In this document: positions 1 through 64,000 of the stretch, piece after piece | Numbering within the stretch: position 1 is the stretch's first letter | How the letters are laid out: the number at the start of each line of letters is the position of its first letter | DNA from: Escherichia coli | GTDB taxonomy: Bacteria; Pseudomonadota; Gammaproteobacteria; Enterobacterales; Enterobacteriaceae | DNA length: 64,000 nucleotides | Strand: one strand, 5' to 3' | Assembly: GCF_030013205.1 (NCBI RefSeq) | Contig: NZ_CP122648.1 | Program-made: the position numbers and the translations under genes | The notes under the pieces: model-generated | Database searches by the model: none | Told to the model about the DNA's origin: nothing | The model's input: the letters and a program-made list of their open reading frames with translations, nothing else

Positions 1-273
1 AAAGATCTTCGGGTTGATAAGCGTGAAACCAGTAACCTTTTTCTTCTTCGGGAGTTTCTGGTCCGTCGGCGCGGAAAGTGGTTACGGGAGGGATTTGTAT
101 ATACCCATAATGACAACGTGCAAACTCAGATATATTTTTCCTGATTTGTTGATAGGTGGCATTAAAAGCATGAAGAATCGCTTCGCCAGGTTTTTTGGGG
201 GTGATGATTTCACATTGTGATTTCTGAACAGCAGTAAGAGATTTACGCTCAAGTGTTTGCCGTAGATGTTCTG
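1..273 (-). CDS. Partial gene of unknown function, truncated by the window edge and by IS1
   Basis: Hand translation of the minus strand shows one frame open across 1-273 (peptide ...PEHLRQTLERKSLTAVQKSQCEIITPKKPGEAILHAFNATYQQIRKNISEF...); the + strand 68-aa ORF here looks spurious. The reading frame runs into the first base of IS1. Confidence 0.3.
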
Positions 274-328
274 GGTGATGCTGCCAACTTACTGATTTAG
301 TGTATGATGGTGTTTTTGAGGTGCTCCA

Positions 329-604
329 GTGGCTTCTGTTTCTATCAGCTGTCCCTCCTGTTCAGCTACTGACGGGGTGGTGCGTAACGGCAAAAGCACC
401 GCCGGACATCAGCGCTATCTCTGCTCTCACTGCCGTAAAACATGGCAACTACAGTTCACTTACGCCGCCTCTCAGCCCGGTACGCACCAGAAAATCATTG
501 ATATGGCCATGAATGGCGTCGGATGTCGCGCCAGTGCACGCATTATTGGCGTTGGCCTCAACACGATTTTCCGCCACTTAAAAAACTCAGGCCGCAGTCG
601 GTAA
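329..604 (+). CDS. insA: IS1 InsA (transposition repressor / N-terminal part of InsAB' transposase)
   Basis: 91-aa [43 protein letters not shown]... (zinc finger plus HTH); A6C slippery motif near 580-586. Confidence 0.9.
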
Positions 605-1026
605 CCTCGCGCATACAACCGGGCAGTGATGTGATTGTCTGCGCTGAAATGGACGAACAGTGGGGCTACGTCGGTGCTAAATCACGTCAGCGCTGGCTGT
701 TTTACGCGTATGACAGGATGCGGAGGACGGTTGTGGCGCACGTCTTCGGTGAACGCACTCTGGCCACACTGGAGCGTCTTCTGAGCCTGCTGTCGGCCTT
801 TGAGGTCGTGGTATGGATGACGGATGGCTGGCCGCTGTATGAATCACGCCTGAAGGGAAAGCTGCACGTTATCAGCAAGCGTTATACTCAGCGCATTGAG
901 CGGCATAACCTGAATCTGAGACAACATCTGGCAAGGCTGGGACGGAAGTCACTGTCGTTCTCAAAATCGGTGGAGCTGCATGACAAGGTCATCGGGCATT
1001 ATCTGAACATAAAACACTATCAGTAA
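523..1026 (+). CDS. insB: IS1 InsB reading frame (expressed as the InsAB' fusion by -1 frameshift)
   Basis: 167-aa ORF overlapping the insA 3' end in the -1 frame; sequence ...[22 protein letters not shown]... Confidence 0.85.
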
Positions 1027-1036
1027 GTTGGAGTCA

Positions 1037-1648
1037 TTACCCAATTTTTGAACTGTCTTTAAGATGAATATTACGGATAAGAAAACGAATGTAGTTATCG
1101 TTTTTAGATTCCCAGTGCGTATATTTACCAACTATGCTATTATTTTCTGACTGCCAGTGATCGAATGCTGTCTGTCCACTTATATTTTTATGATTAATGT
1201 CGCAACCAGCCTCAATTAGTGCATCGTACACATATCCTTCAAATGGAATGAAAAGAAAGGAATTGCCATAGCTATCTTTGGTATGGATATCTAGTCCTGC
1301 TTTGATAAGATATTTTACTAACCCTGGTGAAACATCAATATGTTGAATCGCAAGGGTGCCTGACTTATTCCGGTGGTTAACATTAATACCATTGCTGACA
1401 AGAAGTTCCACTGTTTCAACATTTTGAGCATAGAATAATGCATTATTACCGTCATTATCCAAGTGGTGAATGTCAATGTCAGCGTCAATCATTGCCTGTA
1501 TAGCTTCAGGTACATTACAGGTAAAAAGAGCAGTTTGACCTTTACTATTGCACATATTTATATCCATGCCAGCCTTAAGGCAACGAAGGACACCATTTTT
1601 AGACTTTACACGGAATAGGTTATTTTTATTATTTTCTCTTGATATCAT
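1037..1648 (-). CDS. Ankyrin-repeat protein; its stop codon lies inside the IS1 terminal repeat, so the C-terminus may be truncated
   Basis: 203-aa ORF with repeated ankyrin-like units (GQTALFTC..., DGNNALFYAQ..., SGTLAIQH..., YGNSFLF..., SGQTAFDHW); stop codon at 1037-1039 is within the last 5 bp of IS1; AT-rich DNA. Confidence 0.7.
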   Translation of the reverse strand: MISRENNKNNLFRVKSKNGVLRCLKAGMDINMCNSKGQTALFTCNVPEAIQAMIDADIDIHHLDNDGNNALFYAQNVETVELLVSNGINVNHRNKSGTLAIQHIDVSPGLVKYLIKAGLDIHTKDSYGNSFLFIPFEGYVYDALIEAGCDINHKNISGQTAFDHWQSENNSIVGKYTHWESKNDNYIRFLIRNIHLKDSSKIG

Positions 1649-2167
1649 TGTTTATCTCCTTTTTTGTTGTTTTCAAGATATTAATGACACCAGATTTTAC
1701 GGTATTCAAATTTATTTTTGTTTTATTAGGGGGTATCTGATTTGGTTTGCTTAAGGTTATTCTTAACTTAATGGAACATAGGGACGTTAAGGTTATCCTA
1801 TGTGATGTGGATTAACCATTTTCACAAGAATATTTATCCATATTGGAACTAATCTGTATAAAGGAGATAATTAGAGGCTCAGATATTAATACTATAGAGA
1901 GTAATGCTATAGGATATGGAAAAGATCATGTAATATAATGGTGGTTATTAATGTTCATCTTAATTTTGGAAATTAAATGAGTAGTGTTTTTTATGAGGTT
2001 TTTTGCTGTTGATAATTCTTATTAAAATTTGAAGAGCATCCTTTAAGTTATTCGGCTTGAGGATGCTCATTTAAAATTTAAGCAGCGTAGTCTTTTTCAA
2101 CAGCCAGGAAGGGGTGATGCTGCCAACTTACTGATTTAGTGTATGATGGTGTTTTTGAGGTGCTCCA

Positions 2168-2569
2168 GTGGCTTCTGTTTATATCAGCTGTCCCTCCTGT
2201 TCAGCTACTGACGGGGTGGTGCGTAACGGTAAAAGTACTGCCGGACATCAGCGCTATCTCTGCTCTCACTGCCGTAAAACATGGCAACTGCAGTTCACTT
2301 ACACCGCTTCTCAACCCGGTACGCACCAGAAAATCATTGATATGGCCATGAATGGCGTTGGCCTCAACACGATTTTACGTCACTTAAAAAACTCAGGCCG
2401 CAGTCGGCAACCTCGCGCATACAGCCGGGCAGTGACATCATCGTCTGCGCGGAAATGGACGAACAGTGGGGCTACGTCGGGGCTAAATCGCGGCAGCGCT
2501 GGCTGTTTTACGCGTATGACAGGCTCTGGAAGACGGTTGTTGCGCACGTATTCGGTGAACGCACTATAG
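2168..2569 (+). CDS. insA: IS1 InsA variant (11-aa deletion, read-through)
   Basis: [19 protein letters not shown]...[16 protein letters not shown] lacks [11 protein letters not shown] and continues past the usual stop (TAA changed to CAA). Confidence 0.7.
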
Positions 2570-2832
2570 CGACGCTGGAGCGTCTTATGAGCCTGCTGTC
2601 ACCCTTTGACGTGGTGATATGGATGACGGATGGCTGGCCGCTGTATGAATCCCGCCTGAAGGGAAAGCTGCATGTAATCAGCAAGCGATATACGCAGCGA
2701 ATTGAGCGGCATAACCTGAATCTGAGGCAGCATCTGGCACGGCTGGGACGGAAGTCGCTGTCGTTCTCAAAATCGGTGGAGCTGCATGACAAAGTAATCG
2801 GGCATTATCTGAACATAAAACACTATCAATAA
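2455..2832 (+). CDS. insB: IS1 InsB frame of the variant copy
   Basis: 125-aa [30 protein letters not shown]..., near-identical to copy 1 InsB. Confidence 0.7.
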
Positions 2833-2877
2833 GTTGGGACCATTACCAAATAGTTTATATGCTAAAAATTTAGGGAA

Positions 2878-5800
2878 TCATTTTCCTAATTCTCCAGCTA
2901 AAAGTTCAGCCTGCTTCAAAACAGTCTCTGTGGCGAGCAATGACATATCAGGCGGATAACCATATTTTTTGAGCAGACGTTTTACCACCACGCGAATTTT
3001 TGCTCTTGCTGCTTCTTTCACTGTCCAGTCAAGACTGACATTGTTGCGGATAGCCTCCGTAAGTACGACTGCCAGTTCTCGTAGTTTTTCCTTTTCCATT
3101 AACTCGCGAGCACTGTCGTTATCTGCAACAGCAGAATAGAAGGCATATTCATAAGCGCTGAGGTTTAACTGGCTGGCAAGGCTGTCAGATTCCTGGATAG
3201 TCTTGGCAAGCTTGATTAGCTCATCAATTACCTCCGCTGCGGTCAGTACCTTGTTCTGGTAGCCATTGATTGCAGAGGTCAGCATATCAATCAGTTTTTT
3301 GCCTTGGGTGATACTTTGATTCGAGCGAACCTTGATCTCGTCAGAAAGCAGTTTTTTAAGCGTTTCCAAAGCAATATTTCTGTGTTGGTAATCCTTCATT
3401 TCCTGAAGGAATTCTTCAGAAAGAACGGAAATATCAGGTTTTTGTATCCCAGCAGCGTCAAAAATATCAACAACTTTATCGGTAACCAGAGCCTGATCGA
3501 TAGTCTGTTTTACCCGAACTTCGAGACTGTCATTGTGTTCTTCTTCTGATCCGTCTGAGTTTTCAGTAAATTTATTCAGTCTGGCTTTTACTGCCTGGAA
3601 GAATGCTACTTCGGGTGCCGCTTCCATTGCTTTATCGTGCGGTGTCGCCAATGCAAATGCCTGCGATAAGGCTGCAACCGCAGCGAGGAAACGCATTTTA
3701 CCTTTACCGTTATCCAGCCCTAAAATATGGTTTTCTGATTCAAGAATAATTGTCAGGCGTTGTGAGGTAGTTGCGGCAAAGTAAGCTTTGTAATCGTATC
3801 CATGCATCATGCCTTCCAGGATTTCCAGCTTTTCCTGCATGAGCGTTACGGCTTCTTCCTGAACCTCAGCAGGATCTCCACGTCCACCTGCATCAGAGTA
3901 AAAGGAGAGGGCTTCTTTTAAATCAGAGGCAATGCCCAGATAGTCAACAACCAGACCGCCTATCTTATCTTTATACACACGGTTCACACGGGCAATTGCC
4001 TGCATAAGGTTGTGGCCTTTCATTGGTTTGTCGATATACAGCGTATGCATGCTGGGAGCGTCGAAGCCGGTTAACCACATATCACGCACTATCACCAGTT
4101 TCAGCTTGTCGTCGTCATCCTTCATACGGTTAGCCAGAACCTGACGTTCTTTTTTTGTGGTGTGGTGTTTGGCAATTTCTGGCCCGTCAGCAGCAGAAGA
4201 GGTCATGACGACTTTTATTATACCGTCATTTAAATCATCGCTGTGCCATTCAGGTTTTAAGGCTATGATTTCTTTATATAGTTCAGCAGCAATACGGCGG
4301 GACATGGTAACAATCATGCCCTTACCATGATCGGCATTGGATTTTAAGCGCTGCTCAAAGTGCAGAACCATATCCGCCGCAATCGCTTTAATACGTTTTG
4401 AACTGCCAATCAAACCTTCGATTCTGGCCCATTTAGAACGTTCTTTTTGCGTGAGCGTCAGTTCGTCCTCGTTAAACTCATCATCAAAGTCTTCAATAAG
4501 CTGACGACCTTCATCACTGATGGCAATTTTGGCAAGACGGCTTTCATAAAAGATACGAACTGTTGCACCATCTTCAACGGCCTGCGAGATATCGTAGATA
4601 TCAACATAGTTACCAAAAACAGCAGGCGTGTTGACGTCCGTTTTTTCTATGGGGGTTCCGGTAAAGCCGAGATAGGTCGCATTAGGTAAGGCATCACGCA
4701 TATATTTGGCAAAGCCGTAAACGGTGCGTTTACCTGTTACGTTGCCTTCGCTGTCTTTCACGTCAACTTCTTTGGCGCTGAAACCGTACTGGGAACGGTG
4801 TGCTTCATCAGCGATAACGACAATATTGGTTCTGTCTGACAACAACTCATAGATATTGCTGCCATCATCAGGCTGGAATTTTTGAATAGTAGTAAACACC
4901 ACACCGCCAGAGGCGACACGCAAATATTCTTTGAGTTCTTCCCGGTTGTTGGCCTGTTTTGGTGTCTGACGAAGTAGCTGGGTCGCGGAAGAGAACGTAC
5001 CGAATAGCTGATCATCTAAGTCGTTACGGTCAGTAATCACAACAACTGTCGGATTATCCAGCGCCAGCACAATTTTCCCGGTATAAAACACCATCGAAAG
5101 CGATTTACCGGAACCCTGAGTATGCCAGACTACGCCCGCTTTGCGATCTCCGGTTTTTTGCGCATTAACAAGATCTTTACTGTTACGTCCCTGCTGGCGC
5201 AGTGCCACTTCGGCAGAGGGGGAGTCCGCATTCACCGCTGAGGCACGAATAGTGGAAAGAACTGCTGCATTGACCGCGTAGTACTGGTGATAAGCCGCCA
5301 TTTTTTAACAGTACGGATACTGATAATCCCTTTGCTGTCTTCATGTTTGCTGGCCTCAAACACGATAAAGTGGCGGATTATATCCAGCAGCGTTACAGGA
5401 TTAAGCAACCCCTGTAATAAAACTTCAAGCTGTGGTTGGGTACTGGTGGCTTGCGTTTTACCGTTAGCAGTTTTCCACGTCATATAACGACTGAAATCGG
5501 CAGAAACCGTCCCCGCTTTGGCTTCCAGCCCGTCAGATATCACATTAAAAGCATTGTAGTTAAACAGACCGGGGATTTGGTTCTGATAGGTTTTAATCTG
5601 ATTATAGGCACCTGTTACCGTTGCATTTTCGTCAGCGGCATTTTTAAGTTCGATAACGACTAATGGCAGGCCATTGATGAATAAAATAAGATCAGGTCGG
5701 CGGGTATGGTTGCCTTCTTTGATGGTGAGCTGATTAATGACCAGAAATGCATTATTAGTGGGATCGTTAAAGTCGATCAGGCTGGCCAGTTCTCCTTGTG

Positions 5801-6116
5801 TATTACCATCCTTGCTGACTTCGATATTGATTCCTTCGGTCAAAAGGCGATGAAAGGTTAGATTGTTTGCCATTAGGTCAGGTGAGCTGATCTGCATCAC
5901 CTGTTTTAGAGCTTCTTCACACTTCTGCTCACTAAGGTGCGGGTTAATTCGTTGCAATGCTGTACGCACTTTATCTTCAAGGATAACCTGCTGATAGCTA
6001 CGTAACGGATTGATTCCACTGGGTTCAATGTCCGGGCCGTAAACATACTCATAGCCCAGCCCTTGCAGGTGCTCAATTGCCATTACTTCAATATCGGATT
6101 CGGTCATCTTTGCCAT
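2878..6116 (-). pseudogene. hsdR: Type I restriction enzyme R subunit (HsdR), split by a -1 frameshift in a homopolymer tract
   Basis: Two overlapping ORFs: 5232-6116 (N-terminal 294 aa) and 2878-5301 (807 aa with Walker A TQGSGKS and DEAD-like VIADEAHR). The junction is a 6-nt T run at 5301-5306 (A6 on the coding strand); adding one A would join the frames as ...[15 protein letters not shown]... Confidence 0.85.
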
Positions 6117-6174
6117 GCGTACTGTCCTTATTGCCGCTTAACCAGAGAGCGGGCTGTACACCCGCATAATTATT

Positions 6175-7368
6175 TTATGCTACTGATGCGATTGCTTCTT
6201 CCGCATACTGAACCCGTACTTCGCCGCTCATCAGTTTGGGAAGGAGAGTGTCGCGCAGAGATTCTATGTTTTTAATTTGTGAGTTGTTAATACTTATTTT
6301 TTTCCAGAAGAAATCAATCTGTGTAGTGAATTCTTTCACCATACACTCCGGGGGGAGTTTGAATTCTGGGCGTTGTAATCCGTCAGCCGACAGCTGATTT
6401 ACAGTTGAACCGTTAGTTGCAGCAACAACTTGCTCATGCATATCTTTGGAGCAAAGTAAATAGTACAGAAAAGCATTGGTTAAGTAACTATCGTCATTGA
6501 TGCTGATTTTAAATAAATGATGCGTATATATGGATAATTCGCTTTCTGTTTTTGGAATTATAGCAGGATACCCTATGAGTCGATATTCATGGCCCTGTTC
6601 TGTATTGGCTACAATGATATCCCCAGGCTTTATAATATGCCTTTCTTTAAAATCACCATTGTAGTATTTTATACCTGCACTCTTATAACCACCGCCCTCA
6701 AGTACTGAGTTCAAACTAAAAAGTGGAATGCCGTTATCTGACGTGGTAAGGCCGGCTCCCTTGTAGCTTAATCCCTTAGCTACTGTAATATGACAATCAA
6801 GAGTCGTTATTTCCCAATCCGCATGCGTCTCTTCAATAAACCACTGTCTAAATAGGGTTTCTGCCATGGATTCCAGAGTTTTATTCTGGCGATGAAGCAG
6901 GTCTATTTTGTCTTTAAGAGAGGACAAAATAGAGGCGATGGCTTTTTGTTCAGATTCATCAATTGGTAAGTAAAGAGGAATCAAATTTAGCGATGCTTTA
7001 TTTAATTTTGGTTGAGCAGCACCTGTTAAATAAGGAGATAGATCAAGTTGTGAAAAATATTGGATTATCAATGCCGTTAAATGGGGCTTTTTAGCTTTAA
7101 GGACATGAGCGTGATTATTAACCCAAAATTTTCCAGTAGCTTCAAATGCTATAGGTGTTTTTCTGGACTTTAAGTTTTCTCCATCTTCAGAAATAAGGAT
7201 GTAGCTGCCATCAAAAATATAATTGTCGATATAATCGACAATTCCTGACGCTCCATAATATGGAAAATTTCCTTTCTTATGGGCTCGTTCCATAGCACTC
7301 AAAGGAATTCTTTGTGCGTTGCAAAAATCTGCTAATTCAGTTATACAAAAATTTCTCCACCTACTCAT
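6175..7368 (-). CDS. hsdS: Type I R-M specificity subunit (HsdS)
   Basis: 397-aa ORF between hsdM and hsdR; its start overlaps the hsdM stop (ATGA); two-target-recognition-domain architecture inferred from length and position. Confidence 0.8.
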
Positions 7369-8912
7369 AAAACCACCTTCGCCAGATTATCAACGATGGC
7401 TCTGTTCAGACGCGCCTCTTCTTCCAGTTGCGCTTCAAACTCAGCTTTAAGAGCCGTAAAGCGTTCTTTAAAGTCGAAATCGTCTTCTTCATCAGCAAGA
7501 CCAACATAACGGCCAGGTGTCAGCACATAATCGAGTTTAGCAACTTCAGCAATGTCTACTGACGCACAGAAACCAGCGACGTCTTCGTAGTCGCCACCTT
7601 TGTTACGCCAGTTATGATAGGTATCAGCGATGGTTTTTATATCGTCGTCAGAAAGTACTTTGGTACGACGATTAATTAAATGACCGAGATTACGGGCATC
7701 AATAAACAGAATTTCTTTACTACGATCACGATACTGGTTGCTGTTATGACGGTCACGGCGCATAAACCATAATGCAGCAGGGATCTGAGTATTCAGGAAC
7801 AGCTTTGCCGGTAAGTTGACGATACAGTCAATCACATTGGCATCTTTTACCAGTGCAGCACGAATATCACCTTCACCAGAGCTTTTAGAAGTTAATGCCC
7901 CTTTTGCCAGAACAACACCCGCTTGCCCTTTAGGAGACAAGTGATACAAAAAATGTTGCATCCATGCAAAGTTAGCGTTGCCAGCAGGTGGAATGCCATA
8001 TTGCCAGCGGGCATCACCACGAAGCTGCTCACCAGACCAGTCGGAAACGTTAAACGGTGGGTTAGCTATGATAAAATCAGATTTCAAATCTTTGTGAGCA
8101 TCGTTAAGAAATGAACCTTCATTATTCCAGCGAACGTGTTCAGAATTAATCCCACGAATTGCCAGGTTCATTTTTGCCAGACGCCAAGTGGTCTGGTTGG
8201 ACTCCTGCCCATAGATCGAAATATCGTCAATATTTCCCTGATGTGCTTCTACAAATTTTTCTGACTGAACGAACATACCACCAGAACCACAGCAGGGATC
8301 AAAGACACGGCCTTTATAGGGTTCCAGCATGTTAACCAGCAGGCTTACAATAGATTTTGGCGTATAGAACTGGCCGCCTTGTTTGCCTTCTGCCAGTGCA
8401 AATTCACCTAGGAAGTATTCGAATACGTGACCTAAAACGTCAGCAGAGCGTGCTTTGGCATCTCCTAGTGCAATGTTGCCAATCAGATCTATCAGCTCAC
8501 CCAGAACAGTGGCGTCGAGGTTTTGTCGGGCATAGACTTTCGGCAACACACCTTTTAACTGTGGATTGCCCGCTTCGATAAGCTCCATCGCATCATCAAC
8601 CATCTTACCGATTTCAGGAAGCTTGGCCTTAGAAATCAGATAGTTCCAACGTGCAAGCTCAGGGACAAAGAAAACGTTGTAAGCGGTGTACTCGTCTTTG
8701 TCTTCCGGATCAGCACCTGCGAACTCGCCTTTACCGGCTTTCAGCAACTCATAATGAGATTCAAAAGAATCAGAAATGTACTTAAGGAAAATGAGGCCTA
8801 GTACGACGTGCTTGTACTCGGCTGCATCAATGTTTTTACGCAGTTTGTCTGCCGCTTTCCACAGGATGACCTCTAACGGGTCTGTTTTGATTTCTTTAGG
8901 TTTTCTGGCCAT
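7365..8912 (-). CDS. hsdM: Type I R-M N6-adenine DNA methyltransferase subunit (HsdM)
   Basis: 515-aa ORF with SAM-binding [11 protein letters not shown] and catalytic NPPF motifs. Confidence 0.9.
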
Positions 8913-9075
8913 TAGCGTAACCTTATGAAGGGGGAAGATGGCCCTATTTTGCCTTAAAGTTCCGCTTGTTACGAGCTTATACAGCGATTAATTATTATCT
9001 GGTTTTAGTGTGTTCGTGTAGCTCAGCAAGTGCAATGACTCATGGAGTAAATGCTTTGTAGCGGGATTGTAGATG

Positions 9076-9393
9076 TCAGGTCATTGCCGTCAATGGAGCC
9101 AGTGTCATTGGCATAATTGCTGCACAGCCGATGCCACGCGCACATTCGCTAGTTCACTGTGGTTCATCGTGTGTACTACACCAGTACGCAGTCCGGGAAG
9201 TAACGGCATGGCAGAATCGTTTGTAAAGACGTTCAAGCGGGATTATGTGTACGTAGATGATCTGCTGGATGCAGTCTAAATGATGGAAACAATGGCAGAA
9301 TAGATAGAGGATTATAATAATCTGCATCCACACAAGGGGTTGAACATGAAATCGCCACGCGAATATCGTGATGCCATATTAGCAGTTAATTAG
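9076..9393 (+). pseudogene. IS2-like (IS3 family) transposase 3' remnant, truncated and interrupted by stop codons
   Basis: Translation ...VRSPGSNGMAESFVKTFKRDYV... then, after stops, ...IEDYNNLHPHKGLNMKSPREYRD... matches the C-terminus of IS2 InsD as I recall it ([20 protein letters not shown]...YNEWHPHSALGYRSPREY). Confidence 0.55.
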
Positions 9394-10508
9394 CCGTGTC
9401 CGTTTTAGCAGGGACAACTCCAGTATTCAAAAAAGCTTTCTTAGTGCATATGCATGAGGTGAATAGATGTACAGGCTATGACAAACCATAGTTGTAATTT
9501 TTAATGTTTAAAATTCTCCGTTACAGTAGGACATTCCTTGTACATTAAATTCCATCTAAGGTTGAATTTTTAATTTAATAAGGTCGCAATCTAAAATGAT
9601 GTGTATGGGGTTATTTGTAAGATGATTTTTTATTTTTGATAGTGGTGATTAAGGGAGCGGGTAATGTTTGTCTATTCAAAAATATAGAGATTCAAGGTTG
9701 GTAGCAGTTTGGCTTCTTTTATAACCGAAGGGCAGAAAAGCAAGGGGAACTCGAAGAAGCAAGCGCAGCGGCTTCGCAGAGTTAGCCCTTGCTTCTCTTA
9801 TAATTGGCATTATTCATTCAAGAACAATAGGATCTTCGCTTGTACAAGCGAAGCTATAATAAAAACAATCAATTAATAATTTTAAAAGTATTAAACAAGA
9901 ACCTATTGACATTCATAAAATACAAGTTATTTATAATGTATGCCATAAATAAAAAGTTTTATGTCATATGTATCCTGCACTATGTGCAGTTAATGTACCA
10001 CTTGTCCCATAGATGGGAATATTGGAAAGGTTACTTTGTTTTGAAGTAGCCTTTCGTCCTTCAATATTAACGATTACTTATTGCTATTACCAAGTCCAGT
10101 CGAATCGAAGAACATCTTTTATCTGAAACGACTCCTAATACCCGGTTAAAGCCACAATATCTCTCGCATACGTAGACCAAAGAAAAATTATGATATTAAC
10201 TATGTGATTTTTTTTAGTGTTAAGTTGAATAATTAAATACTGGAGAGTTTTCTGTGCACTACCAATTGCTGGTTCATCTGTTCTGCCGCTGATGTTTCTG
10301 ACGAATCTCCCGGTGACACAGAACTGTCCCTCTCTACCAGCCTTTATTCGACTCAATGTCCGGCTGCTGATACGCAGTTATCCCTTCGTATCAATGACTG
10401 ACACTTAAACGTAATGCTTTGGTTGCTGGCGTATCTGACAGCTTCTTCGGCGTGAAGGTCGTTGTGTAAGTATACTTCTTGGTTTATTTAGGCTATATAA
10501 AACCATGA

Positions 10509-11405
10509 CTATGACTTGCTGTTTTCAGTAAGAGTCTTATCATCCAAAGAATTTATTCTAGAAATTCTTTTTAACTCATTAAGATAATCAACCTCGTTTT
10601 CTAAGAACCAATGAAGAACTTTAGAATTGCCAAGTAATTTATTAATATATGACTGGATTATAACGAATTTCAACATATCTGAACCATACTCGGTTTGAAG
10701 CTTTTTCGTTTCTTCCGAAGTTGTTGCCATTTCTTGTTCCAGACGAAGTATGGTTTTTTTTATGTCCTTTTTATAGGGAGTGTTTTTCCCTTTATTTACT
10801 ATCATCGATGCCGGTGTTGCATCCAAGATGCTCATTGCAAATTTTTTACTATAATTATCAAAATTAATCATTGTACCGACTGCTTCAATTTGGCGAATTG
10901 GCTTCATTTTCCTCAAAACGTCAAATGTAGCCTTAGGTATAGGTTTATCAGAAAGTTTCGCAATTACACTTGGATCTATGCCGTTCATCACATTCGCTTT
11001 ATCTTTTATGGCATCAACAGATATGCCCAAAGCAGCACTAAGTTTTTCAATTGATACTTTTGCCAGAGACTTAATTATCATTCTATGTTCTTCAACTACA
11101 TTTATATGATTCACTTGTTTGTTAGGAGTGAAAGCATCATCTATGCTCGAAAGTATACATGGAGCTTTTTCTATACCTAAGTCTTTTAAAGCCTCAACCC
11201 TTAAATGGCCATCAAGTATCTTAGTGACATCTTTATCTTTGTCATAGAATACTATTATTGGTTCAATAATACCTAAGCTTTCGATAGAGGTAACTATTTG
11301 ATGATATTTATGGCTTCGCTTTACGTTTTCTAATAATTCCTTAGATGGAATTAACTTATTAGTTTCCAGGTAAATAAAATTATCGCCAAAACGTATCTGA
11401 ATCAT
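10509..11405 (-). CDS. ParB/Srx-family protein (second of two tandem paralogues)
   Basis: 298-aa ORF; N-terminal ParB-like motif ...KILDGHLRVEALKDLGIEKAPCIL...; K/N/I-rich; start overlaps the upstream gene stop. Confidence 0.6.
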   Translation of the reverse strand: MIQIRFGDNFIYLETNKLIPSKELLENVKRSHKYHQIVTSIESLGIIEPIIVFYDKDKDVTKILDGHLRVEALKDLGIEKAPCILSSIDDAFTPNKQVNHINVVEEHRMIIKSLAKVSIEKLSAALGISVDAIKDKANVMNGIDPSVIAKLSDKPIPKATFDVLRKMKPIRQIEAVGTMINFDNYSKKFAMSILDATPASMIVNKGKNTPYKKDIKKTILRLEQEMATTSEETKKLQTEYGSDMLKFVIIQSYINKLLGNSKVLHWFLENEVDYLNELKRISRINSLDDKTLTENSKS

Positions 11406-12298
11406 TTTAATACCTCTTTGTTTACTGGGGTTAATATCTGAGATGGTAGTTCTGAAAGATTCTCTTGTTCAAGTATATGTTGAAAGCTTTTATTTATCAT
11501 TATGATGTTAAAAATCTCATTTACTATTAGTAGGTTGGTTTTTATGAATTTTGAGTTGTTATAAACAGATTTATGTTCAGCGATACTATTTTCATAAAGC
11601 TCAATCAACTCCTCTGCAGTCATCCTTTTTGATGGTTTGTGATAATAAAATCCGGCTGCTTTTGCACCTTTATTCCCAACTGTTCTTTGATTTAGAATGT
11701 GTTTTATCTTTATAATGTCCCGACTTTTTATTAATTTTTTATCATATGCTTCGGTAAGAATATCTTGTGCTTCCTCAGTTTCACATCTTGCAAATTGCAC
11801 TGCGAGATACAGAGGCAAATTACCCCGTTCGACTGCTGAGAGAAGTTTATGCTCTCCCTTATCAAGTAGCATATTAATACTGCTCACCCAGTTCGATGAA
11901 TATCCAGTAATCTCACTTATTTCGGAGTCTGAAAGTCCTCTGATTTTCATGTCTTTAATCACCTGTAATAACTCATTAGAACGTGGTCTTCTCCTTGCAA
12001 TGTTTTCAACTAAACTCATAACGTAAGCATCTTCTTCTGATACATCTCTTATAATTGCTGGAATAATAGTTTCACCTAATGCAACGAGAGCCTCTATTCT
12101 CCCTTGACCACAAATTAAAGCATATTTGAAATCGCCTTCATCAATAGCTCTTACGCTTATTGGCTTGCTTAATCCTCTTTTTTTTATGCTTTCCTTTATT
12201 TCTTCATGCACTACCTTATTTCTTGTTCGTGGGTTAAGAAATTTTATTTTTGCAATCTCAATTTGAATTATTGGGAATTCATTTTTTTCAGGCAGCAT
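11402..12298 (-). CDS. ParB/Srx-family protein (first of two tandem paralogues)
   Basis: 298-aa ORF; ...KPISVRAIDEGDFKYALICGQGRIEALVALGETIIPAIIRDV...LVENIARR... resembles ParB box regions followed by an HTH-like segment; no ParA partner adjacent. Confidence 0.6.
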   Translation of the reverse strand: MLPEKNEFPIIQIEIAKIKFLNPRTRNKVVHEEIKESIKKRGLSKPISVRAIDEGDFKYALICGQGRIEALVALGETIIPAIIRDVSEEDAYVMSLVENIARRRPRSNELLQVIKDMKIRGLSDSEISEITGYSSNWVSSINMLLDKGEHKLLSAVERGNLPLYLAVQFARCETEEAQDILTEAYDKKLIKSRDIIKIKHILNQRTVGNKGAKAAGFYYHKPSKRMTAEELIELYENSIAEHKSVYNNSKFIKTNLLIVNEIFNIIMINKSFQHILEQENLSELPSQILTPVNKEVLK

Positions 12299-13844
12299 AT
12301 AGTTCCCTCACTTTCATGCGAGTAATAATTTGTAGAAGTTTATCAAGATTATCAAATCTATAGAGATCTAATCGAATGTTGTTTGTTTCCGTCATGCACA
12401 TTTTATTATATTCGTTTTCAATCTTTGGTATGATATAAAAATCAAGAGGTGAAATATTTTGTGAATTCATTCGTATAACAATTGTTATGTCTGCTTTCTG
12501 TGAGTTATCAAACCGGACTTTCCATCTAAGTTTACCTGATTTCATATGTATGCATTTAGTAACAAGGACGGAAATTAAAAACTCATCATTGATGTAAAGC
12601 ATTGGGGCATATTTATACTCGTCTATATGACAGTTACTTTTTAAAATTTCACCCTTAAAATCCTCAATTATCTCTGAGTAAAATGATCTTAGTGCTTCAT
12701 TTATTTTGAGATAGCTGTAATCATGTTCTGGCTTATAACCAATCAAAGTATATGCTCTTAAAAGACCACCAAATCGGGTTCTATAAACAGAAGATGAAGG
12801 GCCTGTATCATCTTCATCAATGATAAAGCCTGATAGTTTTCCATTAGATTCTAATTTTTGTTTTAGTTTTTCTAATAGATCTTCATTAGTCAAATGAATG
12901 GATCGGAGCTGAATTATTTCTTGAGCTTTATTGTATTTTTTCTTTGAAATAATAGGTTTATATGCCTTGTCACATCTAACCCATTCATGTTTGGGGTTTT
13001 TTACAAGCCTACTTTTTAATTTAGATGAGGTTTTGTTATATATGTTGTTTCCAATATATTTTTCATTTGTCAAAATTTGATGTATTTTTGCACGAGTCCA
13101 TAATGTTCCATTTTCTGCAGGTATGTTCTGTTCATTTAATCTCTCAGCAATAATGAATTCTGGGACGTTATTATCTATAAAGAGATCATATATTCTATTT
13201 ACAATTTTTATTTCATTTTTTGGTCCCGGAATTAATATTACCCTATCTGTTTGAATACTCTTTCTTTTGCGGAAACTCAATATTTCTTTAGCTATGCCAT
13301 TTTCGTCTACTAAAAGACGTCTCAGCCCATAACCAGCCATACCGCCTTGATGATAACCAAGCTTTATTAAATTTACTTGCCCTATAAATACCTTTTCAGA
13401 TAGATTCCTGCTGTGATATGCAGCACTAGATCTTTTTATATTCAGTATAACAGAGGACTCTAAAGGGAAATCTTTAGTGGGTATAGGTTCGGAACAATAT
13501 ATAAGATCTACACCATTTCTCTCAAATAGAAAGGAATAATATGCCGCTTCATCACTATTTTGAAAACGACCAAAACGGCTCACATCATAAAATAATACAG
13601 CCTGTATATCTATTTTCTTTTGTTCTACATCGCTAAGTAACTGCTGCAAAGAATGCCTGCCTACGATACTGACTCCGCTCTTACCTGCATCATCGTAGGT
13701 ATAAGCGATTTCCATATTGTTCTTTTCAGCATAATCTTTGATATATTCGGACTGATTATGTAAAGAATATTGCTGATGGTCGGTAGACATCCTCAAGTAC
13801 TGCGCGACCCTAACTCTATGATTTTTGTCATTTTCGCTAGCCAT
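12288..13844 (-). CDS. Large serine recombinase (resolvase/invertase catalytic domain plus C-terminal recombinase domain)
   Basis: 518-aa ORF; N-terminus VAQYLRMSTDHQQYSLHNQ... carries the catalytic-serine motif typical of serine recombinases; overlaps the downstream ParB-like gene by 11 nt. Confidence 0.7.
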   Translation of the reverse strand: MASENDKNHRVRVAQYLRMSTDHQQYSLHNQSEYIKDYAEKNNMEIAYTYDDAGKSGVSIVGRHSLQQLLSDVEQKKIDIQAVLFYDVSRFGRFQNSDEAAYYSFLFERNGVDLIYCSEPIPTKDFPLESSVILNIKRSSAAYHSRNLSEKVFIGQVNLIKLGYHQGGMAGYGLRRLLVDENGIAKEILSFRKRKSIQTDRVILIPGPKNEIKIVNRIYDLFIDNNVPEFIIAERLNEQNIPAENGTLWTRAKIHQILTNEKYIGNNIYNKTSSKLKSRLVKNPKHEWVRCDKAYKPIISKKKYNKAQEIIQLRSIHLTNEDLLEKLKQKLESNGKLSGFIIDEDDTGPSSSVYRTRFGGLLRAYTLIGYKPEHDYSYLKINEALRSFYSEIIEDFKGEILKSNCHIDEYKYAPMLYINDEFLISVLVTKCIHMKSGKLRWKVRFDNSQKADITIVIRMNSQNISPLDFYIIPKIENEYNKMCMTETNNIRLDLYRFDNLDKLLQIITRMKVRELYAA

Positions 13845-14014
13845 GCACGAAACCTCATGGATGATTCAATACAATGTAGTGGATAAAATTGATCAAATTT
13901 CAACCGAATTCAACTGTTTTATCATTGATTAGAGCGAATTTGGTAGATCTTCGAGGTGTATGATAATCGAGAAGAGATGTGAATTATTTAGCTGATATGA
14001 CCGACAGCTTTCGT

Positions 14015-14064
14015 TATGTGGACTCAATGTCCCCATTTGTAAATGGCTATGCTTAGTCCACATA
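14015..14064. repeat. Inverted repeat TATGTGGACT ... AGTCCACATA (10-bp arms, about 30-bp spacer) upstream of the serine recombinase gene
   Basis: Seen directly in the sequence (approximate coordinates); lies in the 282-bp gap between the serine recombinase and the integrase. Confidence 0.5.
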
Positions 14065-14126
14065 GGTTAATGGTGTGATTATTAATTCTTTAACTAAATC
14101 AAGATAGTTAATCCATCATGGGAGAG

Positions 14127-15356
14127 TTATGCGGCCATAACTTTGCATTTTTGAGACGAAACATAGTCACTCCACCATTGCATGAGAACCACCCGTTCAG
14201 TGAGATACTCTGCACGATTGTAGGCTGCAATTATTTCATCTTTCTTCGAGTGGGCAAGGGCGGCTTCTAAGACATCAGTCCTAAACTTGCCAGACTCCTC
14301 AGCAGCCGTTCTAGCAATGGATCGCATACCGTGAGCTACAAGCTCACCTCCGAAACCCATACGGATTATGGCCGCATTAGCTGTTTGTTCATGCATGTGA
14401 TTGAGTGGAGCTTTGATACTGGGGAACACCCACTCTCTATGCCCGCTGATGACTTTCATTAAATCCAAAACTCGCAAAGCTTCTTTGCTCAGTGGAACTT
14501 TGTGAGGCTTCTTCATTTTCATAAACTCCGCCGGGATGTTCCACATGCCAGTTTCAATATCAATATCTGACCATCTTGTGCGAACAGCTTCACCTGGGCG
14601 AACCCATGTGAGAAGTTGCCACTCAATCAGTAGCCTTGTTTCCAAACGGATAGAAGCATTGTTTAGAGCAACCAAGAAGCGAGGGAGTTCGGAAGGGGGT
14701 AATGCTGGCATATTCTGTTTTTTTGGCTTGCTGAACCGTTGCCCCAGGTTGTCTGCCGGGTTGAATTCTATGAGTTCTTCTGTTGCTGCATAGCGGAAAA
14801 TTTCATTCAGGCGGGATATGATGCGGCGAAGTGTTTCAAGGACACCTCGTTTTTCTATGGGTTCTAAATGCTGTTTAAGCATTTTAGGGCGAATCTCCTT
14901 AATTGGGGTATCACCCAATGTGGAAAAGATATTTCTCTCTAGGCTTCGCCAGATGTCGTTAGCATGATCTTGGGAGATGCCTGACGTTTTGACTTTCTCA
15001 TCAAGCCACTTCTTGGCTACTGCTTGAAATGTATGTTCCGTGGCATCTTTCAGTGCATTGGCTTTTTGGTTGTTATGAACTTGGGGGTCTATACCATTTG
15101 TAAGCAACGACAAGTATTCATCACGTAAAGCTCGTGCCTTCGCAAGTGTAAGGTGAGGATAGGTTCCTAAGCTCACCTTAGTTCGCTTTTTGGTCACAGG
15201 CACTGCATATCTGAAATACCAATTTTTCTTCCCTCCCTTCGCCAGGGGAGCGATTCGCAACAGCAAACCATCGCCGTCAAAAAGGTTAACCTCTTTTTCG
15301 GCAGGTTTGGTGCTTTTGATTTCAGTGTCAGTGAGCTTCTTAGCGATTTTGGCCAT
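14127..15356 (-). CDS. intA: P4-type tyrosine integrase (IntA-like) at the 3' end of ssrA
   Basis: ORF 14127-15437 (GTG start in the track); probable start at 15356 (MAKIAKKLTDTEIK...), matching the N-terminus of CP4-57 IntA as recalled; conserved ...HGMRSIARTAA... region. Confidence 0.85.
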   Translation of the reverse strand: MAKIAKKLTDTEIKSTKPAEKEVNLFDGDGLLLRIAPLAKGGKKNWYFRYAVPVTKKRTKVSLGTYPHLTLAKARALRDEYLSLLTNGIDPQVHNNQKANALKDATEHTFQAVAKKWLDEKVKTSGISQDHANDIWRSLERNIFSTLGDTPIKEIRPKMLKQHLEPIEKRGVLETLRRIISRLNEIFRYAATEELIEFNPADNLGQRFSKPKKQNMPALPPSELPRFLVALNNASIRLETRLLIEWQLLTWVRPGEAVRTRWSDIDIETGMWNIPAEFMKMKKPHKVPLSKEALRVLDLMKVISGHREWVFPSIKAPLNHMHEQTANAAIIRMGFGGELVAHGMRSIARTAAEESGKFRTDVLEAALAHSKKDEIIAAYNRAEYLTERVVLMQWWSDYVSSQKCKVMAA

Positions 15357-15522
15357 GTTTGGGACCCTCGATTTTAGGACCCATCTTCGTGGGTCCCATT
15401 CAGGGTGCCATAACTCGTAGTTCTCAGCAATTCTCACTAGACTACAATAGACGTAAAAAAGCCCGCAGAGCTTGTGCTGTGCGGGCTTAGTAGACTTTAC
15501 TGAACTTCAGTACATCAATATT

Positions 15523-15885
15523 TGGTGGAGCTGGCGGGAGTTGAACCCGCGTCCGAAATTCCTACGTCCTCGGTACTACATGCTTAGTCAGTCTTTACAT
15601 TCGCTTGCCAGCTGCGGACGGACACGCCACTAACAAACTAGCCTGATTAAGTTTTAACGCTTCAACCCCAGGCAGGGCTTCCACGCGATCTCTTTTGGGT
15701 TTGACCTCTCTTGATCCCCGTCCTAAGAGCGGAGGCTAGGGAGAGAGGGCTCTAAGCAGGTTATTAAGCTGCTAAAGCGTAGTTTTCGTCGTTTGCGACT
15801 ATTTTTTGCGGCTTTTTACGAGGCCAACCGCCCCTCGGCATGCACCTTGGGTTTCGCAAATCCCGTCGAATCCAGAATCAGCCCC
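15523..15885 (-). ncRNA. ssrA: tmRNA (SsrA), 363 nt
   Basis: Reverse complement begins GGGGCTGATTCTGGATTCGACGGG and ends ...GGGTTCAACTCCCGCCAGCTCCACCA; the tag-template region is present. Confidence 0.95.
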
Positions 15886-16099
15886 AATGTGTAACGGCAA
15901 GTATACCAGATTTATGAGCGCCATGACCAGCCTCAATGGCGTTATCGTTAAAGATTTAGCACCCATGTAGCCTGATTTTTATTCGATTAAGCAATGGGAT
16001 GGCAACATTTGTGTCGGATGTGATAGCCAATAAGATGTTCATTCGCGCCGCCGGAGAGGGAGGCGCGGTGAGGAACTGGTCAATAATTGGAGTGCAGGT

Positions 16100-16582
16100 T
16101 TAACGGTGGGCGTTTTTCATGATACGCGCTTTATCCACCTGCCATTCGCGCTCTTTGATATCTGAACGTTTATCGTGCTGTTTCTTACCTTTGGCGACGC
16201 CGATTTTCACTTTGCACCAGGCATTTTTCCAGTACAGGGAGAGCGCCACTACGGTATAGCCTTCTCGATTGACGCGACCGTACAATGAGTCCAGTTCGCG
16301 CTGGTTGAGAAGTAACTTGCGGGTACGGGTAGGATCGCACACCACATGCGTGGAGGCCACGGCCATTGGCGTGATGTTAGCGCCAAACAGAAATGCCTCT
16401 CCGTCACGCAGAAGGACGTAGCTGTCGCTGATATTGGCTTTTCCTGCGCGCAGGGATTTAACCTCCCAGCCTTGCAGGGCAAGTCCCGCTTCGAACTCTT
16501 CTTCGATAAAGTATTCGTGACGGGCGCGCTTGTTAAGCGCGATGGTCGCTGAACCAGGTTTATGTGCTTTTTTCTTCGTCAT
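16100..16582 (-). CDS. smpB: SsrA-binding protein SmpB
   Basis: 160-aa [48 protein letters not shown]... Confidence 0.95.
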
Positions 16583-16713
16583 AAGCGTCGTGAATCATCG
16601 GTAATCTGAAATCGAAAACACCCCATATCAATCCTGCGGGGGACAAGGCTCTATCTTAGCATGAACCCGATGTTACCCAGCGCCGGGATAGCGTTTTTTT
16701 TACAGCAGGATAA

Positions 16714-17190
16714 ATGATATTATTTGTTGGATTTTTGTTGATGGAAATTGTTATGCCTCAGATTAGCCGGACCGCACTGGTACCCTACAGCGCGGAGCAA
16801 ATGTATCAGTTAGTGAATGACGTTCAGTCTTATCCTCAGTTTTTGCCGGGTTGTACCGGAAGTCGGATTCTGGAGTCCACTCCTGGGCAGATGACTGCGG
16901 CGGTAGATGTCTCTAAGGCTGGGATCAGCAAAACGTTTACTACCCGCAACCAGTTGACCAGTAACCAAAGTATTCTTATGAATCTGGTGGATGGGCCGTT
17001 CAAGAAATTGATCGGTGGCTGGAAGTTTACGCCGCTGAGTCAGGAGGCGTGCCGTATCGAGTTTCATCTCGATTTTGAGTTTACCAATAAGTTGATTGAA
17101 CTCGCCTTTGGCCGCGTGTTTAAAGAGCTGGCGGCTAATATGGTCCAGGCTTTTACGGTTCGTGCGAAAGAGGTTTACAGTGCCAGGTAA
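16714..17190 (+). CDS. ratA: Ribosome association toxin RatA (YfjG)
   Basis: 158-aa ORF ...[34 protein letters not shown]...; the true start may be the internal Met. Confidence 0.85.
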
Positions 17191-17470
17191 AATTGCCGTT
17201 GAGGTGGCTTATGCGCTACCTGAGAAGCAGTACCTGCAGCGCGTGACGCTGCAGGAGGGTGCGACGGTTGAAGAAGCTATTCGCGCCAGTGGCTTGCTGG
17301 AATTGCGTACCGATATCGATTTAACTAAAAACAAAGTCGGCATTTATAGCCGTCCGGCAAAACTGAGCGATAGTGTGCATGATGGCGATCGGGTGGAGAT
17401 TTATCGCCCTCTCATTGCCGATCCGAAAGAGCTGCGCAGGCAACGAGCAGAAAAATCAGCGAATAAATAA
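17180..17470 (+). CDS. ratB: RatB (YfjF, UPF0125 family)
   Basis: GTG start overlapping the ratA 3' end; ...[40 protein letters not shown]... Confidence 0.8.
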
Positions 17471-17476
17471 CAGACA

Positions 17477-17506
17477 GAAAAAAGGTGCTCATTGAGCACC
17501 TTTTTT
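17477..17506. terminator. Bidirectional rho-independent terminator between ratB and bamE
   Basis: AAAAAAGGTGCTCATTGAGCACCTTTTTT: perfect hairpin flanked by an A run and a T run (approximate coordinates). Confidence 0.8.
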
Positions 17507-17531
17507 AACGTCTTTGAGAGCAACTTTATTA

Positions 17532-17873
17532 TTAGTTACCACTCAGCGCAGGTTTGTTATCAATGTTGGTCAACACACCGCTACTGTTAAAGGTCAGCGT
17601 CAGCGTTTGCTGCGTTACACCTTCATGACCTGGTTGCTGGCGGAAGACATAGAACCAGGTATTCGTACCAAATGGATCGGACATCAACGGTGTACCCAAT
17701 GCGTACGCAACTTGTTGTTGCGTCATGCCAACGCGTATTTTGGATACGTCGTTAGCGGTCAGATAATTCCCCTGGTTGATGTCAGGACGGTAAACCACTC
17801 GCTCCAGAGTGGAACAGCCTGCGGTCAACATCAATAGTACTGCTGCTGCAGCAGTCAGCGTTTTACAGCGCAT
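17532..17873 (-). CDS. bamE: Outer membrane protein assembly factor BamE (SmpA)
   Basis: 113-aa lipoprotein [41 protein letters not shown]... Confidence 0.95.
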
Positions 17874-18021
17874 AGTGATTTGATTCCTTTTCGGGCCCGA
17901 GCAGTACGTGGCTCATCTGTAATATGCCGATGATAATAGACCTTTCGTCACTTTAAAACCTTTTGCTTTCCGGTCTTACGGCGTTTTGCTGTTTACTCTG
18001 ACCGTGAAGCAGGAAAAAAGT

Positions 18022-19683
18022 TTACGCCGCAAGCAGTTCTTTCGCATTCGCCAGTGTGTTACGTGTGACTTCACTGCCACCAAGCAGGCGCGCCAGCTCT
18101 TGTAACCGCGCTTTTTTATCCAGGGATTGCATATGCGTTTCTGTCATCGCACCATCGGTTTCTTTGCTGACAAAATAGTGTTGATGACCACATCCCGCGA
18201 CTTGTGGCAAGTGGGTAACACACATCACCTGAGTTGATTCGCCAAGTTGACGCAGCAGTTTGCCGACAACTGCCGCTGTTGGACCGCTAATCCCTACATC
18301 CACTTCATCAAAAATCAGTGCCGGGGTTTCCATTTTACGCGCCGTGATGACCTGAATTGCCAATGCGATGCGGGACAATTCACCACCGGATGCAACTTTG
18401 GCAATAGGCTGCATTGGCTGACCTGGGTTGGTGGTTACCCGAAACTCAATACGATCAGCGCCGTCAGCGCCCAGGTGATGCTCGTCAAATTTAATATCGA
18501 TCGTAAACTGCCCATGTGGCATAGAGAGCGCATGCATACTTTTGGTGATCAGCTGTGCCAACTCATTTGCATAATGCTGGCGTTGCAGGTGTAATGCGTG
18601 CGCGGTTTCCAGTGCCTGCTGATGATGTTTCGTTACCGCCAGCGCGAGCGTTTCTTGTGAGTCGGCCTGATCGTCCAGTTGCTGCTGTTCTTCCAGTAGC
18701 GACTGGTAATACTGTGGCAATGCCTCAGGGCTGACGTGATGTTTACGTGCCAGCGAAATCTGTTTTGAGATGCGCTGTTCAAGTTCAAACAGTCGGTTGG
18801 GATCGAGATCCAGACGATCGCAGTAGTGGCGCAGTTCATCGCTGGCTTCAGTAATCTGGATGGTAGCTTCTTCCAGCATATCAAGTACGCCGGACAGTTT
18901 GCTGTCCATGCCAATCAATTCGCTCACCAGTTGTTTAGCCGTGTAAAGCTGACTTTGCAGGTTTGCGTCTTCACCGTCGGCCATTACTGCCAATGCATTC
19001 TGGCTGGTAGTCAGCAATTGACCGCTGTTCGCCAGACGTTTGTACTCTTCGTCGATTTGCTCAAACTCTCCGGGCTGCGGATTAAATTCGTTAAGTTCTT
19101 TTAATTGGTATTGCAGCAGTTCTGCACGGGCGGCGCGTTCCTGACTTAACTGTTGATGATGCGCGAGGTCACGGCAGCTTTGATGCCACAACTGATAACG
19201 TGCGGTCATTTCCTGGAGTAGAGAGGTTTCATTGGCATAGCCATCAAGCAGGAATTTTTGGTGCTCGGGTTTGGTGAGTAACTGATGAGCGTGCTGACCA
19301 TGGATCTGAATCAGCAACTGACCCAGTTCGCGCAGTTGTGAAAGAGGAACCGCTGTACCGTTGATAAAACCACGGGAGCGACCATCGCTGCTGATTACGC
19401 GACGAAGCAAACATTCATGCCCGTCTTCAAGCTGGTTTTCTTCCAGCCAGCGCAGGGCCGCTGGCGTATCTTTCAGAGAAAAACGGGCGCACAGGTCGGC
19501 ACGAGCAGCGCCGGTACGCACCATGTCGGCTTCAGCGCGACCACCGAGACAAAGGCCGAGGGCATCTATTGCAATAGATTTACCCGCGCCGGTCTCGCCA
19601 GTTATTACGGTCATGCCGCTATGAAAATCAATCTCAAGCTCACGAACGATAGCAAAGTTGCTGATGGTCAGTTGTGCCAACAT
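18022..19683 (-). CDS. recN: DNA repair protein RecN
   Basis: 553-aa [54 protein letters not shown]... Confidence 0.95.
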
Positions 19684-19711
19684 AGTTGTTTTCCTGTATG
19701 AAAAACCATTA

Positions 19712-19749
19712 CTGTTATTGTGTACAGTATAAACTGGTTTTATATACAG
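19712..19749. promoter_or_regulatory. recN promoter region with LexA (SOS) boxes
   Basis: CTGTTATTGTGTACAG and CTGGTTTTATATACAG (CTGT-N8-ACAG type) directly upstream of the recN start (approximate coordinates). Confidence 0.65.
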
Positions 19750-19768
19750 TAAAGAGGCTGGCGTAAAA

Positions 19769-20647
19769 TTAGAATAATTTTTTTGACCAGCCGAGCTTGG
19801 TGCTTAATGTATTGAAATAACTGTAATCTTTCGGATGAATCAGATTCAGATGGTAATCACAGCGACGAATCAGGACATCTTCACCTTCCTGAATCGGCAG
19901 TGCTATCTGGCTGTCGCAACTGATTTCCAGGTCGTTACGGCGATGCGAAAAACGCAGACGGATCGTGCTGCTGCTGTTTATCACCAGCGGTCGCGCTGAC
20001 AACGTATGCGGGAACATGGGCACCAGGGTAATCGCATCCAGAGAGGGTGTCAGAATAGGACCGCCCGCAGAGAGGGAATAGGCGGTGGAGCCTGTTGGCG
20101 TCGAAATAATCAGGCCATCAGAACGCTGAGAAAACGCAAAGATCTCGTCGATATACACTTCGAACTCAATCATATGCGCCACTTTGCCAGGATGAAGTAC
20201 CACTTCGTTAATCGCCGTGCTGATGCGTTTCTGGCAATCTTGCTGACAAACTTGCGCTTCCAGCAAAAAACGTTTCTCGCTGATGTAGTGGCCTTCCAGC
20301 ACATCGGCTAATTGTTGCTGGGCGTTATCGGGATCAAGGTCGGTCAGGAAACCCAGGTTGCCACGGTTGATTCCAATAACTTTAATATCGTAACGGGCGA
20401 GTGTGCGTGCCGCGCCCAGCATATTACCGTCGCCACCAACGACTACCGCGAGATCAGCCAGTTGTCCAATCTCCGCGAGCGTGCCAGTTTTCACATTCTT
20501 CAGTTGCAGTTCGTGAGCGATTTGCTGCTCAACGATGACCTCGTAACCTTTTGTGCACAGCCAGCGGTAGAGCATTTCATGTGTTGTCAGTGCAGTGGGG
20601 TGCCGTGGGTGTCCCACAATGCCAATACACTTGAAATGATTATTCAT
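19769..20647 (-). CDS. nadK: NAD kinase
   Basis: 292-aa ORF with [11 protein letters not shown] motif. Confidence 0.95.
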
Positions 20648-20695
20648 TTTTCCGAGGTCCTTGTTGCGAAGATTGATGACAATGTGAGTGCTTCC

Positions 20696-20725
20696 CTTGA
20701 AACCCTGAAACTGATCCCCATAATA
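20696..20725 (+). promoter_or_regulatory. grpE heat-shock (sigma-32) promoter
   Basis: CTTGAAA -35 element and CCCCATAAT -10 element with appropriate spacing upstream of grpE (approximate coordinates). Confidence 0.6.
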
Positions 20726-20736
20726 AGCGAAGTTAG

Positions 20737-21363
<627 letters not shown>

Positions 21364-21385
21364 TTTCTGCTTTCGTAATAAATCA

Positions 21386-21416
21386 CGGCCCAGCATGCGA
21401 ATGCCGGGCCGTTTTC
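21386..21416. terminator. Bidirectional terminator between grpE and yfjD
   Basis: ACGGCCCAGCATGCGAATGCCGGGCCGTTTTCG: GC-rich hairpin followed by a T run (approximate coordinates). Confidence 0.7.
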
Positions 21417-21417
21417 G

Positions 21418-33830: not shown

Positions 33831-33878
33831 TCAGGGGAAGGTAAAAAAGAATGCGAAGAAAAACGGTGTGTGTTTCAT
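33831..33878 (-). CDS. pheL: pheA leader peptide PheL (15 aa, Phe-rich)
   Basis: Reverse complement reads ATGAAACACACACCGTTTTTCTTCGCATTCTTTTTTACCTTCCCCTGA (MKHTPFFFAFFFTFP). Confidence 0.9.
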   Translation of the reverse strand: MKHTPFFFAFFFTFP

Positions 33879-33935
33879 GTTTGTTTCCTTAAGTGACTTT
33901 AGTACAGTACCCGTACTGTTTTCACGCTGTCAACA

Positions 33936-33960
33936 AAAAACGCGCCCGAAGGTGCGTTGT
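33936..33960 (-). terminator. Terminator of the upstream backbone gene (raiA-type), now directly abutting the prophage end
   Basis: Minus strand ACGCACCTTCGGGCGCGTTTTTTG immediately before the pheL promoter TTGACA (approximate coordinates). Confidence 0.6.
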
Positions 33961-34046
33961 AAAACCCACTGAATTCAATGTTTTCCCTTTGTTTTCAGTG
34001 GGTTTTGTTATTGGTGGGGGTTACTGATTACCCTATAAAACCCACT
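33961..34046. repeat. Putative prophage attL / integrase arm-site region with AAAACCCACT repeats
   Basis: AAAACCCACTGAA and its reverse complement TTCAGTGGGTTTT form a 13-bp inverted repeat; a third direct copy AAAACCCACT overlaps the int stop codon (approximate coordinates). Confidence 0.5.
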
Positions 34047-35035
34047 TATGTGGATGAAATGTGGATGCCTCCTTTTAATGGATTAAGTGAAATTGCATCC
34101 TGGAGGAAATCAGGAGCGAGGTGCGCATAGGTCATAGTTTGCTGGATCGTGGCGTGCCCCATAATTCGCTGGAGCGTAAGTATATTTCCTCCATTAATCA
34201 TAAAGTGAGCAGCAAAGGTATGGCGTAGAACATGTACAGCCTGTCCTTTTGGTAGGTCTGGCTTAACACTGCGAAGCACCTTGCGATATTCTTCATAATT
34301 GACGTCAAACAAAAGGCCGGATTTCTTTGTTTTGATCTCACTAACAACTTCATCAGAGACAGGAATAATTCGAACTTTTCCGTTTTTAGTTTTGTTAAAC
34401 GTCACGCGATTATTGATGATGTGTTCCGCGCGCAGATTTTTCGCTTCTCCCCATCTCGCCCCAGTACTGAGACAAAGTAGCGTAATCCGCCGAGCATCAC
34501 CGCTTACTGCATCCAGCAATTTGGCGATTTCTTCCGTAGTGAGGTACGTCATTTCGGGTGATTTTCGTTTCAAAGAGGGGAGGGCGCGGAGTGGATTTTC
34601 TCCGTGAAATTCTCCGGCATTTGCCAGGAGTGTAAACATTCCTCCGAGATCCGACTCATCACGCCGAACAGTAGACTCTTTTACTCCCAAGGATAAACGG
34701 GAGCTTCGATAAGCTGCCATGAAACGAGCATTAATCTGGCTAACCCTTGGATCATTCATTTCTTTGATGATTTTTTTCAATCTGGTTAGAACGCCGTTAG
34801 CATATGGCTTATTGCGTCCACCCAATTCCCACCATAACGGAAGCAGATCTGAGAGATGACGTTGCTCTGTTGGCTTTTCAAGCCATTCCTTATCGTGCAT
34901 GTGGCTGAGAACATAGCGCTCAAAGGCCACTGCATCTGCCTTTTTCTTAAAAATCCGCTGGATCCGACGTCCACTTCGGCCACGCGGTCTAACATCCACT
35001 TTATACCGTCCACCATCGAGTGCTTTAATTGCCAT
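34046..35035 (-). CDS. int: P2-type prophage integrase (tyrosine recombinase)
   Basis: Probable start MAIKALDGGRYKVDVRPRGRSGRRIQ...; C-terminus ...HVLRHTFAAHFMINGGNILTLQRIMGHATIQQTMTYAHLAPDFLQDAISLNPL matches P2 Int as recalled. Confidence 0.9.
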   Translation of the reverse strand: MAIKALDGGRYKVDVRPRGRSGRRIQRIFKKKADAVAFERYVLSHMHDKEWLEKPTEQRHLSDLLPLWWELGGRNKPYANGVLTRLKKIIKEMNDPRVSQINARFMAAYRSSRLSLGVKESTVRRDESDLGGMFTLLANAGEFHGENPLRALPSLKRKSPEMTYLTTEEIAKLLDAVSGDARRITLLCLSTGARWGEAKNLRAEHIINNRVTFNKTKNGKVRIIPVSDEVVSEIKTKKSGLLFDVNYEEYRKVLRSVKPDLPKGQAVHVLRHTFAAHFMINGGNILTLQRIMGHATIQQTMTYAHLAPDFLQDAISLNPLKGGIHISST

Positions 35036-35101
35036 TGGCAAGCCCTCCGGTGAAACGAGGAAAGACATTTCCAGTTTGTAAAACGTAAGAATAATAAAGG
35101 G

Positions 35102-35404
35102 TTAACCAATTTTCCTTTCGGATGGGGGTAAATCCGTTGGTTCTTGCCCATAGTGTGCGAGAGCCGGAGCTATCTGCCCGGATTCAGGCGCAATTTTTCC
35201 AGTCATAAACCACAACGCATATTTCTCAAATCTGGGGTTGTTTAGTATTTGCTCAATTACTTCAGCATTAGGGATAGTTTTACCGCTTTCATATCTCCAC
35301 AGAGCATCACGGTTTAAACCAAGCATTTTTGCTGTATCCGGGAGGCTAGTAAGTCTCTCGCTTTCACGCATGATTTTTATGCGCTCTCCAATAGTCATAC
35401 GCAT
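35102..35404 (-). CDS. C: P2 C-type immunity repressor
   Basis: ...MTIGERIKIMRESERLTSLPDTAKMLGLNRDALWRYESGKTIPNAEVIEQILNNPRFEKYALWFMTGKIAPESGQIAPALAHYGQ... resembles P2 C; start codon choice uncertain (35404 or 35397). Confidence 0.8.
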   Translation of the reverse strand: MRMTIGERIKIMRESERLTSLPDTAKMLGLNRDALWRYESGKTIPNAEVIEQILNNPRFEKYALWFMTGKIAPESGQIAPALAHYGQEPTDLPPSERKIG

Positions 35405-35499
35405 GTTGCAATTCTCCAACGTCTGTATTAATGTTTATACAAATGAGTTTGATTTGGGGCATCCGTCGCAAGAAATACCCCAAACAGGGAGATTATCAC

Positions 35500-35826
35500 A
35501 TGAATGAAGAACTATTGAGGGCATTGTTTAAGATCCCGGACCCCATCACCGTCGATGAGTTTTCCCGCCGCACAGGTAAGACCGAATCAGCCGTAAGAAA
35601 GTTGGTAGAGCGTCGACTCATCCCTCTAACTACTGAGCGCGAGGTTTTAGGCGAGGAAGGGAGTTCGCGCCGTCTTCTCATCCTTTGGAATGAGTGGCTC
35701 GAAATGGTCTATGACGCAACGAAACAGCTTCCTCCTGAGCGTAAAGATTGGCGCAATCACTGGCTTAAGAAAGCCAAGAAGCTGGCGGAAGATTTGGGAT
35801 TAGGCTTCCTTAATTTTGCTGCATGA
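35500..35826 (+). CDS. cox: Cox-like excisionase / transcriptional regulator
   Basis: Divergent from C; MNEELLRALFKIPDPITVDEFSRRTGKTESAVRKLVERRLIPL... resembles P2 Cox; Shine-Dalgarno AGGGAG upstream. Confidence 0.65.
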   Translation: MNEELLRALFKIPDPITVDEFSRRTGKTESAVRKLVERRLIPLTTEREVLGEEGSSRRLLILWNEWLEMVYDATKQLPPERKDWRNHWLKKAKKLAEDLGLGFLNFAA

Positions 35827-35844
35827 GATGCAGGGAGTTTTGAT

Positions 35845-36186
35845 ATGAAACAGCAACGTAATTCACGCTTTCGTAATGGTGCTGAACGCCACGCTAACCG
35901 TTTCGCTACCAGTGCATCACGCAGCAACATCCGCTACAGCCTGAGCGAAACACACGCAACGCCGGATGGCTACCCAGTAAAACAAATCGGCGAGCACGCC
36001 TGGTTGATTGAGAAAGCTGGAATCGTGGTCCACAAATGCCCACACAATCCGTTTACCGGAAACCGCATTTTTGCACTAAGCAGCGGCGACAATCAGTTCG
36101 GACAGGATTTCACATTGTACGAAGCACTTCGTACAGTTGATCGTCTGCTTCGCGGACAAAGTTTTATTAAACAGGCTGATTTATAA
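35845..36186 (+). CDS. Hypothetical prophage early protein
   Basis: 113-aa ORF in the early operon; no family recognised. Confidence 0.45.
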   Translation: MKQQRNSRFRNGAERHANRFATSASRSNIRYSLSETHATPDGYPVKQIGEHAWLIEKAGIVVHKCPHNPFTGNRIFALSSGDNQFGQDFTLYEALRTVDRLLRGQSFIKQADL

Positions 36187-36196
36187 CAGGTGCTTT

Positions 36197-36475
36197 ATGA
36201 CCAAAGAGCATGCACAAGGTGTATTTATCCGTTTTATTGATTTTCGCGGTGAACTGTTATTACGCGCATCGGCTATTGATGCTGTAGTTCCGGCAGAAAA
36301 AGATGTGGCCACTTACCTTTATCTGAACGGCACGCGATTGTTTGTGGAACTTCCGTACCAGACCGTACGCGAAATCATTAACGAAGCTGAAAAGGCACGT
36401 CAGGTTAATGGCGATGAACCATATATCGAAATTATCTGCATGGATTCAGAAACTGAAATTCAGAAAGCAGATTAA
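36197..36475 (+). CDS. Hypothetical prophage early protein
   Basis: MTKEHAQGVFIRFIDFRGELLLRASAIDAVVPAEKD...; no family recognised. Confidence 0.45.
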   Translation: MTKEHAQGVFIRFIDFRGELLLRASAIDAVVPAEKDVATYLYLNGTRLFVELPYQTVREIINEAEKARQVNGDEPYIEIICMDSETEIQKAD

Positions 36476-36486
36476 AGGGCGTTGCG

Positions 36487-36729
36487 ATGGGCAAAGAATA
36501 TAAAACTCTCATTAACAAAGCACTTGAGCGTTTTTATTTTCGCTTAAGTGCATCAGGCGCTCATGCTGAACGTGCAGCCCGCGACTCATTGACCAGGGCA
36601 ATTCGGAGTCTGTATGACGTGGCTTTTTACGCTGATGATCTGGATGCACTTAACGAACTTTCCGAGCTGATCTGTGCCGCAGAATGCGGGGAACATATTG
36701 AACCGTATAAGCTGGGGAATATTGCATGA
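36487..36729 (+). CDS. Hypothetical prophage early protein
   Basis: 80-aa ORF MGKEYKTLINKALERFYFRLSASGAHAERAARDSL... Confidence 0.4.
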   Translation: MGKEYKTLINKALERFYFRLSASGAHAERAARDSLTRAIRSLYDVAFYADDLDALNELSELICAAECGEHIEPYKLGNIA

Positions 36730-36839
36730 GTATATTTATCTCATGGCTTGTTCTGATTATTTCGGTGGCCTGCGCCATTGGGATTATGCGAATTATTAAT
36801 TCAGTAAAAAAGATTGAACGCTTTTTCACTGGTGAATAA
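36726..36839 (+). CDS. Small hydrophobic peptide (37 aa), possible membrane-active protein
   Basis: Not in the ORF track (under 60 aa); ATG overlaps the previous stop; MSIFISWLVLIISVACAIGIMRIINSVKKIERFFTGE is one predicted transmembrane helix with a charged tail. Confidence 0.3.
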   Translation: MSIFISWLVLIISVACAIGIMRIINSVKKIERFFTGE

Positions 36840-36925
36840 CAGCGCAAATAAAACCACAGGTTAAATAAGAAAATGTAAAAACAATCCGCATTCGCGGAGG
36901 TATTCGCACACGCCAAGGAGGCGCA

Positions 36926-37129
36926 ATGGCAATTAAGCATTTTCCCGTCGTTCGTTTCACTTCCAGAGGACGTGAATACGAGGTCGACGAACGCCTGATT
37001 ACCACAATCGACAAACACCGTTCAGAACAGGATGCACATCACATCTATCTCACTGACGGCACTTACTTCTGCGCCACGAATGTGGTGCGGGTGAACCTTA
37101 TCCGACAGGTACAGGAGTCACGCAGATGA
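36926..37129 (+). CDS. Hypothetical prophage early protein
   Basis: 67-aa ORF; stop overlaps the next gene start. Confidence 0.4.
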   Translation: MAIKHFPVVRFTSRGREYEVDERLITTIDKHRSEQDAHHIYLTDGTYFCATNVVRVNLIRQVQESRR

Positions 37130-37371
37130 CCATTCTGGACTACATCGCCGCCAATCCGGGTTGTAGCGGTGGAGAAATCGCCGCAGCACTGAATACCCCA
37201 ACCACAGCCATTAATGCGGAGTTACGCCGACTCTGGCGCAGCGGTTCAGTCATAAGAAAAGAGCGCAAAACAGGCGGTCGCTTTTCTTACCAGATAAACC
37301 CGATGCCGTTCGGGTGCGGCAATCCACTTACCAACATGTTTAACCAGCTACTGAAGGAAGCCAGAGCATGA
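37126..37371 (+). CDS. Small winged-helix-like DNA-binding protein
   Basis: MTILDYIAANPGCSGGEIAAALNTPTTAINAELRRLWRSGSVIRKERK... (HTH-like). Confidence 0.45.
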   Translation: MTILDYIAANPGCSGGEIAAALNTPTTAINAELRRLWRSGSVIRKERKTGGRFSYQINPMPFGCGNPLTNMFNQLLKEARA

Positions 37372-37667
37372 GCGCCATCAACCACCAGGAATTACGCGAA
37401 CTGGCGACTGACCTGCAACGAATGGCAACGCCTCAAAAATTACTGGCGTTTCGCGCAATGCTCTCGCCGTCTGCTGTGCTGGCGCTGCTGGATGAGCTGG
37501 AGCACGCCAGAACCACACCTCTCGCCATTCGCCTGACGCTCCATCATGAAATCGCTGATTTCTGCGCGACATTGGAGGCGCCAGGCGAACCGGAAACGCC
37601 GGAAGCAATACAGCAAGAGCTGCTGCAACGCATTGACAAGGTTTTTGATTTTTTTCTGAACCACTAA
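37368..37667 (+). CDS. Hypothetical prophage early protein
   Basis: 99-aa ORF translationally coupled to the previous gene. Confidence 0.4.
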   Translation: MSAINHQELRELATDLQRMATPQKLLAFRAMLSPSAVLALLDELEHARTTPLAIRLTLHHEIADFCATLEAPGEPETPEAIQQELLQRIDKVFDFFLNH

Positions 37668-37989
37668 GAAACCAGAACATGCACACACAAAAAAACCGCT
37701 TGCCATGCCGTAATCAGTCAGGTTACATTTCCGCTGCACCTCATAAAACGGGTGCCGGGATTCTCAACCCGATACAGAGCAAAGCGCATAACCGCGCCAG
37801 CGGTTTTTTTGTGCGTACTGTATTGCCACGTCTTTTTCGCGTCAGAATTATGGCGGGGCGTACGGGGCCGACTTCGGTCGGGCCGGATTCTTTGCTCTCC
37901 GGTGTTGAGAACCCTGTACGTCTCGCCACCCCGAGATTCTCAACTCTGGATGGTGAGTTATTTCTATCACCGAGCAAAGAGGCCACACC

Positions 37990-38220
37990 ATGGCAAACCG
38001 CAAACAGCACCGCGCATACGCTGCGCGTCGTCACATCCAGACTGAAATCAACCGCAGACTTTCCCGCGCATTCCGCGTCGCTAAAATCATGCACATCAAT
38101 ATGCTGCATGAGCGTAGCTGCGAACTTTCAAACCTCTATTCATCCGCTGTTTTCAGCTATCTGGCGGATGATCTGCGCGAGCTTCAGCAGCTCTTCCAGC
38201 AGCAAAACAAACCCCATTAA
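37990..38220 (+). CDS. Hypothetical small basic protein
   Basis: 76-aa ORF MANRKQHRAYAARRHIQTEINRRLSRAF...; preferred over the overlapping Ser-rich 205-aa ORF. Confidence 0.35.
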   Translation: MANRKQHRAYAARRHIQTEINRRLSRAFRVAKIMHINMLHERSCELSNLYSSAVFSYLADDLRELQQLFQQQNKPH

Positions 38221-38292
38221 TTCCTGTTCCGGGCCTTTCCTGCACCTTGCGGCGGGAGGCCTTCGCACATCTGTAGTAAAGAGAATTGCAGC

Positions 38293-38682
38293 ATGATTGA
38301 CGCTCATGACTTCACAAGATGGGTGCGCACACAGGACACCCGTCTGGCTCCCGTTCTTCAGGGATTATTTGATCTCTACATCCGTGGTCGTGACAACAGA
38401 GCACGCACCACAAAACCGGAGAATGCAGACACCCTTTATTTCACAGTAGACGACTGCTACCGCGTGGACTTCACACCACACGGGCTGGCGTTGCACTGCC
38501 TGACACCACACGGCGAATCACTACTGGCGTATTACGACTCCCCGGCCTCCGTATTTGCGGCAATGCTGGCGCATCGCACTGCTGGCGGGTGTGCCTCGCT
38601 GAGTGAATACACCGCTGAATTTGACCGCCTTTCCGCCATCTTCTCGCAGGAGTGGCAGCGCGTGACGGGATACCAGCCATGA
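38293..38682 (+). CDS. Hypothetical protein immediately upstream of gpA (P2 gpB position)
   Basis: 129-aa ORF; stop overlaps the gpA start. Confidence 0.45.
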   Translation: MIDAHDFTRWVRTQDTRLAPVLQGLFDLYIRGRDNRARTTKPENADTLYFTVDDCYRVDFTPHGLALHCLTPHGESLLAYYDSPASVFAAMLAHRTAGGCASLSEYTAEFDRLSAIFSQEWQRVTGYQP

Positions 38683-41504
38683 GTGAGTTTGCATGGAGCT
38701 GGAATGAACCACGACCAGCCATTGATCCGGCCAGATTTACGGAGCGCAGGCAGGAAACTGAAACCGACTTGCAACGCGCCATCCGTTACTACCTTGAGGC
38801 GGACAAAAAGGCCCGGGAAGAACAGGAAGCGAAGGAGGAAGCCTTTTTCGCACAATCCGCCATGGGTAAAAAACTCATGGCATCCCTTGAGGAAGCCGGA
38901 CAGCGTGAAAAGCTGGCACAGAGCATCATCAGTAAGCGCCGGGCAACAGAACAAGACCCAGTAGCCCGTGCCTTTGCCACACTAAAGGCACTACCTGTTT
39001 ATCTGCGTGAACCACTGAGCCGCCACCTCTCTTTCCTGCGCAAAAAACAGGAAGCCGATCGCCAGAAAGGCAAAAAGAGCTGGCAGGCGGAACGCTATGC
39101 ACGCGGAACCCTGCGCAAAATATTCGAACGTCTAGATCGCACTGACGGACGCTGGCTGACACCGGGTTATCGCTCCCTTGCCGGGCGCGAACGCCTGGAC
39201 GATTTGCTTTACCTGCCGCAGCTCAACAAGCACCAGATACAGACGCTGGCCACCATGACCGCGGCGATGTTCAGCAGCACCTTCGAAACACTCTGCGATG
39301 GCTTTGGTGCCAGAGATGGCGAGCTGACCATGGATGTAATGTTGAAGGCTTACCGGATGCTGGCTCGTATCGCATTACGCCTGCACATCATGCCGCCACA
39401 TTACGAAGCCCTGAACAAGAGCGAACCGGATACGGAACTGCTGCCGGGCGCAATCCTTCGCCTGACCTGTGCGGACTGGTGGAAACGCAAACTGTGGCTG
39501 TTACGTTGCGAGTGGAGAGAAGAACAACTCCGCGCCGCCTGTCTGGTTTCCAGAAAAACATCACCCTATCTGAGCCAGGACGCGTTAAGCGAGTTTCGCG
39601 CACAGCGCGAGAAAACACGCGATTTCCTGAAAAGTTTCATGCTGGAAAATGAAGACGGGTTCACGATTGATCTCGAGACGGTGTATTACGCGGGAGTAAG
39701 TAACCCGGTTCACCGTAAGGCAGAAATGATGGCCACCATGAAGGGACTGGAACTTCTGGCCGAAGCCCGTGGCGACAGAGCGGTGTTTCTGACTGTCACC
39801 TGCCCGTCAAAATACCACGCAACAACGGAGAACGGTCATCCGAATCCCAAATGGAACGGGGCCACCATGCGCGACTCCAGCGATTACCTGGTTAACACGT
39901 TTTTTGCGGCGGTCCGCAAGAAACTGAACCGCGACGGCCTGCGCTGGTATGGCATCCGCACGGTGGAGCCTCACCATGACGGCACCGTGCACTGGCATAT
40001 GATGGTCTTTGCCCATCCGGAAGAAATCGACACCATTGTGTCCCACACCCGCGATATTGCCATTCAGGAAGATCGTCACGAGCTGGGCGATGATATTACT
40101 CCGCGCTTTAAGGCGGAGTATGTAGACGGCTCAAAAGGCACGCCAACCAGCTACATCGCCACCTACATCGGAAAGAACCTGGACAGCCGCGCCGTGGATG
40201 GCATCGACCCGAAAACAGGCAAACCACGCGTTGACCACGAAACCGGAAAATCAATGGCCGAGAGCGTGGAGCGCGCCATCGGCTGGGCGCGCCTTCACCG
40301 GGTCCGCCAGTTCCAGTTCTTTGGCATCCCATCCCGTCAGGTGTGGCGTGAACTGCGCCGCCTTGCCAGCCAGATGGCACGCAACCCGGAAGGCCCGCAA
40401 CGGCTGAAGGATGACGCAATGGACGCGGTTCTTGCTGCCGCTGATGCCGGATGTTTTGCCACCTACATTGAGAAACAGGGCGGCGTACTTGTTCCACGCA
40501 AAGACTACCTGATTCGCACCGCCTACGACCTCGCAGATGAGCTGAACGATTACGGCGAACAGAGCGTACAGATTTACGGGATCTGGTCACCACTCATCGG
40601 GGAATCCTCCCGTGTGTGCACGCACCCGGATAACTGGAAGCTGGTAAGACGTAAACCGGAAGCGGAAGACAGCACCCGCGAAAATGGTTTTGACCTTCAG
40701 GGCGGCCCTGCCGCCCCTTGGACTCGTGGCAATAACTGTCCCCGTGTACAGGAAGCAGGCAACAGCGGGACAGAACTGTCGGAAGAGCAACCAACACCGT
40801 GGCCGCAGATCCCTGACGGCGTTGATGTGGATGAATGGATGCGCTCACTGAAACGGCACGAACGCCGGGCGCTGATGCGTTCGCTGCGTGACAAACAGGC
40901 AAAAAACAGCAGTGATGAAATGCAGAGCTGGACACAGAGCCGCAAACAGCAGCGGCCTTTGCCTGATAACCACGAATTACTCGCTAAAGAATGGCGGGAG
41001 TCTGCCGAATCTCTCGGCCTGCATATCGGTGAACAGCAGATGCAGCACCTGTTACGGGGCGGCAGCCTGTACGTTGACGGCAGCATCATTGCACCGCAGG
41101 GATTTGAAATTGTACGCAAACCGGATACCCGCCCGGACAGCCGAATCACGCAGCTCTGGCAGCGCCTGAGCCGTAATCATGGCGTAAGCAGCACGGAGAT
41201 CCGCCATAACCCGGTCGCCAGCTATCTGACACAGCTGGGGGCATCAGACCCTGAAGCCGCCGCACGCCTGGCATCCACACTTCAGCAGGACCAGAACACC
41301 ATGAAAACCCCCGTTACCGTGCTTTCTGACATGCTGCGCGCCATCCGTGACGCAGAGCACGCACAGAGAATCAGTGAAACAACTGAACGCGCCCGCCGCA
41401 AAGCAGACCTGCTGCGGGGTGGCCTGATCAGTGGAAACAAAAAACAGACAGAAACGGGATTCACAAATCCCGTAAATGAGCAAAAAACGTGCCGCGATGT
41501 ATGA
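38679..41504 (+). CDS. A: Rolling-circle replication initiator (P2 gpA-like endonuclease)
   Basis: HUH-type motif ...GTVHWHMMVF... and catalytic-tyrosine region ...SYIATYIGKN...; about 940 aa. Confidence 0.8.
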   Translation: MSEFAWSWNEPRPAIDPARFTERRQETETDLQRAIRYYLEADKKAREEQEAKEEAFFAQSAMGKKLMASLEEAGQREKLAQSIISKRRATEQDPVARAFATLKALPVYLREPLSRHLSFLRKKQEADRQKGKKSWQAERYARGTLRKIFERLDRTDGRWLTPGYRSLAGRERLDDLLYLPQLNKHQIQTLATMTAAMFSSTFETLCDGFGARDGELTMDVMLKAYRMLARIALRLHIMPPHYEALNKSEPDTELLPGAILRLTCADWWKRKLWLLRCEWREEQLRAACLVSRKTSPYLSQDALSEFRAQREKTRDFLKSFMLENEDGFTIDLETVYYAGVSNPVHRKAEMMATMKGLELLAEARGDRAVFLTVTCPSKYHATTENGHPNPKWNGATMRDSSDYLVNTFFAAVRKKLNRDGLRWYGIRTVEPHHDGTVHWHMMVFAHPEEIDTIVSHTRDIAIQEDRHELGDDITPRFKAEYVDGSKGTPTSYIATYIGKNLDSRAVDGIDPKTGKPRVDHETGKSMAESVERAIGWARLHRVRQFQFFGIPSRQVWRELRRLASQMARNPEGPQRLKDDAMDAVLAAADAGCFATYIEKQGGVLVPRKDYLIRTAYDLADELNDYGEQSVQIYGIWSPLIGESSRVCTHPDNWKLVRRKPEAEDSTRENGFDLQGGPAAPWTRGNNCPRVQEAGNSGTELSEEQPTPWPQIPDGVDVDEWMRSLKRHERRALMRSLRDKQAKNSSDEMQSWTQSRKQQRPLPDNHELLAKEWRESAESLGLHIGEQQMQHLLRGGSLYVDGSIIAPQGFEIVRKPDTRPDSRITQLWQRLSRNHGVSSTEIRHNPVASYLTQLGASDPEAAARLASTLQQDQNTMKTPVTVLSDMLRAIRDAEHAQRISETTERARRKADLLRGGLISGNKKQTETGFTNPVNEQKTCRDV

Positions 41505-41549
41505 AGCGCGCACAAAACAGGCAAAAGCGGGATTCCAGAATCCCGTAAA
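41454..41549. repeat. Two palindromic repeats (GGGATT-N-AATCCCGTAAA) about 73 bp apart, spanning the gpA 3' end and the parM upstream region
   Basis: ACGGGATTCACAAATCCCGTAAA and GCGGGATTCCAGAATCCCGTAAA seen directly (approximate coordinates). Confidence 0.5.
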
Positions 41550-41580
41550 CGGTTAATTAATCAACATAAGGAAAATCGAC

Positions 41581-42540
41581 ATGAAAATTTGTATCGACGA
41601 CGGCTCCACCAACATCAAGCTGGCATGGACTGAGAACGGCGAACGCCGCAACGCCATCAGCCCGAACAGCTTCAAGTCGGAATGGTCTGCGCCGTTCGGT
41701 GGCTCGCAGCCTGCGAACTACATGCTTGATGGCGTGCGCTATGGTTTTGATCCGGTCAGCGATCGCTTTGTCCAGACGACCGACACGCAATACCAGTACA
41801 GCGATGTGAATGTCATTGCCATTCATCACGCGCTGGTCAAATCAGGCATCACGCCTCAGGAGGTGGATGTGGTTGTCACCCTGCCACTGAGCGAGTATTT
41901 CGACACAAACGCACAGCCAGACATGGCCAACATCAACCGCAAAAAAGCGAACGTTATGCGCCCGGTGGAGTACCAGAACGGCGAAGCATTCACTATCCGT
42001 AACGTGCGGGTTATGCCTGAATCCATTCCGGCTGGTTTTAAGGCACTGGCTGACATGAGTCCGTTTGAATCCCTGCTGATTGTGGATTTGGGCGGAACCA
42101 CGCTGGATGTGGCAAAGGTTCAGGGGCAACTGGCAGGTATCAGCCAGGTGTTTTGCGATCCACACGTAGGCGTTTCTCTGATGGCTGATGCCGTGCTGTC
42201 GGTGATGGCCACTAACGGTATGCGTACCAGTCACCACATCGCCAATACCATTATTGAGCACCGTCACGATGAAGCCTGGCTACGCCAGCACATTCACAAT
42301 GACGCGCATTACAACAGCCTGATGGCGGTTATTCGTGAAAAGGAGGAAACACTGAAACAACGCGTGATCCGCGCGCTGGCGGGTTTTTCGGGTTACGGGC
42401 GGGTGATGGTTGTAGGTGGAGGAGCGGAGATTGTGGCACCCGCTATCCGCGAAGCCTGCGGAGTTAATGCGACTTTCATCGCGGACGGGGTGCCACAGTT
42501 TGCTCTGGTTAATGGGCTGTACGCAATGGACAAGGAGTAA
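41581..42540 (+). CDS. parM: ParM/StbA-type actin-like segregation ATPase
   Basis: MKICIDDGSTNIKLAWTENG...YSDVNVIAIHHAL...IVDLGGTTLDV...VMVVGGGAEI...; close to plasmid R1 ParM as recalled. Confidence 0.8.
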   Translation: MKICIDDGSTNIKLAWTENGERRNAISPNSFKSEWSAPFGGSQPANYMLDGVRYGFDPVSDRFVQTTDTQYQYSDVNVIAIHHALVKSGITPQEVDVVVTLPLSEYFDTNAQPDMANINRKKANVMRPVEYQNGEAFTIRNVRVMPESIPAGFKALADMSPFESLLIVDLGGTTLDVAKVQGQLAGISQVFCDPHVGVSLMADAVLSVMATNGMRTSHHIANTIIEHRHDEAWLRQHIHNDAHYNSLMAVIREKEETLKQRVIRALAGFSGYGRVMVVGGGAEIVAPAIREACGVNATFIADGVPQFALVNGLYAMDKE

Positions 42541-42544
42541 ATCA

Positions 42545-42859
42545 ATGACGACACCAACCAGACGGATAAGTTTCTATCTGAAGCCCGCCGTCGTCAAGAG
42601 CGAACGGGAGGCGTGCAGTTACCTCGACAGCCTGCCAGCCTCCGAACGCAGCCGCGCACAACGCGCGGCTTTTCTGGCCGGACTGGCTCTTATAAAACGC
42701 ATCCCCGCGTTGGCGTATTCGCTGGCAGAATGGTCAGAAGACGAAATAAGGATGCCACCGCTACCAGTACAGCCTGAAAAACCGGCGAAACCAGCAGCAG
42801 ACAGCGCCCCCCATATGCAGCAGGTGAAGAAGAATATTCAGGCGTTTTTTCCGAAGTGA
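42545..42859 (+). CDS. parR: ParR-type centromere-binding adaptor
   Basis: MTTPTRRISFYLKPAVVKSEREACSYLDSLPASERSRAQRAAFLAGLAL... resembles R1 ParR (ribbon-helix-helix N-terminus). Confidence 0.7.
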   Translation: MTTPTRRISFYLKPAVVKSEREACSYLDSLPASERSRAQRAAFLAGLALIKRIPALAYSLAEWSEDEIRMPPLPVQPEKPAKPAADSAPHMQQVKKNIQAFFPK

Positions 42860-42873
42860 AAACAGGAGTAACT

Positions 42874-43161
42874 ATGTCCACCATTACCAAAGAATGGTTA
42901 CAACGTAAAATCACAGAGTTTAAATCGTGGCGCGAAGACATCCCGTTCGGTCTTGATGAAGACGATCACAATATGTTAATCGCACTGGAAATCGCACTTG
43001 CATCACTGGAAGCAGAGCCAGTGGCATGGATGCACGCAAATAATCCTATTGGAATACCGGCGATAACAAGAAGTAAAGATGTTGCAGACAGCTGGCGCTC
43101 TAAGGGATGGAATGTATTGCCTCTTTATTCACTGACCCGCTCCATCAATTTATGCCATTAA
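42874..43161 (+). CDS. Hypothetical protein (cargo region)
   Basis: MSTITKEWLQRKITEFKSWREDIPFGLDEDDHNMLIALEIALA...; good Shine-Dalgarno (AGGAG). Confidence 0.4.
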   Translation: MSTITKEWLQRKITEFKSWREDIPFGLDEDDHNMLIALEIALASLEAEPVAWMHANNPIGIPAITRSKDVADSWRSKGWNVLPLYSLTRSINLCH

Positions 43162-43172
43162 TGGAAGTAATC

Positions 43173-43532
43173 ATGATGAAAGATAATTCCGGAAGCCAGC
43201 GTGCATCAGTTGCAGTTATGGTAATGATTAAATTTGTGAAACAGTACACCGGAAAGCCAATCTCGCTCCGGCAATTAAGCAAAGAAACCGTTTCACTGTC
43301 ATATCTGGAGCAAATATTCAGATATTTACGGGAAAGTAGCCTGGTAAAAGCCACACGCGGCCCGGGTGGTGGATATATCCCAACAAAAGAAAATTACAGT
43401 GTTGGTGATATTGTCCGGGCAATGAAATGTTCCGGATTATATACACAGCACGTTATTCTGGCTGCACTGGATAATATTTCTTTAACCAGCCTGCAGGAAG
43501 ACACAAATTATCAGTTGTCTGCCATTGAATAA
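43173..43532 (+). CDS. Rrf2-family (IscR/NsrR-like) transcriptional regulator, short form without a C-terminal Cys cluster
   Basis: ...ISLRQLSKETVSLSYLEQIFRYLRESSLVKATRGPGGGYIPTKENYSVGDIVRAM... (typical Rrf2 wing/HTH signature). Confidence 0.65.
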   Translation: MMKDNSGSQRASVAVMVMIKFVKQYTGKPISLRQLSKETVSLSYLEQIFRYLRESSLVKATRGPGGGYIPTKENYSVGDIVRAMKCSGLYTQHVILAALDNISLTSLQEDTNYQLSAIE

Positions 43533-43533
43533 G

Positions 43534-43580
43534 AAAACCCGGAACGGGTGCGCAAATTCTTTGTGCGCCCGTTCCGGGTT
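43534..43580 (-). terminator. Long stem-loop terminator (19-bp stem, two G-U wobbles) downstream of the ogr-like gene
   Basis: AACCCGGAACGGGTGCGCAAA-TTC-TTTGTGCGCCCGTTCCGGGTT; a U-rich tract follows on the minus-strand transcript (approximate coordinates). Confidence 0.6.
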
Positions 43581-43600
43581 GGACAAGCGAAGCGCGTCAG

Positions 43601-43858
43601 CTATCCGGCCTGCAACAACTCCAGAGCCATTTGTTTTTCTTCCGGACGCATCCGCTCAATCAACAGCTTTAACACACCATTCTCCAGCCCGCTGGGCACC
43701 AGTGTGTGCGAGTAGGTCAGATTCATCACCCAGGTATGTCCGCACTCGAGACGGGTGCAACGGTAATACACATCAGCAAACTGATCGGTTTTCCAGGCTG
43801 TTTTCTCAATCACTGCATGTGCACCGCAGCAATGACATCGCGCTTTCTGTCTGCGCAT
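43601..43858 (-). CDS. ogr: Ogr/Delta-family zinc-finger late-gene activator
   Basis: MRRQKARCHCCGAHAVIEK...YYRCTRLECGHTW... (C-x2-C ... C-x4-C). Confidence 0.7.
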   Translation of the reverse strand: MRRQKARCHCCGAHAVIEKTAWKTDQFADVYYRCTRLECGHTWVMNLTYSHTLVPSGLENGVLKLLIERMRPEEKQMALELLQAG

Positions 43859-43923
43859 TTTCCACCTCCCGGAACAGCGTTTTACTGCCACCGATTTTAC
43901 CCGCTCTTTCCCCATACCGCACA

Positions 43924-44958
43924 TCACTCCGTGGATTCGTTAAATTCAAGAATAAATTCCACCTGCCCCAGCCGTCTGATATCCGGATCGCTGTTGATCC
44001 CCTCCATAATCAGACGGCGCATCGGAATAACCTCATCTCTGTAATATGCCTCGCGGGATTTCAGTGGGTCACCAAGCCCGGCCGTATTTGCGGGAATGAT
44101 GCCGGCAAGTCCGGGTGGAAAACGGTGCGCAACGAGCTGATCCTGGGCACTGATGGTTTTTATATTCAGGAACTCATCTTTTGTGCCTGAATCCCCGATA
44201 GGGATCACCTTAACGCCTTCTTTGTCTCCGCCCGGTATATTGATAAACATGGATTTAAAATTGCCCGCCCCTTTTGACGCCTCTATCTTTTTACGGAATT
44301 CCGCCTCGAGCTCGGGATCCATGTCCGGGTCAGTGGAATACAGGATATAACCAAGATGTGCGCCGTTCTTGTAATACTTGCGGCGAAAGCGGGTGGCATC
44401 CACATTCAGCATGGCGGATTCCATCCCGTGAATATAATCCGGGACACCGTAAACCTGCTGTTGCGGGTCATAAATGGCCACGAACACCACTTCGCCTGGC
44501 GGGTAAACGAGATCTTCCAGTGCTGCCTGCACAATCACCGTGCCACCCTCGTTGTTACGCCGCAGGTACAGAGAAGGTAACGTATGCAGGCGCACCACGC
44601 GACCGAAGCCATTGCGCACTTTAAGCAACCCCATATCCCCGAATATCAGCAGATTGGTTACTGCTGCCGCCATGGCGGCGTGTGTCATACCACCACCACC
44701 CCGAAAACCCTGCATGATCATATTGACGCGCGCACGCAATACCGCGCCGTGATACGGTGCGATATTGGACAACATGGCGAGATCCATGCGCTCAATTGGC
44801 GGCGTGTACCAGCCGTTATAGCCATCCCAGAGCGAGCCGTAATAACAGCCCCATGCAGCGACCGGTTCCGGGTCACCAAATTCAATAAACGTCATTTTGC
44901 TGGCTGTTTTTTTTGCCACGCCATCGTGTAACACGGGGTATTTTTTCTTTTTACTCAT
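43924..44958 (-). CDS. Q: Portal protein (P2 gpQ-like)
   Basis: 344-aa ORF MSKKKKYPVLHDGVAKKTASKMTFIEFGDPEPVAAWGCYYG...; size and position as in P2. Confidence 0.85.
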   Translation of the reverse strand: MSKKKKYPVLHDGVAKKTASKMTFIEFGDPEPVAAWGCYYGSLWDGYNGWYTPPIERMDLAMLSNIAPYHGAVLRARVNMIMQGFRGGGGMTHAAMAAAVTNLLIFGDMGLLKVRNGFGRVVRLHTLPSLYLRRNNEGGTVIVQAALEDLVYPPGEVVFVAIYDPQQQVYGVPDYIHGMESAMLNVDATRFRRKYYKNGAHLGYILYSTDPDMDPELEAEFRKKIEASKGAGNFKSMFINIPGGDKEGVKVIPIGDSGTKDEFLNIKTISAQDQLVAHRFPPGLAGIIPANTAGLGDPLKSREAYYRDEVIPMRRLIMEGINSDPDIRRLGQVEFILEFNESTE

Positions 44959-46738
44959 CTGACAGGATCCATGTTGATTTGCGCTTGTGCTTATAGTTCA
45001 GGGGTTCATTACTTGCGGCATGAGCTATGGCAAAGAAGATGTCAGCGTGCCCGGTTTCTTCGCTACGTTCGGCGGTGAAAGTGACTTTATTGCCGCTGTT
45101 GGTGGATTCCTGACGAATGGCCAGGAACGATGCCGGAATATCCGTGGCTTCTTCATCCCACTCAATACGGTTGGCGTAAATCAGATCCAGCATCTTCATC
45201 ACCAGGCGGTTTTTGGATTCCACGCTGTAATGAATGGCCACTGTTTCACGGCGGGCAAATCCCTGAACCAGCTCAAAGACACCGTAGCCAAGACCGGTGA
45301 CGTCAATGCCGATAAATGTCATGTTATAGCGCGCCTTAATGCTGCGGATACGCTCTGCCATAAACTGGAATGACATGCTGCGCCAGTGGTGTTTTTCCAG
45401 CACGCGGAATCGTTCTGCCGCAACCAGCGGCGGTGCCAGCACAACAAATGTGGCGTTATCGCCGGAGCGCGCAGGGTCAAAGCCGCCCCACACTTCACGG
45501 TTACCAAATGGCATGGGCTCTTCCGGGTGAAAATCCTCCCACGTACTGACATCAACACCACAACGCACAAGATCATCGAATTTAAAGACGCTCTCTTTGT
45601 CATCCACAAACACACACATAAACAGCATATTGAACGCTGTTTCGTTGTATCGCTCGCGCAGCTCGTTGATGTCAGCAAGGTTAAAGCCGCCGGCAATGGC
45701 ATCTTCCAGCGTAACCACATAGCGCCACTGACCATCCGGACATTCACGCCCACCATCGCGCAGCTCATCAAAGGACGGAAACTCAACCCCTTTTCGTTTC
45801 GGATCGCCTTTGCGCCATTCATCGCCAGACCAGAACGGGTAACCCTGGTGTGTTTTGGATGACGGCGTGGAGAAATAGGTAATGCGCCAGTGTTTATGGG
45901 TGGCCATCCCTGATGCCACTTCATTGAGACGGCGAAAACCGGGGATCCACAGGTATTCATCAATATACAGGTGGCCGCTGTTTGACTGCGCTGTGTTACT
46001 GTTGGTCGCCAGAAAATACAGTTCAGCCAGATTACTTAACTTAACCGGATTGCCTTTAATGGGAATGCCAAACTCTGTTTGTGCAATTTTTACAATATAA
46101 GTACGGAACACTTCGGCCTGACGTTTTGATGCCGATAAAAATATCTGTGTGTCGCCGGTTAATACTGCATCTTCAAATGCCTCAAACGCGAAGTAATACG
46201 TCGCCCCAATCTGGCGGGATTTAAGCAGGTTGCGTACACGGCGGAATTTGTTTTCACGCAGATGCAACTGATAAGCAAACAACTTTTTCGTAAACGGCTC
46301 AAAACTTTCAGCAGTCAGTCCGGAAACGTCATTAGTTTTGCGGGGACGCTCTTTCTTACCTGCACCTTTTTCTCCGCGTTCTTCTTTTCCATAACGGCCA
46401 GGCTGGGGGATGTCCACTCCCATTCGCGCAATCTCAGCCATTCGTTCTGTATGCTTGTTTCTGACCGACATCAGTTTGACGTGATGACCAATCAGGCGAT
46501 CAAGCTCATCGTGTTCTTCCTGGGTCTTATGGTCACGTTCCGCCAGTACAGCGAGACGCCGGGCGATAACATCCTCCACGCCTTCCGTATTGAGCTGCGT
46601 GTACCACTCAAACTTTGTCGCCCAGTAATAAACAATTCGCGGACTGTTCAGTCCGAGTTTCTTTTGTATTTCTTTTGGTGTGTGCCTTTTCAGATAGAGT
46701 GATTTTGCTGCGGCAATCACCTCATCAGAATACGCCAT
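44951..46738 (-). CDS. P: Terminase large (ATPase) subunit (P2 gpP-like)
   Basis: 595-aa ORF with Walker-like KSRQIGATYYFAFEA and a nuclease domain. Confidence 0.85.
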   Translation of the reverse strand: MAYSDEVIAAAKSLYLKRHTPKEIQKKLGLNSPRIVYYWATKFEWYTQLNTEGVEDVIARRLAVLAERDHKTQEEHDELDRLIGHHVKLMSVRNKHTERMAEIARMGVDIPQPGRYGKEERGEKGAGKKERPRKTNDVSGLTAESFEPFTKKLFAYQLHLRENKFRRVRNLLKSRQIGATYYFAFEAFEDAVLTGDTQIFLSASKRQAEVFRTYIVKIAQTEFGIPIKGNPVKLSNLAELYFLATNSNTAQSNSGHLYIDEYLWIPGFRRLNEVASGMATHKHWRITYFSTPSSKTHQGYPFWSGDEWRKGDPKRKGVEFPSFDELRDGGRECPDGQWRYVVTLEDAIAGGFNLADINELRERYNETAFNMLFMCVFVDDKESVFKFDDLVRCGVDVSTWEDFHPEEPMPFGNREVWGGFDPARSGDNATFVVLAPPLVAAERFRVLEKHHWRSMSFQFMAERIRSIKARYNMTFIGIDVTGLGYGVFELVQGFARRETVAIHYSVESKNRLVMKMLDLIYANRIEWDEEATDIPASFLAIRQESTNSGNKVTFTAERSEETGHADIFFAIAHAASNEPLNYKHKRKSTWILSDE

Positions 46739-46822
46739 AAATAAACCTCACCTGCTGATGCAATTTTAATTTATGCATTTTCAGCAAAGGCTTTTTTAAA
46801 AACGAATATCGCTTTTCGGTAT

Positions 46823-46850
46823 TTTTCGGATATATGCGCATATCCGAAAG
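46823..46850. promoter_or_regulatory. Dyad-symmetry element in the divergent P/O late promoter region (candidate Ogr operator)
   Basis: TTTCGGATATATGCGCATATCCGAAA between the divergent terminase and scaffold genes (approximate coordinates). Confidence 0.35.
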
Positions 46851-46932
46851 TACCGGAAATTAATCAGATGACGACGTTTTCATTTCTCCGTTAAATAACG
46901 CCAGTTTAATTTTTATCAGCGGATTAATTCAG

Positions 46933-47829
46933 ATGACGAAGCAGAAAACAGACTGGGTTGTGGTTGCCACATCAGGCCCCACCATCGACGGTCGGGAAAT
47001 TGATCCGAAGTGGCTGACGGATGCCGCCGAGGTTTACAACCCGGACGAGCGAGCCGCCATGCTCTGGCCATATCACGCCGATTCCGGATGGCGTGCCTTC
47101 ACCAATAACTACGGCATTGTTGATGCCCTGAAAGTCGAAAAATTTGGTGAAAAGGTGCAGCTTAAAGCACGCCTGATCCCAAATCGCTTCCTGATTGAAG
47201 CCAATAAGGCCGGGCAGAAACTTTTTACCTCCATTGAAGTGCGGGAAAACTATCTGGGCACGGGCAAATTCTTTGTGTCCGGTATCGCCGTGACGGATAC
47301 CCCAGCCAGCATTAACACTACACGCCTGCAGTTTTCCATGGGGGAAGCCATCCATATGGGCAACGCAGAGGCGCTGAATTTTACGCTGCAGCCTGATGAT
47401 GAGCAGGCCAAGCGCAACTTCTTCTCCCGCTTCTTCTCATCTGACAATCACCAACAGGGAATTTACCAAGCCATGAACGAAGAACAGTTCAGCCAGTTAA
47501 TGGGTGCCATTAATAAAACCAGTGAACGCCTGGACGAGCTGGAAAAAAACGTCGCGCAGTTCAGCGCGAAGGATGCCCCGAAAGATACCGGTGATAACAA
47601 GCCGGAAGGCAGCACCGGCGATCAGGGGCAGGACAACGCAGAACAGAACAACAAGGACGACAAAACCTTCACGCTGACCACCGAGCAGGGCGAAAAGCTG
47701 TTCTCCACAGTGAACGCCATCGCGGAGAAGGTTACCAGTATGGAAACCGCATTTGCTGAACTCAGCAAGGACGCCACGAAGCTGCCGGGCAACAATCCGG
47801 CCGGTGGCGAAACTTTTAACCTGGTGTAA
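46933..47829 (+). CDS. O: Capsid scaffold protein (P2 gpO-like)
   Basis: 298-aa ORF; position and similarity to gpO. Confidence 0.8.
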   Translation: MTKQKTDWVVVATSGPTIDGREIDPKWLTDAAEVYNPDERAAMLWPYHADSGWRAFTNNYGIVDALKVEKFGEKVQLKARLIPNRFLIEANKAGQKLFTSIEVRENYLGTGKFFVSGIAVTDTPASINTTRLQFSMGEAIHMGNAEALNFTLQPDDEQAKRNFFSRFFSSDNHQQGIYQAMNEEQFSQLMGAINKTSERLDELEKNVAQFSAKDAPKDTGDNKPEGSTGDQGQDNAEQNNKDDKTFTLTTEQGEKLFSTVNAIAEKVTSMETAFAELSKDATKLPGNNPAGGETFNLV

Positions 47830-47843
47830 CCGGAGAGAACACA

Positions 47844-48857
47844 ATGAACATGACACCAGAAGCACAAAAGCTGGTTAATCAGTACATCAGCGAACTGCAA
47901 AAAACATTCAGCGACTGCGGAAAATCAAGCGATCGTTTCTTTTCGCTGACCGAACCACGCAGTATTGCTCTGCGTAAAGCCCTGCTGGAAAGCACGGAGT
48001 TTCTGAGTTTCATCACCTGCATGGACGTTCCGCACCCGCAGGGGCAGGTCGTCACCGTGGGCGAATCCACGCTGCGCACCGGTCGCGTGAAAAGCGGTCG
48101 TTTCGCTAAAGGTTCGGGCATCAAAGGCAACGAATTTAAACTCGTTGAAACTGATTCCTGCTGCGTGATCACCTGGGAACAACTCGCCATCTGGGCGAAT
48201 GCCGGTAGCCCGCAGGAATTTTTCAACCTGATGAACTCCGCCGCCGTCACCAACTTTGCGCTGGATATGCTGCGCATTGGCTTTAACGGTAAAACAGCAG
48301 CGGAAAACTCTGACCCGGAAAGTCACCCGAACGGCGAAGACGTCAACATCGGCTGGCATGAAATCGCCAAAAAGTGGGGAGAACAGCCCGGCAATACCTC
48401 CCGTATTCTGACGGACGCCGTTACCCTGGGCGAAGGCGGTGATTATGTCAGCCTTGATGCCATGGCCTCAGACCTGATCCGCACTTATATCCCGGCGCAA
48501 TATCACAACGATCCTCGCCTTACTGTACTGGTTGGCGCAGACCTTGTGGCTGCTGAAGAACTACGCCTCTACAACAAAGAGGACAAGCCCACCGAAAAAG
48601 TGGCCGCACAGTTGCTGACGAAGAACATCGCAGGCCGCAAGGCCATCATTCCGCCGTTTATGCCGGGTAAGCGTATGGTGGTGACCATGCTGCCAAACCT
48701 GCAGATCCTGACGCTGAAGGGTTCCCGCCGTCGTAAAGCGGAAGATGTGGGCGATCGCAAACAGTTCGAAAACTCATACTGGCGTTACGAGGGGTACGCC
48801 CTGGGCGATCCGGATTTATATGCTGCCGTGGATGAGTCTGCGGTCACCATCGCCTGA
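47844..48857 (+). CDS. N: Major capsid protein (P2 gpN-like)
   Basis: 337-aa ORF MNMTPEAQKLVNQYISELQKTFSDCGKSSDRFFSL... Confidence 0.85.
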   Translation: MNMTPEAQKLVNQYISELQKTFSDCGKSSDRFFSLTEPRSIALRKALLESTEFLSFITCMDVPHPQGQVVTVGESTLRTGRVKSGRFAKGSGIKGNEFKLVETDSCCVITWEQLAIWANAGSPQEFFNLMNSAAVTNFALDMLRIGFNGKTAAENSDPESHPNGEDVNIGWHEIAKKWGEQPGNTSRILTDAVTLGEGGDYVSLDAMASDLIRTYIPAQYHNDPRLTVLVGADLVAAEELRLYNKEDKPTEKVAAQLLTKNIAGRKAIIPPFMPGKRMVVTMLPNLQILTLKGSRRRKAEDVGDRKQFENSYWRYEGYALGDPDLYAAVDESAVTIA

Positions 48858-48874
48858 TAAACGGAGCGCACGGT

Positions 48875-49585
48875 ATGCCAACGCCAATGCAGCGACAACG
48901 TGCCCGACAGATGGATGAGCGCCGTGCGGCGCTCATGACCAGAACGGACGGGCGCGCCGTCAGCACAGAGAGTCAGCACATTAAGCTGCTGGCACTGGAT
49001 AACGATGTCAGACAACTGCACAACATGGAGCTGCTGTCTGACAAGCTGGAATTCAAACGGAACACGCTGCTGCCCCGCTGGCTGCCACACGCACAGGCTT
49101 ATCTGGAGGGGGAACGCGTCTATCAGAATCCCATTCTGGTGTACTGCATCATCTGGCTGTTCGATACCGGGCAGTTTGAGATGGCGCTGCGGTGGGCTGA
49201 CATTGCCATTGAGCAGGGACAAAAGACGCCGGAGAACTTCAAAAGCGAGCTGCCAACGTTTGTGGCCCATTTCATTCTTGAATGGGCAGAAACCGAAGCT
49301 GAACGCGGGAACAGTATCGCGCCATATTTTCAGCAGGTGTTTGAAAAAATCCGCGACAAATGGCGCGTGAATGAACGCCTTGCTGCCCGCTACTGGCGCT
49401 TTGCAGGCATCCTGCTGCTGCGCGGCGATGACGGCAAGCCACAGGCCAGCGCAATTAACGATCCGGAGAGACTGCAACAGGCCGACCAGTGCCTGGAACG
49501 GGCTGCCTGGCTGCATCCCAAAATTCAGGTGAAAACCCTGCGCCAGCGCATTGCCGCAAGACTGCGCGCGTTGCAGGGCACGTAA
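48875..49585 (+). CDS. M: Terminase small/endonuclease subunit (P2 gpM-like)
   Basis: 236-aa ORF following the capsid gene. Confidence 0.8.
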   Translation: MPTPMQRQRARQMDERRAALMTRTDGRAVSTESQHIKLLALDNDVRQLHNMELLSDKLEFKRNTLLPRWLPHAQAYLEGERVYQNPILVYCIIWLFDTGQFEMALRWADIAIEQGQKTPENFKSELPTFVAHFILEWAETEAERGNSIAPYFQQVFEKIRDKWRVNERLAARYWRFAGILLLRGDDGKPQASAINDPERLQQADQCLERAAWLHPKIQVKTLRQRIAARLRALQGT

Positions 49586-49683
49586 ACGACTCCCAACAAC
49601 CGGGCGGGCGCGGTGGAGGTGTGCCGGCAAAAGCCATCAGCACACTGCGGAAACCGGTCAGCCCGCCTTTCCCCGGAGTGAGC

Positions 49684-50178
49684 ATGTTTGACGGGAAAAG
49701 CATTCACTATCAGCAGGCCATTATTCAGAACGATGGATTCTGGCCGGATATTGATGCCGGCGATTTTGAAAAGAGCCGCAGTATCCCCGCCGTCACGTCA
49801 CACGAAACGGTGCTGACGGCTCTGCTTTGCGCAGTAACAGAGATTAACACTGAACTGGCTGCACGCCGTGAATACTGGCAGGAACAGGGCCACACCCGAG
49901 CCGCAGATATTCCGGGTTACACCGTGTTGCAACCAGAGCCACGCAATACGGATGCACAACCTGAACGGATGCAGAACCACATTACAGCACTGTACACCAA
50001 GGCTGTGTATGCACGCGCAAAGGCCGATCTTTTGCCGGAATCTGCCAGCGTGGGGCGGCGCGAGGCGCAGCCATCATCAGAAGCCAGCGAGAGCCGCCGG
50101 TCGTTGCTGGCTGAAGCGGCCATGGCGGTGCGGGCGCTGCTGGGCCGACCGCGTGCATCCATCGCACTGATTGATTAA
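49684..50178 (+). CDS. L: Head completion/stabilisation protein (P2 gpL-like)
   Basis: Start MFDGKSIHYQQAIIQNDGFWPDIDAGDFEKS...; internal to the track ORF. Confidence 0.7.
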   Translation: MFDGKSIHYQQAIIQNDGFWPDIDAGDFEKSRSIPAVTSHETVLTALLCAVTEINTELAARREYWQEQGHTRAADIPGYTVLQPEPRNTDAQPERMQNHITALYTKAVYARAKADLLPESASVGRREAQPSSEASESRRSLLAEAAMAVRALLGRPRASIALID

Positions 50179-50187
50179 GGAAATGGT

Positions 50188-50661
50188 ATGACGCAACTCG
50201 CCAGCCTGACGGCATTCATTGAAAACAATCTGCCGGCACGCGCACGCATTCCGTTCACCAGTGACATGGATGACATCACACTCGTTCCGTTTACGAAGTC
50301 GCTGGGGCACGGGCAGTTATGCACGCAGGTCCGAAAATATACGGCTTTTCTGCGATGGGACGCATGGCCCTATCGTCAGCTCAATCCGGATTTGGTGTTT
50401 TCTCTGGTTGAGGCCTGGCTGGCAGACAACGGCGGCGACCTGCGCCAGCGCCTGGCACCGGATGCGCCAGCCGTTGACGTCGAAGTGGATGATGAAAATG
50501 AAGTGGCATGGCTGGAAATCAGTCTGCCGCTGGTTGATCCCATCACCCTGGTTGAGGACGAAAACGGCCCCATCCCCAGAGGCGGGAAACGTTACCAGCT
50601 GGAAAAGCCTGAAATCTGGGTGGCCCAGACGCATCAGCTCCATTGCCAGGTAACGTCATGA
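50188..50661 (+). CDS. Hypothetical virion protein
   Basis: 157-aa ORF between the head-completion and morphogenesis genes. Confidence 0.45.
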   Translation: MTQLASLTAFIENNLPARARIPFTSDMDDITLVPFTKSLGHGQLCTQVRKYTAFLRWDAWPYRQLNPDLVFSLVEAWLADNGGDLRQRLAPDAPAVDVEVDDENEVAWLEISLPLVDPITLVEDENGPIPRGGKRYQLEKPEIWVAQTHQLHCQVTS

Positions 50662-51380
50662 TTCATTTTAACCTTAATCAGCCACATCTCAGGGATGTGC
50701 TGCGTGCCATTAACGAGGCGGAGTTATCACCGGCAAAGGCCAGGAAACTACTGGTTCGTATTGCGAAATACGGTTTGATCCCCGCAGCAAAGCGTAATGT
50801 GAAGAACCAGCGGACACCGGAGGGCGTCGCCTGGGCACCACGAAAAAGGCCGGATAAAGCCAGCGGCAAATATAAAAACAAAATGCTGCTGGGACTGCCG
50901 AAATTGATGGCCATCAGGGCTGACAATGACGGAAAAACGGTTCGCATCTATTTCAAAAAAGGGGATTACGCAACCCGCGTGCACGCAGGGGCAATTGCTC
51001 AGATACAGCAGAACGGAACCCGTATCACCCACAGAGGAAGCAGAAAGTGGAGTGCCGGCGTAATGGAAACCATGCGCGAACAACCGGCCACACGACGGCA
51101 GGCTCACCGCTTACTCTCGCTGGGATTTCTCGCCCCAACAGGAGCGGTCAACAAAAAAACCGGCCGCAGAAATTCTCGGAAACCATCCCTGAAATGGATT
51201 ATGGAAAACATGAGCAGACTACAGGCAGGTACGGTGATCAACATTCTTAAAGCTGAAGAAGCAAGGAATACCTGGGAAATCACCATTCCGGCCAGGACAT
51301 TCCTCGGAGCCAGCGGCGAAGAGTTTACCCGCATGCTGGAGGCGCAGCTGCGCAGCCTGCATCACGGCGGCACGAGATAA
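50658..51380 (+). CDS. Virion morphogenesis / tail completion-like protein
   Basis: MIHFNLNQPHLRDVLRAINEAELSPAKARKLL...; family call is tentative. Confidence 0.5.
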   Translation: MIHFNLNQPHLRDVLRAINEAELSPAKARKLLVRIAKYGLIPAAKRNVKNQRTPEGVAWAPRKRPDKASGKYKNKMLLGLPKLMAIRADNDGKTVRIYFKKGDYATRVHAGAIAQIQQNGTRITHRGSRKWSAGVMETMREQPATRRQAHRLLSLGFLAPTGAVNKKTGRRNSRKPSLKWIMENMSRLQAGTVINILKAEEARNTWEITIPARTFLGASGEEFTRMLEAQLRSLHHGGTR

Positions 51381-51398
51381 CAAAATCAGGAGACAACC

Positions 51399-52547
51399 AT
51401 GACTTGGCCATCTGTCACGATTGAACAGTACAACACATTCAGCAGTTCACCGGACGGCGTGGAAAATACACTGCTGTTTGTGGGCAACGCACAAAACAAC
51501 AAAGGTAAGGTTCTGCCGGTTAACGCTAACAGCGATCTGGATGAACTGCTGGGAACAAACGCCAGCCCACTGAAGAATTTCCTTCAGTCCGCACTGACCA
51601 ATGCCGGACAAAATGCCTTTTTCTATGTTGCCATTCTGCCGGAAGCAGGCAAAGGCAAAGAAGCGACGCCAGCCTGCCAGGCATGGCAGAACGCCATACT
51701 GGCCGCTCAGGAAACTGTTTCAGTGGAAGGCGTGGTGATCACCGAACCGGTCAGCACGAAGGATGACATCAACGCCATACAGGCGTTACGTCAGACCATC
51801 ATCAATAAATATCAGCGCCGCATCTGGTTCATCCTGACCATCGCCGCCAACGACGGCAGTAAAACCTGGGCGGACTACGTTGCCGAACTGACCACGCTAC
51901 AGAAAGGTATTGCAGCCCCGCAAATCATGCTGGTTCCGGAAATTTTTGGCTTTGAACCGGGCGTTCTCGCCGGCCGTCTGTGTAACAGCGCCGTCACCAT
52001 TGCTGACAGTCCGGCGCGTGTGGCAACCGGGGCGCTGTCCGCACTGAAAACCACAGAGCGCCCGAAGGACAGCGCAGGGCAGGCAATTGATCTCGCCACC
52101 CTGCAGGCGCTGGCAACCGCCCGCTACAGCGTGCCCATGTGGTATGCCGACTATGACGGCCTTTACTGGGCCGATGGTGTGACACTTGAGGTGGAAGGCG
52201 GGGACTACAACGTCATTGAGCATGTCCGCATTGCTGACAAGGTGGCACGCCGCGTGCGGCTGATGGCCATCCCCAAAATTGCCGACCGCTCGCTGAACAG
52301 CACGCCGGGTAGCATTGCCGCACATGAAACGCTGTTTGCCCGCCCACTGCGTGCCATGGCGAAATCCACGCAAATTAACGGCATCACGTTTCCGGGCGAA
52401 GTGAAATCCCCCCAGAAAGGCGACGTGGTTATCACCTGGCAGGACGAAAAGACGGTCAGCATCAGCATTGTCGTCCGCCCTTACGCCTGCCCCAAAACCA
52501 TTAAGGTGGGCATTCAGCTGGATAAATCTCTGGAGGAGAACGCATGA
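51399..52547 (+). CDS. Major tail structural protein, sheath-like (putative)
   Basis: 382-aa ORF immediately upstream of a 151-aa tube-like gene; not similar to P2 FI. Confidence 0.45.
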   Translation: MTWPSVTIEQYNTFSSSPDGVENTLLFVGNAQNNKGKVLPVNANSDLDELLGTNASPLKNFLQSALTNAGQNAFFYVAILPEAGKGKEATPACQAWQNAILAAQETVSVEGVVITEPVSTKDDINAIQALRQTIINKYQRRIWFILTIAANDGSKTWADYVAELTTLQKGIAAPQIMLVPEIFGFEPGVLAGRLCNSAVTIADSPARVATGALSALKTTERPKDSAGQAIDLATLQALATARYSVPMWYADYDGLYWADGVTLEVEGGDYNVIEHVRIADKVARRVRLMAIPKIADRSLNSTPGSIAAHETLFARPLRAMAKSTQINGITFPGEVKSPQKGDVVITWQDEKTVSISIVVRPYACPKTIKVGIQLDKSLEENA

Positions 52548-62397: not shown

Positions 62398-62969
62398 TGC
62401 AGATTAAAGATATTAAAAACCCTCGTTACCTGGAATCTGGCGCGATTGACTGCGAGGTGCTTTTGGAAGGGATGGATGAAGCCGTTCCCTACACAGCCAC
62501 GCCAGAAGACACAGCAACAACAGGCCAGAAAATTTGGCAGGAGCTGCAAAGCGGCAAATGGGGCGAAATCGCCCCGTTCACCGTCACGCCGGAACTTATC
62601 GCTGCGGCAAAAGATGCCAAAAAGCGGGAAATCGAGGCGTGGCGTACAGAACAGGAAGCACTGCCGTTCACGTTCGAATGGAACGGTCGCACCTGGAACG
62701 CTGGCCCCGACTCAATGGCCCGTCTTTATCCGGTAGTAATGGCGGCGAAATCTGACACGGCGCGGGACGTTATGGCGTGGGGTGACGTCGATAATCAACA
62801 GGTGAGACTGTCAATGCCGGAACTGGAAGAACTGGCGACAGCAATGGCGCAGGCACAGGTCGATCGCAATGACGAGATTTATCGCCGTCAGCGACAGATG
62901 AAGGACGTGCTGGATAGCCTTAATAATCTTGCCGACATCCGCGCTTTTCAGGCTGGAGAGTCAGAATGA
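62394..62969 (+). CDS. Tail fibre assembly chaperone 2
   Basis: 191-aa ORF translationally coupled to tail fibre 2; acidic, Tfa-like. Confidence 0.6.
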   Translation: MMQIKDIKNPRYLESGAIDCEVLLEGMDEAVPYTATPEDTATTGQKIWQELQSGKWGEIAPFTVTPELIAAAKDAKKREIEAWRTEQEALPFTFEWNGRTWNAGPDSMARLYPVVMAAKSDTARDVMAWGDVDNQQVRLSMPELEELATAMAQAQVDRNDEIYRRQRQMKDVLDSLNNLADIRAFQAGESE

Positions 62970-63679
62970 AATGGGAAAAGGCAATTCTGCGCCCGTCAGC
63001 CATGAACATTAAATGCTCTGTGGTTTGCCTTCATCCATGGTCAGAAAATACCGGAAACATCAAACCATCGGGGCGTTATCTCAGCCCCGAAAATGCTGTA
63101 TCTGCACTTTTACCCTATCTGAAAGAAAGCACAGAAAAAGACATTGTGGCGCTGTTGTTTTGCGCTCCTTCTGCTGGCGAGTTTTTATCACTCACCAGAC
63201 AATTTTCATGTGCATTTCCGTTGCCAGAGGTGGGACGAATGTCCCGCATGATATCCAGTCAGCTTTCGCTGGCCATCAGCAAAATGCAAATCCCCGCCAG
63301 ACCGGTAACAGCACTTCCGGAACCAATAACGCTGTCGACACAGACCACTCGCAGCATGTCACTGGCGGCAACCATTGCGCAGGCAGCCACTCCTGCCGCC
63401 ATATCACCGGAAACACTGTCATCATCACTGCGCCAGTTCATGAATGCGAGAGATAAAGCACTACAGGAAATCGCCGATCAGCAGGCCGCGCTCCGGCAGA
63501 AATTTTGCCCGGTGTGGCGTTTTTGCTGCAAAGGAGCCCTGAGCCAGGCCGCCGCGCTGATACAAAAAAACATTCCACACCCGGAGTGGGTTTTTACAGC
63601 TGTGATGCTGTTCGTCGGCGATGATCTCTCATCACTAAGGGAAGCACTACATGACCCAGATGATTGTCCTTGCGCTTGA
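62966..63679 (+). CDS. Hypothetical protein downstream of the tail-fibre cassette
   Basis: 237-aa ORF with ATGA overlap to the upstream gene; Cys-containing, Ser/Ala/Leu-rich; no family recognised. Confidence 0.35.
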   Translation: MKWEKAILRPSAMNIKCSVVCLHPWSENTGNIKPSGRYLSPENAVSALLPYLKESTEKDIVALLFCAPSAGEFLSLTRQFSCAFPLPEVGRMSRMISSQLSLAISKMQIPARPVTALPEPITLSTQTTRSMSLAATIAQAATPAAISPETLSSSLRQFMNARDKALQEIADQQAALRQKFCPVWRFCCKGALSQAAALIQKNIPHPEWVFTAVMLFVGDDLSSLREALHDPDDCPCA

Positions 63680-64000
63680 CGGGGAAGCCATTCTGCTGCG
63701 CAACATCACCGTCAGCGCCACCATGCAACTACCGGACAAAGATATGTCCGGACAGTCAACCAGCACCACGAGCGCCCAGCAGGGAAACAAGGCTAAAGAG
63801 CTGCGCGTTTCGGGGGTTATTGATTTTAACGATGAAGCCATTCTGACCCGTATTTTTCAGCTTGCGGAAGCAACAGAAAGCAACGGCGCTAAAAAAACAT
63901 ATCGCATTGCTAACGCTACCGCGAAGGCAATCAATATGCGACAGGGGATATTTTCTGGTGGCATTGATGCCACGGAACAACAGGGAAAAATGCACTGGCA
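63650..64000 (+). CDS. Hypothetical phage protein, 3'-truncated by the window end
   Basis: Open frame from ATG at about 63650 to the window end (MTQMIVLALDGEAILLRNITVSATMQ...). Confidence 0.35.

Follow-up and report, generated by a model that had tools for sequence, protein, structure and literature searches.

The window analyzed here, a stretch of 64,000 nucleotides of Escherichia coli DNA, begins at its left edge inside a minus-strand reading frame that runs against a complete copy of IS1, beyond which lie a truncated ankyrin-repeat gene and the rest of a genomic island linked to the tmRNA gene ssrA. Pig ETEC chromosomes match the window at 100% identity; in ETEC4079 (NZ_CP122643.1) it corresponds to positions 1215726–1279725, exactly so wherever the two were compared. 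The features to which the discussion refers are as follows.

1..273, minus strand: fragment assigned to a ygaQ-type alpha-amylase-family gene (gene nt 560–832 of 2253) by 100% identity; continues left beyond the window
14..220, plus strand: ORF of 68 aa with a TTG start, judged a spurious antisense shadow from its substitution pattern relative to N2456
274..1041, plus strand: complete IS1, 768 bp (inverted repeats, Pfam, RefSeq annotation)
329–604, plus strand: insA, within the IS1 at 274–1041
523–1026, plus strand: insB', within the IS1 at 274–1041
1037..1648, minus strand: 3'-truncated ankyrin-repeat gene of the ssrA-linked island (Pfam Ank matches)
2113..2847, plus strand: second, diverged IS1, 735 bp, in direct orientation (alignment to 274–1041, RefSeq annotation)
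2878–6117, minus strand: hsdR, type I restriction R subunit
about 11403–12298, minus strand: ParB-like gene
15523–15885: tmRNA gene ssrA
33754–33879: Phe leader
about 34046–64000: P2-family prophage, from just past the Phe leader to the window end

The reading frame at the left edge

Six-frame translation of 1–273 gives zero stops in the minus-strand frame with codons 271–269, 268–266 and onward, that is, 90 open codons over 1–271, and stops in each of the other five frames; the single stop-free minus frame described in the initial annotation is thus present. Its translation is EHLRQTLERKSLTAVQKSQCEIITPKKPGEAILHAFNATYQQIRKNISEFARCHYGYIQIPPVTTFRADGPETPEEEKGYWFHAYQPEDL, which runs AILHAFNATY...YWFHAYQPEDL and corresponds to the start of a catalytic barrel. 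Taken alone as an ORF, the open frame is only mildly unusual: at least one fully open frame among the six appears in 127 of 5000 composition-preserving shuffles of 1–273 (2.5%), and the GC content of the region is low, at 42.5%. Because shuffled sequence yields an open frame often enough, homology is needed to decide whether this frame is real.

Read from 273 to 1, the window is 100% identical to nt 560–832 of a 2253-nt gene (L001 7442–9694), positions 271 to 1 encoding residues 188–277 of its 750. Of 5426 complete E. coli genomes searched by megablast with 1–273, 3430 gave a match, nearly always single-copy and chromosomal, with at least 80% query cover at 90% identity or more in 3390 genomes. 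ETEC1748 matches the window without a difference over 1–5306, and when the frame is followed leftward there it stays open for 564 codons, up to a native stop. Across the 1694 retained nucleotides, differences between the window and the N2456 allele are distributed 6:7:55 over minus-frame codon positions 1:2:3; within 1–273 the distribution is 1:0:10 (10 of 11 at third positions), and only 2 of 90 residues change, a coding-like pattern. The leftward extension and the homology search that had been proposed as checks on the frame therefore both came out in its favor.

One could still hold that the frame arose by chance in antisense or non-coding DNA, in keeping with the low GC content and with the 2.5% of shuffles in which 90 open codons arise by composition. 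This reading is refuted by the complete identity to an annotated 750-aa gene found in 3430 genomes, by the bias of substitutions toward third codon positions, and by the family and PDB sequence matches described below, and we give it next to no credence. On these sequence grounds, we take the minus frame at 1–273 to be a genuine gene, the center of a ygaQ-type gene of the alpha-amylase family.

The same substitutions bear on the plus-strand ORF at 14–220. Relative to N2456, 10 of the 11 allelic differences fall at its first codon positions and alter 9 of its 68 amino acids, as compared with 2 altered residues in the minus frame; no plus-strand CDS is annotated at 14–220 in the RefSeq records examined (222, 7/2, ETEC1748 and N2456). 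Since these 10 differences lie at minus-frame third positions, the plus-strand ORF is best read as an antisense shadow of the minus frame. It had already been suspected of being spurious, and it merits no CDS call.

Identity of the ygaQ-type gene

The matched genes are annotated as "alpha-amylase family glycosyl hydrolase" or "alpha amylase C-terminal domain-containing protein." Strains 222 and 7/2 carry a 2253-nt copy that codes for 750 aa (WP_021523230.1) and sits between tRNA-Ile (ileY) and glaH-lhgO-gabD-gabT-gabP; in ETEC1748 the gene is a pseudogene followed by glaH, lhgO, gabD, gabT and gabP, and K-12 and other strains have the same order. When compared with the ygaQ orthologue group, the fragment shows the conserved position directly upstream of glaH-lhgO-gabD-gabT-gabP and a near-identical nucleotide sequence, and it lacks the start codon and the N-terminal 186 residues of a complete gene. 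It is accordingly the remnant of a ygaQ-family member rather than an intact member. The ygaQ-type gene itself is an AT-rich accessory gene that adjoins glaH/csiD in most E. coli. What the initial annotation had called a gene of unknown function is thus the ygaQ-type, GH13-like gene of the alpha-amylase family beside glaH/csiD.

This family assignment was made through the full-length orthologue because the 90-aa fragment alone is uninformative in Pfam, where the result was not meaningful (HEF_HK, E = 0.079, which misses the cut-off). The orthologous protein scores 27.5 bits against Pfam Alpha-amylase_C (cut-off 21.2), and for Pfam Alpha-amylase the full protein lies just below the cut-off of 22.0 (21.8 bits) and the remnant just above it (22.5 bits). 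A PDB sequence search retrieved Amy16 of Ruminococcus bromii and Bacillus alpha-amylases with E values of 1.7e-7 to 5e-6, the alignments spanning residues 215–318, including the part encoded in the window, together with the region II motif GLRYDAAKH; residues 218–318 align to the N-terminus of a solved alpha-amylase catalytic domain. Of the conserved regions II–IV, where GH13 enzymes have their catalytic Asp/Glu/Asp triad, region II (GLRYDAAKH) aligns to the solved amylase and the NHD motif (ININHDF) is visible in the translation, the residues of both being encoded to the left of the window. Taken together, the Pfam and PDB comparisons amount to a marginal, consistent match to the catalytic (beta/alpha)8 and C-terminal all-beta domains of GH13, the alpha-amylase family. 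The NCBIfam search gave only far-sub-threshold alpha-amylase matches (22 bits, with cut-offs of at least 749), and on account of these scores the protein was rejected as an equivalog of the matched periplasmic alpha-amylase models.

A glycosidase role for the full-length ygaQ-type protein is putative and follows from family membership; no biochemical work on this protein came out of a literature search. The sole functional paper that it returned concerns a 110-aa N-terminal fragment of the K-12 protein, which when overexpressed conferred resistance to mitomycin C and which in purified form cleaves 5' single-stranded DNA flaps (PMC4725251). Because residues 1–110 fall in the part that has been deleted here, the window is silent on this nuclease claim.

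IS1 and the loss of the 5' end

The element at 274–1041 has the length (~768 bp), the imperfect terminal repeats (~23 bp) and the insA and insB' frames that identify IS1. Its inverted repeats occupy 274–296 and 1019–1041, and arms taken at 272–296 and 1019–1043 are 84% complementary; the left repeat, with the sequence GGTGATGCTGCCAACTTACTGAT, starts at 274 and begins GGTGATGCTGCC. Pfam matches are all far over cut-off (Zn_ribbon_InsA, 75 bits; HTH_Tnp_IS1, 97; DDE_Tnp_IS1, 249), and RefSeq labels the element an IS1 family transposase with programmed frameshift. As had been claimed from the sequence, the 5' end of the minus frame does enter this element, and base 274 is common to IS1 and the native gene (a 274-nt match), which places the break at gene nt 558/559. 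The flanks of the element are GATGTTCTG (265–273) and CAATTTTTG (1042–1050), and the 9-bp target duplication sought between them is absent. Without such an 8–9 bp duplication, the present junctions must stem from deletion or rearrangement, and the identity of the element as IS1 is unaffected.

The second IS1 (2113–2847), placed between the ankyrin gene and hsdR, aligns to the first in blocks of 96% and 90% identity (90–97% between the copies). It is shorter by a net 33 nt, and the alignment breaks in the insA/insB overlap region. It is widespread, and it is present in N2456-type genomes that are without the first IS1. The two direct copies bracket the truncated ankyrin gene (274–2847) in an arrangement that resembles a composite transposon.

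Both the ankyrin gene and the second IS1 belong to an ssrA-linked genomic island that extends from 1042 to ssrA (window 1042–15885) and also contains an integrase (about 14127–15356), a recombinase, two ParB-like genes, a degenerate integrase-core fragment and a type I R-M operon (hsdM, hsdS, hsdR). The hsdMSR-ankyrin block is also found near mutS in strain 2017.20.01CC, where it stands beside relaxase and integrase genes; this setting suggests that the island may once have been a mobilizable element, of which the window keeps only a deleted remnant. Within hsdR, positions 5301–5306 are a run of 6 T in the window, whereas ETEC1748 and N2456 have 7 T; the longer run occurs in 317 of the 318 genomes with this hsdR, T6 being confined to ETEC4079. 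The T6 run leaves hsdR frameshifted, with an ORF of 807 aa as against 1079 aa, and reflects either a genuine change, inactivating or phase-type, or an error in sequencing the homopolymer. At about 12178, in the ParB-like gene, the window has one extra T relative to ETEC1748, in which the ParB/RepB/Spo0J gene is annotated as frameshifted; the gene is annotated as intact in N2456, and the window copy may be the intact form. Farther to the right, the P2-family prophage carries genes for an integrase, replication endonuclease, ParM, Ogr-like protein, portal, terminase, capsid and tail, and has Rfam matches to isrK (37736–37810) and C4 antisense RNA (37846–37933). It is absent from ETEC1748, a close relative, where raiA comes directly after pheL.

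The initial annotation held that the gene had been interrupted by the insertion. The first half of that statement stands, in that a real gene is cut on its 5' side by an IS1 that abuts the frame exactly at 273/274, just as a simple insertion would leave it. Such an insertion would, however, have split the gene and left its 5' half beyond IS1, and what lies to the right of IS1 in place of the 5' part of ygaQ is the minus-strand ankyrin-repeat gene, itself cut at its 3' end. When ygaQ nt 1–558 were searched across the full 64-kb window no match was found, nor was there one for ileY, the window containing no tRNA and only the tmRNA; the 9-bp target duplication is likewise missing. With the 5' part of ygaQ adjoining IS1 neither in the window nor in the annotation of ETEC1748, simple insertion is refuted, and we regard it as scarcely credible. 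The absent duplication, the ankyrin gene beyond IS1 and the missing 5' part point instead to 5' truncation by an IS1-associated deletion. We are highly confident that ygaQ was truncated in this manner and that what is left is a non-functional pseudogene, joined by IS1 to island DNA.

It is informative to examine this junction in related genomes. A query with 100 nt on each side of the ygaQ/IS1 junction gave an exact match in 10 complete genomes, each of them of swine origin (K_EC180, EC556, EC571, EC581, and ETEC1748, 4067, 4069, 4070, 4071 and 4079), and this count is a lower bound because the query detects one IS1 orientation only. In the swine genomes ETEC6333, ETEC6334, ETEC1701, P15-25 and W13-16, the match runs from 26 nt of ygaQ into IS1. 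An IS3-family element lies in the ygaQ remnant of ETEC6333 at 26 nt from the IS1 junction (L005 3263–4583), and ETEC6334, ETEC1701, P15-25 and W13-16 probably carry the same insertion, to judge from their matches. ETEC6333 is 100% identical to the window over 248–1041 and so has the same ygaQ/IS1 junction and IS1 sequence, its IS3 insertion being the later event. Between the right end of IS1 and the sequence that starts at window position 1042, this genome contains an extra 1255 bp, made up of a 146-aa hypothetical gene and the remainder of the ankyrin gene, which at full length encodes 328 aa there; in the window, native ankyrin sequence starts at 1042, and the last codon and stop are supplied by the IS1 end. 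The extra DNA is collinear with the island block near mutS in strain 2017.20.01CC, a copy independent of this one, and in that strain the ETEC6333 IS1 break point maps inside a second ankyrin gene.

Comparison with a genome lacking the first IS1, which had also been proposed at the outset, was made with N2456, where a full-length ygaQ (with one internal stop) lies 95 nt from a 300-aa ankyrin gene. Although this arrangement would allow N2456 to be the direct ancestor of the window by a single deletion of ~950 bp, that derivation was rejected, since in N2456 the ankyrin gene contains a junction of that strain's own, free of any IS and lying 170 nt upstream of ygaQ.

Because ETEC6333 has the window junction with a longer right flank, the history of the locus would include at least two deletion steps. 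In the first, which would have taken place in the pig-ETEC lineage, a deletion associated with IS1 joined internal ygaQ sequence to internal sequence of the ssrA-linked island; the element sits at gene nt 558/559, and the ~558 nt before it (residues 1–186) have been lost, as has all the DNA that once separated ygaQ from the island interior, so that IS1 now links ygaQ codon 187 to island DNA. In the second, in the lineage of the window, a further 1255 bp would have been deleted beside the right end of this IS1, which served as the anchor, with loss of the small hypothetical gene and the 3' end of the ankyrin gene. This two-step history is the simplest account, and we infer the order of the deletions, and whether IS1 first sat in ygaQ or in the island, from few comparator genomes.

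Deletions adjacent to an insertion sequence that IS1 itself promotes have one fixed IS end, with variable deletions beside it. The ETEC6333 structure, with the same junction and 1255 bp more at the right, points to deletions associated with IS1, and these would be the element's own work if intramolecular transposition produced the adjacent deletion. It is also worth considering that homologous recombination between an IS1 in ygaQ and a second, direct copy in the island likewise yields a single IS1 and no target duplication. Copies are abundant, with a median of ~10 matching places per genome and ~20 in ETEC strains, and the second direct copy in the window is just 1 kb off. Against this, an intermediate with two IS1 copies was not seen among the inspected genomes, and the combination of a fixed left and a variable right junction, as between ETEC6333 and the window, is typical of adjacent deletion; neither point is decisive. 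We favor adjacent deletion by IS1 and leave to recombination an appreciable minority chance of being the correct route.

Fate of the remnant and comparison with known systems

Gone from the remnant are the promoter and ribosome-binding site of the gene, its start codon and its N-terminal domain. The minus frame is open for 31 codons into IS1 before a stop at 363–365, and the stretch running from that stop to the window's left edge contains no ATG, GTG or TTG in frame; the frame first offers a start codon, an ATG, 17 nt past that edge, at residue 283 and after the first barrel strands, with no Shine-Dalgarno-like sequence. A promoter scan of the minus strand over 1–1100 found no promoter-like site. 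The GC content of the remnant is 39% (GC3 33%), as against 50% in neighboring core genes, and K-12 ygaQ is among the horizontally acquired, H-NS-silenced genes with intragenic promoters (PMC7229825). All 564 codons of the remnant are open, with only 8 differences from an intact allele, which indicates that the truncation is young; because it is recent, sequence decay can give no independent proof of inactivity.

These same features can be turned toward the idea that the truncated gene is expressed, for example by transcription out of IS1, as an N-terminally shortened, active glycosidase. The 564 codons are intact, the barrel and C-terminal domain are kept, the frame is open 31 codons into IS1, and read-through from IS1 or internal or non-canonical initiation would be compatible with the sequence. 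Nonetheless, no in-frame start is available from the stop in IS1 past the window edge, the ATG at residue 283 is without a Shine-Dalgarno sequence, the scan found no outward promoter-like site, and K-12 ygaQ belongs to the H-NS-silenced, horizontally acquired genes (PMC7229825), so that an active product seems highly improbable. We infer that the remnant is not expressed and conclude, from sequence features, that it is most probably a recently made non-functional pseudogene, an ordinary dead gene. RefSeq already treats it as a pseudogene in ETEC1748, whose sequence here is identical, with the remark "incomplete; missing N-terminus."

For annotation, the minus-strand fragment is to be labeled a 5'-truncated ygaQ-type alpha-amylase-family pseudogene, and the IS1 is to be described as bounding a deletion and not as a simple insertion. 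The shared ygaQ/IS1 junction provides a clean lineage marker for the swine ETEC group. Beyond this, the window adds a further case of decay at the ygaQ locus in E. coli and has little wider weight.

Truncations of a similar kind are found in other strains. In EC361 (L009) and MB20 (L010), IS1-bounded 5' truncations of ygaQ lie at about nt 255 and about nt 526, with the other deletion end in ypjCB and ypjA, respectively. In both, as in the window, the 5' end of ygaQ has given way to an IS1 of the same orientation, an agreement in orientation that carries no weight because the junction query can detect this orientation only, and RefSeq describes the gene as "missing N-terminus," as it does the ETEC1748 remnant. 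In contrast, the break points differ from 558/559 and the other ends differ from the ssrA island, and these differences indicate separate events. There are thus at least three independent IS1-bounded truncations of ygaQ within about 300 bp (at about nt 255, about nt 526 and 558/559), and the truncations in EC361 and MB20, together with separate nonsense mutations in K-12 and N2456, amount to repeated decay of the locus. This invites speculation that the 5' end of ygaQ is a recurrent target of IS1-anchored deletion whose loss is selected rather than neutral. We consider this unlikely; if true, it would mean that loss of an H-NS-silenced gene, or of its N-terminal domain with the reported nuclease, is favored.

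The structure of the locus has the marks of the classic adjacent deletions of IS1, in that one complete IS1 is kept, no target-site duplication is present and, between the window and its relatives, one junction is fixed and the other varies. Here, the adjacent deletion is read from the junctions, and recombination of two IS1 copies would give the same structure. The ygaQ gene of K-12 MG1655 (b4462) offers a second comparison. Like the remnant in the window, it is an inactivated pseudogene in the same slot beside glaH-lhgO-gabDTP, with ileY on its other side, derived from a gene 2253 nt in length. The two differ in how they were inactivated: K-12 ygaQ keeps its full length and has three in-frame stops, whereas in the window the first ~558 nt are gone and IS1 stands in their place, the 110-aa fragment with nuclease activity reported for K-12 being exactly the portion that the window remnant lacks.

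Follow-up and report, generated by a model that had tools for sequence, protein, structure and literature searches.

Two IS1 copies within the window, which is the whole 64,000-nucleotide stretch of an Escherichia coli contig (NZ_CP122648.1, RefSeq assembly GCF_030013205.1), are not flanked by target-site duplications, very probably because each of them forms one boundary of a deletion. The most likely mechanism, judged from the end products, is intramolecular replicative (target-primed) transposition of IS1, giving rise to adjacent deletions. The comparison with relatives that the initial annotation had proposed was carried out on 5,426 complete E. coli genomes; it revealed that copy 2 replaces the genes of a Kiwa defence system, and that copy 1 shows a nested series of right junctions.

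Copy 1 spans 274–1041 on the plus strand (768 bp, ends re-mapped from the sequence) and is apparently intact. Its left inverted repeat (IRL, 274–296) is GGTGATGCTGCCAACTTACTGAT and its right one (IRR, 1019–1041) reads ...ATCAGTAAGTTGGAGTCATTACC, the two being complementary at 19 of 23 positions, and both the length (~768 bp) and the imperfect inverted repeats (~23 bp) of the IS1 family are present. The coding features described for IS1, namely insA, an A6C -1 frameshift motif and an insB' frame with a DDE domain (PMC12428005), were all found: insA at 329–604 with zinc ribbon (Zn_ribbon_InsA, PF03811) and helix-turn-helix (HTH_Tnp_IS1, PF12759, full at 1–46/46), AAAAAAC at 580–586, and the insB' frame at 523–1026 matching DDE_Tnp_IS1 (PF03400, 1–131/131). 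With a complete InsA, the frameshift motif and the DDE frame, copy 1 could be active. The element is identical at 768 of 768 positions in L003, L007, L015 and L016.

Copy 2 (2113–2847, plus strand, 735 bp) is decayed, according to the copy–copy alignment, the Pfam matches and the comparison of inverted repeats. It is an IS1A/B-like element of a different isoform from copy 1, lies in direct orientation with 1,071 bp between them, and shares 91–97% identity with copy 1 over two aligned blocks (~93% overall), with 54 differing positions and a 33-bp indel. The latter is an internal in-frame deletion after ~2352, through which 11 residues of the InsA helix-turn-helix are gone, and just 35 residues align to the 46-position HTH_Tnp_IS1 profile. 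The insA stop codon has been lost (TAA to CAA, base 2408), and three of the first 19 positions of the IRR differ from copy 1. Copy 2 therefore has neither intact IS1 coding capacity nor intact ends; together with a DDE_Tnp_IS1 match (E=2e-72), these features indicate that it is clearly IS1-derived and probably defective.

Insertion sequence copies are a classic source of misjoins, and the window contains an hsdR homopolymer indel that may be a sequencing error, both of which could point to an assembly artefact, with repeats collapsed or joined wrongly across the two copies. However, the differences between the two copies allow assemblers to separate them, the 100% identity of window 1–4200 in six complete assemblies makes misassembly unlikely, and the junctions of copy 2 are found again in 270 complete genomes that come from many laboratories. 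An artefact is thus very improbable, and we regard the missing duplications as real biology rather than an assembly or annotation problem.

A scan over end offsets from -4 to +4, lengths of 7–10 bp and four left/right pairings, including the outer (composite) pair, found no 7–10 bp direct repeat at copy 1 or copy 2, and the best scores (5/8 and 6/10) were at chance level. The 9-bp flanks quoted in the initial annotation were exactly reproduced for both copies: GATGTTCTG (265–273) and CAATTTTTG (the first 9 bp after the IS) match at five of nine positions around copy 1, and CCAGGAAGG (the last 9 bp before the IS) and AAATAGTTT match at one of nine around copy 2. Copy 1 therefore lacks the 8–9 bp duplication of its family, and the claim that neither copy carries one, which new end positions might have overturned, held after the IS ends had been re-mapped and all offsets and lengths scanned. 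Both copies could instead be simple insertions with 9-bp duplications worn away by point mutations, a reading that the age and decay of copy 2 might favour, or their ends could have been mis-called. Against this, no offset gives a repeat, copy 1 is too young for such decay, being 100% identical across strains, and the flanks lie 1.56 kb (copy 2) or at least 9 kb (copy 1) apart in IS-free relatives, so that we give this explanation almost no credence.

Copy 2 stands in place of ~1.56 kb that carries kwaB-kwaA in intact relatives. The alignment to the Kiwa islands L008 and L009 is gapless and breaks exactly at both ends of the element, on the left at L008 9414 or 9415 (one shared G) and on the right at 10975. 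Abutting the IRL are the last 35 nt of kwaB (2078–2112, minus strand; L008 9379–9413), consisting of the stop codon, 10 codons and 2 nt of a coding sequence that occupies 9379–10350 on the minus strand of L008. The right flank (2848–2877), beginning with AAATAGTTT, comprises the 30 nt that follow the hsdR stop; window 2848 is equivalent to L008 10976, a point that in Kiwa carriers precedes the kwaA start by 21 nt (kwaA start at L008 10954; hsdR stop at 11007). In L008 and L009, kwaA and kwaB are both full length, with KwaA recognised by PADLOC (E=4e-96) and KwaB of the relatives by Pfam (PF16162) and PADLOC (PDLC00232, E=3e-165). Adjacent kwaA and kwaB, which define Kiwa, are not found here, where 35 nt of kwaB are left, and the Kiwa anti-phage system is therefore absent from the window. 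Because a remnant of kwaB is still present, the change was a loss and not a gain.

Copy 2 together with both window flanks was found in 270 of the 5,426 complete genomes, and kwaB is retained at this position in only 16. As its junctions are common to the 270 genomes, the event is old and inherited, and a single junction pair is known for it. An IS1A/B-like element would have entered an ssrA-type defence island, and ~1.56 kb beside it would have been lost, comprising kwaB minus its last 35 nt, the whole of kwaA and 21 nt upstream of kwaA. This would have removed Kiwa and left ankB and hsdR whole; the single old event may then have been inherited, or have spread with the island, to the 270 genomes, with the element decaying afterwards. 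The IS1-free strain ABW_A33 (L006) was considered as an empty site for copy 2 and set aside, for it carries a separate, IS-free deletion of most of the Kiwa operon; the ancestral state is represented by LR-28 and 97.3.

Copy 1 was found in 13 pig-associated genomes, with 100% identity and the same left junction inside an amylase-family gene; P15-25, one member of this clone, is typed O139:H1. At 273/274 it cuts an alpha-amylase-family glycosyl hydrolase gene (ygaQ-like), of which the 3' (C-terminal) part remains at 1–273 on the minus strand (RefSeq: 'incomplete; missing N-terminus'). Window 1–274 is 100% identical to positions 19902–20175 of the island-free backbone L017, in which the intact gene runs 558 bp further. 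On its other side copy 1 abuts ankB (1042–1648, minus strand), an ankyrin-repeat gene truncated to 202 of 328 codons (ORF list, Pfam Ank families), whose open reading frame (1037–1648) takes its stop codon from the IS1 IRR. ETEC6333 and P15-25 have the gene at its full length of 328 aa, and window 1042 is equivalent to L003 5633. The truncation of both neighbours at the IS boundaries, already suspected from the sequence of the window, was thus corroborated, the amylase-family gene lacking its N-terminal 558 bp. Independent IS1 insertions in the same amylase gene occur in other strains (H256–H260).

The left flank of copy 1, GTAGATGTTCTG, is identical across all variants, and the right junction takes four forms: in ankA (flank GCAAGCCTG, three genomes), in ankB as in this window (CAATTTTTG, six genomes), at window 1774 (GAACATAGG, one genome) and at window 12815 (ATCAATGAT, the EC556 type, three genomes on the assumption that EC571 and EC581 match EC556, the sole one of the three with its right flank read). 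One fixed left junction combined with four variable right junctions is a nested deletion series anchored on the IRR, the classic signature of adjacent deletions. The missing DNA starts exactly at an IS terminus, with the IS kept, at 1041/1042, 2112/2113 (±1 bp, shared G) and 2847/2848, whereas a fixed junction paired with variable ones was seen for copy 1 (four right and one left in 13 genomes) and no nested series for copy 2. Deletion of one flank explains why copy 1 has no duplication, a feature that belongs to the insertion event and not to IS1 itself. The flanking DNA is 99.9–100% identical among the copy-1 strains, which therefore represent a recent clade.

In comparison with the island-free backbone, 9,058 bp are missing, comprising the amylase 5' end, tRNA-Ile ileY, ypjCB and ypjA; positions 274 to ~15521 of the window are IS1 and island DNA replacing them, and ssrA (tmRNA; 15523–15885, minus strand; ARAGORN, annotation and alignment to L017) marks the chromosomal end of the island remnant. 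The first copy-1 deletion took at least the 9,058 bp of backbone, plus a distal island portion in which the island relatives differ widely. An intact IS1 of the other isoform, with its IRL fixed in the amylase gene, would have generated successive or independent deletions rightwards from its IRR. The first of them may have taken out ileY, ypjCB and ypjA together with the amylase 5' end and the distal island up to ankA codon 21, giving the state of ETEC6333 and P15-25, and the next may have removed 1,254 bp, covering what was left of ankA, a hypothetical gene and the 3' end of ankB, to give this window, with longer deletions to window 1774 and window 12815 arising in sister strains. An additional IS2, with its CTCAA duplication, lies 18 bp from IS1 in ETEC6333, which makes this strain a cousin of the window and not its ancestor. 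The two IS1 events are unrelated in age and content, which was not visible to the initial annotation.

Adjacent deletions by IS1 have been known since the 1970s. Reif and Saedler (1975) reportedly described them in the gal region, and Turlan and Chandler (1995) are said to have treated intramolecular replicative transposition in the classical work on IS1/Tn9. Both subjects are reviewed in PMC9330008 (section 5.2.1). By this mechanism, the IS ends would attack a target close by on their own molecule; the stretch between IS and target would be released as a circle containing one IS copy, and the resident element would remain joined to the new target without a duplication. The usual causes of missing duplications are adjacent deletions and IS–IS recombination (PMC11708052), and the latter suggests a two-step route, in which a second IS1 of the same isoform inserts in direct orientation at the future endpoint, with its 9-bp duplication, and RecA-dependent IS1–IS1 recombination then deletes the DNA between. 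Its product would have the same sequence as that of a replicative adjacent deletion, and insertions are evidently frequent, given the many IS1 copies of the strain (18–22 matching places per genome) and the independent insertions in the amylase gene noted above. On the other hand, it needs two events per variant, and four same-orientation insertions of an identical isoform within ~13 kb, each of which would have to recombine with the one resident copy.

Four precursor queries, each joining 40 bp of IS end to 220 bp of uninterrupted target (the amylase site, the kwaB site, the hsdR-kwaA spacer and the ankA site), gave no spanning match in the 5,426 complete genomes; at these four junctions, neither a simple-insertion precursor with its 9-bp duplication (for copy 1, IS1 IRR followed by GATGTTCTGGATTGATTAG) nor an intermediate carrying a duplication or a second IS1 copy was found, and we therefore infer the original insertion sites. 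Moreover, only copy 2, at a distance of 1,071 bp, was available as a direct-repeat partner, and it never served as one: K_EC180 retains both IS1 copies and copy 1 of EC556 is pure copy-1 sequence. We consider the two-step route a minor possibility, and replicative adjacent deletion remains the preferred reading. Recombination between copy 1 and copy 2 themselves was rejected, since no variant has a chimeric IS1. The initial annotation had favoured IS1-associated deletion or recombination over simple insertion; comparative genomics upheld this for both copies, but not for recombination between them, as copy-2 polymorphisms appear in no copy-1 variant.

The arrangement of two direct IS1 copies around a 1,071-bp segment resembles a Tn9-type composite, and the IS1-ankB-IS1 unit could in principle have been inserted as a whole and its duplication mutated away since. 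Yet the outer flanks GATGTTCTG and AAATAGTTT match at only two of nine positions, and the segment enclosed by the copies belongs to the island: window 1042–2113 aligns without gaps to positions 8343–9414 of L008 and L009 at 96–98% identity, including the stretch from the ankB start to the kwaB remnant (1649–2077), collinear with islands that lack any IS1. In addition, copy 2 with both flanks is present in 270 genomes, copy 1 in 13 and the exact copy 1-ankB-copy 2 unit in only six, and the copies differ in age and isoform (~93% identical), copy 2 having a damaged helix-turn-helix and IRR. A composite origin is thus scarcely credible, in line with the earlier view that this is not a clean composite transposon, and the pair is not a member of the Tn9 type.

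Mechanistically, the deletions described here are nothing new, but they provide a clear natural example of a long-known process. They share with the IS1/Tn9 adjacent deletions a start exactly at the IS1 terminus, variable ends, an intact IS, the lack of a duplication and a unidirectional nested series; they differ in coming from natural isolates of four countries rather than from genetic selection, in a mechanism deduced from end products, and in that all four variants extend from the IRR. The intramolecular replicative transposition of IS26 in resistance plasmids (PMC4471558) similarly deletes intervening DNA by attack in cis and leaves an IS without duplication, but IS26 belongs to the IS6 family, makes 8-bp duplications and acts mostly on plasmid resistance regions, whereas here a chromosomal defence island was eroded. 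In the E. coli long-term evolution experiment, 'IS-del' events of IS150 with duplication-less junctions and deletions of 14 bp to 49 kb were likewise classed as adjacent deletions (PMC11708052); IS150 is of the IS3 family and was followed in real time, unlike the present case, which was reconstructed from genome comparison. The lost content could be identified as the Kiwa defence system, ileY, ypjA and part of a mobilisable island, illustrating the erosion of a defence island by insertion sequences, and the natural nested series could supply lineage markers for the pig-associated clone.

The type I restriction-modification operon to the right of copy 2 (2878–8912, minus strand; hsdR 2878–6116, hsdS 6175–7368, hsdM 7365–8912; annotation and ORF list) is untouched by the deletions in this window and gone in the EC556-type variant. 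It is conceivable, although we think it doubtful, that the repeated IS-anchored losses at the ssrA island were selected rather than the result of neutral decay, with copy 2 accounting for the loss of Kiwa and copy 1, later, for that of the ankyrin genes and, among sister strains, of the complete type I system. If so, a pig-pathogen lineage would have discarded its defences against phages and plasmids through an active IS1 working as a one-sided 'eraser', and virulence plasmids or prophages could have been taken up more easily as a result. In this window hsdR is frameshifted, with a run of six T (5296–5301) in place of seven in relatives, which may be a sequencing error. Other lineages show independent truncations by IS2, IS5 and ISSen4.

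IS1 copy 1 (274-1041, 768 bp; IRL GGTGATGCTGCCAACTTACTGAT, right end ...ATCAGTAAGTTGGAGTCATTACC) carries all the defining features of a functional IS1 (PMC12428005): a complete InsA with the zinc ribbon and full HTH (1-46/46, Pfam), the AAAAAAC frameshift motif at 580-586, and an insB' frame with a full DDE_Tnp_IS1 domain. IS1 copy 2 (2113-2847, 735 bp) is decayed, with 54 substitutions relative to copy 1, a 33-bp in-frame deletion between short direct repeats that removes 11 InsA HTH residues, an insA lacking its stop codon, and a changed IRR. No additional IS1 was found in the 64-kb window. In K_EC180, copy 2 shows 10 clustered differences from its counterpart here (equivalent to 2408-2733), nine of which are IS1B-type sequence, with the 33-bp deletion kept; most of the variant bases are shared with WG5 and PI12, and the pattern suggests either that one IS1 copy has converted another or that the island allele is a different one.

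The initial annotation had reported that neither copy is flanked by a target-site duplication, and indeed the 9-bp flanks match at only 5/9 positions for copy 1 (GATGTTCTG / CAATTTTTG) and 1/9 for copy 2 (CCAGGAAGG / AAATAGTTT), while the outer pair, in which the duplication of a composite transposon would be expected, matches at 2/9. Re-mapping of the exact IS ends, by moving each end up to 4 bp and allowing repeat lengths of 7-10, revealed no duplication at any offset, the best matches (5/8 or 6/10) being at chance level. Both genes next to copy 1 are truncated, as had also been noted: the alpha-amylase-family gene has lost its 5' 558 bp, and the ankyrin gene retains 202 of 328 codons, with a stop codon supplied within the IS1 IRR. 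Misassembly was rejected, given that the same junctions occur in many independent complete assemblies; six complete genomes of pig ETEC (e.g. ETEC1748, NZ_CP122719.1) match window 1-4200 of this E. coli chromosome at 100% identity. Independent IS1A/IS1B elements occupy other positions of the same amylase-family gene in EC361, PK8277, PK8217, MB20 and MB53, and annotations of the gene often show internal stops, so that it appears to be decaying and repeatedly struck by IS.

What remains of a genomic island inserted at ssrA (tmRNA, 15523-15885) occupies 274 to ~15521; in some strains the same island type adjoins mutS instead. In fuller versions of the island the order is integrase, HTH, relaxase, ATP-binding protein, ankA, a hypothetical gene, ankB, kwaB, kwaA, hsdR, hsdS and hsdM. 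The island-free backbone of CFSAN018748 reads glaH, intact amylase gene, tRNA-Ile (ileY), ypjCB, ypjA and ssrA; window 1-274 corresponds to its positions 19902-20175 and the match resumes at window 15522 (29234), so that 9,058 bp of backbone are absent. This lineage lacks the ileY gene (21293-21368 in CFSAN018748), which normally lies between ypjC and the amylase gene, and ARAGORN detected no tRNA in window 1-20000. Presumably a tRNA-Ile gene at another locus of the genome serves instead; K-12 has such a copy in ileX.

Thirteen pig-associated genomes (Belgium, the Netherlands, France, Korea and Japan) carry the exact 768-bp IS1 with the left flank GTAGATGTTCTG. Their flanking DNA is 99.9-100% identical, so that they form a recent clade; four different right flanks are present among them. 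In type 1 (ETEC6333, ETEC6334 and P15-25; GCAAGCCTG) the IS joins the amylase gene to codon 21 of ankA, likewise without a duplication, and the ileY-ypjA backbone and distal island are missing across the junction. The type 2 endpoint (the window and five other ETEC strains; CAATTTTTG) lies 1,254 bp further, inside ankB. In type 3 (K_EC180; GAACATAGG) the endpoint is at window 1774 and ankB is gone, and in type 4 (EC556, EC571 and EC581; ATCAATGAT) it is at window 12815, inside a recombinase gene, and hsdRSM, the ParB genes and IS1 copy 2 are lost. Among the type 4 strains, the right flank was read in EC556 only, EC571 and EC581 being assigned by their shared left junction and the absence of the type 1 and type 2 right junctions. 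At neither the amylase nor the ankA site did any of the 5,426 complete genomes show a simple insertion flanked by a duplication.

At copy 2, window 1042-2113 aligned without gaps to 8343-9414 of LR-28 and 97.3, and window 2848 onwards corresponds to 10976 onwards; the left break is at 9414 or 9415 of LR-28, because one G is common to the IS end and the flank. The ~1.56 kb missing comprises kwaB minus its last 35 nt, the whole of kwaA and 21 nt upstream of it. KwaA (E=4e-96) and KwaB (E=3e-165) of these relatives were confirmed as full length by PADLOC; the Kiwa defence complex, which is membrane-associated, has been characterised (PMC11785009). IS1 copy 2 has thus taken the place of a Kiwa system, which was lost rather than gained, since the kwaB 3' end survives at 2078-2112. 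A single query, designed so that 80% coverage needs both flanks, recovered the 735-bp IS1 at identical junctions in 270 of 5,426 complete genomes, and E. coli C has the same arrangement. Only 16 genomes of this set retain kwaB at this position; 29 retain the kwaA 5' region, 13 of them without kwaB. Those inspected among the 13, including ABW_A33, carry a different, IS-free deletion, so that Kiwa was lost at least twice independently. In ABW_A33 (8943-9324, compared with 9031-10617 of LR-28), ~1.6 kb spanning kwaB and most of kwaA is gone at a junction without IS. Only one junction pair is known for copy 2, and junction queries of the 5,426 genomes found no copy 2 IS1 with an intact neighbour and duplication on either side.

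Combined with the above, comparison with relatives, as the initial annotation had proposed, places copy 2 in the position of kwaB-kwaA and shows at least 9 kb gone at copy 1, which excludes the simple insertion that it had disfavoured. The clean composite transposon, likewise disfavoured there, was rejected because the outer flanks mismatch, the intervening DNA is native to the island, and the copies differ in distribution and isoform; decay of former duplications was rejected, as the flank origins lie 1.56 kb (copy 2) or at least 9 kb (copy 1) apart. The favoured reading, IS1-mediated deletion, is supported by deletions that begin exactly at the IS1 termini and by the nested junctions of copy 1, where one end is fixed and the other variable among near-identical strains while the IS itself is unchanged. 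Both adjacent deletion and IS-IS recombination are known to leave an IS without its duplication (PMC11708052). The deletions would most likely have arisen when IS1 underwent intramolecular replicative (target-primed) transposition. The alternative, in which a second IS1 inserts and homologous recombination then deletes the DNA between, would leave the same final sequence, but is less parsimonious because each variant would take two events, and IS1 would have had to insert four times in the same orientation; moreover, copy 2, the sole available direct-repeat partner, was never used, as no variant has a chimeric IS1. The missing duplications are an ordinary, well-understood phenomenon; what is neat is that the deletions form a nested series in nature and that Kiwa was cleanly excised.

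Erosion by IS elements has a hotspot in the ssrA island. In AR434 (9004-10334), an IS2 without a 5-bp duplication (GCAAC vs ATTTA) links the amylase upstream region to the ankB interior. This arrangement, widespread in other genomes, is a deletion associated with IS2 that arose independently and took away ileY, ypjA and the distal island; the IS2 in ETEC6333, by contrast, has a clean CTCAA duplication. The island is also cut or rearranged by an ISSen4 pair in WG5 and by IS5 with an inversion in PI12, and in C 236-04A it is >20 kb longer, with extra defence-like genes (SIR2/ATPase, restriction enzymes, type II R-M). In the ETEC1748 record, RefSeq annotates further pseudogenes at places that match window 9125-9394, 11403-12298, 27869-29095 and 45775-47071, namely a fragment of an integrase core, ParB with a frameshift, dgcN interrupted by a stop and kgtP, likewise frameshifted. 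A base missing from the T run at 5296-5301 (T6, vs T7 in ETEC1748, ETEC6333, P15-25, AR434 and K_EC180) splits hsdR into ORFs 2878-5301 and 5232-6116 and shows that the window does not derive from ETEC1748 itself. The frameshift is either genuine, and then inactivates the restriction subunit, or an error in homopolymer sequencing of the source assembly.

Follow-up and report, generated by a model that had tools for sequence, protein, structure and literature searches.

Several described systems bear comparison with the locus presented here. Adjacent deletion is a classical behaviour of the insertion sequence IS1, and the ankyrin repeats of bacterial proteins are often directed at the host. Two genes that form the sole cargo of an integrase islet represent an arrangement typical of defence cargo. 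Kiwa (KwaA/KwaB), for its part, is a two-gene system without an ankyrin component. In the F and IncI plasmids, the leading-region genes are transcribed towards oriT (PMC11541004). The locus itself lies in a stretch of Escherichia coli DNA of 64,000 nucleotides (contig NZ_CP122648.1), which was analysed as a whole and is termed the window below. It comprises a truncated ankyrin-repeat gene, ank1-delta, flanked by two IS1 copies. Comparison with related genomes makes it very likely that the locus represents what is left of the ank1 gene, recent in origin and probably non-functional, after the decay of a mobile island. The relevant features of the window are the following:

1..273, minus strand: ygaQ-like pseudogene fragment of the alpha-amylase family; the chromosomal flank adjoining glaH-lhgO-gabDTP, which runs up to the left edge of IS1 copy 1
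274..1041, plus strand: IS1 copy 1, complete at 768 bp, with insA/insB' and terminal inverted repeats (sequence, alignment of the copies and PGAP)
1037..1648, minus strand: truncated ankyrin-repeat gene ank1-delta (ORF list, Pfam, 328-aa alleles and AF2)
1042/1043..1648, minus strand: native codons 1-202 of ank1-delta, followed by a Gly codon and TAA which span the IS1 junction (comparison with the 328-aa alleles)
1649..2077, no strand assigned: native intergenic region between kwaB and ank1, AT-rich (30% GC), collinear with positions 9608..10036 of the related locus L002 at 98% identity
1656..1660, minus strand: Shine-Dalgarno sequence AGGAG, 7 nt 5' of the ank1-delta ATG (direct sequence reading)
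about 2031..2068: kwaB terminator hairpin, within the intergenic region 1649..2077 (DNA fold)
2078..2112, minus strand: tail of kwaB (Kiwa), its last 11 codons and stop; all that is left of kwaA-kwaB
2113..2847, plus strand: IS1 copy 2, 735 bp, with an in-frame 33-bp deletion in insA, at Kiwa's place (alignment of the copies)
2878..6116, minus strand: hsdR, type I restriction subunit, split into ORFs 2878..5301 and 5232..6116
15523..15885: ssrA (tmRNA), the integration site of the island

The ank1-delta ORF is listed by the ORF program with 612 nt and 203 aa. The first-pass annotation had described it as an AT-rich ankyrin-repeat gene situated between two IS1 copies, and these points hold. Ankyrin membership was judged by whether tandem repeats of ~33 residues reach the Pfam gathering scores, and the 203-aa protein passes those of all four Ank models: Ank_4 (E 1.3e-17, 63.9 bits, cut-off 22.7), Ank_2 (52.5 bits, cut-off 27.3), Ank_5 (40.4 bits, cut-off 27) and Ank (25.8 bits, cut-off 21.1). 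The ORF has a GC content of 35.5%, and the 464 bp 5' of it one of 29.7%, as compared with 48.9% in the whole window and 51.4% in the core genes farther to the right. Given an open frame of 612 nt in DNA of 35% GC, together with these Pfam scores, ank1-delta is no chance ORF. Direct reading of the sequence also places its stop codon where the first-pass annotation had put it, i.e., within the terminal 5 bp of IS1 copy 1 (TAA, the reverse complement of 1037..1039), such that IS1 contributes the stop and two nucleotides of the final (Gly) codon. Because the IS1 inverted repeat provides an in-frame TAA only 5 nt in, annotation pipelines call a clean CDS. Accordingly, PGAP lists ank1-delta as an ordinary CDS (WP_242378982.1) and not as a pseudogene, and the clean 203-aa "ankyrin repeat domain-containing protein" of RefSeq is in fact an IS1-truncated fragment.

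The intact ank1 gene comprises 987 nt and encodes 328 aa in E. coli strains 81, E423, CEA601S and ETEC6333; it has this length in Salmonella, Citrobacter and Kluyvera as well. The window protein is identical to residues 1-202 of the 328-aa alleles, with one Gly added at the end, at the point where the alleles go on with VFTNITFKSIELL... No natural full-length homologue ends at residue 202, and the earlier suspicion that the native C-terminus had been removed was therefore correct. Comparison with these alleles and the AF2 model show that ank1-delta encodes the full ankyrin domain and a linker helix, without the 126-aa C-terminal region; it ends two residues into the first strand of a C-terminal family domain that is present in the ancestral allele. 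The window ORF is a truncated derivative of a family that combines ankyrin repeats with this C-terminal domain, and no complete member of it.

The 1,071-bp segment between the IS1 copies is present in about 310 of 5,426 complete E. coli genomes, in every case on the chromosome. About 80 of the roughly 310 carriers have kept the complete 3' part of ank1 and the downstream gene of 146 aa (hyp146), and in WCHEC020031 and about 220 further E. coli genomes, an IS2/IS3 junction cuts ank1 down to 289 aa. The exact arrangement of the window is found in only six of the 5,426 genomes, which match it at 100% over positions 1..2900; all six are porcine ETEC isolates from a single study.

The origin of the truncation is seen by comparison with ETEC6333, another porcine ETEC strain (locus L006), which shares the left junction of the window between the ygaQ fragment and IS1, but in which ank1 is intact. 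ETEC6333 carries an additional IS3 inside the ygaQ fragment, and the right end of its IS1 abuts sequence 3' of hyp146. The window from position 1042 onward aligns to L006 from position 6633 onward, and the 1,255 bp at L006 5378..6632 are missing from the window. This missing segment begins exactly at the right end of IS1 and spans hyp146 and the last 381 nt of ank1. Since ETEC6333 combines the common left junction with an intact gene, the window is the product of a 1,255-bp deletion adjacent to IS1, and the loss bears the classical signature of such events. The truncation is recent, as the retained DNA differs between the window and ETEC6333 by 1 nt in 2,159.

Both IS1 copies are on the plus strand, and both carry the terminal repeats GGTGATGCTGCCAACTTA.../...CATTACC, the latter marking the right end of copy 1 at position 1041. 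They are 91-97% identical across the aligned blocks and are therefore different isoforms. PGAP annotates IS1 transposases in the two copies, that of copy 1 as an IS1 family transposase with a programmed frameshift. Comparison of the flanks within the window revealed no 8-9-bp target-site duplication at copy 1, at copy 2 or around the pair; the flanks of copy 1, for example, are dissimilar (...gatgttctg vs ccaattttt). Such duplications are expected to be missing if a deletion made each of the IS1 junctions. Copy 2 is present at the identical site in about 297 E. coli genomes, and its arrival seems to have been an event separate from, and older than, the truncation of ank1. To the left of copy 1, the 1..273 fragment exhibits 96% identity to a pseudogene of WCHEC020031 annotated as "alpha amylase C-terminal domain", and its counterpart in ETEC1748 is annotated as an alpha-amylase family glycosyl hydrolase without its N-terminus.

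IS1 copy 2 stands in for positions 10073..11633 of L002, i.e., kwaA and nearly all of kwaB. Intact kwaA and kwaB are thus absent from the window, and both genes are whole in its relatives. The remaining tail at 2078..2112 translates as (P)FLAVEKDYAA followed by the stop codon, vs ...SPFLAVEKDSAA and stop in the intact KwaB of strain 81. Because the copy 2 junction is common to about 297 E. coli genomes, the loss of Kiwa is old and widespread in the lineage of the window. The adjacent intergenic region (1649..2077) presumably holds the ank1 promoter; a promoter and terminator scan of window positions 1000..2200 gave nothing above chance, and Rfam had no match in the ank1/kwaB intergenic region. 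On the other side of copy 2, hsdR is split at a run of six T residues near 5301-5307. The run has seven T residues in ETEC1748 and WCHEC020031, in which hsdR is an intact CDS of 3,240 nt, and the frameshift may be genuine, in which case this strain has lost type I restriction, or it may be a sequencing error in the homopolymer. With ank1 cut, Kiwa erased by IS1 copy 2 and hsdR maybe frameshifted, the "defence island" of the window is largely decayed.

Comparison of extant genomes suggests an order for these IS1 events. The ancestral island had the order hsdM-hsdS-hsdR-kwaA-kwaB-ank1(328 aa)-hyp146-ank2(314 aa)-nikA-like-relaxase and onward. In the lineage of the window, an IS1 isoform with the 33-bp deletion would have taken the place of kwaAB. 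A second IS1 would have linked the ygaQ flank to the sequence 3' of hyp146, which is the state of ETEC6333, and the 1,255-bp adjacent deletion, proceeding from the right end of this second IS1, would then have taken hyp146 and 381 nt of ank1. The ank1 frame now extends 5 nt into the IS1 inverted repeat and ends at the TAA. Seen in this manner, the locus is a case of ordinary IS-driven erosion of a mobile island. Two points speak against a dead remnant: a stand-alone ankyrin domain could retain target binding and some activity, and PGAP leaves ank1-delta unflagged as a pseudogene.

The island to which ank1 belongs is mobilizable; it extends from the ygaQ-like pseudogene (1..273) to ssrA, and integrase, recombinase and ParB genes are located at its ssrA end. 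In the near-identical strain ETEC1748, the annotation of the region that corresponds to about 11000..15400 of the window includes a degraded integrase-core fragment and two ParB-family genes (one of them frameshifted), together with a large serine-type "recombinase family protein" and the ssrA integrase; this content fits a generally eroded island. The same annotation shows, at positions assigned to the window by correspondence, dgcN with an internal stop (about 27900..29100) and a frameshifted kgtP (about 45800..47100).

In the intact relatives, the gene order is hsdM-hsdS-hsdR-kwaA-kwaB-ank1-hyp146-ank2-nikA-like-relaxase(MobA/VirD2)-...-AlpA-DUF6387. A tblastn survey that covered E. coli, Salmonella, Citrobacter youngae, Kluyvera cryocrescens and two Superficieibacter genomes placed hyp146-ank2 directly 5' of the nikA-like and relaxase genes, and co-oriented with them, in every relaxase-bearing locus. 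Most of these loci also contain ank1, and a third paralogue (P0052-like) often follows DUF6387. The remaining content varies: locus L020 has neither restriction-modification (R-M) nor Kiwa genes, in L022 and L023 only the R-M genes are found, and in L016 Kiwa is placed elsewhere. Because R-M and Kiwa vary between loci in this way, the ankyrin genes are considered conserved backbone, and R-M and Kiwa variable cargo. In L016-L018 (10001..13100), the far end of the island backbone carries the P0052 paralogue (27% identity, 328 aa, ending in GGRL) in convergent orientation to kwaB-kwaA, which constitutes a second, independent adjacency of ankyrin and Kiwa genes.

The 146-aa hyp146 (L002 7825..8265) always lies between ank1 and ank2, ending 16 nt before the latter. 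It has no family match and no PADLOC match, was found only in Enterobacteriaceae and shows no relationship to ank1; it is an orphan family of its own. The gap of 177 bp 5' of the nikA-like gene (L002 6688..6864; also in L016 and L019) contains a conserved TTGACTTATT...CTGT block. About 40 nt 5' of this block there is an inverted repeat, the sequence of which differs from element to element (e.g., GAGCAGATT/AATCTGCTC), and we regard the gap as a candidate oriT plus promoter.

A reduced islet is widespread in Salmonella, wherein ssrA is followed by an integrase, ank412 and ank304, with no other genes. Its position beside ssrA/tmRNA was confirmed, and its integrase is 86% identical to that of the window. 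The integrase-ank412-ank304 islet also occurs in Klebsiella aerogenes, and the ank412-ank304 pair in Rahnella and Superficieibacter. Across genera, the islet with its two family members (412 aa and 291-304 aa; L007-L013 and L026-L028) shows 76-88% identity. As two members are kept in Salmonella and Klebsiella islets that have no relaxase, the proteins persist even where the transfer module is missing.

The protein family is confined to Enterobacterales, with 26 true relatives among 5.8 billion clusters. It comprises five subfamilies with 27-45% identity between them: ank1 (328 aa), ank2 (314-316 aa), the P0052 type (328 aa), a 412-aa type and a 291-306-aa type. All five share the same architecture, in which about five (up to eight) ankyrin repeats are followed by a conserved region of about 110-125 aa. 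This C-terminal domain aligns across the five subfamilies, with invariant and near-invariant positions, and is marked by the motif KDSS-x-[IV]-F ... C ... TD-[IL]-S ... IK-[WF]-[LF]-I. In four of the five subfamilies, a basic tail of low predicted confidence leads up to a terminal [KRG][KRG]RL; the 291-306-aa subfamily has no such tail. In the AF2 prediction for full-length ank1, paired helices extend from residue 17 to 166 (block-mean pLDDT mostly 78-96), and the C-terminal domain starts at a strand formed by residues 202-207 (pLDDT 85-92). In this region, a beta-alpha-beta-alpha-beta unit and one degenerate ankyrin repeat are predicted, together with a long helix and the basic tail ending in K-K-R-L.

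The first-pass annotation had proposed that homologues be searched for additional C-terminal effector domains, and the conserved 126-aa region is what emerged; no enzymatic or membrane effector domain was detected. An exhaustive profile search with the C-terminal domain against 1.84 billion representatives gave 27 matches, all of which are family members, fragments thereof, or large ankyrin proteins that align only at positions 69-109, and it yielded no new fusion partner. Since large ankyrin proteins match just at positions 69-109, these positions are the degenerate ankyrin repeat. The domain has no sequence or fold relatives that we could find outside the family. The ratio dN/dS between genera is 0.11-0.20, both in residues 1-202 and in residues 203-328, and the lost tail of ank1 is hence functionally constrained. 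Searches of plasmids and phages gave generic ankyrin matches only: no member is encoded by a phage, and the sole "plasmid" hit is a linear contig of 3.6 kb. What the comparison reveals is thus a small family, restricted to Enterobacterales and under purifying selection, which bears an orphan C-terminal domain and resides in the island backbone beside the relaxase genes.

The truncated product, if made, would be an ankyrin solenoid (about five repeats and the linker helix) without the conserved C-terminal region. The constraint on that region equals that on the ankyrin part, and the native function has most likely gone with it. From its domain architecture and gene neighbourhood, the intact protein is most likely a two-part adaptor that serves the island and not host housekeeping. 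Binding of a protein target would fall to the ankyrin face, and a second activity (e.g., docking, oligomerisation with paralogues, or export) to the common C-terminal domain and tail. An element usually has two or three paralogues, often together with the orphan 146-aa partner, and the tail reads ...K-[KR]-R-L. It is conceivable, as a tentative proposal, that the intact family represents an unrecognised module of the ssrA-integrating islands of Enterobacterales, with a new mechanism of defence, counter-defence or establishment. In such a module, the ankyrin face may capture a protein of phage, plasmid or host origin; the C-terminal domain and tail may serve, for example, in oligomerisation, in export via a helper type IV system, or in protease targeting; these assignments are as tentative as the module itself. 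If the proposal is true, the window contains a naturally disabled allele that could be used as a negative control. Natural truncations at residues 202 and about 276 exist as controls, and the family is cheap to test.

More specific readings of the intact genes can be weighed against the same evidence. One of the two leading ones holds that ank1, ank2 and ank3 are establishment or counter-defence factors of a mobilizable island, the window copy being a dead remnant. The genes would lie on that side of oriT which enters the recipient first, and their products might be exported by the type IV secretion system of a helper plasmid by virtue of the basic tail, with its [KRG][KRG]RL ending in four of the five subfamilies. 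The constant position of hyp146-ank2 (with or without ank1) directly 5' of the co-oriented nikA-like/relaxase operon argues for it, as do the promoter block and the element-specific inverted repeat in the 177-bp gap, where an oriT is expected, and an orientation like that of leading-region genes transcribed towards oriT. However, both the oriT and the orientation of its nick site are putative. The single-stranded DNA folds 5' of ank1 and hyp146 are unexceptional (z -1.69 and -1.29, respectively, vs shuffles), the main hairpins there are the terminators of the upstream genes according to the DNA folds, and no Frpo-like single-stranded promoter signal stands out in these folds. Moreover, no family member is found on plasmids, the family persists in ssrA islets without a relaxase, the 291-306-aa subfamily has no basic tail, and the paper on leading-region anti-defence genes makes no mention of ankyrin proteins. 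On balance, we view an establishment role as possible and doubtful. Somewhat harder to maintain is the reading in which the intact proteins make up a separate anti-phage module, or else an accessory factor or regulator for Kiwa, and detect a phage protein through their repeats; in that case, the window copy would be a defence gene that has been disabled. The first-pass annotation had raised a defence or anti-defence role from the neighbouring R-M genes. The genes do adjoin a type I R-M system, are AT-rich and patchily distributed, and lie in an integrase-bearing ssrA island; ank1 is immediately downstream of kwaB, the 27%-identical paralogue is convergent to kwaB-kwaA in another arrangement, and two family members are the sole cargo of integrase islets in Salmonella, Klebsiella, Rahnella and Superficieibacter. 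Yet the ankyrin proteins have no enzymatic or membrane effector domain, and their PADLOC matches are weak and restricted to generic ankyrin repeats: the best match in PADLOC-DB v2, to PDC-M72A (39.8 bits), covers only residues 19-100 of the ankyrin part, and the matches to MzaA, "Ankyrin" and BrxB have E values of 1e-4 to 0.02. In addition, ank1 occurs without Kiwa in L020, L022 and L023, it is set apart from kwaB by the terminator hairpin and 430 bp, and the majority of E. coli carriers have a truncated ank1. A literature search disclosed no link between ankyrin proteins and Kiwa, no ankyrin proteins in leading regions and no entry for the RefSeq accession numbers, and ankyrin proteins go unmentioned in two recent papers on defence discovery. 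The suggested defence or anti-defence role is consequently not sustained, given that the PADLOC matches are generic, that no phage encodes a member, and that the genes are backbone beside the relaxase, with R-M and Kiwa as variable cargo; we consider it unlikely.

Effectors aimed at a eukaryotic host, like the ankyrin proteins of Legionella, Coxiella and Wolbachia, are a highly improbable identity for the family. Carriers of the genes are gut Enterobacterales, including porcine ETEC, and the proteins weakly match the Dot/Icm AnkH and AnkY models of NCBIfam. These matches, however, score 28-42 bits against equivalog cut-offs of 600 and involve the repeats only; the genes are linked to neither a host-directed type IV system nor a dedicated secretion system, and no secretion features are evident at the N-terminus of the proteins. 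The genes reside in the transfer backbone of an island that commensals and environmental genera carry. As for the gene being "trapped" between two IS1 copies, in the words of the first-pass annotation, it is indeed flanked by them, and their direct orientation would suit a composite transposon that mobilises the ankyrin gene. This part of the idea must be abandoned as next to impossible: neither the pair nor either copy has a target-site duplication, the copies are different isoforms (one with the insA deletion), 310 genomes carry the inner segment in collinearity with the ancestral island, always at one chromosomal site and never on plasmids, and deletion accounts for each IS1 junction, each copy having caused one. 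The composite transposon was rejected on the absence of target-site duplications and the single locus, and no IS1-ank-IS1 copy was found elsewhere.

In comparison with known systems, the intact family resembles the leading-region genes (ArdA, PsiB, SSB; PMC11541004) in that the ankyrin genes lie beside a presumed oriT, 5' of and co-oriented with the relaxase operon. They differ in having no homology to any of the leading-region families and no evident fold like a single-stranded DNA promoter, in being absent from plasmids, and in that their oriT is presumed. Kiwa adjoins ank1 in the intact islands and adjoins a paralogue in the second arrangement; as opposed to a component of that two-gene system, ank1 is a separate transcription unit that is also found without it. 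The basic, disordered C-terminal tail of ank1, together with its ankyrin repeats, recalls AnkH/LegA3 and AnkY/LegA9 of Legionella, whereas the domain architecture is different, no Dot/Icm system is present here, and the scores of 28-42 bits stand against the cut-off of 600. The N-terminal 200 aa of ank1 are like other proteins of the Pfam Ank clan, being far over the cut-offs and forming stacked helix pairs in the AF2 prediction. The truncation, finally, conforms in each respect to IS1 adjacent deletion, and there is nothing unusual in the case of the window: one end of IS1 is exact, the neighbouring DNA is gone up to a new junction, no target-site duplication accompanies it, and the state before the deletion is preserved in a relative, ETEC6333.

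Follow-up and report, generated by a model that had tools for sequence, protein, structure and literature searches.

In the genome record of Escherichia coli ETEC4079, the hsdR gene of a Type I restriction-modification (R-M) system carried by a genomic island is split at codon 273 by the lack of one A in a run that counts seven in the intact gene, so that this record lacks the uninterrupted frame required of a functional subunit. The same split is recorded from a sister isolate, ETEC4077, it occurs in no other complete genome that we compared, and the adjoining hsdM and hsdS genes are intact. We infer that the base is truly missing from the DNA and that modification would proceed without restriction; indeed, the reading towards which we lean, with some reserve, is a genuine and fixed loss-of-function frameshift in the ETEC4077/4079 sub-clone.

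The split hsdR gene and its surroundings

The window, by which we mean the whole stretch of 64,000 nucleotides that was analyzed, is identical to positions 1215726-1279725 of the chromosome of ETEC4079 (NZ_CP122643.1), a porcine isolate from Belgium. On the minus strand, an upstream hsdR frame of 294 aa (5232..6116) and a downstream frame of 807 aa (2878..5301) overlap by 70 bp at 5232-5301. The coding strand at the split reads ACT GTT AAA AAA TGG CGG, with exactly six A's (5306..5301), the final one of which is also the A of the ATG of the downstream frame. One added A fuses both frames into the exact 1079-aa intact HsdR of the sister strains (WP_001096907.1); the 294-aa product comprises HsdR residues 1-272 followed by 22 out-of-frame residues, and the 807-aa frame corresponds to M273-K1079. 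The preliminary description of this DNA, according to which a seventh A would join the two overlapping frames, proved exact to the base, the fusion being WP_001096907.1 itself. That the locus is frameshifted was already known, since the RefSeq (PGAP) label precedes the present analysis. The features of the locus are the following:

2878..6116, minus strand: whole hsdR locus, annotated by PGAP as the 'frameshifted' pseudogene QDW55_RS05915
5232..6116, minus strand: upstream hsdR frame, 294 aa, with the HSDR_N nuclease domain (residues 4-209), the linker, and 22 out-of-frame residues (from the ORF and Pfam)
2878..5301, minus strand: downstream hsdR frame, 807 aa, with the SWI2/SNF2 motor (278-549), the T1R_D3-like domain, and the HindI-like C-terminal domain (from the ORF and Pfam)
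5301..5306, minus strand: A6 run (T6 on the plus strand; A7 in the intact gene), covering codons K271-K272 and the first base of M273 (from the tract sequence, the sister strains, and 243 exact-match genomes)
4150..4156, minus strand: second A7 run of hsdR, codons T654-K655-K656, intact in ETEC4079 (from the sequence)
6175..7368, minus strand: hsdS, intact, 397 aa, WP_001356249.1 (from annotation and Pfam)
7365..8912, minus strand: hsdM, intact, 515 aa, WP_000101606.1 (from annotation and Pfam)

Once A7 is restored, HsdR displays in Pfam the HSDR_N nuclease of the PD-(D/E)xK type (PF04313) at residues 4-209 (E = 7e-53), all of it inside the 294-aa frame, then the SWI2/SNF2 (SF2, ResIII) motor (PF18766) at 278-549, a T1R_D3-like domain (PF22679) at 653-726, and a HindI-like C-terminal domain (PF11867) at 744-1074. 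These positions place the break in the linker between nuclease and motor. The nuclease domain, the ATP-dependent motor, and the C-terminal domain, together with hsdM (N6_Mtase and HsdM_N, 515 aa) and hsdS (Methylase_S, 397 aa) directly upstream, are those of a Type I HsdR. The best match in the PDB is the HsdR of EcoR124I (2W00, E = 3.7e-29), which resembles the ETEC4079 protein in its HSDR_N nuclease, SF2 motor, and helical and C-terminal domains, and in the hsdM-hsdS-hsdR operon, although the two are only distant relatives and align best over no more than a short stretch. The protein accessions of hsdM and hsdS are identical to those found in strains with an intact hsdR, which bears out the earlier claim that both genes are intact and that the predicted phenotype is modification without restriction. 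Two sigma-70-like promoter matches (10/12 positions) lie on the minus strand, one at 6261-6290, ahead of hsdR and within the 3' end of hsdS, and one at 9066-9093, upstream of hsdM; they would suit separate promoters for hsdMS and hsdR, in a region where the total of such matches is below the expectation from shuffled sequence.

The A run of hsdR is statistically not unusual in the window, which contains 64 homopolymer runs of length 6, 19 of length 7, and 5 of length 8. Two A7 and five A6 runs are present in the intact hsdR, where AAA serves for 62 of the 77 Lys codons and where all five Lys-Lys pairs are written AAA-AAA, a codon usage that accounts for the A7 tract.

The operon belongs to an AT-rich island (window 1-15900) with a GC content of 41%, versus 50% in the flanking core, which is integrated beside ssrA (tmRNA, 15523-15885) and holds an integrase (14127-15356), a serine recombinase (12288-13844), two ParB-like genes, an integrase-core fragment, and two copies of IS1 (329-1026 and 2168-2832). 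One of these IS1 copies truncates an ankyrin-repeat gene (1037-1648), and an alpha-amylase-family gene of the island is truncated too. The hsdR of this island is found in about 318 of 5,426 complete E. coli genomes. Elsewhere in the window, dgcN (yfiN; 27869-29095, minus strand) has a pseudogene annotation on account of an internal stop, as it has in all four sister strains that were fetched, and this stop is probably a real lineage marker. A P2-like prophage, with its integrase at 34046-35035, extends beside pheL/pheA from 34046 to 64000; ETEC4069 has another P2-like prophage at the same site, and ETEC1748, 4067, and 4070 have none, raiA following pheL directly. About 33 kb upstream of the window (coordinates ~16500-16800 of the fetched region), ETEC4069 and ETEC4067 have one 273-bp unit, with one tRNA-Arg copy in it, more than ETEC4079, in which there is thus either a real loss of a tandem copy or an assembly collapse.

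Length of the A run across genomes

Probes of 80-82 nt centered on the tract and carrying A6, A7, or A8 were compared with all 5,426 complete RefSeq E. coli genomes; with probes this short, only perfect matches attain the 99% identity band. The A7 probe, an 81-mer, was found exactly in 243 of 283 genomes, the other 40 being ETEC4079 and 39 genomes with few SNPs, which are in frame because their 81-nt matches are un-gapped. A single record among the 286 that matched the A6 probe did so exactly, namely, that of ETEC4079, and the A8 sequence had an exact match in none of the matching complete genomes. Two diverged hsdR alleles also read AAA AAA ATG. The comparison with orthologous hsdR genes, suggested in the preliminary description, thus yields an intact, in-frame tract in 282 of 283 complete genomes, with ETEC4079 alone at A6; orthologs sharing the two-ORF arrangement, which that description had envisaged as the mark of a functional split enzyme, did not appear among these 283 genomes outside ETEC4079. 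At the second A7 run (4156-4150), neither A6 nor A8 was present among ~290 complete genomes.

Of the sister isolates in the study that yielded ETEC4079, four near-identical ones (ETEC4069, 1748, 4067, and 4070) were aligned with the window and all have A7; over 33.9 kb, the differences amount to the tract indel and one SNP. Three more sisters, 4071, 6333, and 6334, are near-identical to the window and absent from the exact A6 matches. The exact fragments of 294 aa and 807 aa, for their part, stand under two GenBank accessions each, which belong to two genomes (WHH92826.1/WHH97889.1 and WHH92825.1/WHH97888.1, respectively). The second of these genomes is that of the sister isolate ETEC4077, which is not part of the complete RefSeq set and is known here from its protein records and from the longest carrying contig, whose 5,190,196 bp equal the length of the ETEC4077 chromosome (supplement, PMC10151945). 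This isolate has a multi-resistance plasmid in common with ETEC 4078F and 4079 (PMC10151945).

Wider public assemblies contain further alleles of unequal quality. The unrelated run SRR17277027 has A6 at the first tract, which is its single indel over 13.3 kb, along with five SNPs. Among the nine Logan contigs with A6, recognized by the exact 294-aa fragment, seven carry more homopolymer deletions within 1-5 kb, and each contig with A8 at the first tract has 3-5 further +1 insertions in A/T runs, which are a platform signature. Most A6 and A8 contigs for the first tract in this collection of 15 billion proteins are platform noise, and since every A8 contig shows these additional insertions, we rejected the A8 products as a sign of real two-way slippage. 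At the second A7 run, exact frameshift products are present on 10 public contigs for the -1 form (664 aa) and on 21 for the +1 form (662 aa). Contigs that are clean but for this one indel include SRR12024331 and GCA_022976055.1 with A6, and GCA_015330035.1 and 16 similar places with A8, which suggests independent, real pseudogenization at the second run. For each of the A6 runs of hsdR, frameshift products are confined to at most two short Logan contigs, and the gradient between A7 and A6 runs is what one would expect of ordinary slippage if it increases with the length of the run, homopolymer runs being indel hot spots in E. coli (PMC8510543).

Origin of the missing base

The genomes of this study were obtained with ONT R9.4.1, Bonito basecalling, Trycycler assembly, and polishing by medaka only, without short reads (PMC10151945). 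Their authors estimate the accuracy at ~Q50 (PMC10151945), hence ~0.6 errors are expected per 64-kb window, and the sequencing depth of ETEC4079 is ~195x (supplement, PMC10151945). Over ~370 kb of pairwise-comparable sequence, the sister assemblies disagree on six homopolymer lengths (T7/T6 in hsdR, T8/T7 in a ParB-like gene of ETEC1748, C5/C4, A9/A8, A6/A5, and G10/G8) versus four SNP sites, a high indel-to-SNP ratio that looks technical and not biological. The error that typically remains with ONT R9.4.1 is the under-called homopolymer. The T8 at 12175-12182 (plus strand), within a ParB/RepB-like gene (11402-12298), is T7 in ETEC1748, where the gene is annotated as 'frameshifted', and T8 in all other sisters, and this singleton is the same kind of discrepancy as that in hsdR. 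In sister-strain regions outside the window, kgtP (~45775-47074) is annotated as 'frameshifted' in ETEC1748, 4067, and 4070, and the assemblies of these three strains differ, too, in an A9/A8 run immediately ahead of the gene (alignment column 45716).

The call in ETEC4079 may then be a nanopore consensus artifact, the true tract being A7, hsdR being intact and functional, and the under-called homopolymer having survived medaka, an explanation that we take seriously while judging it rather less probable than a real mutation. The loss of one base from a 7-base A/T run, in an R9.4.1-only assembly that lacks short-read polishing and is expected to contain such errors at the above rate, would be typical of this chemistry, as are the singleton one-base homopolymer deletions elsewhere in the sister assemblies, for example, T8 to T7 in ETEC1748. 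The additional deletions in seven of nine Logan A6 contigs show how readily noisy data lose a base at the tract, the extra +1 insertions in all A8-bearing contigs likewise point to the platform, and ETEC4077 and ETEC4079, which come from one sequencing platform, may have been run on a common flow cell and be subject to one run-specific systematic error. However, two separately sequenced isolates give A6, given that both fragments are recorded from ETEC4079 and from ETEC4077, whereas A7 was called in other relatives that passed through this pipeline. The tract is moreover the sole private indel of ETEC4079 in the ~84 kb compared, and longer A8 runs nearby were called correctly and are unchanged. 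The ~195x coverage makes a random sampling error unlikely, so that only a run-specific systematic error would fit, and pure random nanopore error was downgraded in view of the second genome with both fragments and of the clean, unrelated A6 contig.

The clean A6 of SRR17277027 also indicates that this mutation occurs in nature. The genuine frameshift that we favor would have arisen by the unprogrammed loss of one A (A7 to A6) from an ordinary Lys-Lys-Met run in the nuclease-motor linker, A7 runs being ordinary hot spots of replication slippage, and the mutation was most likely inherited by the porcine ETEC4077/4079 sub-clone. It would have turned hsdR into a pseudogene and left the M2S methyltransferase intact, such that the cell would modify but not restrict; the event would thus be a rare loss of function and no switch. 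Strains that have spontaneously become hsdR-null, and in which modification continues without restriction, are a known kind. PGAP 'frameshifted' pseudogenes at mononucleotide runs combine a single-base coding indel, a truncated product, and, as here, an intact adjoining methyltransferase, and we see no substantive difference between this class and the hsdR of ETEC4079. The preliminary description had kept a fixed pseudogene and a sequencing artifact in reserve; both survive, and our preference between them goes to the former.

Phase variation, recoding, and significance

The reading put foremost in the preliminary description, a phase-variable switch in which the run would slip both ways at high frequency and turn restriction ON and OFF under constant methylation, appears very improbable to us. 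A one-base change does toggle the frame, independently of hsdM and hsdS; of the four testable hallmarks of a contingency locus, this is the only one that the tract displays, and it is a trivial one. In other bacteria, R-M genes are known to be switched through homopolymers, 4.3% of the hsdR genes in REBASE having candidate repeats (PMC7383803), and public assemblies contain rare, clean A6 or A8 alleles of the two A7 runs. As in the repeat-mediated phase-variable R-M genes, such as the poly-C hsdR of Helicobacter and repeat-containing hsdS and hsdM genes (PMC7383803), the length of a repeat in an hsd ORF sets the frame. Yet the REBASE survey of repeat-containing hsd genes required mononucleotide tracts of at least 9 bases (PMC7383803), and the present tract has 7, or 6 in ETEC4079. 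Length polymorphism among the strains that carry hsdR, another hallmark of contingency loci, is likewise lacking beyond ETEC4079: at the first tract, A6 occurs in 1 and A8 in 0 of the 283 complete genomes, 243 having A7 and 39 more being in frame; the second run is constant among the ~290 genomes, and the four aligned, near-identical sisters agree at the first tract. That A7 is retained in diverged alleles is due to its coding for K-K-M. We therefore reject phase variation on the population data from the A6, A7, and A8 probes and on the length of the tract. E. coli is proficient in mismatch repair, and its known phase variation proceeds by DNA inversion or Dam methylation, not through short runs; to our knowledge, short-run slippage is not a means of phase variation in this species. 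We also regard as highly unlikely a milder proposal, in which the two A7 runs of the island-borne hsdR would be low-frequency, evolvable OFF (possibly ON) sites at which restriction is repeatedly lost by slippage and methylation is kept. The clean, independent alleles cited for it are A6 at the first run (SRR17277027) and both A6 and A8 at the second; were it true, the barrier to foreign DNA would be transiently lowered.

Next to no probability attaches, in our estimate, to a functional HsdR in two pieces or to slippage along the A run, in translation or transcription, that would restore useful amounts of the full-length protein. The sequence does suggest that tRNA-Lys, on a -1 slip at AAA-AAA, would pair again without mismatch and that the product would be precisely the wild-type V-K-K-M, and the gene is broken in a linker between domains. 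However, programmed frameshifts of the dnaX, prfB, or IS1 insAB' type come with a conserved two-ORF layout, an in-phase heptamer, and downstream structure, and none of these was found here: the layout is confined to ETEC4079 among the 283 complete genomes, the zero frame GTT AAA AAA TGG offers no in-phase X XXY YYZ heptamer, and the fold of the ~100 nt downstream is weaker than that of shuffled controls (z = +1.77). Nor does the internal ATG have, as judged by eye, a Shine-Dalgarno-like sequence upstream (CCGTACTGTTAAAAAATG). On these grounds, we rejected both a programmed frameshift and a functional split, while conjecturing that a weak, unprogrammed -1 slip of tRNA-Lys could yield traces of wild-type HsdR. 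On the plus strand, a terminator-like hairpin ending in the T6 run (5285-5300) was discarded as a weak 5-bp match, the regional total of such matches being at chance level.

Either main outcome is unremarkable, and the significance of the split is small. If the missing base is an artifact, it adds one more homopolymer error to an R9.4.1 assembly that was not polished with short reads. The lesson is that when a gene is split at a short homopolymer in a long-read-only assembly, sister genomes should be compared before regulation is proposed. If the base is really missing, as we favor, one porcine ETEC sub-clone would be devoid of restriction by its island-borne Type I system while its DNA would still be methylated, and the entry of plasmid or phage DNA into the ETEC4077/4079 clone could be slightly eased.

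Follow-up and report, generated by a model that had tools for sequence, protein, structure and literature searches.

A truncated IS2-group transposase gene upstream of hsdM, carried with the hsd block of an Escherichia coli island

The stretch of Escherichia coli DNA analysed here (the window, 64 kb in length) carries a chromosomal island at the tmRNA gene ssrA, as placed by alignment to the annotated genome of strain APEC O78, and its positions 8800-9700 are 100% identical to many complete E. coli genomes. Read from right to left, the island contains a P4-type tyrosine integrase (14127-15356, minus strand), a large serine recombinase (LSR; 12288-13844, minus strand), two ParB/RepB-like genes (10509-12298, minus strand), about 1.1 kb of AT-rich non-coding DNA, a transposase stump, the genes hsdM (7365-8912), hsdS (6175-7368) and hsdR (2877-6116), all three on the minus strand, and IS1 copies together with an ankyrin-repeat gene. 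In the window, hsdR is frameshifted: a run of six T residues at 5301-5306 stands in place of seven in APEC O78, and the gene for 1079 amino acids is split into ORFs of 301 and 808 amino acids. The lost T is either a genuine slip in the homopolymer, with loss of restriction, or an error of sequencing. The two IS1 copies (273-1045 and 2112-2880), 90-96% identical to each other, flank the ankyrin-repeat gene, and the second of them sits where the majority of other block copies have the Kiwa genes kwaA and kwaB, next after hsdR. At the other end of the island, the LSR and the two ParB_N/RepB genes (10509-13844) have overlapping stop and start codons, adjoin the ssrA integrase and occur also in an E. 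coli B derivative; their proteins matched no defence system model in PADLOC.

The stump lies 200 bp to the right of the hsdM start, with the AT-rich non-coding stretch on its own right. An earlier note on this DNA had placed it in that way, and had described positions 9076-9393 as the last ~100 codons of an IS2-like transposase interrupted by internal stops. The transposase origin is borne out: window 9115-9393 (plus strand) holds the 92 terminal orfB codons of an IS2-group transposase of the IS3 family, followed by the stop codon TAG at 9391-9393. The Pfam domain rve_3 was matched with an E value of 4.8e-11 and 42.7 bits (curated cutoff 26.5 bits), the domain in the stump consisting of its C-terminal third alone. 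The closest intact relative found is an unnamed IS3-family element of 1311 bp on plasmid pkle02 of Klebsiella pasteurii Sb-24 (NZ_CP073237.1, 46149-47459; transposase WP_228299445.1). Amino acids 177-268 of its OrfB align to window 9115-9390 with 82.6% identity (tblastn, E 2e-46), and positions 1006-1311 of the element align to window 9117-9422 with 86.3% nucleotide identity (blastn, E 3e-102). The surviving share is 306 of 1311 bp (23%), made up of the 92 codons and the right terminal inverted repeat (IRR).

The edges of the stump differ from those first proposed. Homology to the IS sets in at 9115-9117 and not at 9076, and the DNA from 9073 or 9076 to 9114 (MSGHCRQWSQCHWH), which supplies the opening 13-14 codons of the apparent ORF, has no detectable IS origin and is in frame by coincidence. 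From 9073, frame 1 translates as MSGHCRQWSQCHWHNCCTADATRTFASSLWFIVCTTPVRSPGSNGMAESFVKTFKRDYVYVDDLLDAV, a stop, MMETMAE, a second stop, and IEDYNNLHPHKGLNMKSPREYRDAILAVN up to the terminal stop. Internal stops are present as reported, a TAA at 9277-9279 and a TAG at 9301-9303; they are in frame and arose by point mutation of sense codons (TCA and TGG, respectively, in relatives), and the window allele contains no frameshift. The right end of the element is at 9422, 29 bp beyond the terminal TAG. The IRR (9382-9422, plus strand) overlaps the last orfB codons and ends ...GGGACAACTCCA-3'; it is intact and reads GTGTCCGTTTTAGCAGGGACAACTCCA, with the terminal AACTCCA closing on the CA at 9422. It is identical to the IRR of the K. 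pasteurii element at 39 of 41 positions, and to the published 41-bp IRR of IS2 at 21 of 41, including 11 of the last 13.

The left truncation junction (9110-9117), where non-IS DNA meets IS position ~1004-1006 of 1311, is the same in all alleles examined. The DNA immediately to its left (9088-9114) bears a weak gapped likeness to the IS (~55% by eye; CAATGG versus GAATGG), so that the true junction could be about 25 bp more to the left, the DNA between being locally scrambled. A continuation of IS homology leftward of 9115 in another frame was considered and rejected, the match being weak, gapped and not significant in blastn (word size 7) or tblastn. Other pieces of the element, that is, its missing left part, are absent from the 64-kb window by blastn and tblastn.

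To which group did the element belong? Similarity to IS2/IS3-family transposases is clear, the stump being 49% identical to IS2 InsD at the amino acid level across 84 aa (E 3e-25). For the OrfB of the intact K. pasteurii element, identity to InsD is 52% over 246 aa (E 6e-82) and identity to IS3 OrfB is 20% (E 0.004), and its next-best plasmid matches are transposases of the IS2, ISEc27 and ISEc36 families, at 49-52%. The stump shares with IS2 an ungapped orfB C-terminus that includes SPxSNG(I/M)AESFVKT(I/F)KRDY, the DDE glutamate motif, and HPHxxLxxxSPREY. The outer ends of the two IRRs are also similar (AGGGACAACTCCA in the stump and AGGGGCAAATCCA in IS2), both terminating in CA-3'. In IS2, the DDE glutamate is at the A341-E342 position, and the terminal imperfect inverted repeats end in CA-3' (PMC3219604). 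By these sequence features, the stump appears to be the remnant of an IS2-group member of the IS3 family. IS2 itself was considered and rejected, with protein identity of only ~50%, the limited IRR match given above and nucleotide similarity to IS2 copies below detection; blastn across 5426 E. coli genomes, run with a sensitivity of ~65-70% identity, matched the stump locus alone and no IS2 copies. Under the usual ISfinder isoform criteria, a same-IS call requires high nucleotide identity to the reference. The label "IS2-like" is thus right for the group and wrong for IS2 proper.

The K. pasteurii element has TG...CA ends (L002 1496-2806), both inverted repeats, and orfA and orfB with an A-rich slippery run between them. 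Unlike the stump, it is full length, plasmid-borne, in another genus and at an unrelated site, and since it is 14% diverged from the stump, it is a sister element rather than the donor. The stump locus has been annotated before. RefSeq/PGAP records a 100% identical pseudogene there, "integrase core domain-containing protein" (e.g. APECO78_RS26295 in E. coli APEC O78), flagged "internal stop; incomplete; missing N-terminus". Its span corresponds to window 9124-9393 and omits the IS group, the IRR and the true left boundary. The stump is an ordinary IS pseudogene that RefSeq had previously annotated.

Of the DDE triad, the stump keeps the glutamate alone (GAA at 9214-9216, in NGMAESF). Both catalytic aspartates are gone, the homology beginning after the TDNGS motif that bears the second. 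No left inverted repeat (IRL) was found anywhere in the 64-kb window by blastn and tblastn, nor was orfA or the slippery site of the -1 frameshift window, all of which the K. pasteurii relative possesses, and the left end of the element is missing from all copies found, which leaves no two flanks between which a target-site duplication could be compared. Because the catalytic triad is incomplete, as expected of a truncated copy, the stump cannot be an active element, and it is predicted to be non-functional and unable to transpose. Lesions differ among alleles. Besides the two nonsense codons of the window allele, there are +4 and +2 insertions in MB06022, two 1-nt deletions and a nonsense codon in 730V1, and a 1-nt deletion in an A-run in loci L007, L008 and L012, with an additional 2-nt deletion in L007 and L008; the alleles of L013 and L014 (proteins P0001 and P0002) carry no lesion and have an open 106-aa frame. 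Across ten alleles, variable sites at codon positions 1/2/3 number 18/13/13 in the stump versus 12/3/79 in the adjacent hsdM. The stump has no codon-position bias, which is the pattern of neutral decay after truncation.

Copies of the stump occur in ~280 E. coli genomes (279 complete genomes, with near-full coverage), in Kluyvera, in Pseudocitrobacter and on 22 metagenome contigs, and every copy found adjoins hsdM, the gene to which the stump is always linked. The truncation point is identical in all of them, with IS positions 1006-1311 only in the window, in loci L005-L014, in Kluyvera cryocrescens, in Pseudocitrobacter vendiensis and on the 22 metagenome contigs. A search with the right-junction pattern (IRR end plus flank) gave two matches in 100,044 species genomes, in K. 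cryocrescens and P. vendiensis, and 23 matches in metagenome contigs. An intact relative exists at the unrelated pkle02 site; at the stump site, no intact element was found in the 100,044 species genomes or the metagenome contigs, where all matches with enough flank are the 306-bp stump. The state of the hsdM upstream region before the IS arrived was sought on plasmids, where the hsdM coding sequence alone is conserved and the upstream DNA is not. Across three genera, the stump holds a constant place inside the hsd block, as an old scar and not a module seam. Its identical truncation point implies that the hsdRSM block of E. coli, Kluyvera and Pseudocitrobacter goes back to a single ancestral arrangement and has travelled between hotspots in one piece. 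The practical worth of the stump is as a marker of this common descent; it is otherwise minor, IS stumps being common.

What lies to the right of the stump shows where the block ends. Homology to the window spans hsdM and the stump and runs on to 9795-9804 in all contexts, of which at least six differ on the right-hand side. In the window, the block is followed by LSR/ParB/ParB and then the integrase. In 730V1 and L009, the integrase follows directly at ssrA, without LSR/ParB. Elsewhere, the block is followed by a JAB/E2/ThiF system, either beside ygbA/fhlA (MB06022, L007 and L010) or beside an integrase (L011), by a Gabija-like OLD-TOPRIM and UvrD pair (L012), or by a 121-aa ORF with P4 cII-like and RES genes (L008, L013 and L014). 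At 9795-9804, the homology of the window to all other hsd-stump loci stops. Since homology persists past the stump to ~9800 in every context, the seam between the hsd block and its right-hand neighbours is at ~9800, some 380 bp right of the IS end.

Very probably, then, an IS2-group element inserted upstream of hsdM, was later truncated, and has since been carried with the hsd block as a neutral relic, the mosaic seam lying at ~9800. An IS3-family element of ~1.3 kb would have inserted upstream of hsdM with its transposase reading away from that gene. A deletion or illegitimate recombination would then have removed the left 77%, taking away IRL, orfA, the frameshift window and, from orfB, the N-terminal two-thirds with both catalytic aspartates. 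This would have joined IS position ~1005 to DNA ~200 bp upstream of the hsdM start codon and left the last 92 orfB codons, a complete IRR and, on the right, the flank of the original target. Thereafter, the stump would have evolved neutrally as a passive passenger of a conserved block, which would comprise the ankyrin gene, Kiwa in some copies and not in others, hsdRSM, the stump and 380 bp of flanking DNA with a hairpin at its end. This block would move between defence-island hotspots (ssrA, ygbA/fhlA and P4-like elements) and between genera, with the LSR-ParB-ParB segment outside it, beyond the right edge at ~9800. The sequence comparisons show the homology and its limits, the junction common to all copies, the neutral decay, the tie to hsdM and the place of the seam. 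From them we infer the order of insertion and truncation, the nature of the truncating event and the state that preceded it, the last because none of the loci found has a complete copy of the element in this position.

The 9423-9800 flank most plausibly represents target DNA that has bordered the IS on its right since insertion. Its first part (9423-9733) is AT-rich, non-coding and conserved, and travels with the hsd block. It is followed by a long conserved hairpin (9734-9798, minus strand), terminator-like and succeeded by UUUUCU, which is the last conserved feature before the seam. The hairpin measures 65 nt and has a folding energy of -33.5 kcal/mol (z = -3.8). Divergence within the block is lowest here, and all right-hand contexts diverge within ~10 bp beyond it. 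It is conceivable, albeit unlikely, that 9423-9800 with its hairpin is a functional cassette boundary, acting as a terminator/insulator or as a preferred recombination site, and that the stump is simply trapped within it. Were this so, the boundary could allow the hsd block to be swapped between defence-island hotspots, with GCTTCGCTTG-type units as possible partner sites; the GCTTCGCTTG motif occurs in the window at a frequency no higher than chance. Rfam returned no credible RNA family over 8850-10600, which includes the hairpin and the palindrome described next, or in the neighbouring context of L006. A perfect palindrome, CTTCGCTTG-TA-CAAGCGAAG, is present at 9836-9855, ~40 bp past the hairpin. 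Palindromic units of 75 nt, of the type GCTTCGCTTGCATTGATTTTAAAGCTTCTCTTGCAGCGCAGGAGAAGC, lie to the right of the hsd block in L005, L006, L007, L008, L012-L014 and L019, with two copies in L006 at 9790-10000, and are not repeated inside the window; they may constitute a repeat family at cassette boundaries of these defence islands.

The earlier note had proposed that the stump itself is the seam, the point at which separate insertions brought the restriction-modification operon and the LSR/ParB module together. As it had supposed, the two modules can be found apart: hsdRSM with the stump stands beside the ssrA integrase without LSR/ParB in 730V1 and L009, and hsd with the stump is also found at ygbA/fhlA beside JAB/E2/ThiF or Gabija-like OLD/UvrD genes, and beside P4 cII-like/RES genes. 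Compared with 730V1 and L009, the window has ~4.1 kb extra (~10060-14160) between the integrase stop and 9906-10059, the latter interval being 74% similar to the integrase-downstream DNA of those two loci; the arrangement is consistent with a separate acquisition of the ~4.1-kb LSR/ParB segment. Other observations also lean towards a seam in the stump. Rearrangements cluster there: strain D2 has an intact IS3 at 9387/9388 with everything leftward lost, and in the ST540-type islands (53 genomes) the stump is reduced to ~14 bp, 9129-9533 being replaced by 218 unrelated bp. Furthermore, the window and ST540 diverge by ~11% towards hsdM and by ~0.6% towards ParB, with the switch across 9128-9680. 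However, homology crosses the stump to ~9800 in loci that lack LSR/ParB, which assigns the stump, together with the next 380 bp on its right, to the hsd side. The same truncation in three genera is older than the LSR/ParB association, and D2, which from 9388 on matches the window at 100% identity, arose recently through IS3 and is not ancestral. A seam at the stump is thus largely refuted by the shared 9423-9800 flank and has become very unlikely. Nor does the stump bear on how the restriction-modification and LSR/ParB modules met. It is the probable trace of an earlier deletion in which DNA upstream of hsdM became fused to the interior of an IS; the comparison shifts the true mosaic seam to ~9800. 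LSR/ParB without hsd is found in D2, B95.deltaA and 2014EL-1346-6; these strains arose by deletions bounded by IS3 or IS1, so they are uninformative on the ancestral state. Further rearrangement is evidently tolerated within the dead IS.

Promoter-like hexamers facing hsdM are present at 9066-9093 (minus strand), with a -35 TTGACG at 9093-9088, a 16-nt spacer and a -10 TACAAT at 9071-9066. They agree with the consensus at 10 of 12 positions, a consensus match only, and are the sole good one in that direction. The site lies in non-IS DNA 20-45 bp left of the junction, partly within the 9076-9393 interval, and is kept in the compared stump alleles, not in ST540. Scanning the region gave 5 sites versus 4.7 expected from shuffled sequence, and a candidate hsdM promoter at 9093-9066 is a lead rather than a result. 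It is highly improbable that the stump is a domesticated piece, serving as a small rve_3-domain protein or as a solo IRR or spacer that regulates or insulates hsdM: the P0001 and P0002 alleles, which taken by themselves would be compatible with an expressed peptide, the retention of 9115-9800 in all contexts and the nearby promoter-like site would fit such a role, but most alleles carry independent frameshifts and nonsense codons, codon-position bias is absent, the catalytic Asp residues, the DNA-binding OrfA part and the IRL are missing, the ST540-type islands have lost nearly all of the stump and yet have hsdMSR annotated as intact genes, and the promoter scan gives no more sites than shuffled sequence.

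Two further features lie in the AT-rich DNA beyond the seam. A second, unrelated IS3-family scrap of ~145 bp (10324-10467) is located 40 bp from the ParB stop codon, nearer the edge of the LSR/ParB module than the stump is. It shares 78% identity with ISKpn34-family elements and 72% with ISSen4; ST540 has a PGAP annotation for it and APEC O78 has none. Finally, part of the spacer (9800-10242) is 82% identical to the ygbA-side island end of strain K56-43-un, which has no ParB genes; because it is shared with this ParB-less strain, the stretch recurs at different island ends.

Follow-up and report, generated by a model that had tools for sequence, protein, structure and literature searches.

The nested inverted repeat found between a Type I restriction-modification (R-M) locus and a ParB/serine recombinase cassette of an Escherichia coli island is, in our judgement, likely to be the oriT core of an ssrA-type family of Enterobacterales integrative mobilizable elements (IMEs). 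The oriT is orphaned here, and its hairpin probably acts as a terminator as well. The perfect 20-bp palindrome that follows is taken to be a leading-region dyad situated outside of the core. Elements of this family integrate at ssrA and at other hotspots, and encode a NikA-like accessory protein and a MobA/VirD2-type relaxase, the latter being a relative of the relaxases, of the MOBP type, that are found in IncQ2 plasmids. The window, i.e., the whole stretch of DNA that was analysed, comprises 64,000 nt (64 kb) of the E. coli chromosome, and the features discussed are in Table 1.

Table 1. Features of the window, with positions counted from its first nucleotide. A caret marks the predicted nick, here and in the text.
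Feature	Position	Strand	Basis
IS3-family transposase pseudogene remnant, between oriT core and hsdM	9124-9393 (about)	+	RefSeq annotation of identical L001 DNA
Conserved core, about 80 bp, read as oriT	9717-9793	+	Alignment A1 of 28 distinct copies; covariance model R1
Outer-stem left arm GCAAGGG, pairs with CCCTTGC at 9786-9792	9740-9746	+	Sequence; alignment A1
Inner inverted repeat, presumed recognition hairpin for relaxase or accessory protein	9748-9783	+	Covariation
Putative nick-region motif AGCCCTTG^CT, predicted nick G9791^C9792	9784-9793	+	Shared motif after divergent repeats; homology boundary
Conserved leading-side block of one sub-lineage, ends with palindrome and TATAAT	9797-9860	.	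Near-identity across relatives
Perfect 20-bp palindrome CTTCGCTTGTACAAGCGAAG, candidate dyad protein site or DNA/RNA hairpin	9834-9853	.	41 bp from predicted nick
Conserved structured non-coding module, island backbone between integrase and oriT	9903-10063	+	Conservation, compensatory changes
Cargo cassette: two ParB/RepB-like genes and large serine recombinase (LSR), transcription toward oriT	10509-13844	-	Pfam ParB_N and RepB twice, Resolvase and Recombinase
Tyrosine integrase of the island, P4-type, with arm-binding domain	14127-15437	-	Pfam Arm-DNA-bind_3, Phage_int_M, Phage_integrase

DNA identical to that of the window is present in strain UK_Dog_Liverpool (L001), where it is unannotated across 9400-10500. 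The gene order annotated in the identical DNA is ygaQ, IS2, an ankyrin gene, IS1, hsdR-S-M, the IS3 transposase remnant, the spacer, two ParB/RepB-like genes, the LSR gene and the P4-type integrase gene, and beyond the integrase the UK_Dog_Liverpool annotation shows a further element and then a prophage. The counterpart of the IS3 remnant is labelled by RefSeq as 'integrase core domain-containing protein, internal stop, incomplete', and an intact ISKpn34 is found nearby in locus L039. The integrase is directly next to ssrA in other strains (L007, L009 and L039), and in this strain another element lies between the two. The tmRNA gene is a known hotspot for IMEs (PMC10121019). A PADLOC analysis of the two ParB proteins and the LSR returned no defence-system match, and only a weak methyltransferase-domain match for one ParB. 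The cassette encoding these proteins is missing from L039 and from L005-type islands, which retain the adjoining non-coding elements.

The spacer had been described in the earlier note as about 1.1 kb of AT-rich non-coding DNA with a nested stem structure and a perfect palindrome. The spacer is not uniform, as it includes the IS3 remnant on the left, the structured block and a stretch of 48% G+C at 10250-10470. Both of the features are present as described, the nested stem being formed by AGCAAGGG (9739-9746) with CCCTTGCT (9786-9793) and by CGAAG (9752-9756) with CTTCG (9772-9776), and the palindrome being perfect over its 20 bp. The parts of the hairpin and the palindrome are found in one copy each in the 64-kb window. 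The hairpin pattern did not occur in 100 shuffles. No other perfect palindrome in the window reaches 20 bp; in 200 block shuffles, palindromes of at least this length averaged 0.045, and 8 of the shuffles had one or more. Searches of the window with palindrome half-sites were at chance level only. Folding of the 181-nt region is better than that of shuffled versions for either strand (z = -2.9 for the + strand and -5.1 for the - strand). The G+C content is 0.58 in the hairpin and 0.50 in the palindrome, compared with 0.33 for 9400-10250. A megablast search with the spacer revealed no match in plasmids. The Rfam 15 scan of 8900-10700, at E values up to 1, yielded only a chance-level snoR30 (20.5 bits vs a gathering score of 60, E 0.25); the hairpin, for which a small RNA had been one of the roles first proposed, matches no Rfam family.

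A sensitive BLAST search with 9690-9900 detects the core region in 564 of 5,426 complete E. coli genomes, none of the copies being on plasmids. There is a median of one copy per genome and a maximum of two. The earlier note had considered these elements as cis-acting sites tied to island mobility as opposed to a generic repeat, and the copy number agrees with this. A REP/ERIC-like repeat family was rejected, as an E. coli genome has the sequence at no more than two places, and both the pattern and the covariance model detect a single copy in the window.

The weakest of the BLAST matches (76-87% identity) span only 9714-9794, i.e., the hairpin alone, and in the islands concerned the hairpin is directly upstream of a small gene and a gene annotated as 'relaxase/mobilization nuclease'. 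Pfam identifies the latter as a MobA/VirD2 Relaxase (E 1e-23), and the small gene has a weak match to NikA-like ribbon-helix-helix proteins. A search of the PDB with the relaxase sequence gave no match. When one genome per species was scanned with a pattern, the core was detected in 24 species of Enterobacterales, the hosts being relatives of Escherichia together with Klebsiella, Citrobacter, Enterobacter, Salmonella, Pantoea, Erwinia, Pectobacterium, Brenneria and Serratia. Among approximately 18 fetched loci with enough left flank, tblastn places the start of the NikA-like gene 119-139 nt from the core, on its left side, for the majority, and at distances of up to about 290 nt for four loci; the relaxase gene follows the NikA-like gene in nearly all. 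In the sub-lineage to which the window belongs, the core is 2-9 kb from the mob operon and not directly upstream of it. DNA of the relaxase family can be detected in 371 E. coli genomes, at full length in 130 of them, compared with the 564 that have the core.

This linkage bears on the proposal, also made at first, that the hairpin is a site for the serine recombinase. The hairpin tracks the mob operon of the relaxase and NikA-like genes, and many islands and genera that carry it have no adjacent LSR. A broader form of the proposal is that the hairpin, the palindrome or both are att-like sites of the neighbouring LSR. The LSR gene is within 2.5-4 kb, palindromic symmetry is common in recombinase sites, and the core is a recombination junction between modules. 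However the core is found without LSR but with relaxase in many islands and genera (L002-L004 and most other loci), and the palindrome persists in L005-type islands that have neither LSR nor ParB genes. The palindrome also lies about 230 bp outside of the possible left boundary of the cassette, whose limits extend at most from 10065/10185 to 14126. A relationship to the repeat at 14015-14064 had been suggested too, but neither the palindrome nor the hairpin shares sequence with it, or with any site near the LSR or in the LSR-integrase intergenic region. As to the crossover dinucleotide of LSR sites, a palindromic central TA gives a site no polarity, which is a further point against the proposal. 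An att-like role is considered extremely improbable.

The conserved core consists of a T-run, AACCGAAGGGC, an A-run, the nested inverted repeat and the putative nick-region motif. Its flanks are unrelated between islands on the right side, and likewise on the left side in the L005/L025 lineage. Extra genes are found between the mob promoter and the core in the lineage of L005, L025 and L026, so that there is variable DNA on both sides of the core. Thus the core is a discrete element of about 80 bp. With the covariance model R1, built from the 28 copies of alignment A1, a single copy is detected in the window (93 bits), and L041, a locus that was ascertained independently, is recovered as well (50 bits, E 2e-9).

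The inner stems are AACTC with GAGTT (9748-9752 and 9779-9783) and GAAGC with GCTTC (9756-9760 and 9771-9775), which enclose a variable loop. They are 97-99% paired across the 28 copies, and five base pairs are changed on both sides. Variants of the first stem are AACCC with GGGTT and AACTT with AAGTT, and those of the second are GATGC with GCATC and GTATC with GATGC. The observed covariation score was reached by none of 500 shuffles, and in a control where the 3′ partner was slid by 1-3 columns, pairing was found in only 28-49% of the cells. The covariation is thus in the two inner stems. The outer stem, to which the earlier note gave emphasis, shows no covariation within A1 and has an A.C mismatch at one position in 14 of the 28 copies. 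In the distant locus L044 the two sides of the outer stem have changed in a matching manner (T>C with A>G). The 3′ arm of the outer stem is invariant in A1, which points to a constraint on its sequence and not on pairing, as far as the alignment can tell; the invariance of GTTAGCCCTTGC within A1 is in part forced by the search pattern.

Since the invariance in A1 is partly imposed by the pattern, loci were ascertained again by way of the relaxase protein, with representatives that are 45-49% identical, and the upstream DNA was read. The 3′ end of the core, GTTAGCCCTTG^C, is kept even among relaxases that are only 45-49% identical. The same motif is present after different inverted repeats upstream of relaxases of 36-49% identity, in L043, L044, L041, L037 and the IncQ2 loci L035 and L038. 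Locus L041 has the left half as in the window, then a different repeat (AAGAGAAGC with GCTTCTCTT) and then AGTCATACCTTGC. Locus L043 displays an unrelated repeat, AAAATA...TATTTT, followed by AGCCCTTGCTCC, with the motif in the form TTTTAGCCCTTGCTCC. In L044, AACC...GGTT is followed by AGCCCTCGCTCC, the motif is GGTTAGCCCTCGCTCC, and the left outer arm has the matching A>G. The closest plasmid relaxases, at 36% identity, are those of IncQ2 and other small plasmids, which are assigned to MOBP by MOB-suite. These plasmids have an inverted repeat and the motif at the same place upstream of the mob operon, as GGTTACACCTTGCTCC in IncQ2 (L035 and L038), AGTTACACCTTGTT in pTM18-1 (L037) and GGGATTACACCTTGCC in p48947CZ_1.

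Within a MOB family, the hallmark of oriTs is that the inverted repeat varies and the nick region next to it is conserved (PMC3772185). The consensus nick region of MOBP is (C/T)ATCCTG(C/T) (PMC3772185). The canonical MOBP11/MOBP2 core 5′-ATCCTG-3′ is absent from the element, where the core hexamer is CCCTTG. The putative nick region ...CCCTTG^C resembles the MOBP consensus, and the IncQ2-type ACACCTTG is the closer match.

The architecture of the hairpin on the minus strand also resembles that of a terminator. On this strand the sequence after the outer stem is TTTTCT in the window and a run of 4-7 T in relatives, and the A-run at 9735-9738, its counterpart on the + strand, is invariant in A1. 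The nearest open reading frame of at least 120 aa points at the core in 21 of 26 distinct right flanks, and its stop codon is often 1-30 nt away. Because the cargo genes converge on the hairpin and there is a U-run on the minus strand, the hairpin probably terminates cargo transcription, in addition to its role in oriT. It could also be argued that the hairpin is only an intrinsic terminator or insulator, possibly bidirectional, by which minus-strand cargo transcripts are ended before the mob promoter, and that it has no part in transfer. A hairpin with a U-run and converging genes fits a plain terminator equally well, and the covariation is equally compatible with an RNA stem. The resemblance to Rho-independent terminators extends to the G+C-rich stem, the minus-strand U-run and the position just downstream of converging genes. 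However the stem here is 55 nt with internal loops, the outer stem beside the U-run is mismatched in half of the copies, and a scan for consensus terminators gave none at the hairpin. Moreover a terminator needs no sequence-specific 3′ motif, but the sequence of the 3′ arm is conserved across unrelated stems, and the motif is kept after wholly different stems upstream of relaxases of 36-49% identity, plasmids included. The conservation also runs 20 nt past the U-run, through the extra conserved flank AACCGAAGGGC, which a terminator leaves unexplained. A terminator role alone is thus regarded as very unlikely, and the oriT is the preferred reading of the core.

The right end of the core coincides with a sharp module boundary. 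Homology between islands ends after CCCTTGC(T), 1-2 nt past the motif, and the DNA to the right is unrelated. The mosaic is found in both directions. Loci L002 and L023 have right flanks that are 99% identical, with cores that are only 80% alike and unrelated left flanks, and L017 and L029 behave likewise; that is, identical cargo (97-99%) is found beside cores that are only 80% alike. Conversely, the cores of L002 and L004, of L003 and L012, and of the window and L008 are 98-99% identical and their right flanks are unrelated. This two-way mosaic confines the exchange point to AGCCCTTGC(T), and suggests that the predicted nick site may be the place of cargo exchange.

The sharp boundary could come about through ordinary recombination in conserved flanks. 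A relaxase-based mechanism should also be considered, which is put forward tentatively and which we think rather unlikely to hold. Here the oriT core would have a function beyond transfer, in that the exchange of cargo between different IMEs would be carried out there by the relaxase itself, and the palindrome and the structured module would move along with the backbone as ssDNA signals of the leading strand. Initiation would occur at one oriT and termination at another, in tandem or co-resident islands, so that the nick site would be a docking point for defence and other cargo, and the ssDNA signals of the palindrome and module might serve in priming or early expression. Such a swap would explain both the identical cargo at cores that are 80% alike and the end of homology 1-2 nt past the predicted nick.

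The window does not contain the genes that would act on its oriT. A tblastn search of the whole window detected no relaxase or NikA-like gene. The intact order is seen in metagenome contigs and in E. coli O157:H16 strain 98-3133 (L068), and is int-LSR-ParB-ParB-module-palindrome-core, 2-9 kb of cargo, then nikA and relaxase. In 98-3133 the ankyrin gene is immediately before nikA, and in the strain of the window the same ankyrin gene is followed by IS2 and then by the core gene ygaQ. The lack of relaxase and NikA-like genes, together with the IS2 that abuts the ankyrin gene, shows that the mob module has been deleted. To judge from this arrangement, the deletion is attributable to IS elements and the loss is visibly recent. 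The core and right flank of the window match those of L047 and L068 exactly or almost exactly, and both of these loci encode nikA and the relaxase. Islands that keep an oriT without a relaxase are a described class, named iOriT (bioRxiv 10.64898/2026.01.13.699239).

A mechanism of transfer may be proposed from these comparisons. The inner hairpin would be the recognition element, and the AGCCCTTG^C after it the nick region. The + strand would be cut at 9791^9792 and transferred 5′ end first, with the DNA to the right of the core entering the recipient first. In this order the palindrome, the structured module, the ParB/LSR cargo and the integrase would lead, and the mob side would enter last. 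As an orphan, the oriT would depend entirely on a related relaxase and a conjugative helper provided in trans.

The block that contains the palindrome hardly differs between E. coli, Salmonella diarizonae and 22 metagenome contigs. The metagenome scan returned 23 loci, one of which (L063) is a chance match, and it added no new palindrome variants. The 3 nt that precede the block, after GCTT, are hypervariable. The arms of the palindrome are invariant and its centre alone varies, being TGTACA or TGCACA. The palindrome is restricted to one sub-lineage and is absent where the mob operon adjoins the core. It is present with the LSR/ParB cassette, as in islands of the window type, and without it, as in the L005 type; thus it is not a site of the LSR, nor demonstrably one of ParB. 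Loci L039 and L010 have a degenerate palindrome, CTTCGATTGTGCAAGTGAAG, whose changes are uncompensated, and two direct half-sites, at a greater distance from the core, a pattern that is somewhat more suggestive of a protein-binding motif than of a hairpin. The most likely role of the palindrome, which lies outside of the oriT core, is that of a binding site for a protein or of a hairpin that acts early after transfer.

A more specific role for the palindrome is that of an operator or centromere-like site, bound by a ParB/RepB-like protein (parS-like), a NikA-like ribbon-helix-helix protein or a helix-turn-helix regulator, which would control a promoter or form a complex beside oriT. A regulator binding site had been among the first suggestions for these elements, and it does not fit the hairpin but is possible for the palindrome. 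The perfect dyad with invariant arms and a tolerated change at the centre is consistent with an operator, as are the TATAAT-like hexamers that flank it and the two ParB-family genes close by. In the related islands the degenerate palindrome with its half-sites CTTC[GA][CA]TTG looks like the drift of a binding site, where G-C has become G-U and C-G has become A.G with no compensation. Against this, the palindrome is single in the window and is retained where the ParB genes are absent, which does not agree with a parS site. There is no copy of the palindrome at the mob promoter, the inner-arm words of oriT are not enriched near it, and no candidate protein emerged. This role is therefore possible, if doubtful. 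A second site for the accessory protein was rejected in the same way, as in no lineage do the 400 nt to the right show an enrichment of 7-mers from the inner hairpin. Long-range pairings of 9825-9836 with 9897-9908 and of 9798-9810 with 9940-9952 were likewise rejected, not being compensated in L005 or L025.

The structured module begins with TTGACA, which is followed by 20 nt, a TATAAT-like hexamer and then four hairpins. In L039 the module is 73% identical and is found directly at the stop codon of the integrase gene, so that the ParB/LSR cassette represents an insertion between the module and the integrase. No fragment of an integrase gene was detected by tblastn after the module in the window. 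Three predicted pairs of the module show compensatory changes in an alignment of four sequences, and indels of 1-2 nt argue against a coding function. The module has no Rfam match.

It may also be that the hairpin, the palindrome and the module together constitute a structured small RNA or a signal for initiation on ssDNA. An ssi/Frpo-like signal would serve in the recipient to prime early transcription or the synthesis of the complementary strand, and the elements are situated in the predicted leading region, 50-270 nt from the nick. The region folds strongly (z = -5 as DNA), the hairpins of the module have compensatory changes, and the TTGACA and TATAAT-like boxes are at a conserved but non-canonical spacing of 20 nt. 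However this spacing is wrong for sigma-70 on duplex DNA, no Rfam family corresponds, the structure of the module is drawn from only four divergent sequences, and the palindrome gives no information on covariation. The hairpin itself is already explained as part of oriT. A joint RNA or ssDNA signal of this type is considered unlikely, and the oriT core with a separate dyad is preferred.

The proposal provides a testable mechanism of transfer for an unannotated 80-bp element that is present in about one tenth of complete E. coli genomes. It gives a possible route of mobility to a common ssrA island with R-M and other cargo, whose integrase is its sole visible mobility gene, and it places cargo slots of the IME family on both sides of the oriT core. 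It should be noted that IMEs, orphan oriTs and defence cargo adjacent to oriT are already described; the advance is one of annotation and of hypothesis, and not a new principle.

Several known systems are similar to the element. The IMEs of Pseudomonadota (PIMEs) also display an element-specific inverted repeat at the nic site, have their own traJ/traI-type genes and carry a large accessory/defence region (bioRxiv 10.64898/2026.01.12.698999). They differ in retaining the IncP nic site, in integrating near guaA and in having repA/oriV, features that were not seen here. The oriT of RP4/IncP and the MOBP consensus share with the element a variable repeat on the side of the relaxase operon, a short nick region that ends in TG^Y and a leading region on the far side (PMC3772185; bioRxiv 10.64898/2026.01.12.698999). 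In the present element the hexamer is CCCTTG and not ATCCTG, and the putative nick motif is at the same time the 3′ arm of the outer stem.

The IncQ2 (MOBP14) oriTs of the pTF-FC2/pTC-F14 type, represented here by pKPSH213.55 and p5MO13m20, are located upstream of the mob operon and have an inverted repeat followed by GGTTACACCTTGCTCC, compared with GAGTTAGCCCTTGCTT here, the equally placed motif being GGTTACACCTTGC. Both the IncQ2 oriT and the element of the window begin with CCGAAGGG about 70 nt upstream, and the relaxases are 36% identical. However the element is chromosomal and integrative with a mob module of two genes, whereas IncQ2 has five genes and a repeat of another sequence and length.

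The islands of the iOriT/iMOB classes are also comparable, with an integrase, an oriT like that of relaxase-encoding IMEs, and neither relaxase nor mating-pair genes (bioRxiv 10.64898/2026.01.13.699239). As in iOriT islands, defence-type cargo, here the Type I R-M genes, adjoins the oriT, and the island of the window is in the tmRNA hotspot. The difference is in the history of the loss: the iOriT/iMOB islands belong mostly to old families without relaxase, whereas the loss of the relaxase here appears to be recent and mediated by IS elements.

The three nucleotides that follow GCTT, just past the predicted nick, are hypervariable in the window (positions 9793-9797) and at the equivalent positions of the metagenome loci L045-L067. 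CTC, CTT, GTC, ATC, TTC and ACC are all found there in otherwise near-identical sequences, and the 60 nt beyond the triplet are conserved. On the leading side, the nearest cargo gene points towards the oriT core in 21 of the 26 distinct islands compared (L002-L033 right flanks). In several of these islands 1-30 nt separate its stop codon from the predicted nick, and L002 and L023 show an overlap of the stop with the CTT|AAT junction. Apart from the palindrome at 9834-9853, the window has only one that is perfect over 16 bp or more, at positions 19564-19579.

Features in the vicinity of the proposed oriT core
Feature	Window coordinates	Description
IS3-family transposase remnant	9124-9393	pseudogene between hsdM and the oriT core
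Structured module	9903-10063	conserved, highly structured, non-coding; TTGACA and a TATAAT-like hexamer spaced 20 nt apart, followed by four hairpins
Inverted repeat	14015-14064	imperfect, 24 nt, TATGTGGACT...AGTCCACATA; located after the integrase stop codon and before the beginning of the LSR gene in window order of the two genes' intergenic gap

Beside the IS3-family remnant of the window, to the left of the core, there is an intact ISKpn34 in the related island L039, where it is inserted some 100 bp more to the left. The R-M and ankyrin genes are flanked by IS1 and IS2; IS elements have thus remodelled the island on its left side. On the other side, the cassette of two ParB/RepB-like genes and the large serine recombinase (LSR) gene, at 10509-13844, is missing from L039 and from L005-type islands. 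It gave no defence-system match in PADLOC, and its behaviour is that of a separate piece of inserted cargo. The inverted repeat next to the cassette shows no sequence relation to the palindrome, and could be either a terminator of the integrase gene or a signal of the LSR operon.

Positions 10250-10470, which separate the AT-rich spacer from the ParB gene end, have a G+C content of 48% and no long open reading frame, and look like a gene remnant. In the related island L006, a truncated fecA takes the place of this stretch from about position 10370 onward.

The hairpins of the structured module show a few compensatory changes, and an Rfam search gave no match for the module. In L039 the stop codon of the integrase gene directly adjoins it. 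The module could be a small RNA, a signal for single-strand initiation, or a structure at the 3′ end of the integrase transcript. L039 (positions 5530-5730) and L010, both with a degenerate palindrome, have in the right flank of the core two direct repeats of about 45 nt each, of the form GCTTC(G/A)CTT..ATT.ATTTTAAAG(G)CTTCTCTTGCAG. Together with the degenerate palindrome these make up several CTTCNNTTG motifs, arrayed like iterons in the stretch that separates the oriT core from the structured module.

Follow-up and report, generated by a model that had tools for sequence, protein, structure and literature searches.

A conserved, mobile unit of one serine recombinase gene and two ParB-family genes in Escherichia coli and other Proteobacteria: a possible site-specific recombination module

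Results

Three overlapping genes between a type I restriction-modification operon and the ssrA island integrase

The window, a stretch of 64,000 nucleotides of E. coli DNA (contig NZ_CP122648.1), carries three minus-strand genes in the order LSR, ParB-A, ParB-B. The LSR gene (12288..13844) encodes a large serine recombinase of 518 aa, in which a resolvase catalytic domain and a recombinase domain are followed by a C-terminal domain specific to the family. ParB-A (11402..12298) and ParB-B (10509..11405) each encode 298 aa, the former with a ParB_N domain and an HTH/RepB-like region, the latter with a diverged ParB_N and a strong RepB domain. A sequence-only reading of this DNA had described three coupled reading frames with overlaps of 11 nt and then 4 nt, and the coordinates are exactly as it claimed; the motifs that it quoted, YLRMSTDHQ, ICGQGRIEAL and ILDGHLRVEAL, are all found in the translations. 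The trio is also, as stated there, more AT-rich than its hsd and int neighbors (GC 0.31-0.36 versus 0.44-0.47, with core genes at about 0.5), and we regard it as a genuine, horizontally acquired, translationally coupled three-gene unit. Current annotation calls its members merely 'recombinase family protein' and 'ParB/RepB partition protein'.

The context of the trio was read from an identical annotated E. coli region, which places the type I hsdR/S/M genes to its left and a P4-type tyrosine integrase and ssrA to its right and thus bears out the proposed location. The integrase of the ssrA island (14127..15437, minus strand; 1,230 nt in the RefSeq annotation) is co-inherited with the trio. In an Rfam scan around the locus, tmRNA alone scored above threshold.

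The recombinase has a family-specific C-terminal domain in place of the zinc ribbon

Pfam searches matched the LSR to PF00239 (Resolvase, E=1.4e-21) and, at residues 210-312, to PF07508 (Recombinase, E=1.2e-21). Alignment of homologues showed that the protein is conserved over all 518 aa and that S20, R18, D87, R90 and R93 are unchanged across 40 of them; a phiC31-like YDVSRF motif is present as well. The N-terminal 318 aa align over about 318 columns with the SPbeta, Bxb1 and phiC31 integrases in Foldseek and also match phrog_95 'integrase', and the structural matches to serine integrases end near residue 318. From about residue 316 to residue 518, where serine integrases have a zinc ribbon and coiled coil, the LSR has a domain found only in its own family, with no PF13408 match in Pfam and no conserved Cys cluster in the homologue alignment. 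The earlier call of a large serine recombinase therefore stands as far as the Resolvase and Recombinase domains are concerned, whereas the zinc ribbon typical of such enzymes is missing, and the atypical C-terminus had been overlooked.

This C-terminal part consists of a helical HNH-repeat-like unit and a restriction-endonuclease-like beta domain and, when modeled alone, resembles PD-(D/E)xK-fold proteins. Such a predicted fold would suit a role of the trio as an undescribed defense system against phages or, more likely, against plasmids and other mobile DNA, a reading that we consider possible but doubtful. The ParB proteins would load onto or recognize foreign DNA and recruit the LSR, and its serine site and/or nuclease-like C-terminus would cut or scramble the target. 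The strict operon organization with translational coupling also speaks for this reading, but the canonical D...(D/E)xK triad is absent from the C-terminal domain.

Two distantly related ParB/RepB proteins without a ParA partner

ParB-A matched ParB_N (5e-13) and RepB (1e-7) in Pfam, scored above the cutoff of TIGR00180 parB_part, and its sequence matches in the PDB were Spo0J, ParB, Noc and KorB. Its motifs NPRxR, CGQGRxE and VENxAR, invariant in 38 homologues, resemble the boxes of the ParB CTP pocket. ParB-B matched RepB (PF07506, 3e-24) and ParB_N (3e-5), has the invariant motifs SxKYxQI and LDGHLRxE (26 homologues aligned) and has homologues in at least 1,384 protein clusters at E<=1e-10. 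Because the GERR box reads CGQGR in ParB-A and DGHLR in ParB-B, CTP hydrolysis by either protein is uncertain. The two proteins belong to phrog_3951 and phrog_31451, respectively, both of unassigned function. The sequence-only reading had described them as tandem paralogues; they do share a ParB_N+RepB architecture, but their kinship is merely distant (30% identity over 63 aa, E=1e-3).

Membership of both small proteins in the ParB/RepB partition family is one reason to consider that the trio stabilizes its carrier without a dedicated ParA, which we judge unlikely. The LSR would resolve multimers or tandem arrays, and the ParB proteins would tether or segregate an excised or plasmid form, or act by KorB-like silencing. 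Against it, ParA, ParM and TubZ were missing from every neighborhood census: no such partner was found in the island or among the recurrent neighbors of about 85 loci, in agreement with the earlier statement that a ParA or ParM partner is lacking. A ParABS or repABC partition locus proper was rejected on the same grounds and because all E. coli copies are chromosomal, and the 'partition protein' calls by annotation pipelines are probably misleading for these genes. ParB/Srx folds are also known in defense proteins, such as DndB and GmrSD-type enzymes, and this background counts for the defense reading.

The leader contains a candidate operator

The leader or promoter region of the operon (13845..14126, minus strand) extends from the stop codon of the integrase gene to the start of LSR, and in the E14 lineage (94% identical) it is conserved together with the trio. 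It contains the palindrome AAAATTGATCAAATTT (13885..13900), with a GATC center, 41-56 bp upstream of the LSR start codon, which occurs only once in the window. LSR genes with only 46-50% identity (loci L003, L011, L012 and L019) are preceded at the same position by a related palindrome, which lies within otherwise unalignable regions. Judging from its position and recurrence, AAAATTGATCAAATTT is a candidate operator or parS-like binding site. A lone promoter palindrome is compatible with KorB-like repression and to that extent with carrier stabilization, whereas the absence of a repeated parS-like array argues against the latter. TTTC..GAAA palindromes on both sides of the module were considered as well, but were seen only at L058; elsewhere there is one upstream copy, probably an operator.

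The leader also holds the inverted repeat at 14015-14064 that had been suggested as a recombination site. The repeat exists (arms of 24 nt, 75% complementary), but its complementarity is not retained in the 94%-identical E14 lineage. An IS1 deletion with a boundary at 14050 takes out the trio in strain MLI105. At the other end, the 3' tail of the unit (10458..10508, minus strand) is the last stretch that two E. coli/Enterobacter lineages have in common; beyond it their flanks differ, and blastn breakpoints at 10458-10461 in L003 and L008 mark the left end of the shared unit.

Searches for att sites, target duplications and empty sites of the trio identified none. The sole flanking direct repeat, the 12-nt GACTCAATGTCC (10350/14021), was rejected as an att candidate, being at chance level and not retained in E14. 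The ssrA 3' end is not duplicated in the window, no long repeat besides IS1 is present there, and repeats at the tRNA flanks of L058, L061, L072 and L139 gave no convincing candidates. L003, L008 and L097 have a 244-bp int fragment on the left side of the trio. Since these three loci share one ancestral junction, the fragment records a single event and not a pattern, and an LSR element targeting the integrase 3' end was rejected; the window has no int fragment on that side.

In E. coli the trio is inherited with one integrase allele

The trio is present in 659 of the 5,426 complete E. coli genomes (12%), BL21 among them, at 661 places that are all chromosomal; 14 genomes gave 60-80% matches. 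It occupies just two sites, each adjoining a tyrosine integrase, and integrase alleles of at least 90% identity are found in about 650 genomes. In this species the trio acts as backbone that is inherited together with a single integrase allele, and it is the distal cargo that varies. In BL21 the entire ssrA island consists of int, the trio and IS1. Apart from IS-mediated truncations, the trio showed no insertion or excision polymorphism in a set of about 650 E. coli genomes.

These observations bear on both alternatives. E. coli B/BL21 is the classical T-phage host, fully permissive for T1-T7 and lambda-type laboratory phages, and carriage of the trio by such a strain, together with its constancy beside the integrase where true cargo varies, counts against defense. 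The chromosomal location of most copies, including 661 of 661 in E. coli, counts against stabilization.

The unit is conserved and moves across Proteobacteria

Querying with ParB-B alone recovered 80 genome loci and 61 loci from viral collections, nearly all with a colinear trio. Across these approximately 140 loci of Alpha-, Beta- and Gammaproteobacteria the gene order is kept down to about 30% identity while the flanking genes vary, and in nearly all of them the genes lie on one strand and overlap. A query from the LSR side gave the same LSR-ParB pairing. The association is far beyond chance and is not an accidental neighborhood.

Movement of the trio as a unit is supported by Erwinia L009 and contig L010, which share only the 3.56-kb trio unit, at 96.6% identity, in unrelated contexts; the L009 unit gave no match in E. 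coli. The Rhodobacterales loci have a sharp common right boundary about 213 bp past ParB-B. In four cases the trio is present twice in a genome or MAG, as one would sooner expect of a mobile element, and this counts against defense. One minimal island (L058) comprises a small HTH gene and the trio in about 4.9 kb between an RND pump gene and tRNA-Arg, with the LSR as its sole recombinase. A divergent small HTH gene lies upstream of the trio at 23 loci, an arrangement that resembles integrase/regulator modules. The trio was also found on 103 plasmids, mostly rhizobial megaplasmids. This favors stabilization, but these megaplasmids possess repABC systems of their own, and Tn7-like transposons, which also carry the trio, lack a free replicative form.

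The trio always lies at the mobility-gene edge of elements, with examples directly after a P4-type int or the Tn7-like TniQ. Housekeeping genes adjoin it on the LSR side, and IMG/VR provirus borders run through it. The genes beyond it, downstream, are typical defense genes, and the trio is enriched beside known defense genes; the neighborhood does resemble a defense island, as had been noted. Its cargo position after TniQ or int and in the ssrA hotspot speaks for the defense reading.

Database searches gave the trio no name. In PADLOC-DB 2.0 the LSR and ParB-A had no match, and ParB-B matched nothing but the ParB-like N-terminal part of a model for a type II methyltransferase; NCBIfam and Pfam returned generic families only. 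Full-text literature searching found no description of the trio, it is absent from the text and supplements of DefensePredictor, and a paper reappraising Dnd proved unrelated. The earlier view that this is not a named system is upheld by PADLOC, NCBIfam and the literature. A catalogued defense system is unsupported, and the absence from PADLOC and DefensePredictor weighs against the defense reading as a whole.

A structured RNA follows the operon in alphaproteobacterial relatives

In at least 60 loci of alphaproteobacterial relatives, a structured RNA of about 197 nt lies directly 3' of ParB-B on the operon strand, a feature that the sequence-only reading had overlooked. Many soil and marine bacteria are among those with an RNA-bearing trio. 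The model has 56 pairs, of which 38 show compensatory changes, and 96.4% of cells are paired. Counted on an alignment fitted to the model, double-change cells number 226, versus 45.5 in shuffles and 28-44 in slid controls. The frequency of G-U pairs indicates that the RNA is the sense strand. Its 3' end coincides with the module boundary, and no Rfam family corresponds to it; it represents an undescribed, strongly covarying RNA family in its own right. No match was found in the window, the 10458..10508 tail included, even with filters off, and the RNA was undetected in enterobacterial, pAtC58, Piscinibacter, Pseudomonas and other loci.

The RNA could be a guide, scaffold or regulator for recombination by the LSR and ParB proteins, diverged or lost in E. 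coli, an idea to which we give the lowest probability of all. Its conservation, covariation and boundary position are in its favor, as is the loss of the normal DNA-recognition domains from the LSR. It is weakened by the negative searches in the window and the other lineages and by the covariation counts having been made on a model-fitted alignment. The last helix may serve simply to terminate the operon transcript, and the element as a whole could have a regulatory or stabilizing function in the 3' UTR. A crude longest-common-substring comparison of the variable RNA loops with the module flanks, in which element ends were undefined, gave no excess of complementarity over control windows.

Discussion

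The explanation that we tentatively prefer, at somewhat less than even confidence, is that the trio is a self-contained site-specific recombination module for the mobility or maintenance of its element. The LSR would break and rejoin DNA by means of its intact serine active site. Lacking the zinc ribbon and coiled coil by which ordinary serine integrases recognize and pair att sites, it would probably rely instead on its own C-terminal domain and on both ParB/RepB proteins, with the three proteins cooperating physically. ParB-A and ParB-B would probably pair as a heteromer that binds or clamps DNA in a sequence-specific manner, marking the substrate and repressing the operon from the palindrome that precedes the LSR gene. 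The module would serve its carrier in one of three ways: it would integrate and excise a minimal island, capture or exchange the cargo next to it, or resolve and retain an excised circle.

We favor mobility or maintenance because of the backbone behavior in E. coli, the location at the mobility-gene edge, the existence of trio-only islands (L058) and the carriage by BL21. The sequence-only reading had offered an antiphage or element-maintenance role; these four results lean toward the mobility or maintenance side, an antiphage role is not established, and the trio is probably not a stand-alone phage-killing effector. A recombination module is further favored by the conserved gene order, the invariant catalytic residues, the 3.56-kb unit shared between unrelated contexts, the common Rhodobacterales boundary, the two-copy genomes, the upstream HTH gene and the leader palindromes. 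On the other hand, the negative searches for att and empty sites and the lack of insertion or excision polymorphism in E. coli, where just two sites are occupied, speak against it. The adjoining tyrosine integrase already explains integration in E. coli, and neither Tn7-like nor P4-int host elements need a further recombinase. The LSR lacks the domains that give serine integrases site recognition and directionality, and the defense genes downstream fit defense cargo equally well, which also counts against a recombination module.

More speculatively, and with little confidence, the trio may represent a new class of recombination machine, in which a zinc-ribbon-less LSR is targeted or controlled by a heteromeric ParB clamp and, in most Alphaproteobacteria, by the approximately 197-nt RNA. 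Such a class would be distinct from serine integrases, partition systems and IS110 bridge-RNA systems and could act in mobility or in defense. The trio is common: 12% of complete E. coli genomes carry it, the laboratory workhorse BL21 among them, and in Proteobacteria its protein clusters number in the thousands. If it is a recombination device, it would perform serine recombination without zinc ribbon or coiled coil, through ParB partners and perhaps RNA, which bears on cargo exchange in genomic islands and on the design of new integrases. If it is a defense system, the combination of a recombinase with ParB clamps would be mechanistically of a new kind.

Comparison with known systems

The LSR resembles the serine integrases (phiC31 Int, Bxb1 Int, SPbeta SprA and SCCmec CcrB) in having a resolvase-type catalytic domain followed by a recombinase domain, in the invariant Ser/Arg/Asp set of the catalytic domain and in its place at the edge of mobile elements. 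It differs in the absence of a zinc ribbon and coiled coil, in the two ParB/RepB genes that always follow it and in having no known att sites. Both ParB proteins share with the ParB/Spo0J/Noc/KorB clamps and the RepB of repABC a ParB_N domain followed by an HTH/RepB region, and ParB-A retains the box-like NPRxR, GxGR and ENxxR of the former family. Unlike those systems, the trio has no ParA/RepA, RepC or parS array, and its two divergent paralogues stand in obligate tandem, linked to a recombinase.

IS110/IS1111 recombinases work with bridge or seek RNAs, and the alphaproteobacterial relatives of the trio likewise have a structured ncRNA of about 200 nt beside a recombinase gene at an element boundary. 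The trio recombinase, however, is of the resolvase type and not of the DEDD/Tnp fold, the RNA lies 3' of the operon, loop-flank complementarity was not found, and the window version has no detectable neighboring RNA.

Serine recombinase genes beside defense genes in islands are also known from PinQ/PinR inversion and from RADS marker recombinases, which are small Gin/Pin-type invertases that act as markers or invert prophage segments (PMC12529663, PMC12632615). No ParB partners are reported for these loci ('ParB' occurs 0 times in PMC12632615).

A precedent for the reading of the trio as a recombination module is the integration module of the Dehalococcoides ssrA islands, which comprises the LSR DsiB, DsiA and RecF-like, ParBc, Mom and primase-like proteins (McMurdie et al. 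2011, PMC3146451). Both are conserved blocks that combine an LSR with at least one ParB-domain protein, and the Dehalococcoides block lies at the island edge (attL), with freely exchanged cargo, like the trio. Its six genes include a single short ParBc and a further, small serine recombinase, whereas the trio has an LSR and two ParB/RepB proteins. The presumed integrase there is DsiB, which overlaps the ssrA repeat, whereas in E. coli the LSR is separated from ssrA by a tyrosine integrase. The two modules come from different phyla and are not homologous as wholes.

Genomic position and composition of the module

The module consists of three minus-strand genes, encoding a large serine recombinase (LSR; 12288-13844, 518 aa) and two ParB-like proteins, ParB-A (11402-12298, 298 aa) and ParB-B (10509-11405, 298 aa), which overlap by 11 nt and 4 nt. 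These minus-strand ORFs match exactly those listed in a sequence-only reading of the window, all the motifs it quoted were found in the proteins, and the AT-richness it described corresponds to a GC content of 0.31-0.36 in the trio, with the hsd and int genes on either side at 0.44-0.47. Pfam assigned Resolvase and Recombinase domains to the first protein, with no match to a zinc ribbon, and ParB_N and RepB (PF07506) to each of the two smaller ones; NCBIfam returned generic families only (a weak CcrB and parB_part). The description of ParB-A and ParB-B as paralogues stands as regards their shared architecture, but their similarity is very distant (30% identity over 63 aa, E=1e-3).

The type I restriction-modification genes on one side and the ssrA integrase on the other, proposed in the same reading, were confirmed from an identical annotated E. 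coli region. Outward from ssrA (15523-15885), the trio is preceded by a P4-type tyrosine integrase and followed by an IS3 remnant, after which come the type I genes hsdM/S/R and copies of IS1. The remnant, a pseudogene of an IS3-family 'integrase core domain' (9073-9340), lies between hsdM and the trio, and the AT-rich segment 9400-10457 contained no convincing ORF or RNA match. The hsdR gene appears as two overlapping minus-strand ORFs (2878-5301, 807 aa; 5232-6116, 294 aa), and the RefSeq annotation of K_EC180 gives a single intact hsdR of 3,240 nt; judged from sequence, the restriction subunit of the window may be frameshifted. Two IS1 copies in direct orientation (273-840 and 2112-2646, segments 90-96% identical) lie at the distal island end; in BL21 and MLI105, the trio is likewise bounded or deleted by IS1. 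A sub-threshold Rfam match to the IsrM sRNA (15455-15532, minus strand; 46 bits, with the gathering score at 376) falls between ssrA and the start of the integrase gene and probably reflects mere att-region similarity among ssrA islands.

Distribution in E. coli

The 3.8-kb region was found in 659 of 5,426 complete E. coli genomes, always on the chromosome and nearly always in a single copy. The integrase allele of the window (at least 90% identity, ~650 genomes) is essentially co-extensive with the trio in this species. The distal cargo is variable: type I restriction-modification in the window, NACHT and RelA/SpoT in locus L088, Hxs/TIGR04141 in E14 (a 94%-identical lineage) and none in E. 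coli B/BL21, where the entire ssrA island comprises int, the trio and IS1. In E14 the module resides in an argW island, again adjoined by an integrase 3' end. In one trio lineage, a 244-bp fragment homologous to the terminal part of the P4-type integrase gene (77-81% identity to window positions 14126-14369, at its 3' end) lies ~50-100 bp past ParB-B. This lineage comprises three comparison loci (L003:11711-11954, L008:3027-3235 and L097:11013-11256), and the junction common to them indicates that the arrangement arose in one ancestral event.

The ssrA locus of E. coli 1EC213 carries a different integrase allele (80% identity) followed, in place of the trio, by a hypothetical gene, an ATP-binding protein and a 'response regulator receiver domain' protein; this gene content identifies the int-adjacent position as a variable hotspot. 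Fourteen other E. coli genomes had only 60-80% identical trio matches and may represent further lineages or contexts.

Conservation of the three genes as a unit

Using ParB-B homologues alone as the query, we recovered 80 loci from one-genome-per-species contigs and 61 from IMG/VR. Wherever the contig allowed, LSR, ParB-A and ParB-B followed in the same order and strand, abutting or overlapping, down to ~30% ParB-B identity, and the reverse look-up from a distant LSR led to the same ParB pair downstream. The trio occurs in Alpha-, Beta- and Gammaproteobacteria and in one Acidobacteria MAG, with examples on pAtC58 of Agrobacterium fabrum C58 and on a Piscinibacter plasmid, where the TniQ gene of a Tn7-like element precedes it. 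Two copies were present in each of four genomes or MAGs. The suggestion that the trio moves as a unit was borne out by Erwinia locus L009 and contig L010, which have nothing in common except the 3.56-kb trio unit (96.6% identity). In the minimal island of locus L058 (~4.9 kb), an RND pump gene and tRNA-Arg enclose only an HTH gene and the trio, and the borders of IMG/VR 'proviruses' run through the trio in many cases. The three genes clearly form a functional, self-contained module.

The surrounding genes are not conserved across loci. Pfam matches on the ParB-B side include WYL, HsdM/N6_Mtase, SNF2, DEAD/ResIII, GmrSD_N, HipA and Fic; those on the LSR side are a mixture including housekeeping genes, AbiEii, TniQ and HTH proteins. 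The sole recurrent neighbour family comprises small, divergently oriented HTH-like genes immediately ahead of LSR (e.g. L005:4083-4490, minus strand; ~125-150 aa); they occur in 23 loci, most of them alphaproteobacterial, and E. coli lacks them. The family carries a conserved WTGANERTVKNWFSG motif, belongs to phrog_23106 (unknown function) and probably encodes an HTH regulator. The NTPase partner that a partition system would need was absent from every neighbourhood surveyed, as the sequence-only reading had noted for ParA and ParM in the window, and we therefore rejected this function.

Recombinase and ParB-like proteins

The catalytic residues Y16, R18, S20, T21, Q24, D87, R90 and R93 were invariant among 40 LSR homologues, which are conserved over the full length. 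The AlphaFold model (pLDDT 81) matched the solved SPbeta, Bxb1 and phiC31 integrases over approximately the first 318 residues only, and the remaining 200 contain no Cys cluster. A separate model of this C-terminal domain (pLDDT 85) shows a beta domain preceded by a helical unit, which weakly matches the 'homing endonuclease associated repeat' and recurs in other proteins as arrays of 4-7 tandem copies; the domain as a whole is confined to this recombinase family in AFDB50. An exhaustive profile search with the domain yielded 1,819 representatives (E<=1e-10), a count that takes in repeat-containing proteins as well.

The nuclease-like fold predicted for this domain, together with the neighbourhood, would fit a role in defence against phages or plasmids. 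We consider this rather unlikely, as the trio behaves like backbone in E. coli and is present in BL21, a phage-permissive strain. A PADLOC search matched the trio to no catalogued defence system, and that assignment was rejected.

ParB-A retains the ParB-like boxes NPRxR, CGQGRxE and VENxAR, and its sequence matches the structures of Spo0J, ParB, Noc and KorB. In ParB-B, SxKYxQI and LDGHLRxE are invariant and the RepB region is strong. A stabilisation or silencing role of the trio appears improbable.

Elements upstream of the recombinase gene

The palindrome AAATTGATCAATTT (13885-13900) has a single occurrence in the window, 41-56 bp ahead of the LSR start codon, and recurs at the same position upstream of LSRs just 46-50% identical, in leaders that are otherwise unalignable. 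The divergent HTH/LSR promoter region of alphaproteobacterial loci contains TTTCY-N-GGAAA palindromes. These leader palindromes are candidate operators or ParB-binding sites. The inverted repeat at 14015-14064, put forward earlier as a recombination site, loses its complementarity in E14, and repeat and flank comparisons in the window and related loci defined no att or empty sites.

A structured RNA-like element downstream of ParB-B in relatives

In pairwise comparisons of Rhodobacterales loci, similarity stopped at a common boundary ~213 bp past ParB-B, regardless of what follows, and this stretch, which contained compensatory changes, exceeded the terminal part of ParB-B in conservation. A covariance model located a ~197-nt RNA-like element in at least 60 loci (L022:10891-11087, plus strand; L029:10904-11100; L068:10905-11100; at least 57 others), including Bradyrhizobium, sphingomonads, Acidomonas and viral-collection contigs; it adjoins ParB-B on its 3' side and shares the strand of the operon. 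In an alignment of 56 sequences fitted to the model, the element has eight helices with 56 pairs (96.4% paired), and 38 of these pairs show double-sided changes. The double-change cells in this model-fitted alignment numbered 226; slid controls gave 28-44 and shuffles 45.5, with none of 500 shuffles as high as 226. Frequent G-U pairs indicate the sense strand. The element matched no Rfam family and was undetected in the window, even with filters off, and in enterobacterial loci, pAtC58, Piscinibacter, Pseudomonas and some other loci. In a crude test, its variable loops showed no complementarity to the sequences flanking the module. Locus L028 has a second, weaker copy (17651-17827, plus strand; 68 bits), just before the contig end, in the same orientation as the first (10890-11056) and 6.8 kb downstream of it; the two may bracket a cargo segment. 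An RNA-assisted mechanism of the trio has, in our estimation, only about the chance of a long shot.

Proposed function and comparison with known systems

The best-supported reading, which we adopt tentatively, is that the trio serves mobile elements as a recombination module. Its LSR, catalytically intact but lacking a zinc ribbon, would act together with the ParB/RepB pair, joined in many lineages by the RNA, and the carrier element could thereby integrate and excise, exchange cargo, or be resolved and retained. We found no description of the combination, the LSR C-terminal domain or the associated RNA in the papers searched, PADLOC, NCBIfam or Rfam. The closest published analogue is the 'integration module' of the Dehalococcoides ssrA island, which combines an LSR and a ParB-domain protein with variable cargo but shows no homology to the trio as a whole (PMC3146451). 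The parts of the trio belong to known families, and we rate it as akin to the serine-recombinase modules of mobile elements, with a slim but genuine chance of a new mechanism.

Follow-up and report, generated by a model that had tools for sequence, protein, structure and literature searches.

A P2-family prophage at the raiA terminator of Escherichia coli and candidate Cox boxes on its int-proximal attachment arm

The border between a prophage and the pheL-pheA region of Escherichia coli raises two questions, namely which sequence served as the target of the insertion and which factor recognizes the three short repeats that lie directly beside it. The locus is part of a stretch of 64,000 nucleotides, referred to here as the window; annotation and the distal prophage end were taken from the record of E. 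coli ETEC4079 (NZ_CP122643.1), which is 100% identical to it. The host genes are ordered aroF (+), tyrA (+), pheA (-), and the Phe leader with pheL (-). In the original prediction, a prophage was placed between the terminator of the upstream gene and pheL, at a site other than the classical P2 attachment site and with raiA outside the window, and the repeats were regarded as arm-type sites of the integrase. Apart from this locus, positions 1-15900 of the window comprise a genomic island next to ssrA (tmRNA gene 15523-15885, -) that harbors genes for a tyrosine integrase (14127-15356, -) and a serine 'recombinase family' protein (12288-13844, -), a pair of ParB-like genes, IS1 copies, and a type I restriction-modification system whose R subunit is frameshifted. 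Furthermore, the identical RefSeq record lists dgcN (yfiN, about 27869-29095) as a pseudogene that contains an internal stop.

The insertion site was delimited by a three-way alignment of the pheL-side junction, the empty K-12 site, and the raiA-side junction. The core copies are identical at 26/27 positions and the flanks diverge on both sides. Uninfected K-12 harbors one core copy, between raiA and pheL, and the ETEC4079 record contains a second one at positions 1284288-1284314, 34.6 kb away at the other prophage end, where it adjoins an intact raiA. The core sequence at 33933-33959 reads ACAAAAAACGCGCCCGAAGGTGCGTTG, and its minus strand specifies a GC hairpin, closed by a UUCG loop and followed by a U run; such a GC-rich hairpin with its T run, placed at the end of a gene, has the properties of a rho-independent terminator. 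The native copy sits 23 nt after the raiA stop codon. Beyond the raiA-side core, the sequence continues with GCGATACACTC..., followed by the intact raiA and then by bamD, rluD, and clpB in normal order. Since the identity is confined to 27 bp and raiA is intact at the other end, the raiA terminator represents the att core and no rearrangement took place. Integration inside the terminator hairpin also accounts for the presence of the core at both ends together with a raiA gene that keeps a perfect terminator. On sequence grounds, the region 33933-34067 is the int-proximal junction (B-O-P', attL in P2 nomenclature) of a prophage of the P2 family (Peduoviridae), and the alignment shows the phage inserted inside the raiA terminator hairpin, apparently by Int-mediated recombination.

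Much of the original prediction is borne out by these data. A P2-family prophage does separate raiA from pheL, the site is not a classical one of P2, and raiA, although outside the window, is found intact just past the distal prophage end in the same genome; a larger rearrangement, which had been named as the refuting outcome, is contradicted by this arrangement, and the event is a simple insertion. The position between terminator and pheL has to be revised, as the terminator hairpin itself is the 27-bp crossover core and occurs at both ends. No description of a prophage site at raiA/yfiA-pheL was found in the literature searched.

The only difference between the core copies is T33953 on the pheL side, against C in the raiA-side copy and in K-12. 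As this one mismatch is situated toward the phage within the pheL-side copy, strand exchange probably occurred to its left, around the hairpin loop. The two halves of the terminator dyad would then act as inverted core-type Int sites, with strand exchange taking place around the loop between them. The phage flank to the right of the core (TAAAACCCACTGAAT; window 33960-33975) and the host flank that it replaced (GCGATACACTCAAT; L003 1861-1875) share 8/11 positions after a 1-nt shift, a likeness that may be extended att homology or coincidence. In one IMG/VR contig (L064), the P' arm is broken within the core at the hairpin loop (window 33947/33948) and joined to a 48-kb plasmid-like element, and the flank acquired there, GAGCGTTTG, is similar to the core half that was lost, GCGCGTTTT. 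This junction occurs in none of the complete E. coli genomes, so that the contig reflects either insertion at a secondary site or a chimeric assembly. In the set of 5,426 complete E. coli genomes, 5,425 align with the target as far as 33959, 124 contain the phage arm, and 122, of varied origin, carry the full junction as a clean insertion (about 2%). The features of the locus are compiled in Table 1.

Table 1. Features of the prophage junction and its surroundings (positions refer to the window).
Feature	Position	Strand	Basis or remark
pheA, host backbone	32572..33732	-	386-aa ORF; RefSeq annotation of NZ_CP122643.1
Phe leader/attenuator incl. pheL (33831-33878)	33754..33879	-	Rfam RF01859, 132 bits, E 5e-25
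TTGACA, probable -35 hexamer of the pheL-pheA promoter (inferred)	33928..33933	-	read from sequence
att core, 27 bp, ACAAAAAACGCGCCCGAAGGtGCGTTG, raiA rho-independent terminator hairpin, hybrid copy with T33953	33933..33959	terminator acts on - strand	three-way alignment
prophage body	33960..64000		whole element 34,603 bp, ending about 4.6 kb past the window
palindrome arm near the core, AAAACCCACTGAA, motif copy 1	33961..33973	+	repeat search; candidate Cox box
ATTCAATGTTTTC, best IHF-consensus match in the P' arm (2 mismatches), in the palindrome spacer	33973..33985	+	chance level
palindrome arm 2, TTCAGTGGGTTTT on the + strand, motif copy 2	33994..34006	-	repeat search
GGTGGGGGTTAC	34013..34024	-	positional counterpart of the conserved GATACCCC block in related phages
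ATTACCCTAT (reverse complement ATAGGGTAAT), GGGT-type box 10 bp from motif copy 3	34027..34036	+	read from sequence
AAAACCCACT motif copy 3, abuts the int stop codon	34037..34046	+	repeat search
int, P2-type tyrosine integrase	34046..35035	-	Pfam Int_N (PF24624) and Phage_integrase (PF00589)
P' arm-type Int sites, ATGTGGATG x2 (34048-56, 34059-67), 11-bp spacing	34048..34067	+	within the last int codons
C-type immunity repressor (HTH)	35102..35404	-	Pfam HTH_31/HTH_3; PHROG 147
inverted pair TTTGGGGCAT ... ATACCCCAAA in the C-cox switch region, by the cox ribosome-binding site	35453..35484		kept in ~30 switch regions
cox homologue (excision directionality factor, Pc repressor)	35500..35826	+	28% identical to P2 Cox

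On the host side, both the upstream terminator and the pheL promoter had been considered intact. This holds for the promoter and the leader: the promoter and the 27 bp upstream of it are preserved except for T33953, the attenuator is intact, and the whole segment from the hairpin through pheL otherwise equals the empty K-12 site. The terminator copy beside pheL carries T33953 in place of C. The native terminator, AACGCGCC-UUCG-GGCGCGUU followed by U6, is calculated at -14.4 kcal/mol, the hybrid one, with its A.C mismatch, at -9.0 kcal/mol; the latter was not among the matches of a terminator consensus scan. The pheL promoter went unlisted in the corresponding scan because of its weak -10 element, and its TTGACA hexamer overlaps the att core by one base. 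As int and pheL are both encoded on the minus strand, C-int transcripts run toward pheL, where they would encounter the palindrome hairpin and then the hybrid terminator. According to the calculated energies, this weakened terminator is what would separate the constitutively transcribed C-int operon from the pheL-pheA promoter in lysogens. Candidate sites of recombination factors and the weakened terminator come to lie immediately upstream of the -35 hexamer, and pheA may experience a slight polar effect.

The prophage itself is a mosaic of P2-like early and head genes and a P88-like replication/ParM module. ParM and partition genes lie beside the replication endonuclease gene (window, about 39500-42900), and at the distal end, immediately within the raiA-side junction (L002 12476-14186), genes for a hok/gef-family toxin and for a Com-like regulator with a DNA methyltransferase are present. 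A megablast search of the int/att region against 50,697 phage records yielded no match. Two alleles of the C repressor (100% and 72% identity) occur together with identical Int and 97-100% identical Cox proteins (L010-L036), and each of them is accompanied by its own operator half of the switch region (35102-35500), which indicates immunity swapping within one integration lineage.

Int shares 54% identity with P2 Int over 324 aa, including the ARWGE, LRH, and YAH blocks, and carries the Y/D/R arm-discriminator pattern. This pattern marks integrases that use P2-type arm sites, for which the consensus tgTGGaCa was described (PMC3448106). The gene reads toward pheL and ends with the stop codon at 34046-34048, so that the feature 87 bp past the core, originally taken for the start of int about 90 bp beyond the junction, is its stop codon. 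Besides the two P' arm sites overlapping the last int codons, the distal (P) arm carries TGTGGAC and TGTGGAT, 11 bp apart and 40 bp from the core, and an IHF-like sequence (AAACAATTCGTTA, 1 mismatch) is located between these sites and the core. Judged by consensus and placement, the TGTGGA(T/C) direct repeats are the true arm-type sites, and in every feature testable here the locus has the appearance of a P2-type Int/IHF/Cox recombination module.

The AAAACCCACT copies occupy the 88 bp that separate the core from the P' arm sites (33960-34047). Exact copies are present at 33961-33970 (+), 33997-34006 (-), and 34037-34046 (+), with centre-to-centre spacings of 36 and 40 bp, which confirms the three-motif junction of the original prediction. 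A shuffled 64-kb window is expected to contain 0.12 copies, and four were reached in 0/100 shuffles. The fourth copy of the window (63585-63594, -) lies within tail-region coding sequence and is probably a chance match; it was rejected as a marker of the other prophage end on account of its intragenic position. Copies 1 and 3 are part of an 11-nt direct repeat, TAAAACCCACT (33960-70 and 34036-46). Copies 1 and 2 form the predicted 13-bp inverted repeat, in which AAAACCCACTGAA (33961-73) pairs perfectly with TTCAGTGGGTTTT (33994-34006) and which can be extended to 18-nt arms with 89% complementarity. Copy 3 and ATAGGGTAAT are direct GGGT boxes at a spacing of 10 bp, and the GGTGGGGGTTAC sequence between the palindrome and this pair is similar to the invariant TTTGGGGTAT box of the C-cox switch region. 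The 91-bp arm contains six G3/C3 runs, a number equalled by 0/5,000 shuffles. Among E. coli lysogens, the run at 34016-34020 varies from 5 to 7 G, and A33964C and T33999C are located inside motif copies; the motif copies are no better conserved than the spacers.

Related phages show which of these features are shared. The comparison comprised the annotated attL of Klebsiella phage 3LV2017, one locus each of Klebsiella michiganensis and Sodalis, and several IMG/VR and metagenome contigs; a search of genome contigs with Int revealed only four loci, and most IMG/VR contigs lack the arm because they stop at the int stop codon. In int direction, the common layout consists of two CATCCAC arm sites, the end of int, a GATACCCC(A/T) block, an inverted repeat, and a terminator hairpin. 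The inverted repeats have arms of 8-13 bp around an AT-rich spacer of 10-24 nt, and their sequences differ, with AAAACCCACTGAA here, (A)CCCCATGA(T) in the Klebsiella group, CCTTGATA in another group, and GGGATTAAG in Sodalis. The shape of the palindrome and not its sequence is thus conserved across the E. coli, Klebsiella, and Sodalis relatives. Each relative has a different rho-independent terminator hairpin as its presumed core, with attL/attR confirmed for 3LV2017 only. Only the E. coli lineage has motif copy 3; in the relatives, the homologous DNA codes for an Int tail that is six residues longer. It appears doubtful that these sequences delineate an integrase clade specialized for host terminator hairpins as cores and equipped with a core-adjacent palindrome as a separate element that P2 is not known to have. 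If such an element exists, it could be a structured 3' UTR of int or a second assembly site deciding on occupancy by Int, Cox, or IHF.

For the repeats themselves, binding by the Cox homologue of the phage is the favored reading and is given an even chance. The element encodes what appears to be a Cox-family protein in the gene position known from P2, and its sequence and fold matches, weak as they are, all point to P2 Cox. They comprise PDB entry 4lhf (E 1.7e-4), PHROG 272 (E 2e-4), and Pfam Phage_Cox (24.6 bits, under the 27.5-bit cut-off); 4lhf is also the best Foldseek match of the structural model, with a probability of 0.96 for a model of low confidence. RefSeq names some of its alleles 'Cox family DNA-binding protein', and the 124 genomes that contain the gene are precisely those that contain the arm. 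In P2, at least six Cox boxes extend over at least 70 bp, and their orientation in attP is mixed (PMC3936717). The P2 record lists, in this order, the Int sites of the P arm, the IHF site, the 27-bp core, the Cox region (24399-24472), and the Int sites of the P' arm (24470-96), which overlap the int stop, and two box-like sequences of the P2 P' arm, GGGCTTTCA ... TGAAAGCCC, form an inverted pair of 9 bp. The three exact AAAACCCACT copies and the GGGT/ACCC boxes lie within 33960-34047, the same position as the P2 Cox footprint; as core, Cox region, and P' arm follow the same geometry, the AAAACCCACT copies fill the interval that is protected by Cox in P2 and are candidate boxes for the Cox homologue. 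In a mechanism of this kind, the AAAACCCACT copies and the neighboring GGGT/ACCC boxes would be recognized by Cox, which during excision would coat and bend 33960-34047 so that arm-bound Int reaches the core. Cox on this interval would also block reintegration, and IHF might assist via a bend site in the palindrome.

The C-cox switch region offers a second place at which the specificity of Cox may be read. By analogy with the P2 layout, its TTTGGGGCAT/ATACCCCAAA pair is a probable candidate for the Cox operator. About 30 distinct switch regions of relatives keep a TTTGGGGTAT ... CCCC pair whatever the C allele, and the predicted recognition helix of Cox is as conserved as this pair. The GATACCCC box of the relatives' P' arm is common to arm and operator, a divergent relative shows CAGTGGGTAT 10 bp from GGGGTGT in its operator, and the presence of three G4/C4 runs in the arm reaches p <= 0.001 in four relatives. 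In the phage of the window, AGTGGGTTTT and TGGGGTATT are identical at 6/9 positions, and TTTGGGGCAT/ATACCCCAAA resemble AGTGGGTTT to the same degree (6/9), with no shared exact word above chance. The C-cox switch region of the window contains no exact AAAACCCACT, and the longest word common to arm and switch region is no better than chance. Moreover, the AAAACCCACT spacing of 36/40 bp deviates from the 10-11 bp typical of boxes for Cox and other directionality factors, which is found solely between copy 3 and ATAGGGTAAT. Finally, the recognition helix of Cox is conserved clade-wide, yet the palindrome differs among relatives (CCCCATGA, CCTTGATA, GGGATTAAG). As the palindrome varies while the helix does not, a structural or IHF constraint fits the palindrome better than a conserved Cox specificity. 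The C repressor was considered as the palindrome binder as well and rejected, since the same arm occurs with two C alleles (100%, 72%) and phages with different operators have a common palindrome.

According to the second reading, the palindrome is a bend site for host IHF, resembling lambda H', that folds the P' arm for Int, with the exact repeats being incidental. This is regarded as possible, at clearly lower probability than binding by Cox. In the relatives, the int-proximal palindrome arm, at the same position, fits the consensus WATCAANNNNTTR; three phages show perfect matches (TATCAAGGGGTTG, AATCAAATTGTTA, TATCAATAGGTTG; shuffle p about 0.007 each), four more deviate by one mismatch, and the N positions vary while TCA and TT are kept in every arm, that of the window included. 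The motif arms of the window, on the other hand, are three mismatches away from WATCAANNNNTTR, and its best site with two mismatches (Table 1) is equalled in 80% of shuffles. A bend site would also leave the perfect 13-bp dyad, the third copy, and the enrichment of G runs unexplained, and P2 has its IHF site on the other arm.

Alternatively, the inverted repeat may act as RNA, i.e. as a hairpin in the 3' UTR of the C-int transcript that precedes the core terminator and sets stability or processing of the int mRNA. The int-sense RNA is predicted to fold into the 13-bp stem followed by the terminator (z = -4.0), and the hairpin alone reaches -20.3 kcal/mol (z = -6.5). Equivalent stable hairpins of different sequence were obtained for 7/8 relatives, with pairing that reaches into the 'spacer', and the E. 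coli variant T33999C results in a G.U pair in the int-sense RNA. Other variants (A33964C; L091) disrupt the stem or permit a wobble pair on the opposite strand only, one relative (L066) is nearly devoid of the hairpin, the third motif copy is left without an explanation, and there is no match to an Rfam family. In addition, the element remains linked to int in the free phage as well as in the prophage, which excludes a state-dependent control of the sib type. A role as RNA is considered unlikely. The strand bias of wobble pairs was discarded as a sign of such a role, the variants being too few and disagreeing, and the palindrome was also rejected as an int terminator because relatives lack a U-tract after it.

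Still less probable is a lack of any function, with the repeats as leftovers of local duplication or drift in a non-coding spacer. The few E. coli polymorphisms, which fall inside the motifs as often as outside, would agree with this, as would the loss of most of the palindrome in one relative (L060, L066); three exact 10-11-mers in 86 bp, against 0.12 expected in 64 kb, do not, and neither does the persistence of the palindrome in relatives whose Int is only 58-65% identical and in which the sequence has changed on both arms. The least probable reading is the original one, in which the N-terminal domain of Int binds the AAAACCCACT copies as arm-type sites: the reverse complement AGTGGGT has GTGG in common with TGTGGAY, copy 3 abuts the true arm sites, and the homologous position in some relatives is GGTGGATG, an inverted arm-like sequence, but the canonical sites are already present on both arms in the number, spacing, and position known from P2, AAAACCCACT has no copy on the P arm, its copies are inverted and 36-40 bp apart instead of direct at about one helical turn, and relatives with the same arm-site sequence have dissimilar palindrome arms. 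Extra core-type Int sites were rejected as well: AACCCAC agrees with the phage core half AACGCAC at 6/7 positions, which has a probability of ~0.2 by chance (hand estimate), and 3LV2017 and L006 have one palindrome yet different cores. Boxes for Cox thus rank first, followed by an IHF bend site, the RNA hairpin, absence of function, and Int arm sites.

Nothing at the junction suggests a new mechanism; it is an ordinary P2-type attachment site at a bacterial target for which no description was found. For annotation, its value lies in the exact boundaries and the crossover core of a prophage present in ~2% of complete E. coli genomes, and in the correction of a likely error, the most conspicuous repeats being taken for 'arm sites'. 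As the target occurs in 5,425/5,426 E. coli genomes, the Int/attP pair could be usable as an additional orthogonal single-copy integration system.

Among known systems, lambda attP is alike in its heterobivalent integrase, its arm sites, a core-adjacent bend site (H') on the int-proximal arm, and a small excision factor of the winged-helix type with several binding sites. It belongs to different sequence families, carries its Xis sites on the P arm, and has a core other than a terminator hairpin. P88-like coliphages (Xuanwuvirus) share the replication endonuclease and ParM/partition module (96% identity over 3.2 kb) and an Int with 57% identity; unlike this module, the rest of the prophage, the int/att region included, is without a close match in the phage collection. 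Among sequenced phages, Klebsiella phage 3LV2017 (Peduoviridae, Reginaelenavirus) comes closest, with identities of 64% for Int, 63% for C, and 69% for Cox. It shows the same attL layout, as do related Klebsiella and Enterobacter prophages, and differs in its core terminator (AAACCCGGAGCACTCCGGGTT), its palindrome (CCCCATGA), and an Int that is 6 aa longer at the C terminus; nucleotide similarity between the two is below detection by megablast. P2 differs in core sequence and target (the loc sites instead of the raiA terminator), in its Cox (28% identity, 91 aa vs 108 aa here), in boxes of the type TTAAA(G/C)NC(A/C) where the candidates here are of the G-run or AAAACCCACT type, and in its tail and lysis modules. 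The order attachment site, int, C, and cox with face-to-face promoters, the TGTGGAC-type arm sites with two direct repeats per arm, and the 27-bp core are the same as in P2, and an IHF-like site lies on the P arm in both phages. The distances agree closely: the P' arm sites are 87 bp away from the core in P2 and 89 bp in the present phage, and on the P arm the values are 36 bp and 40 bp, respectively.
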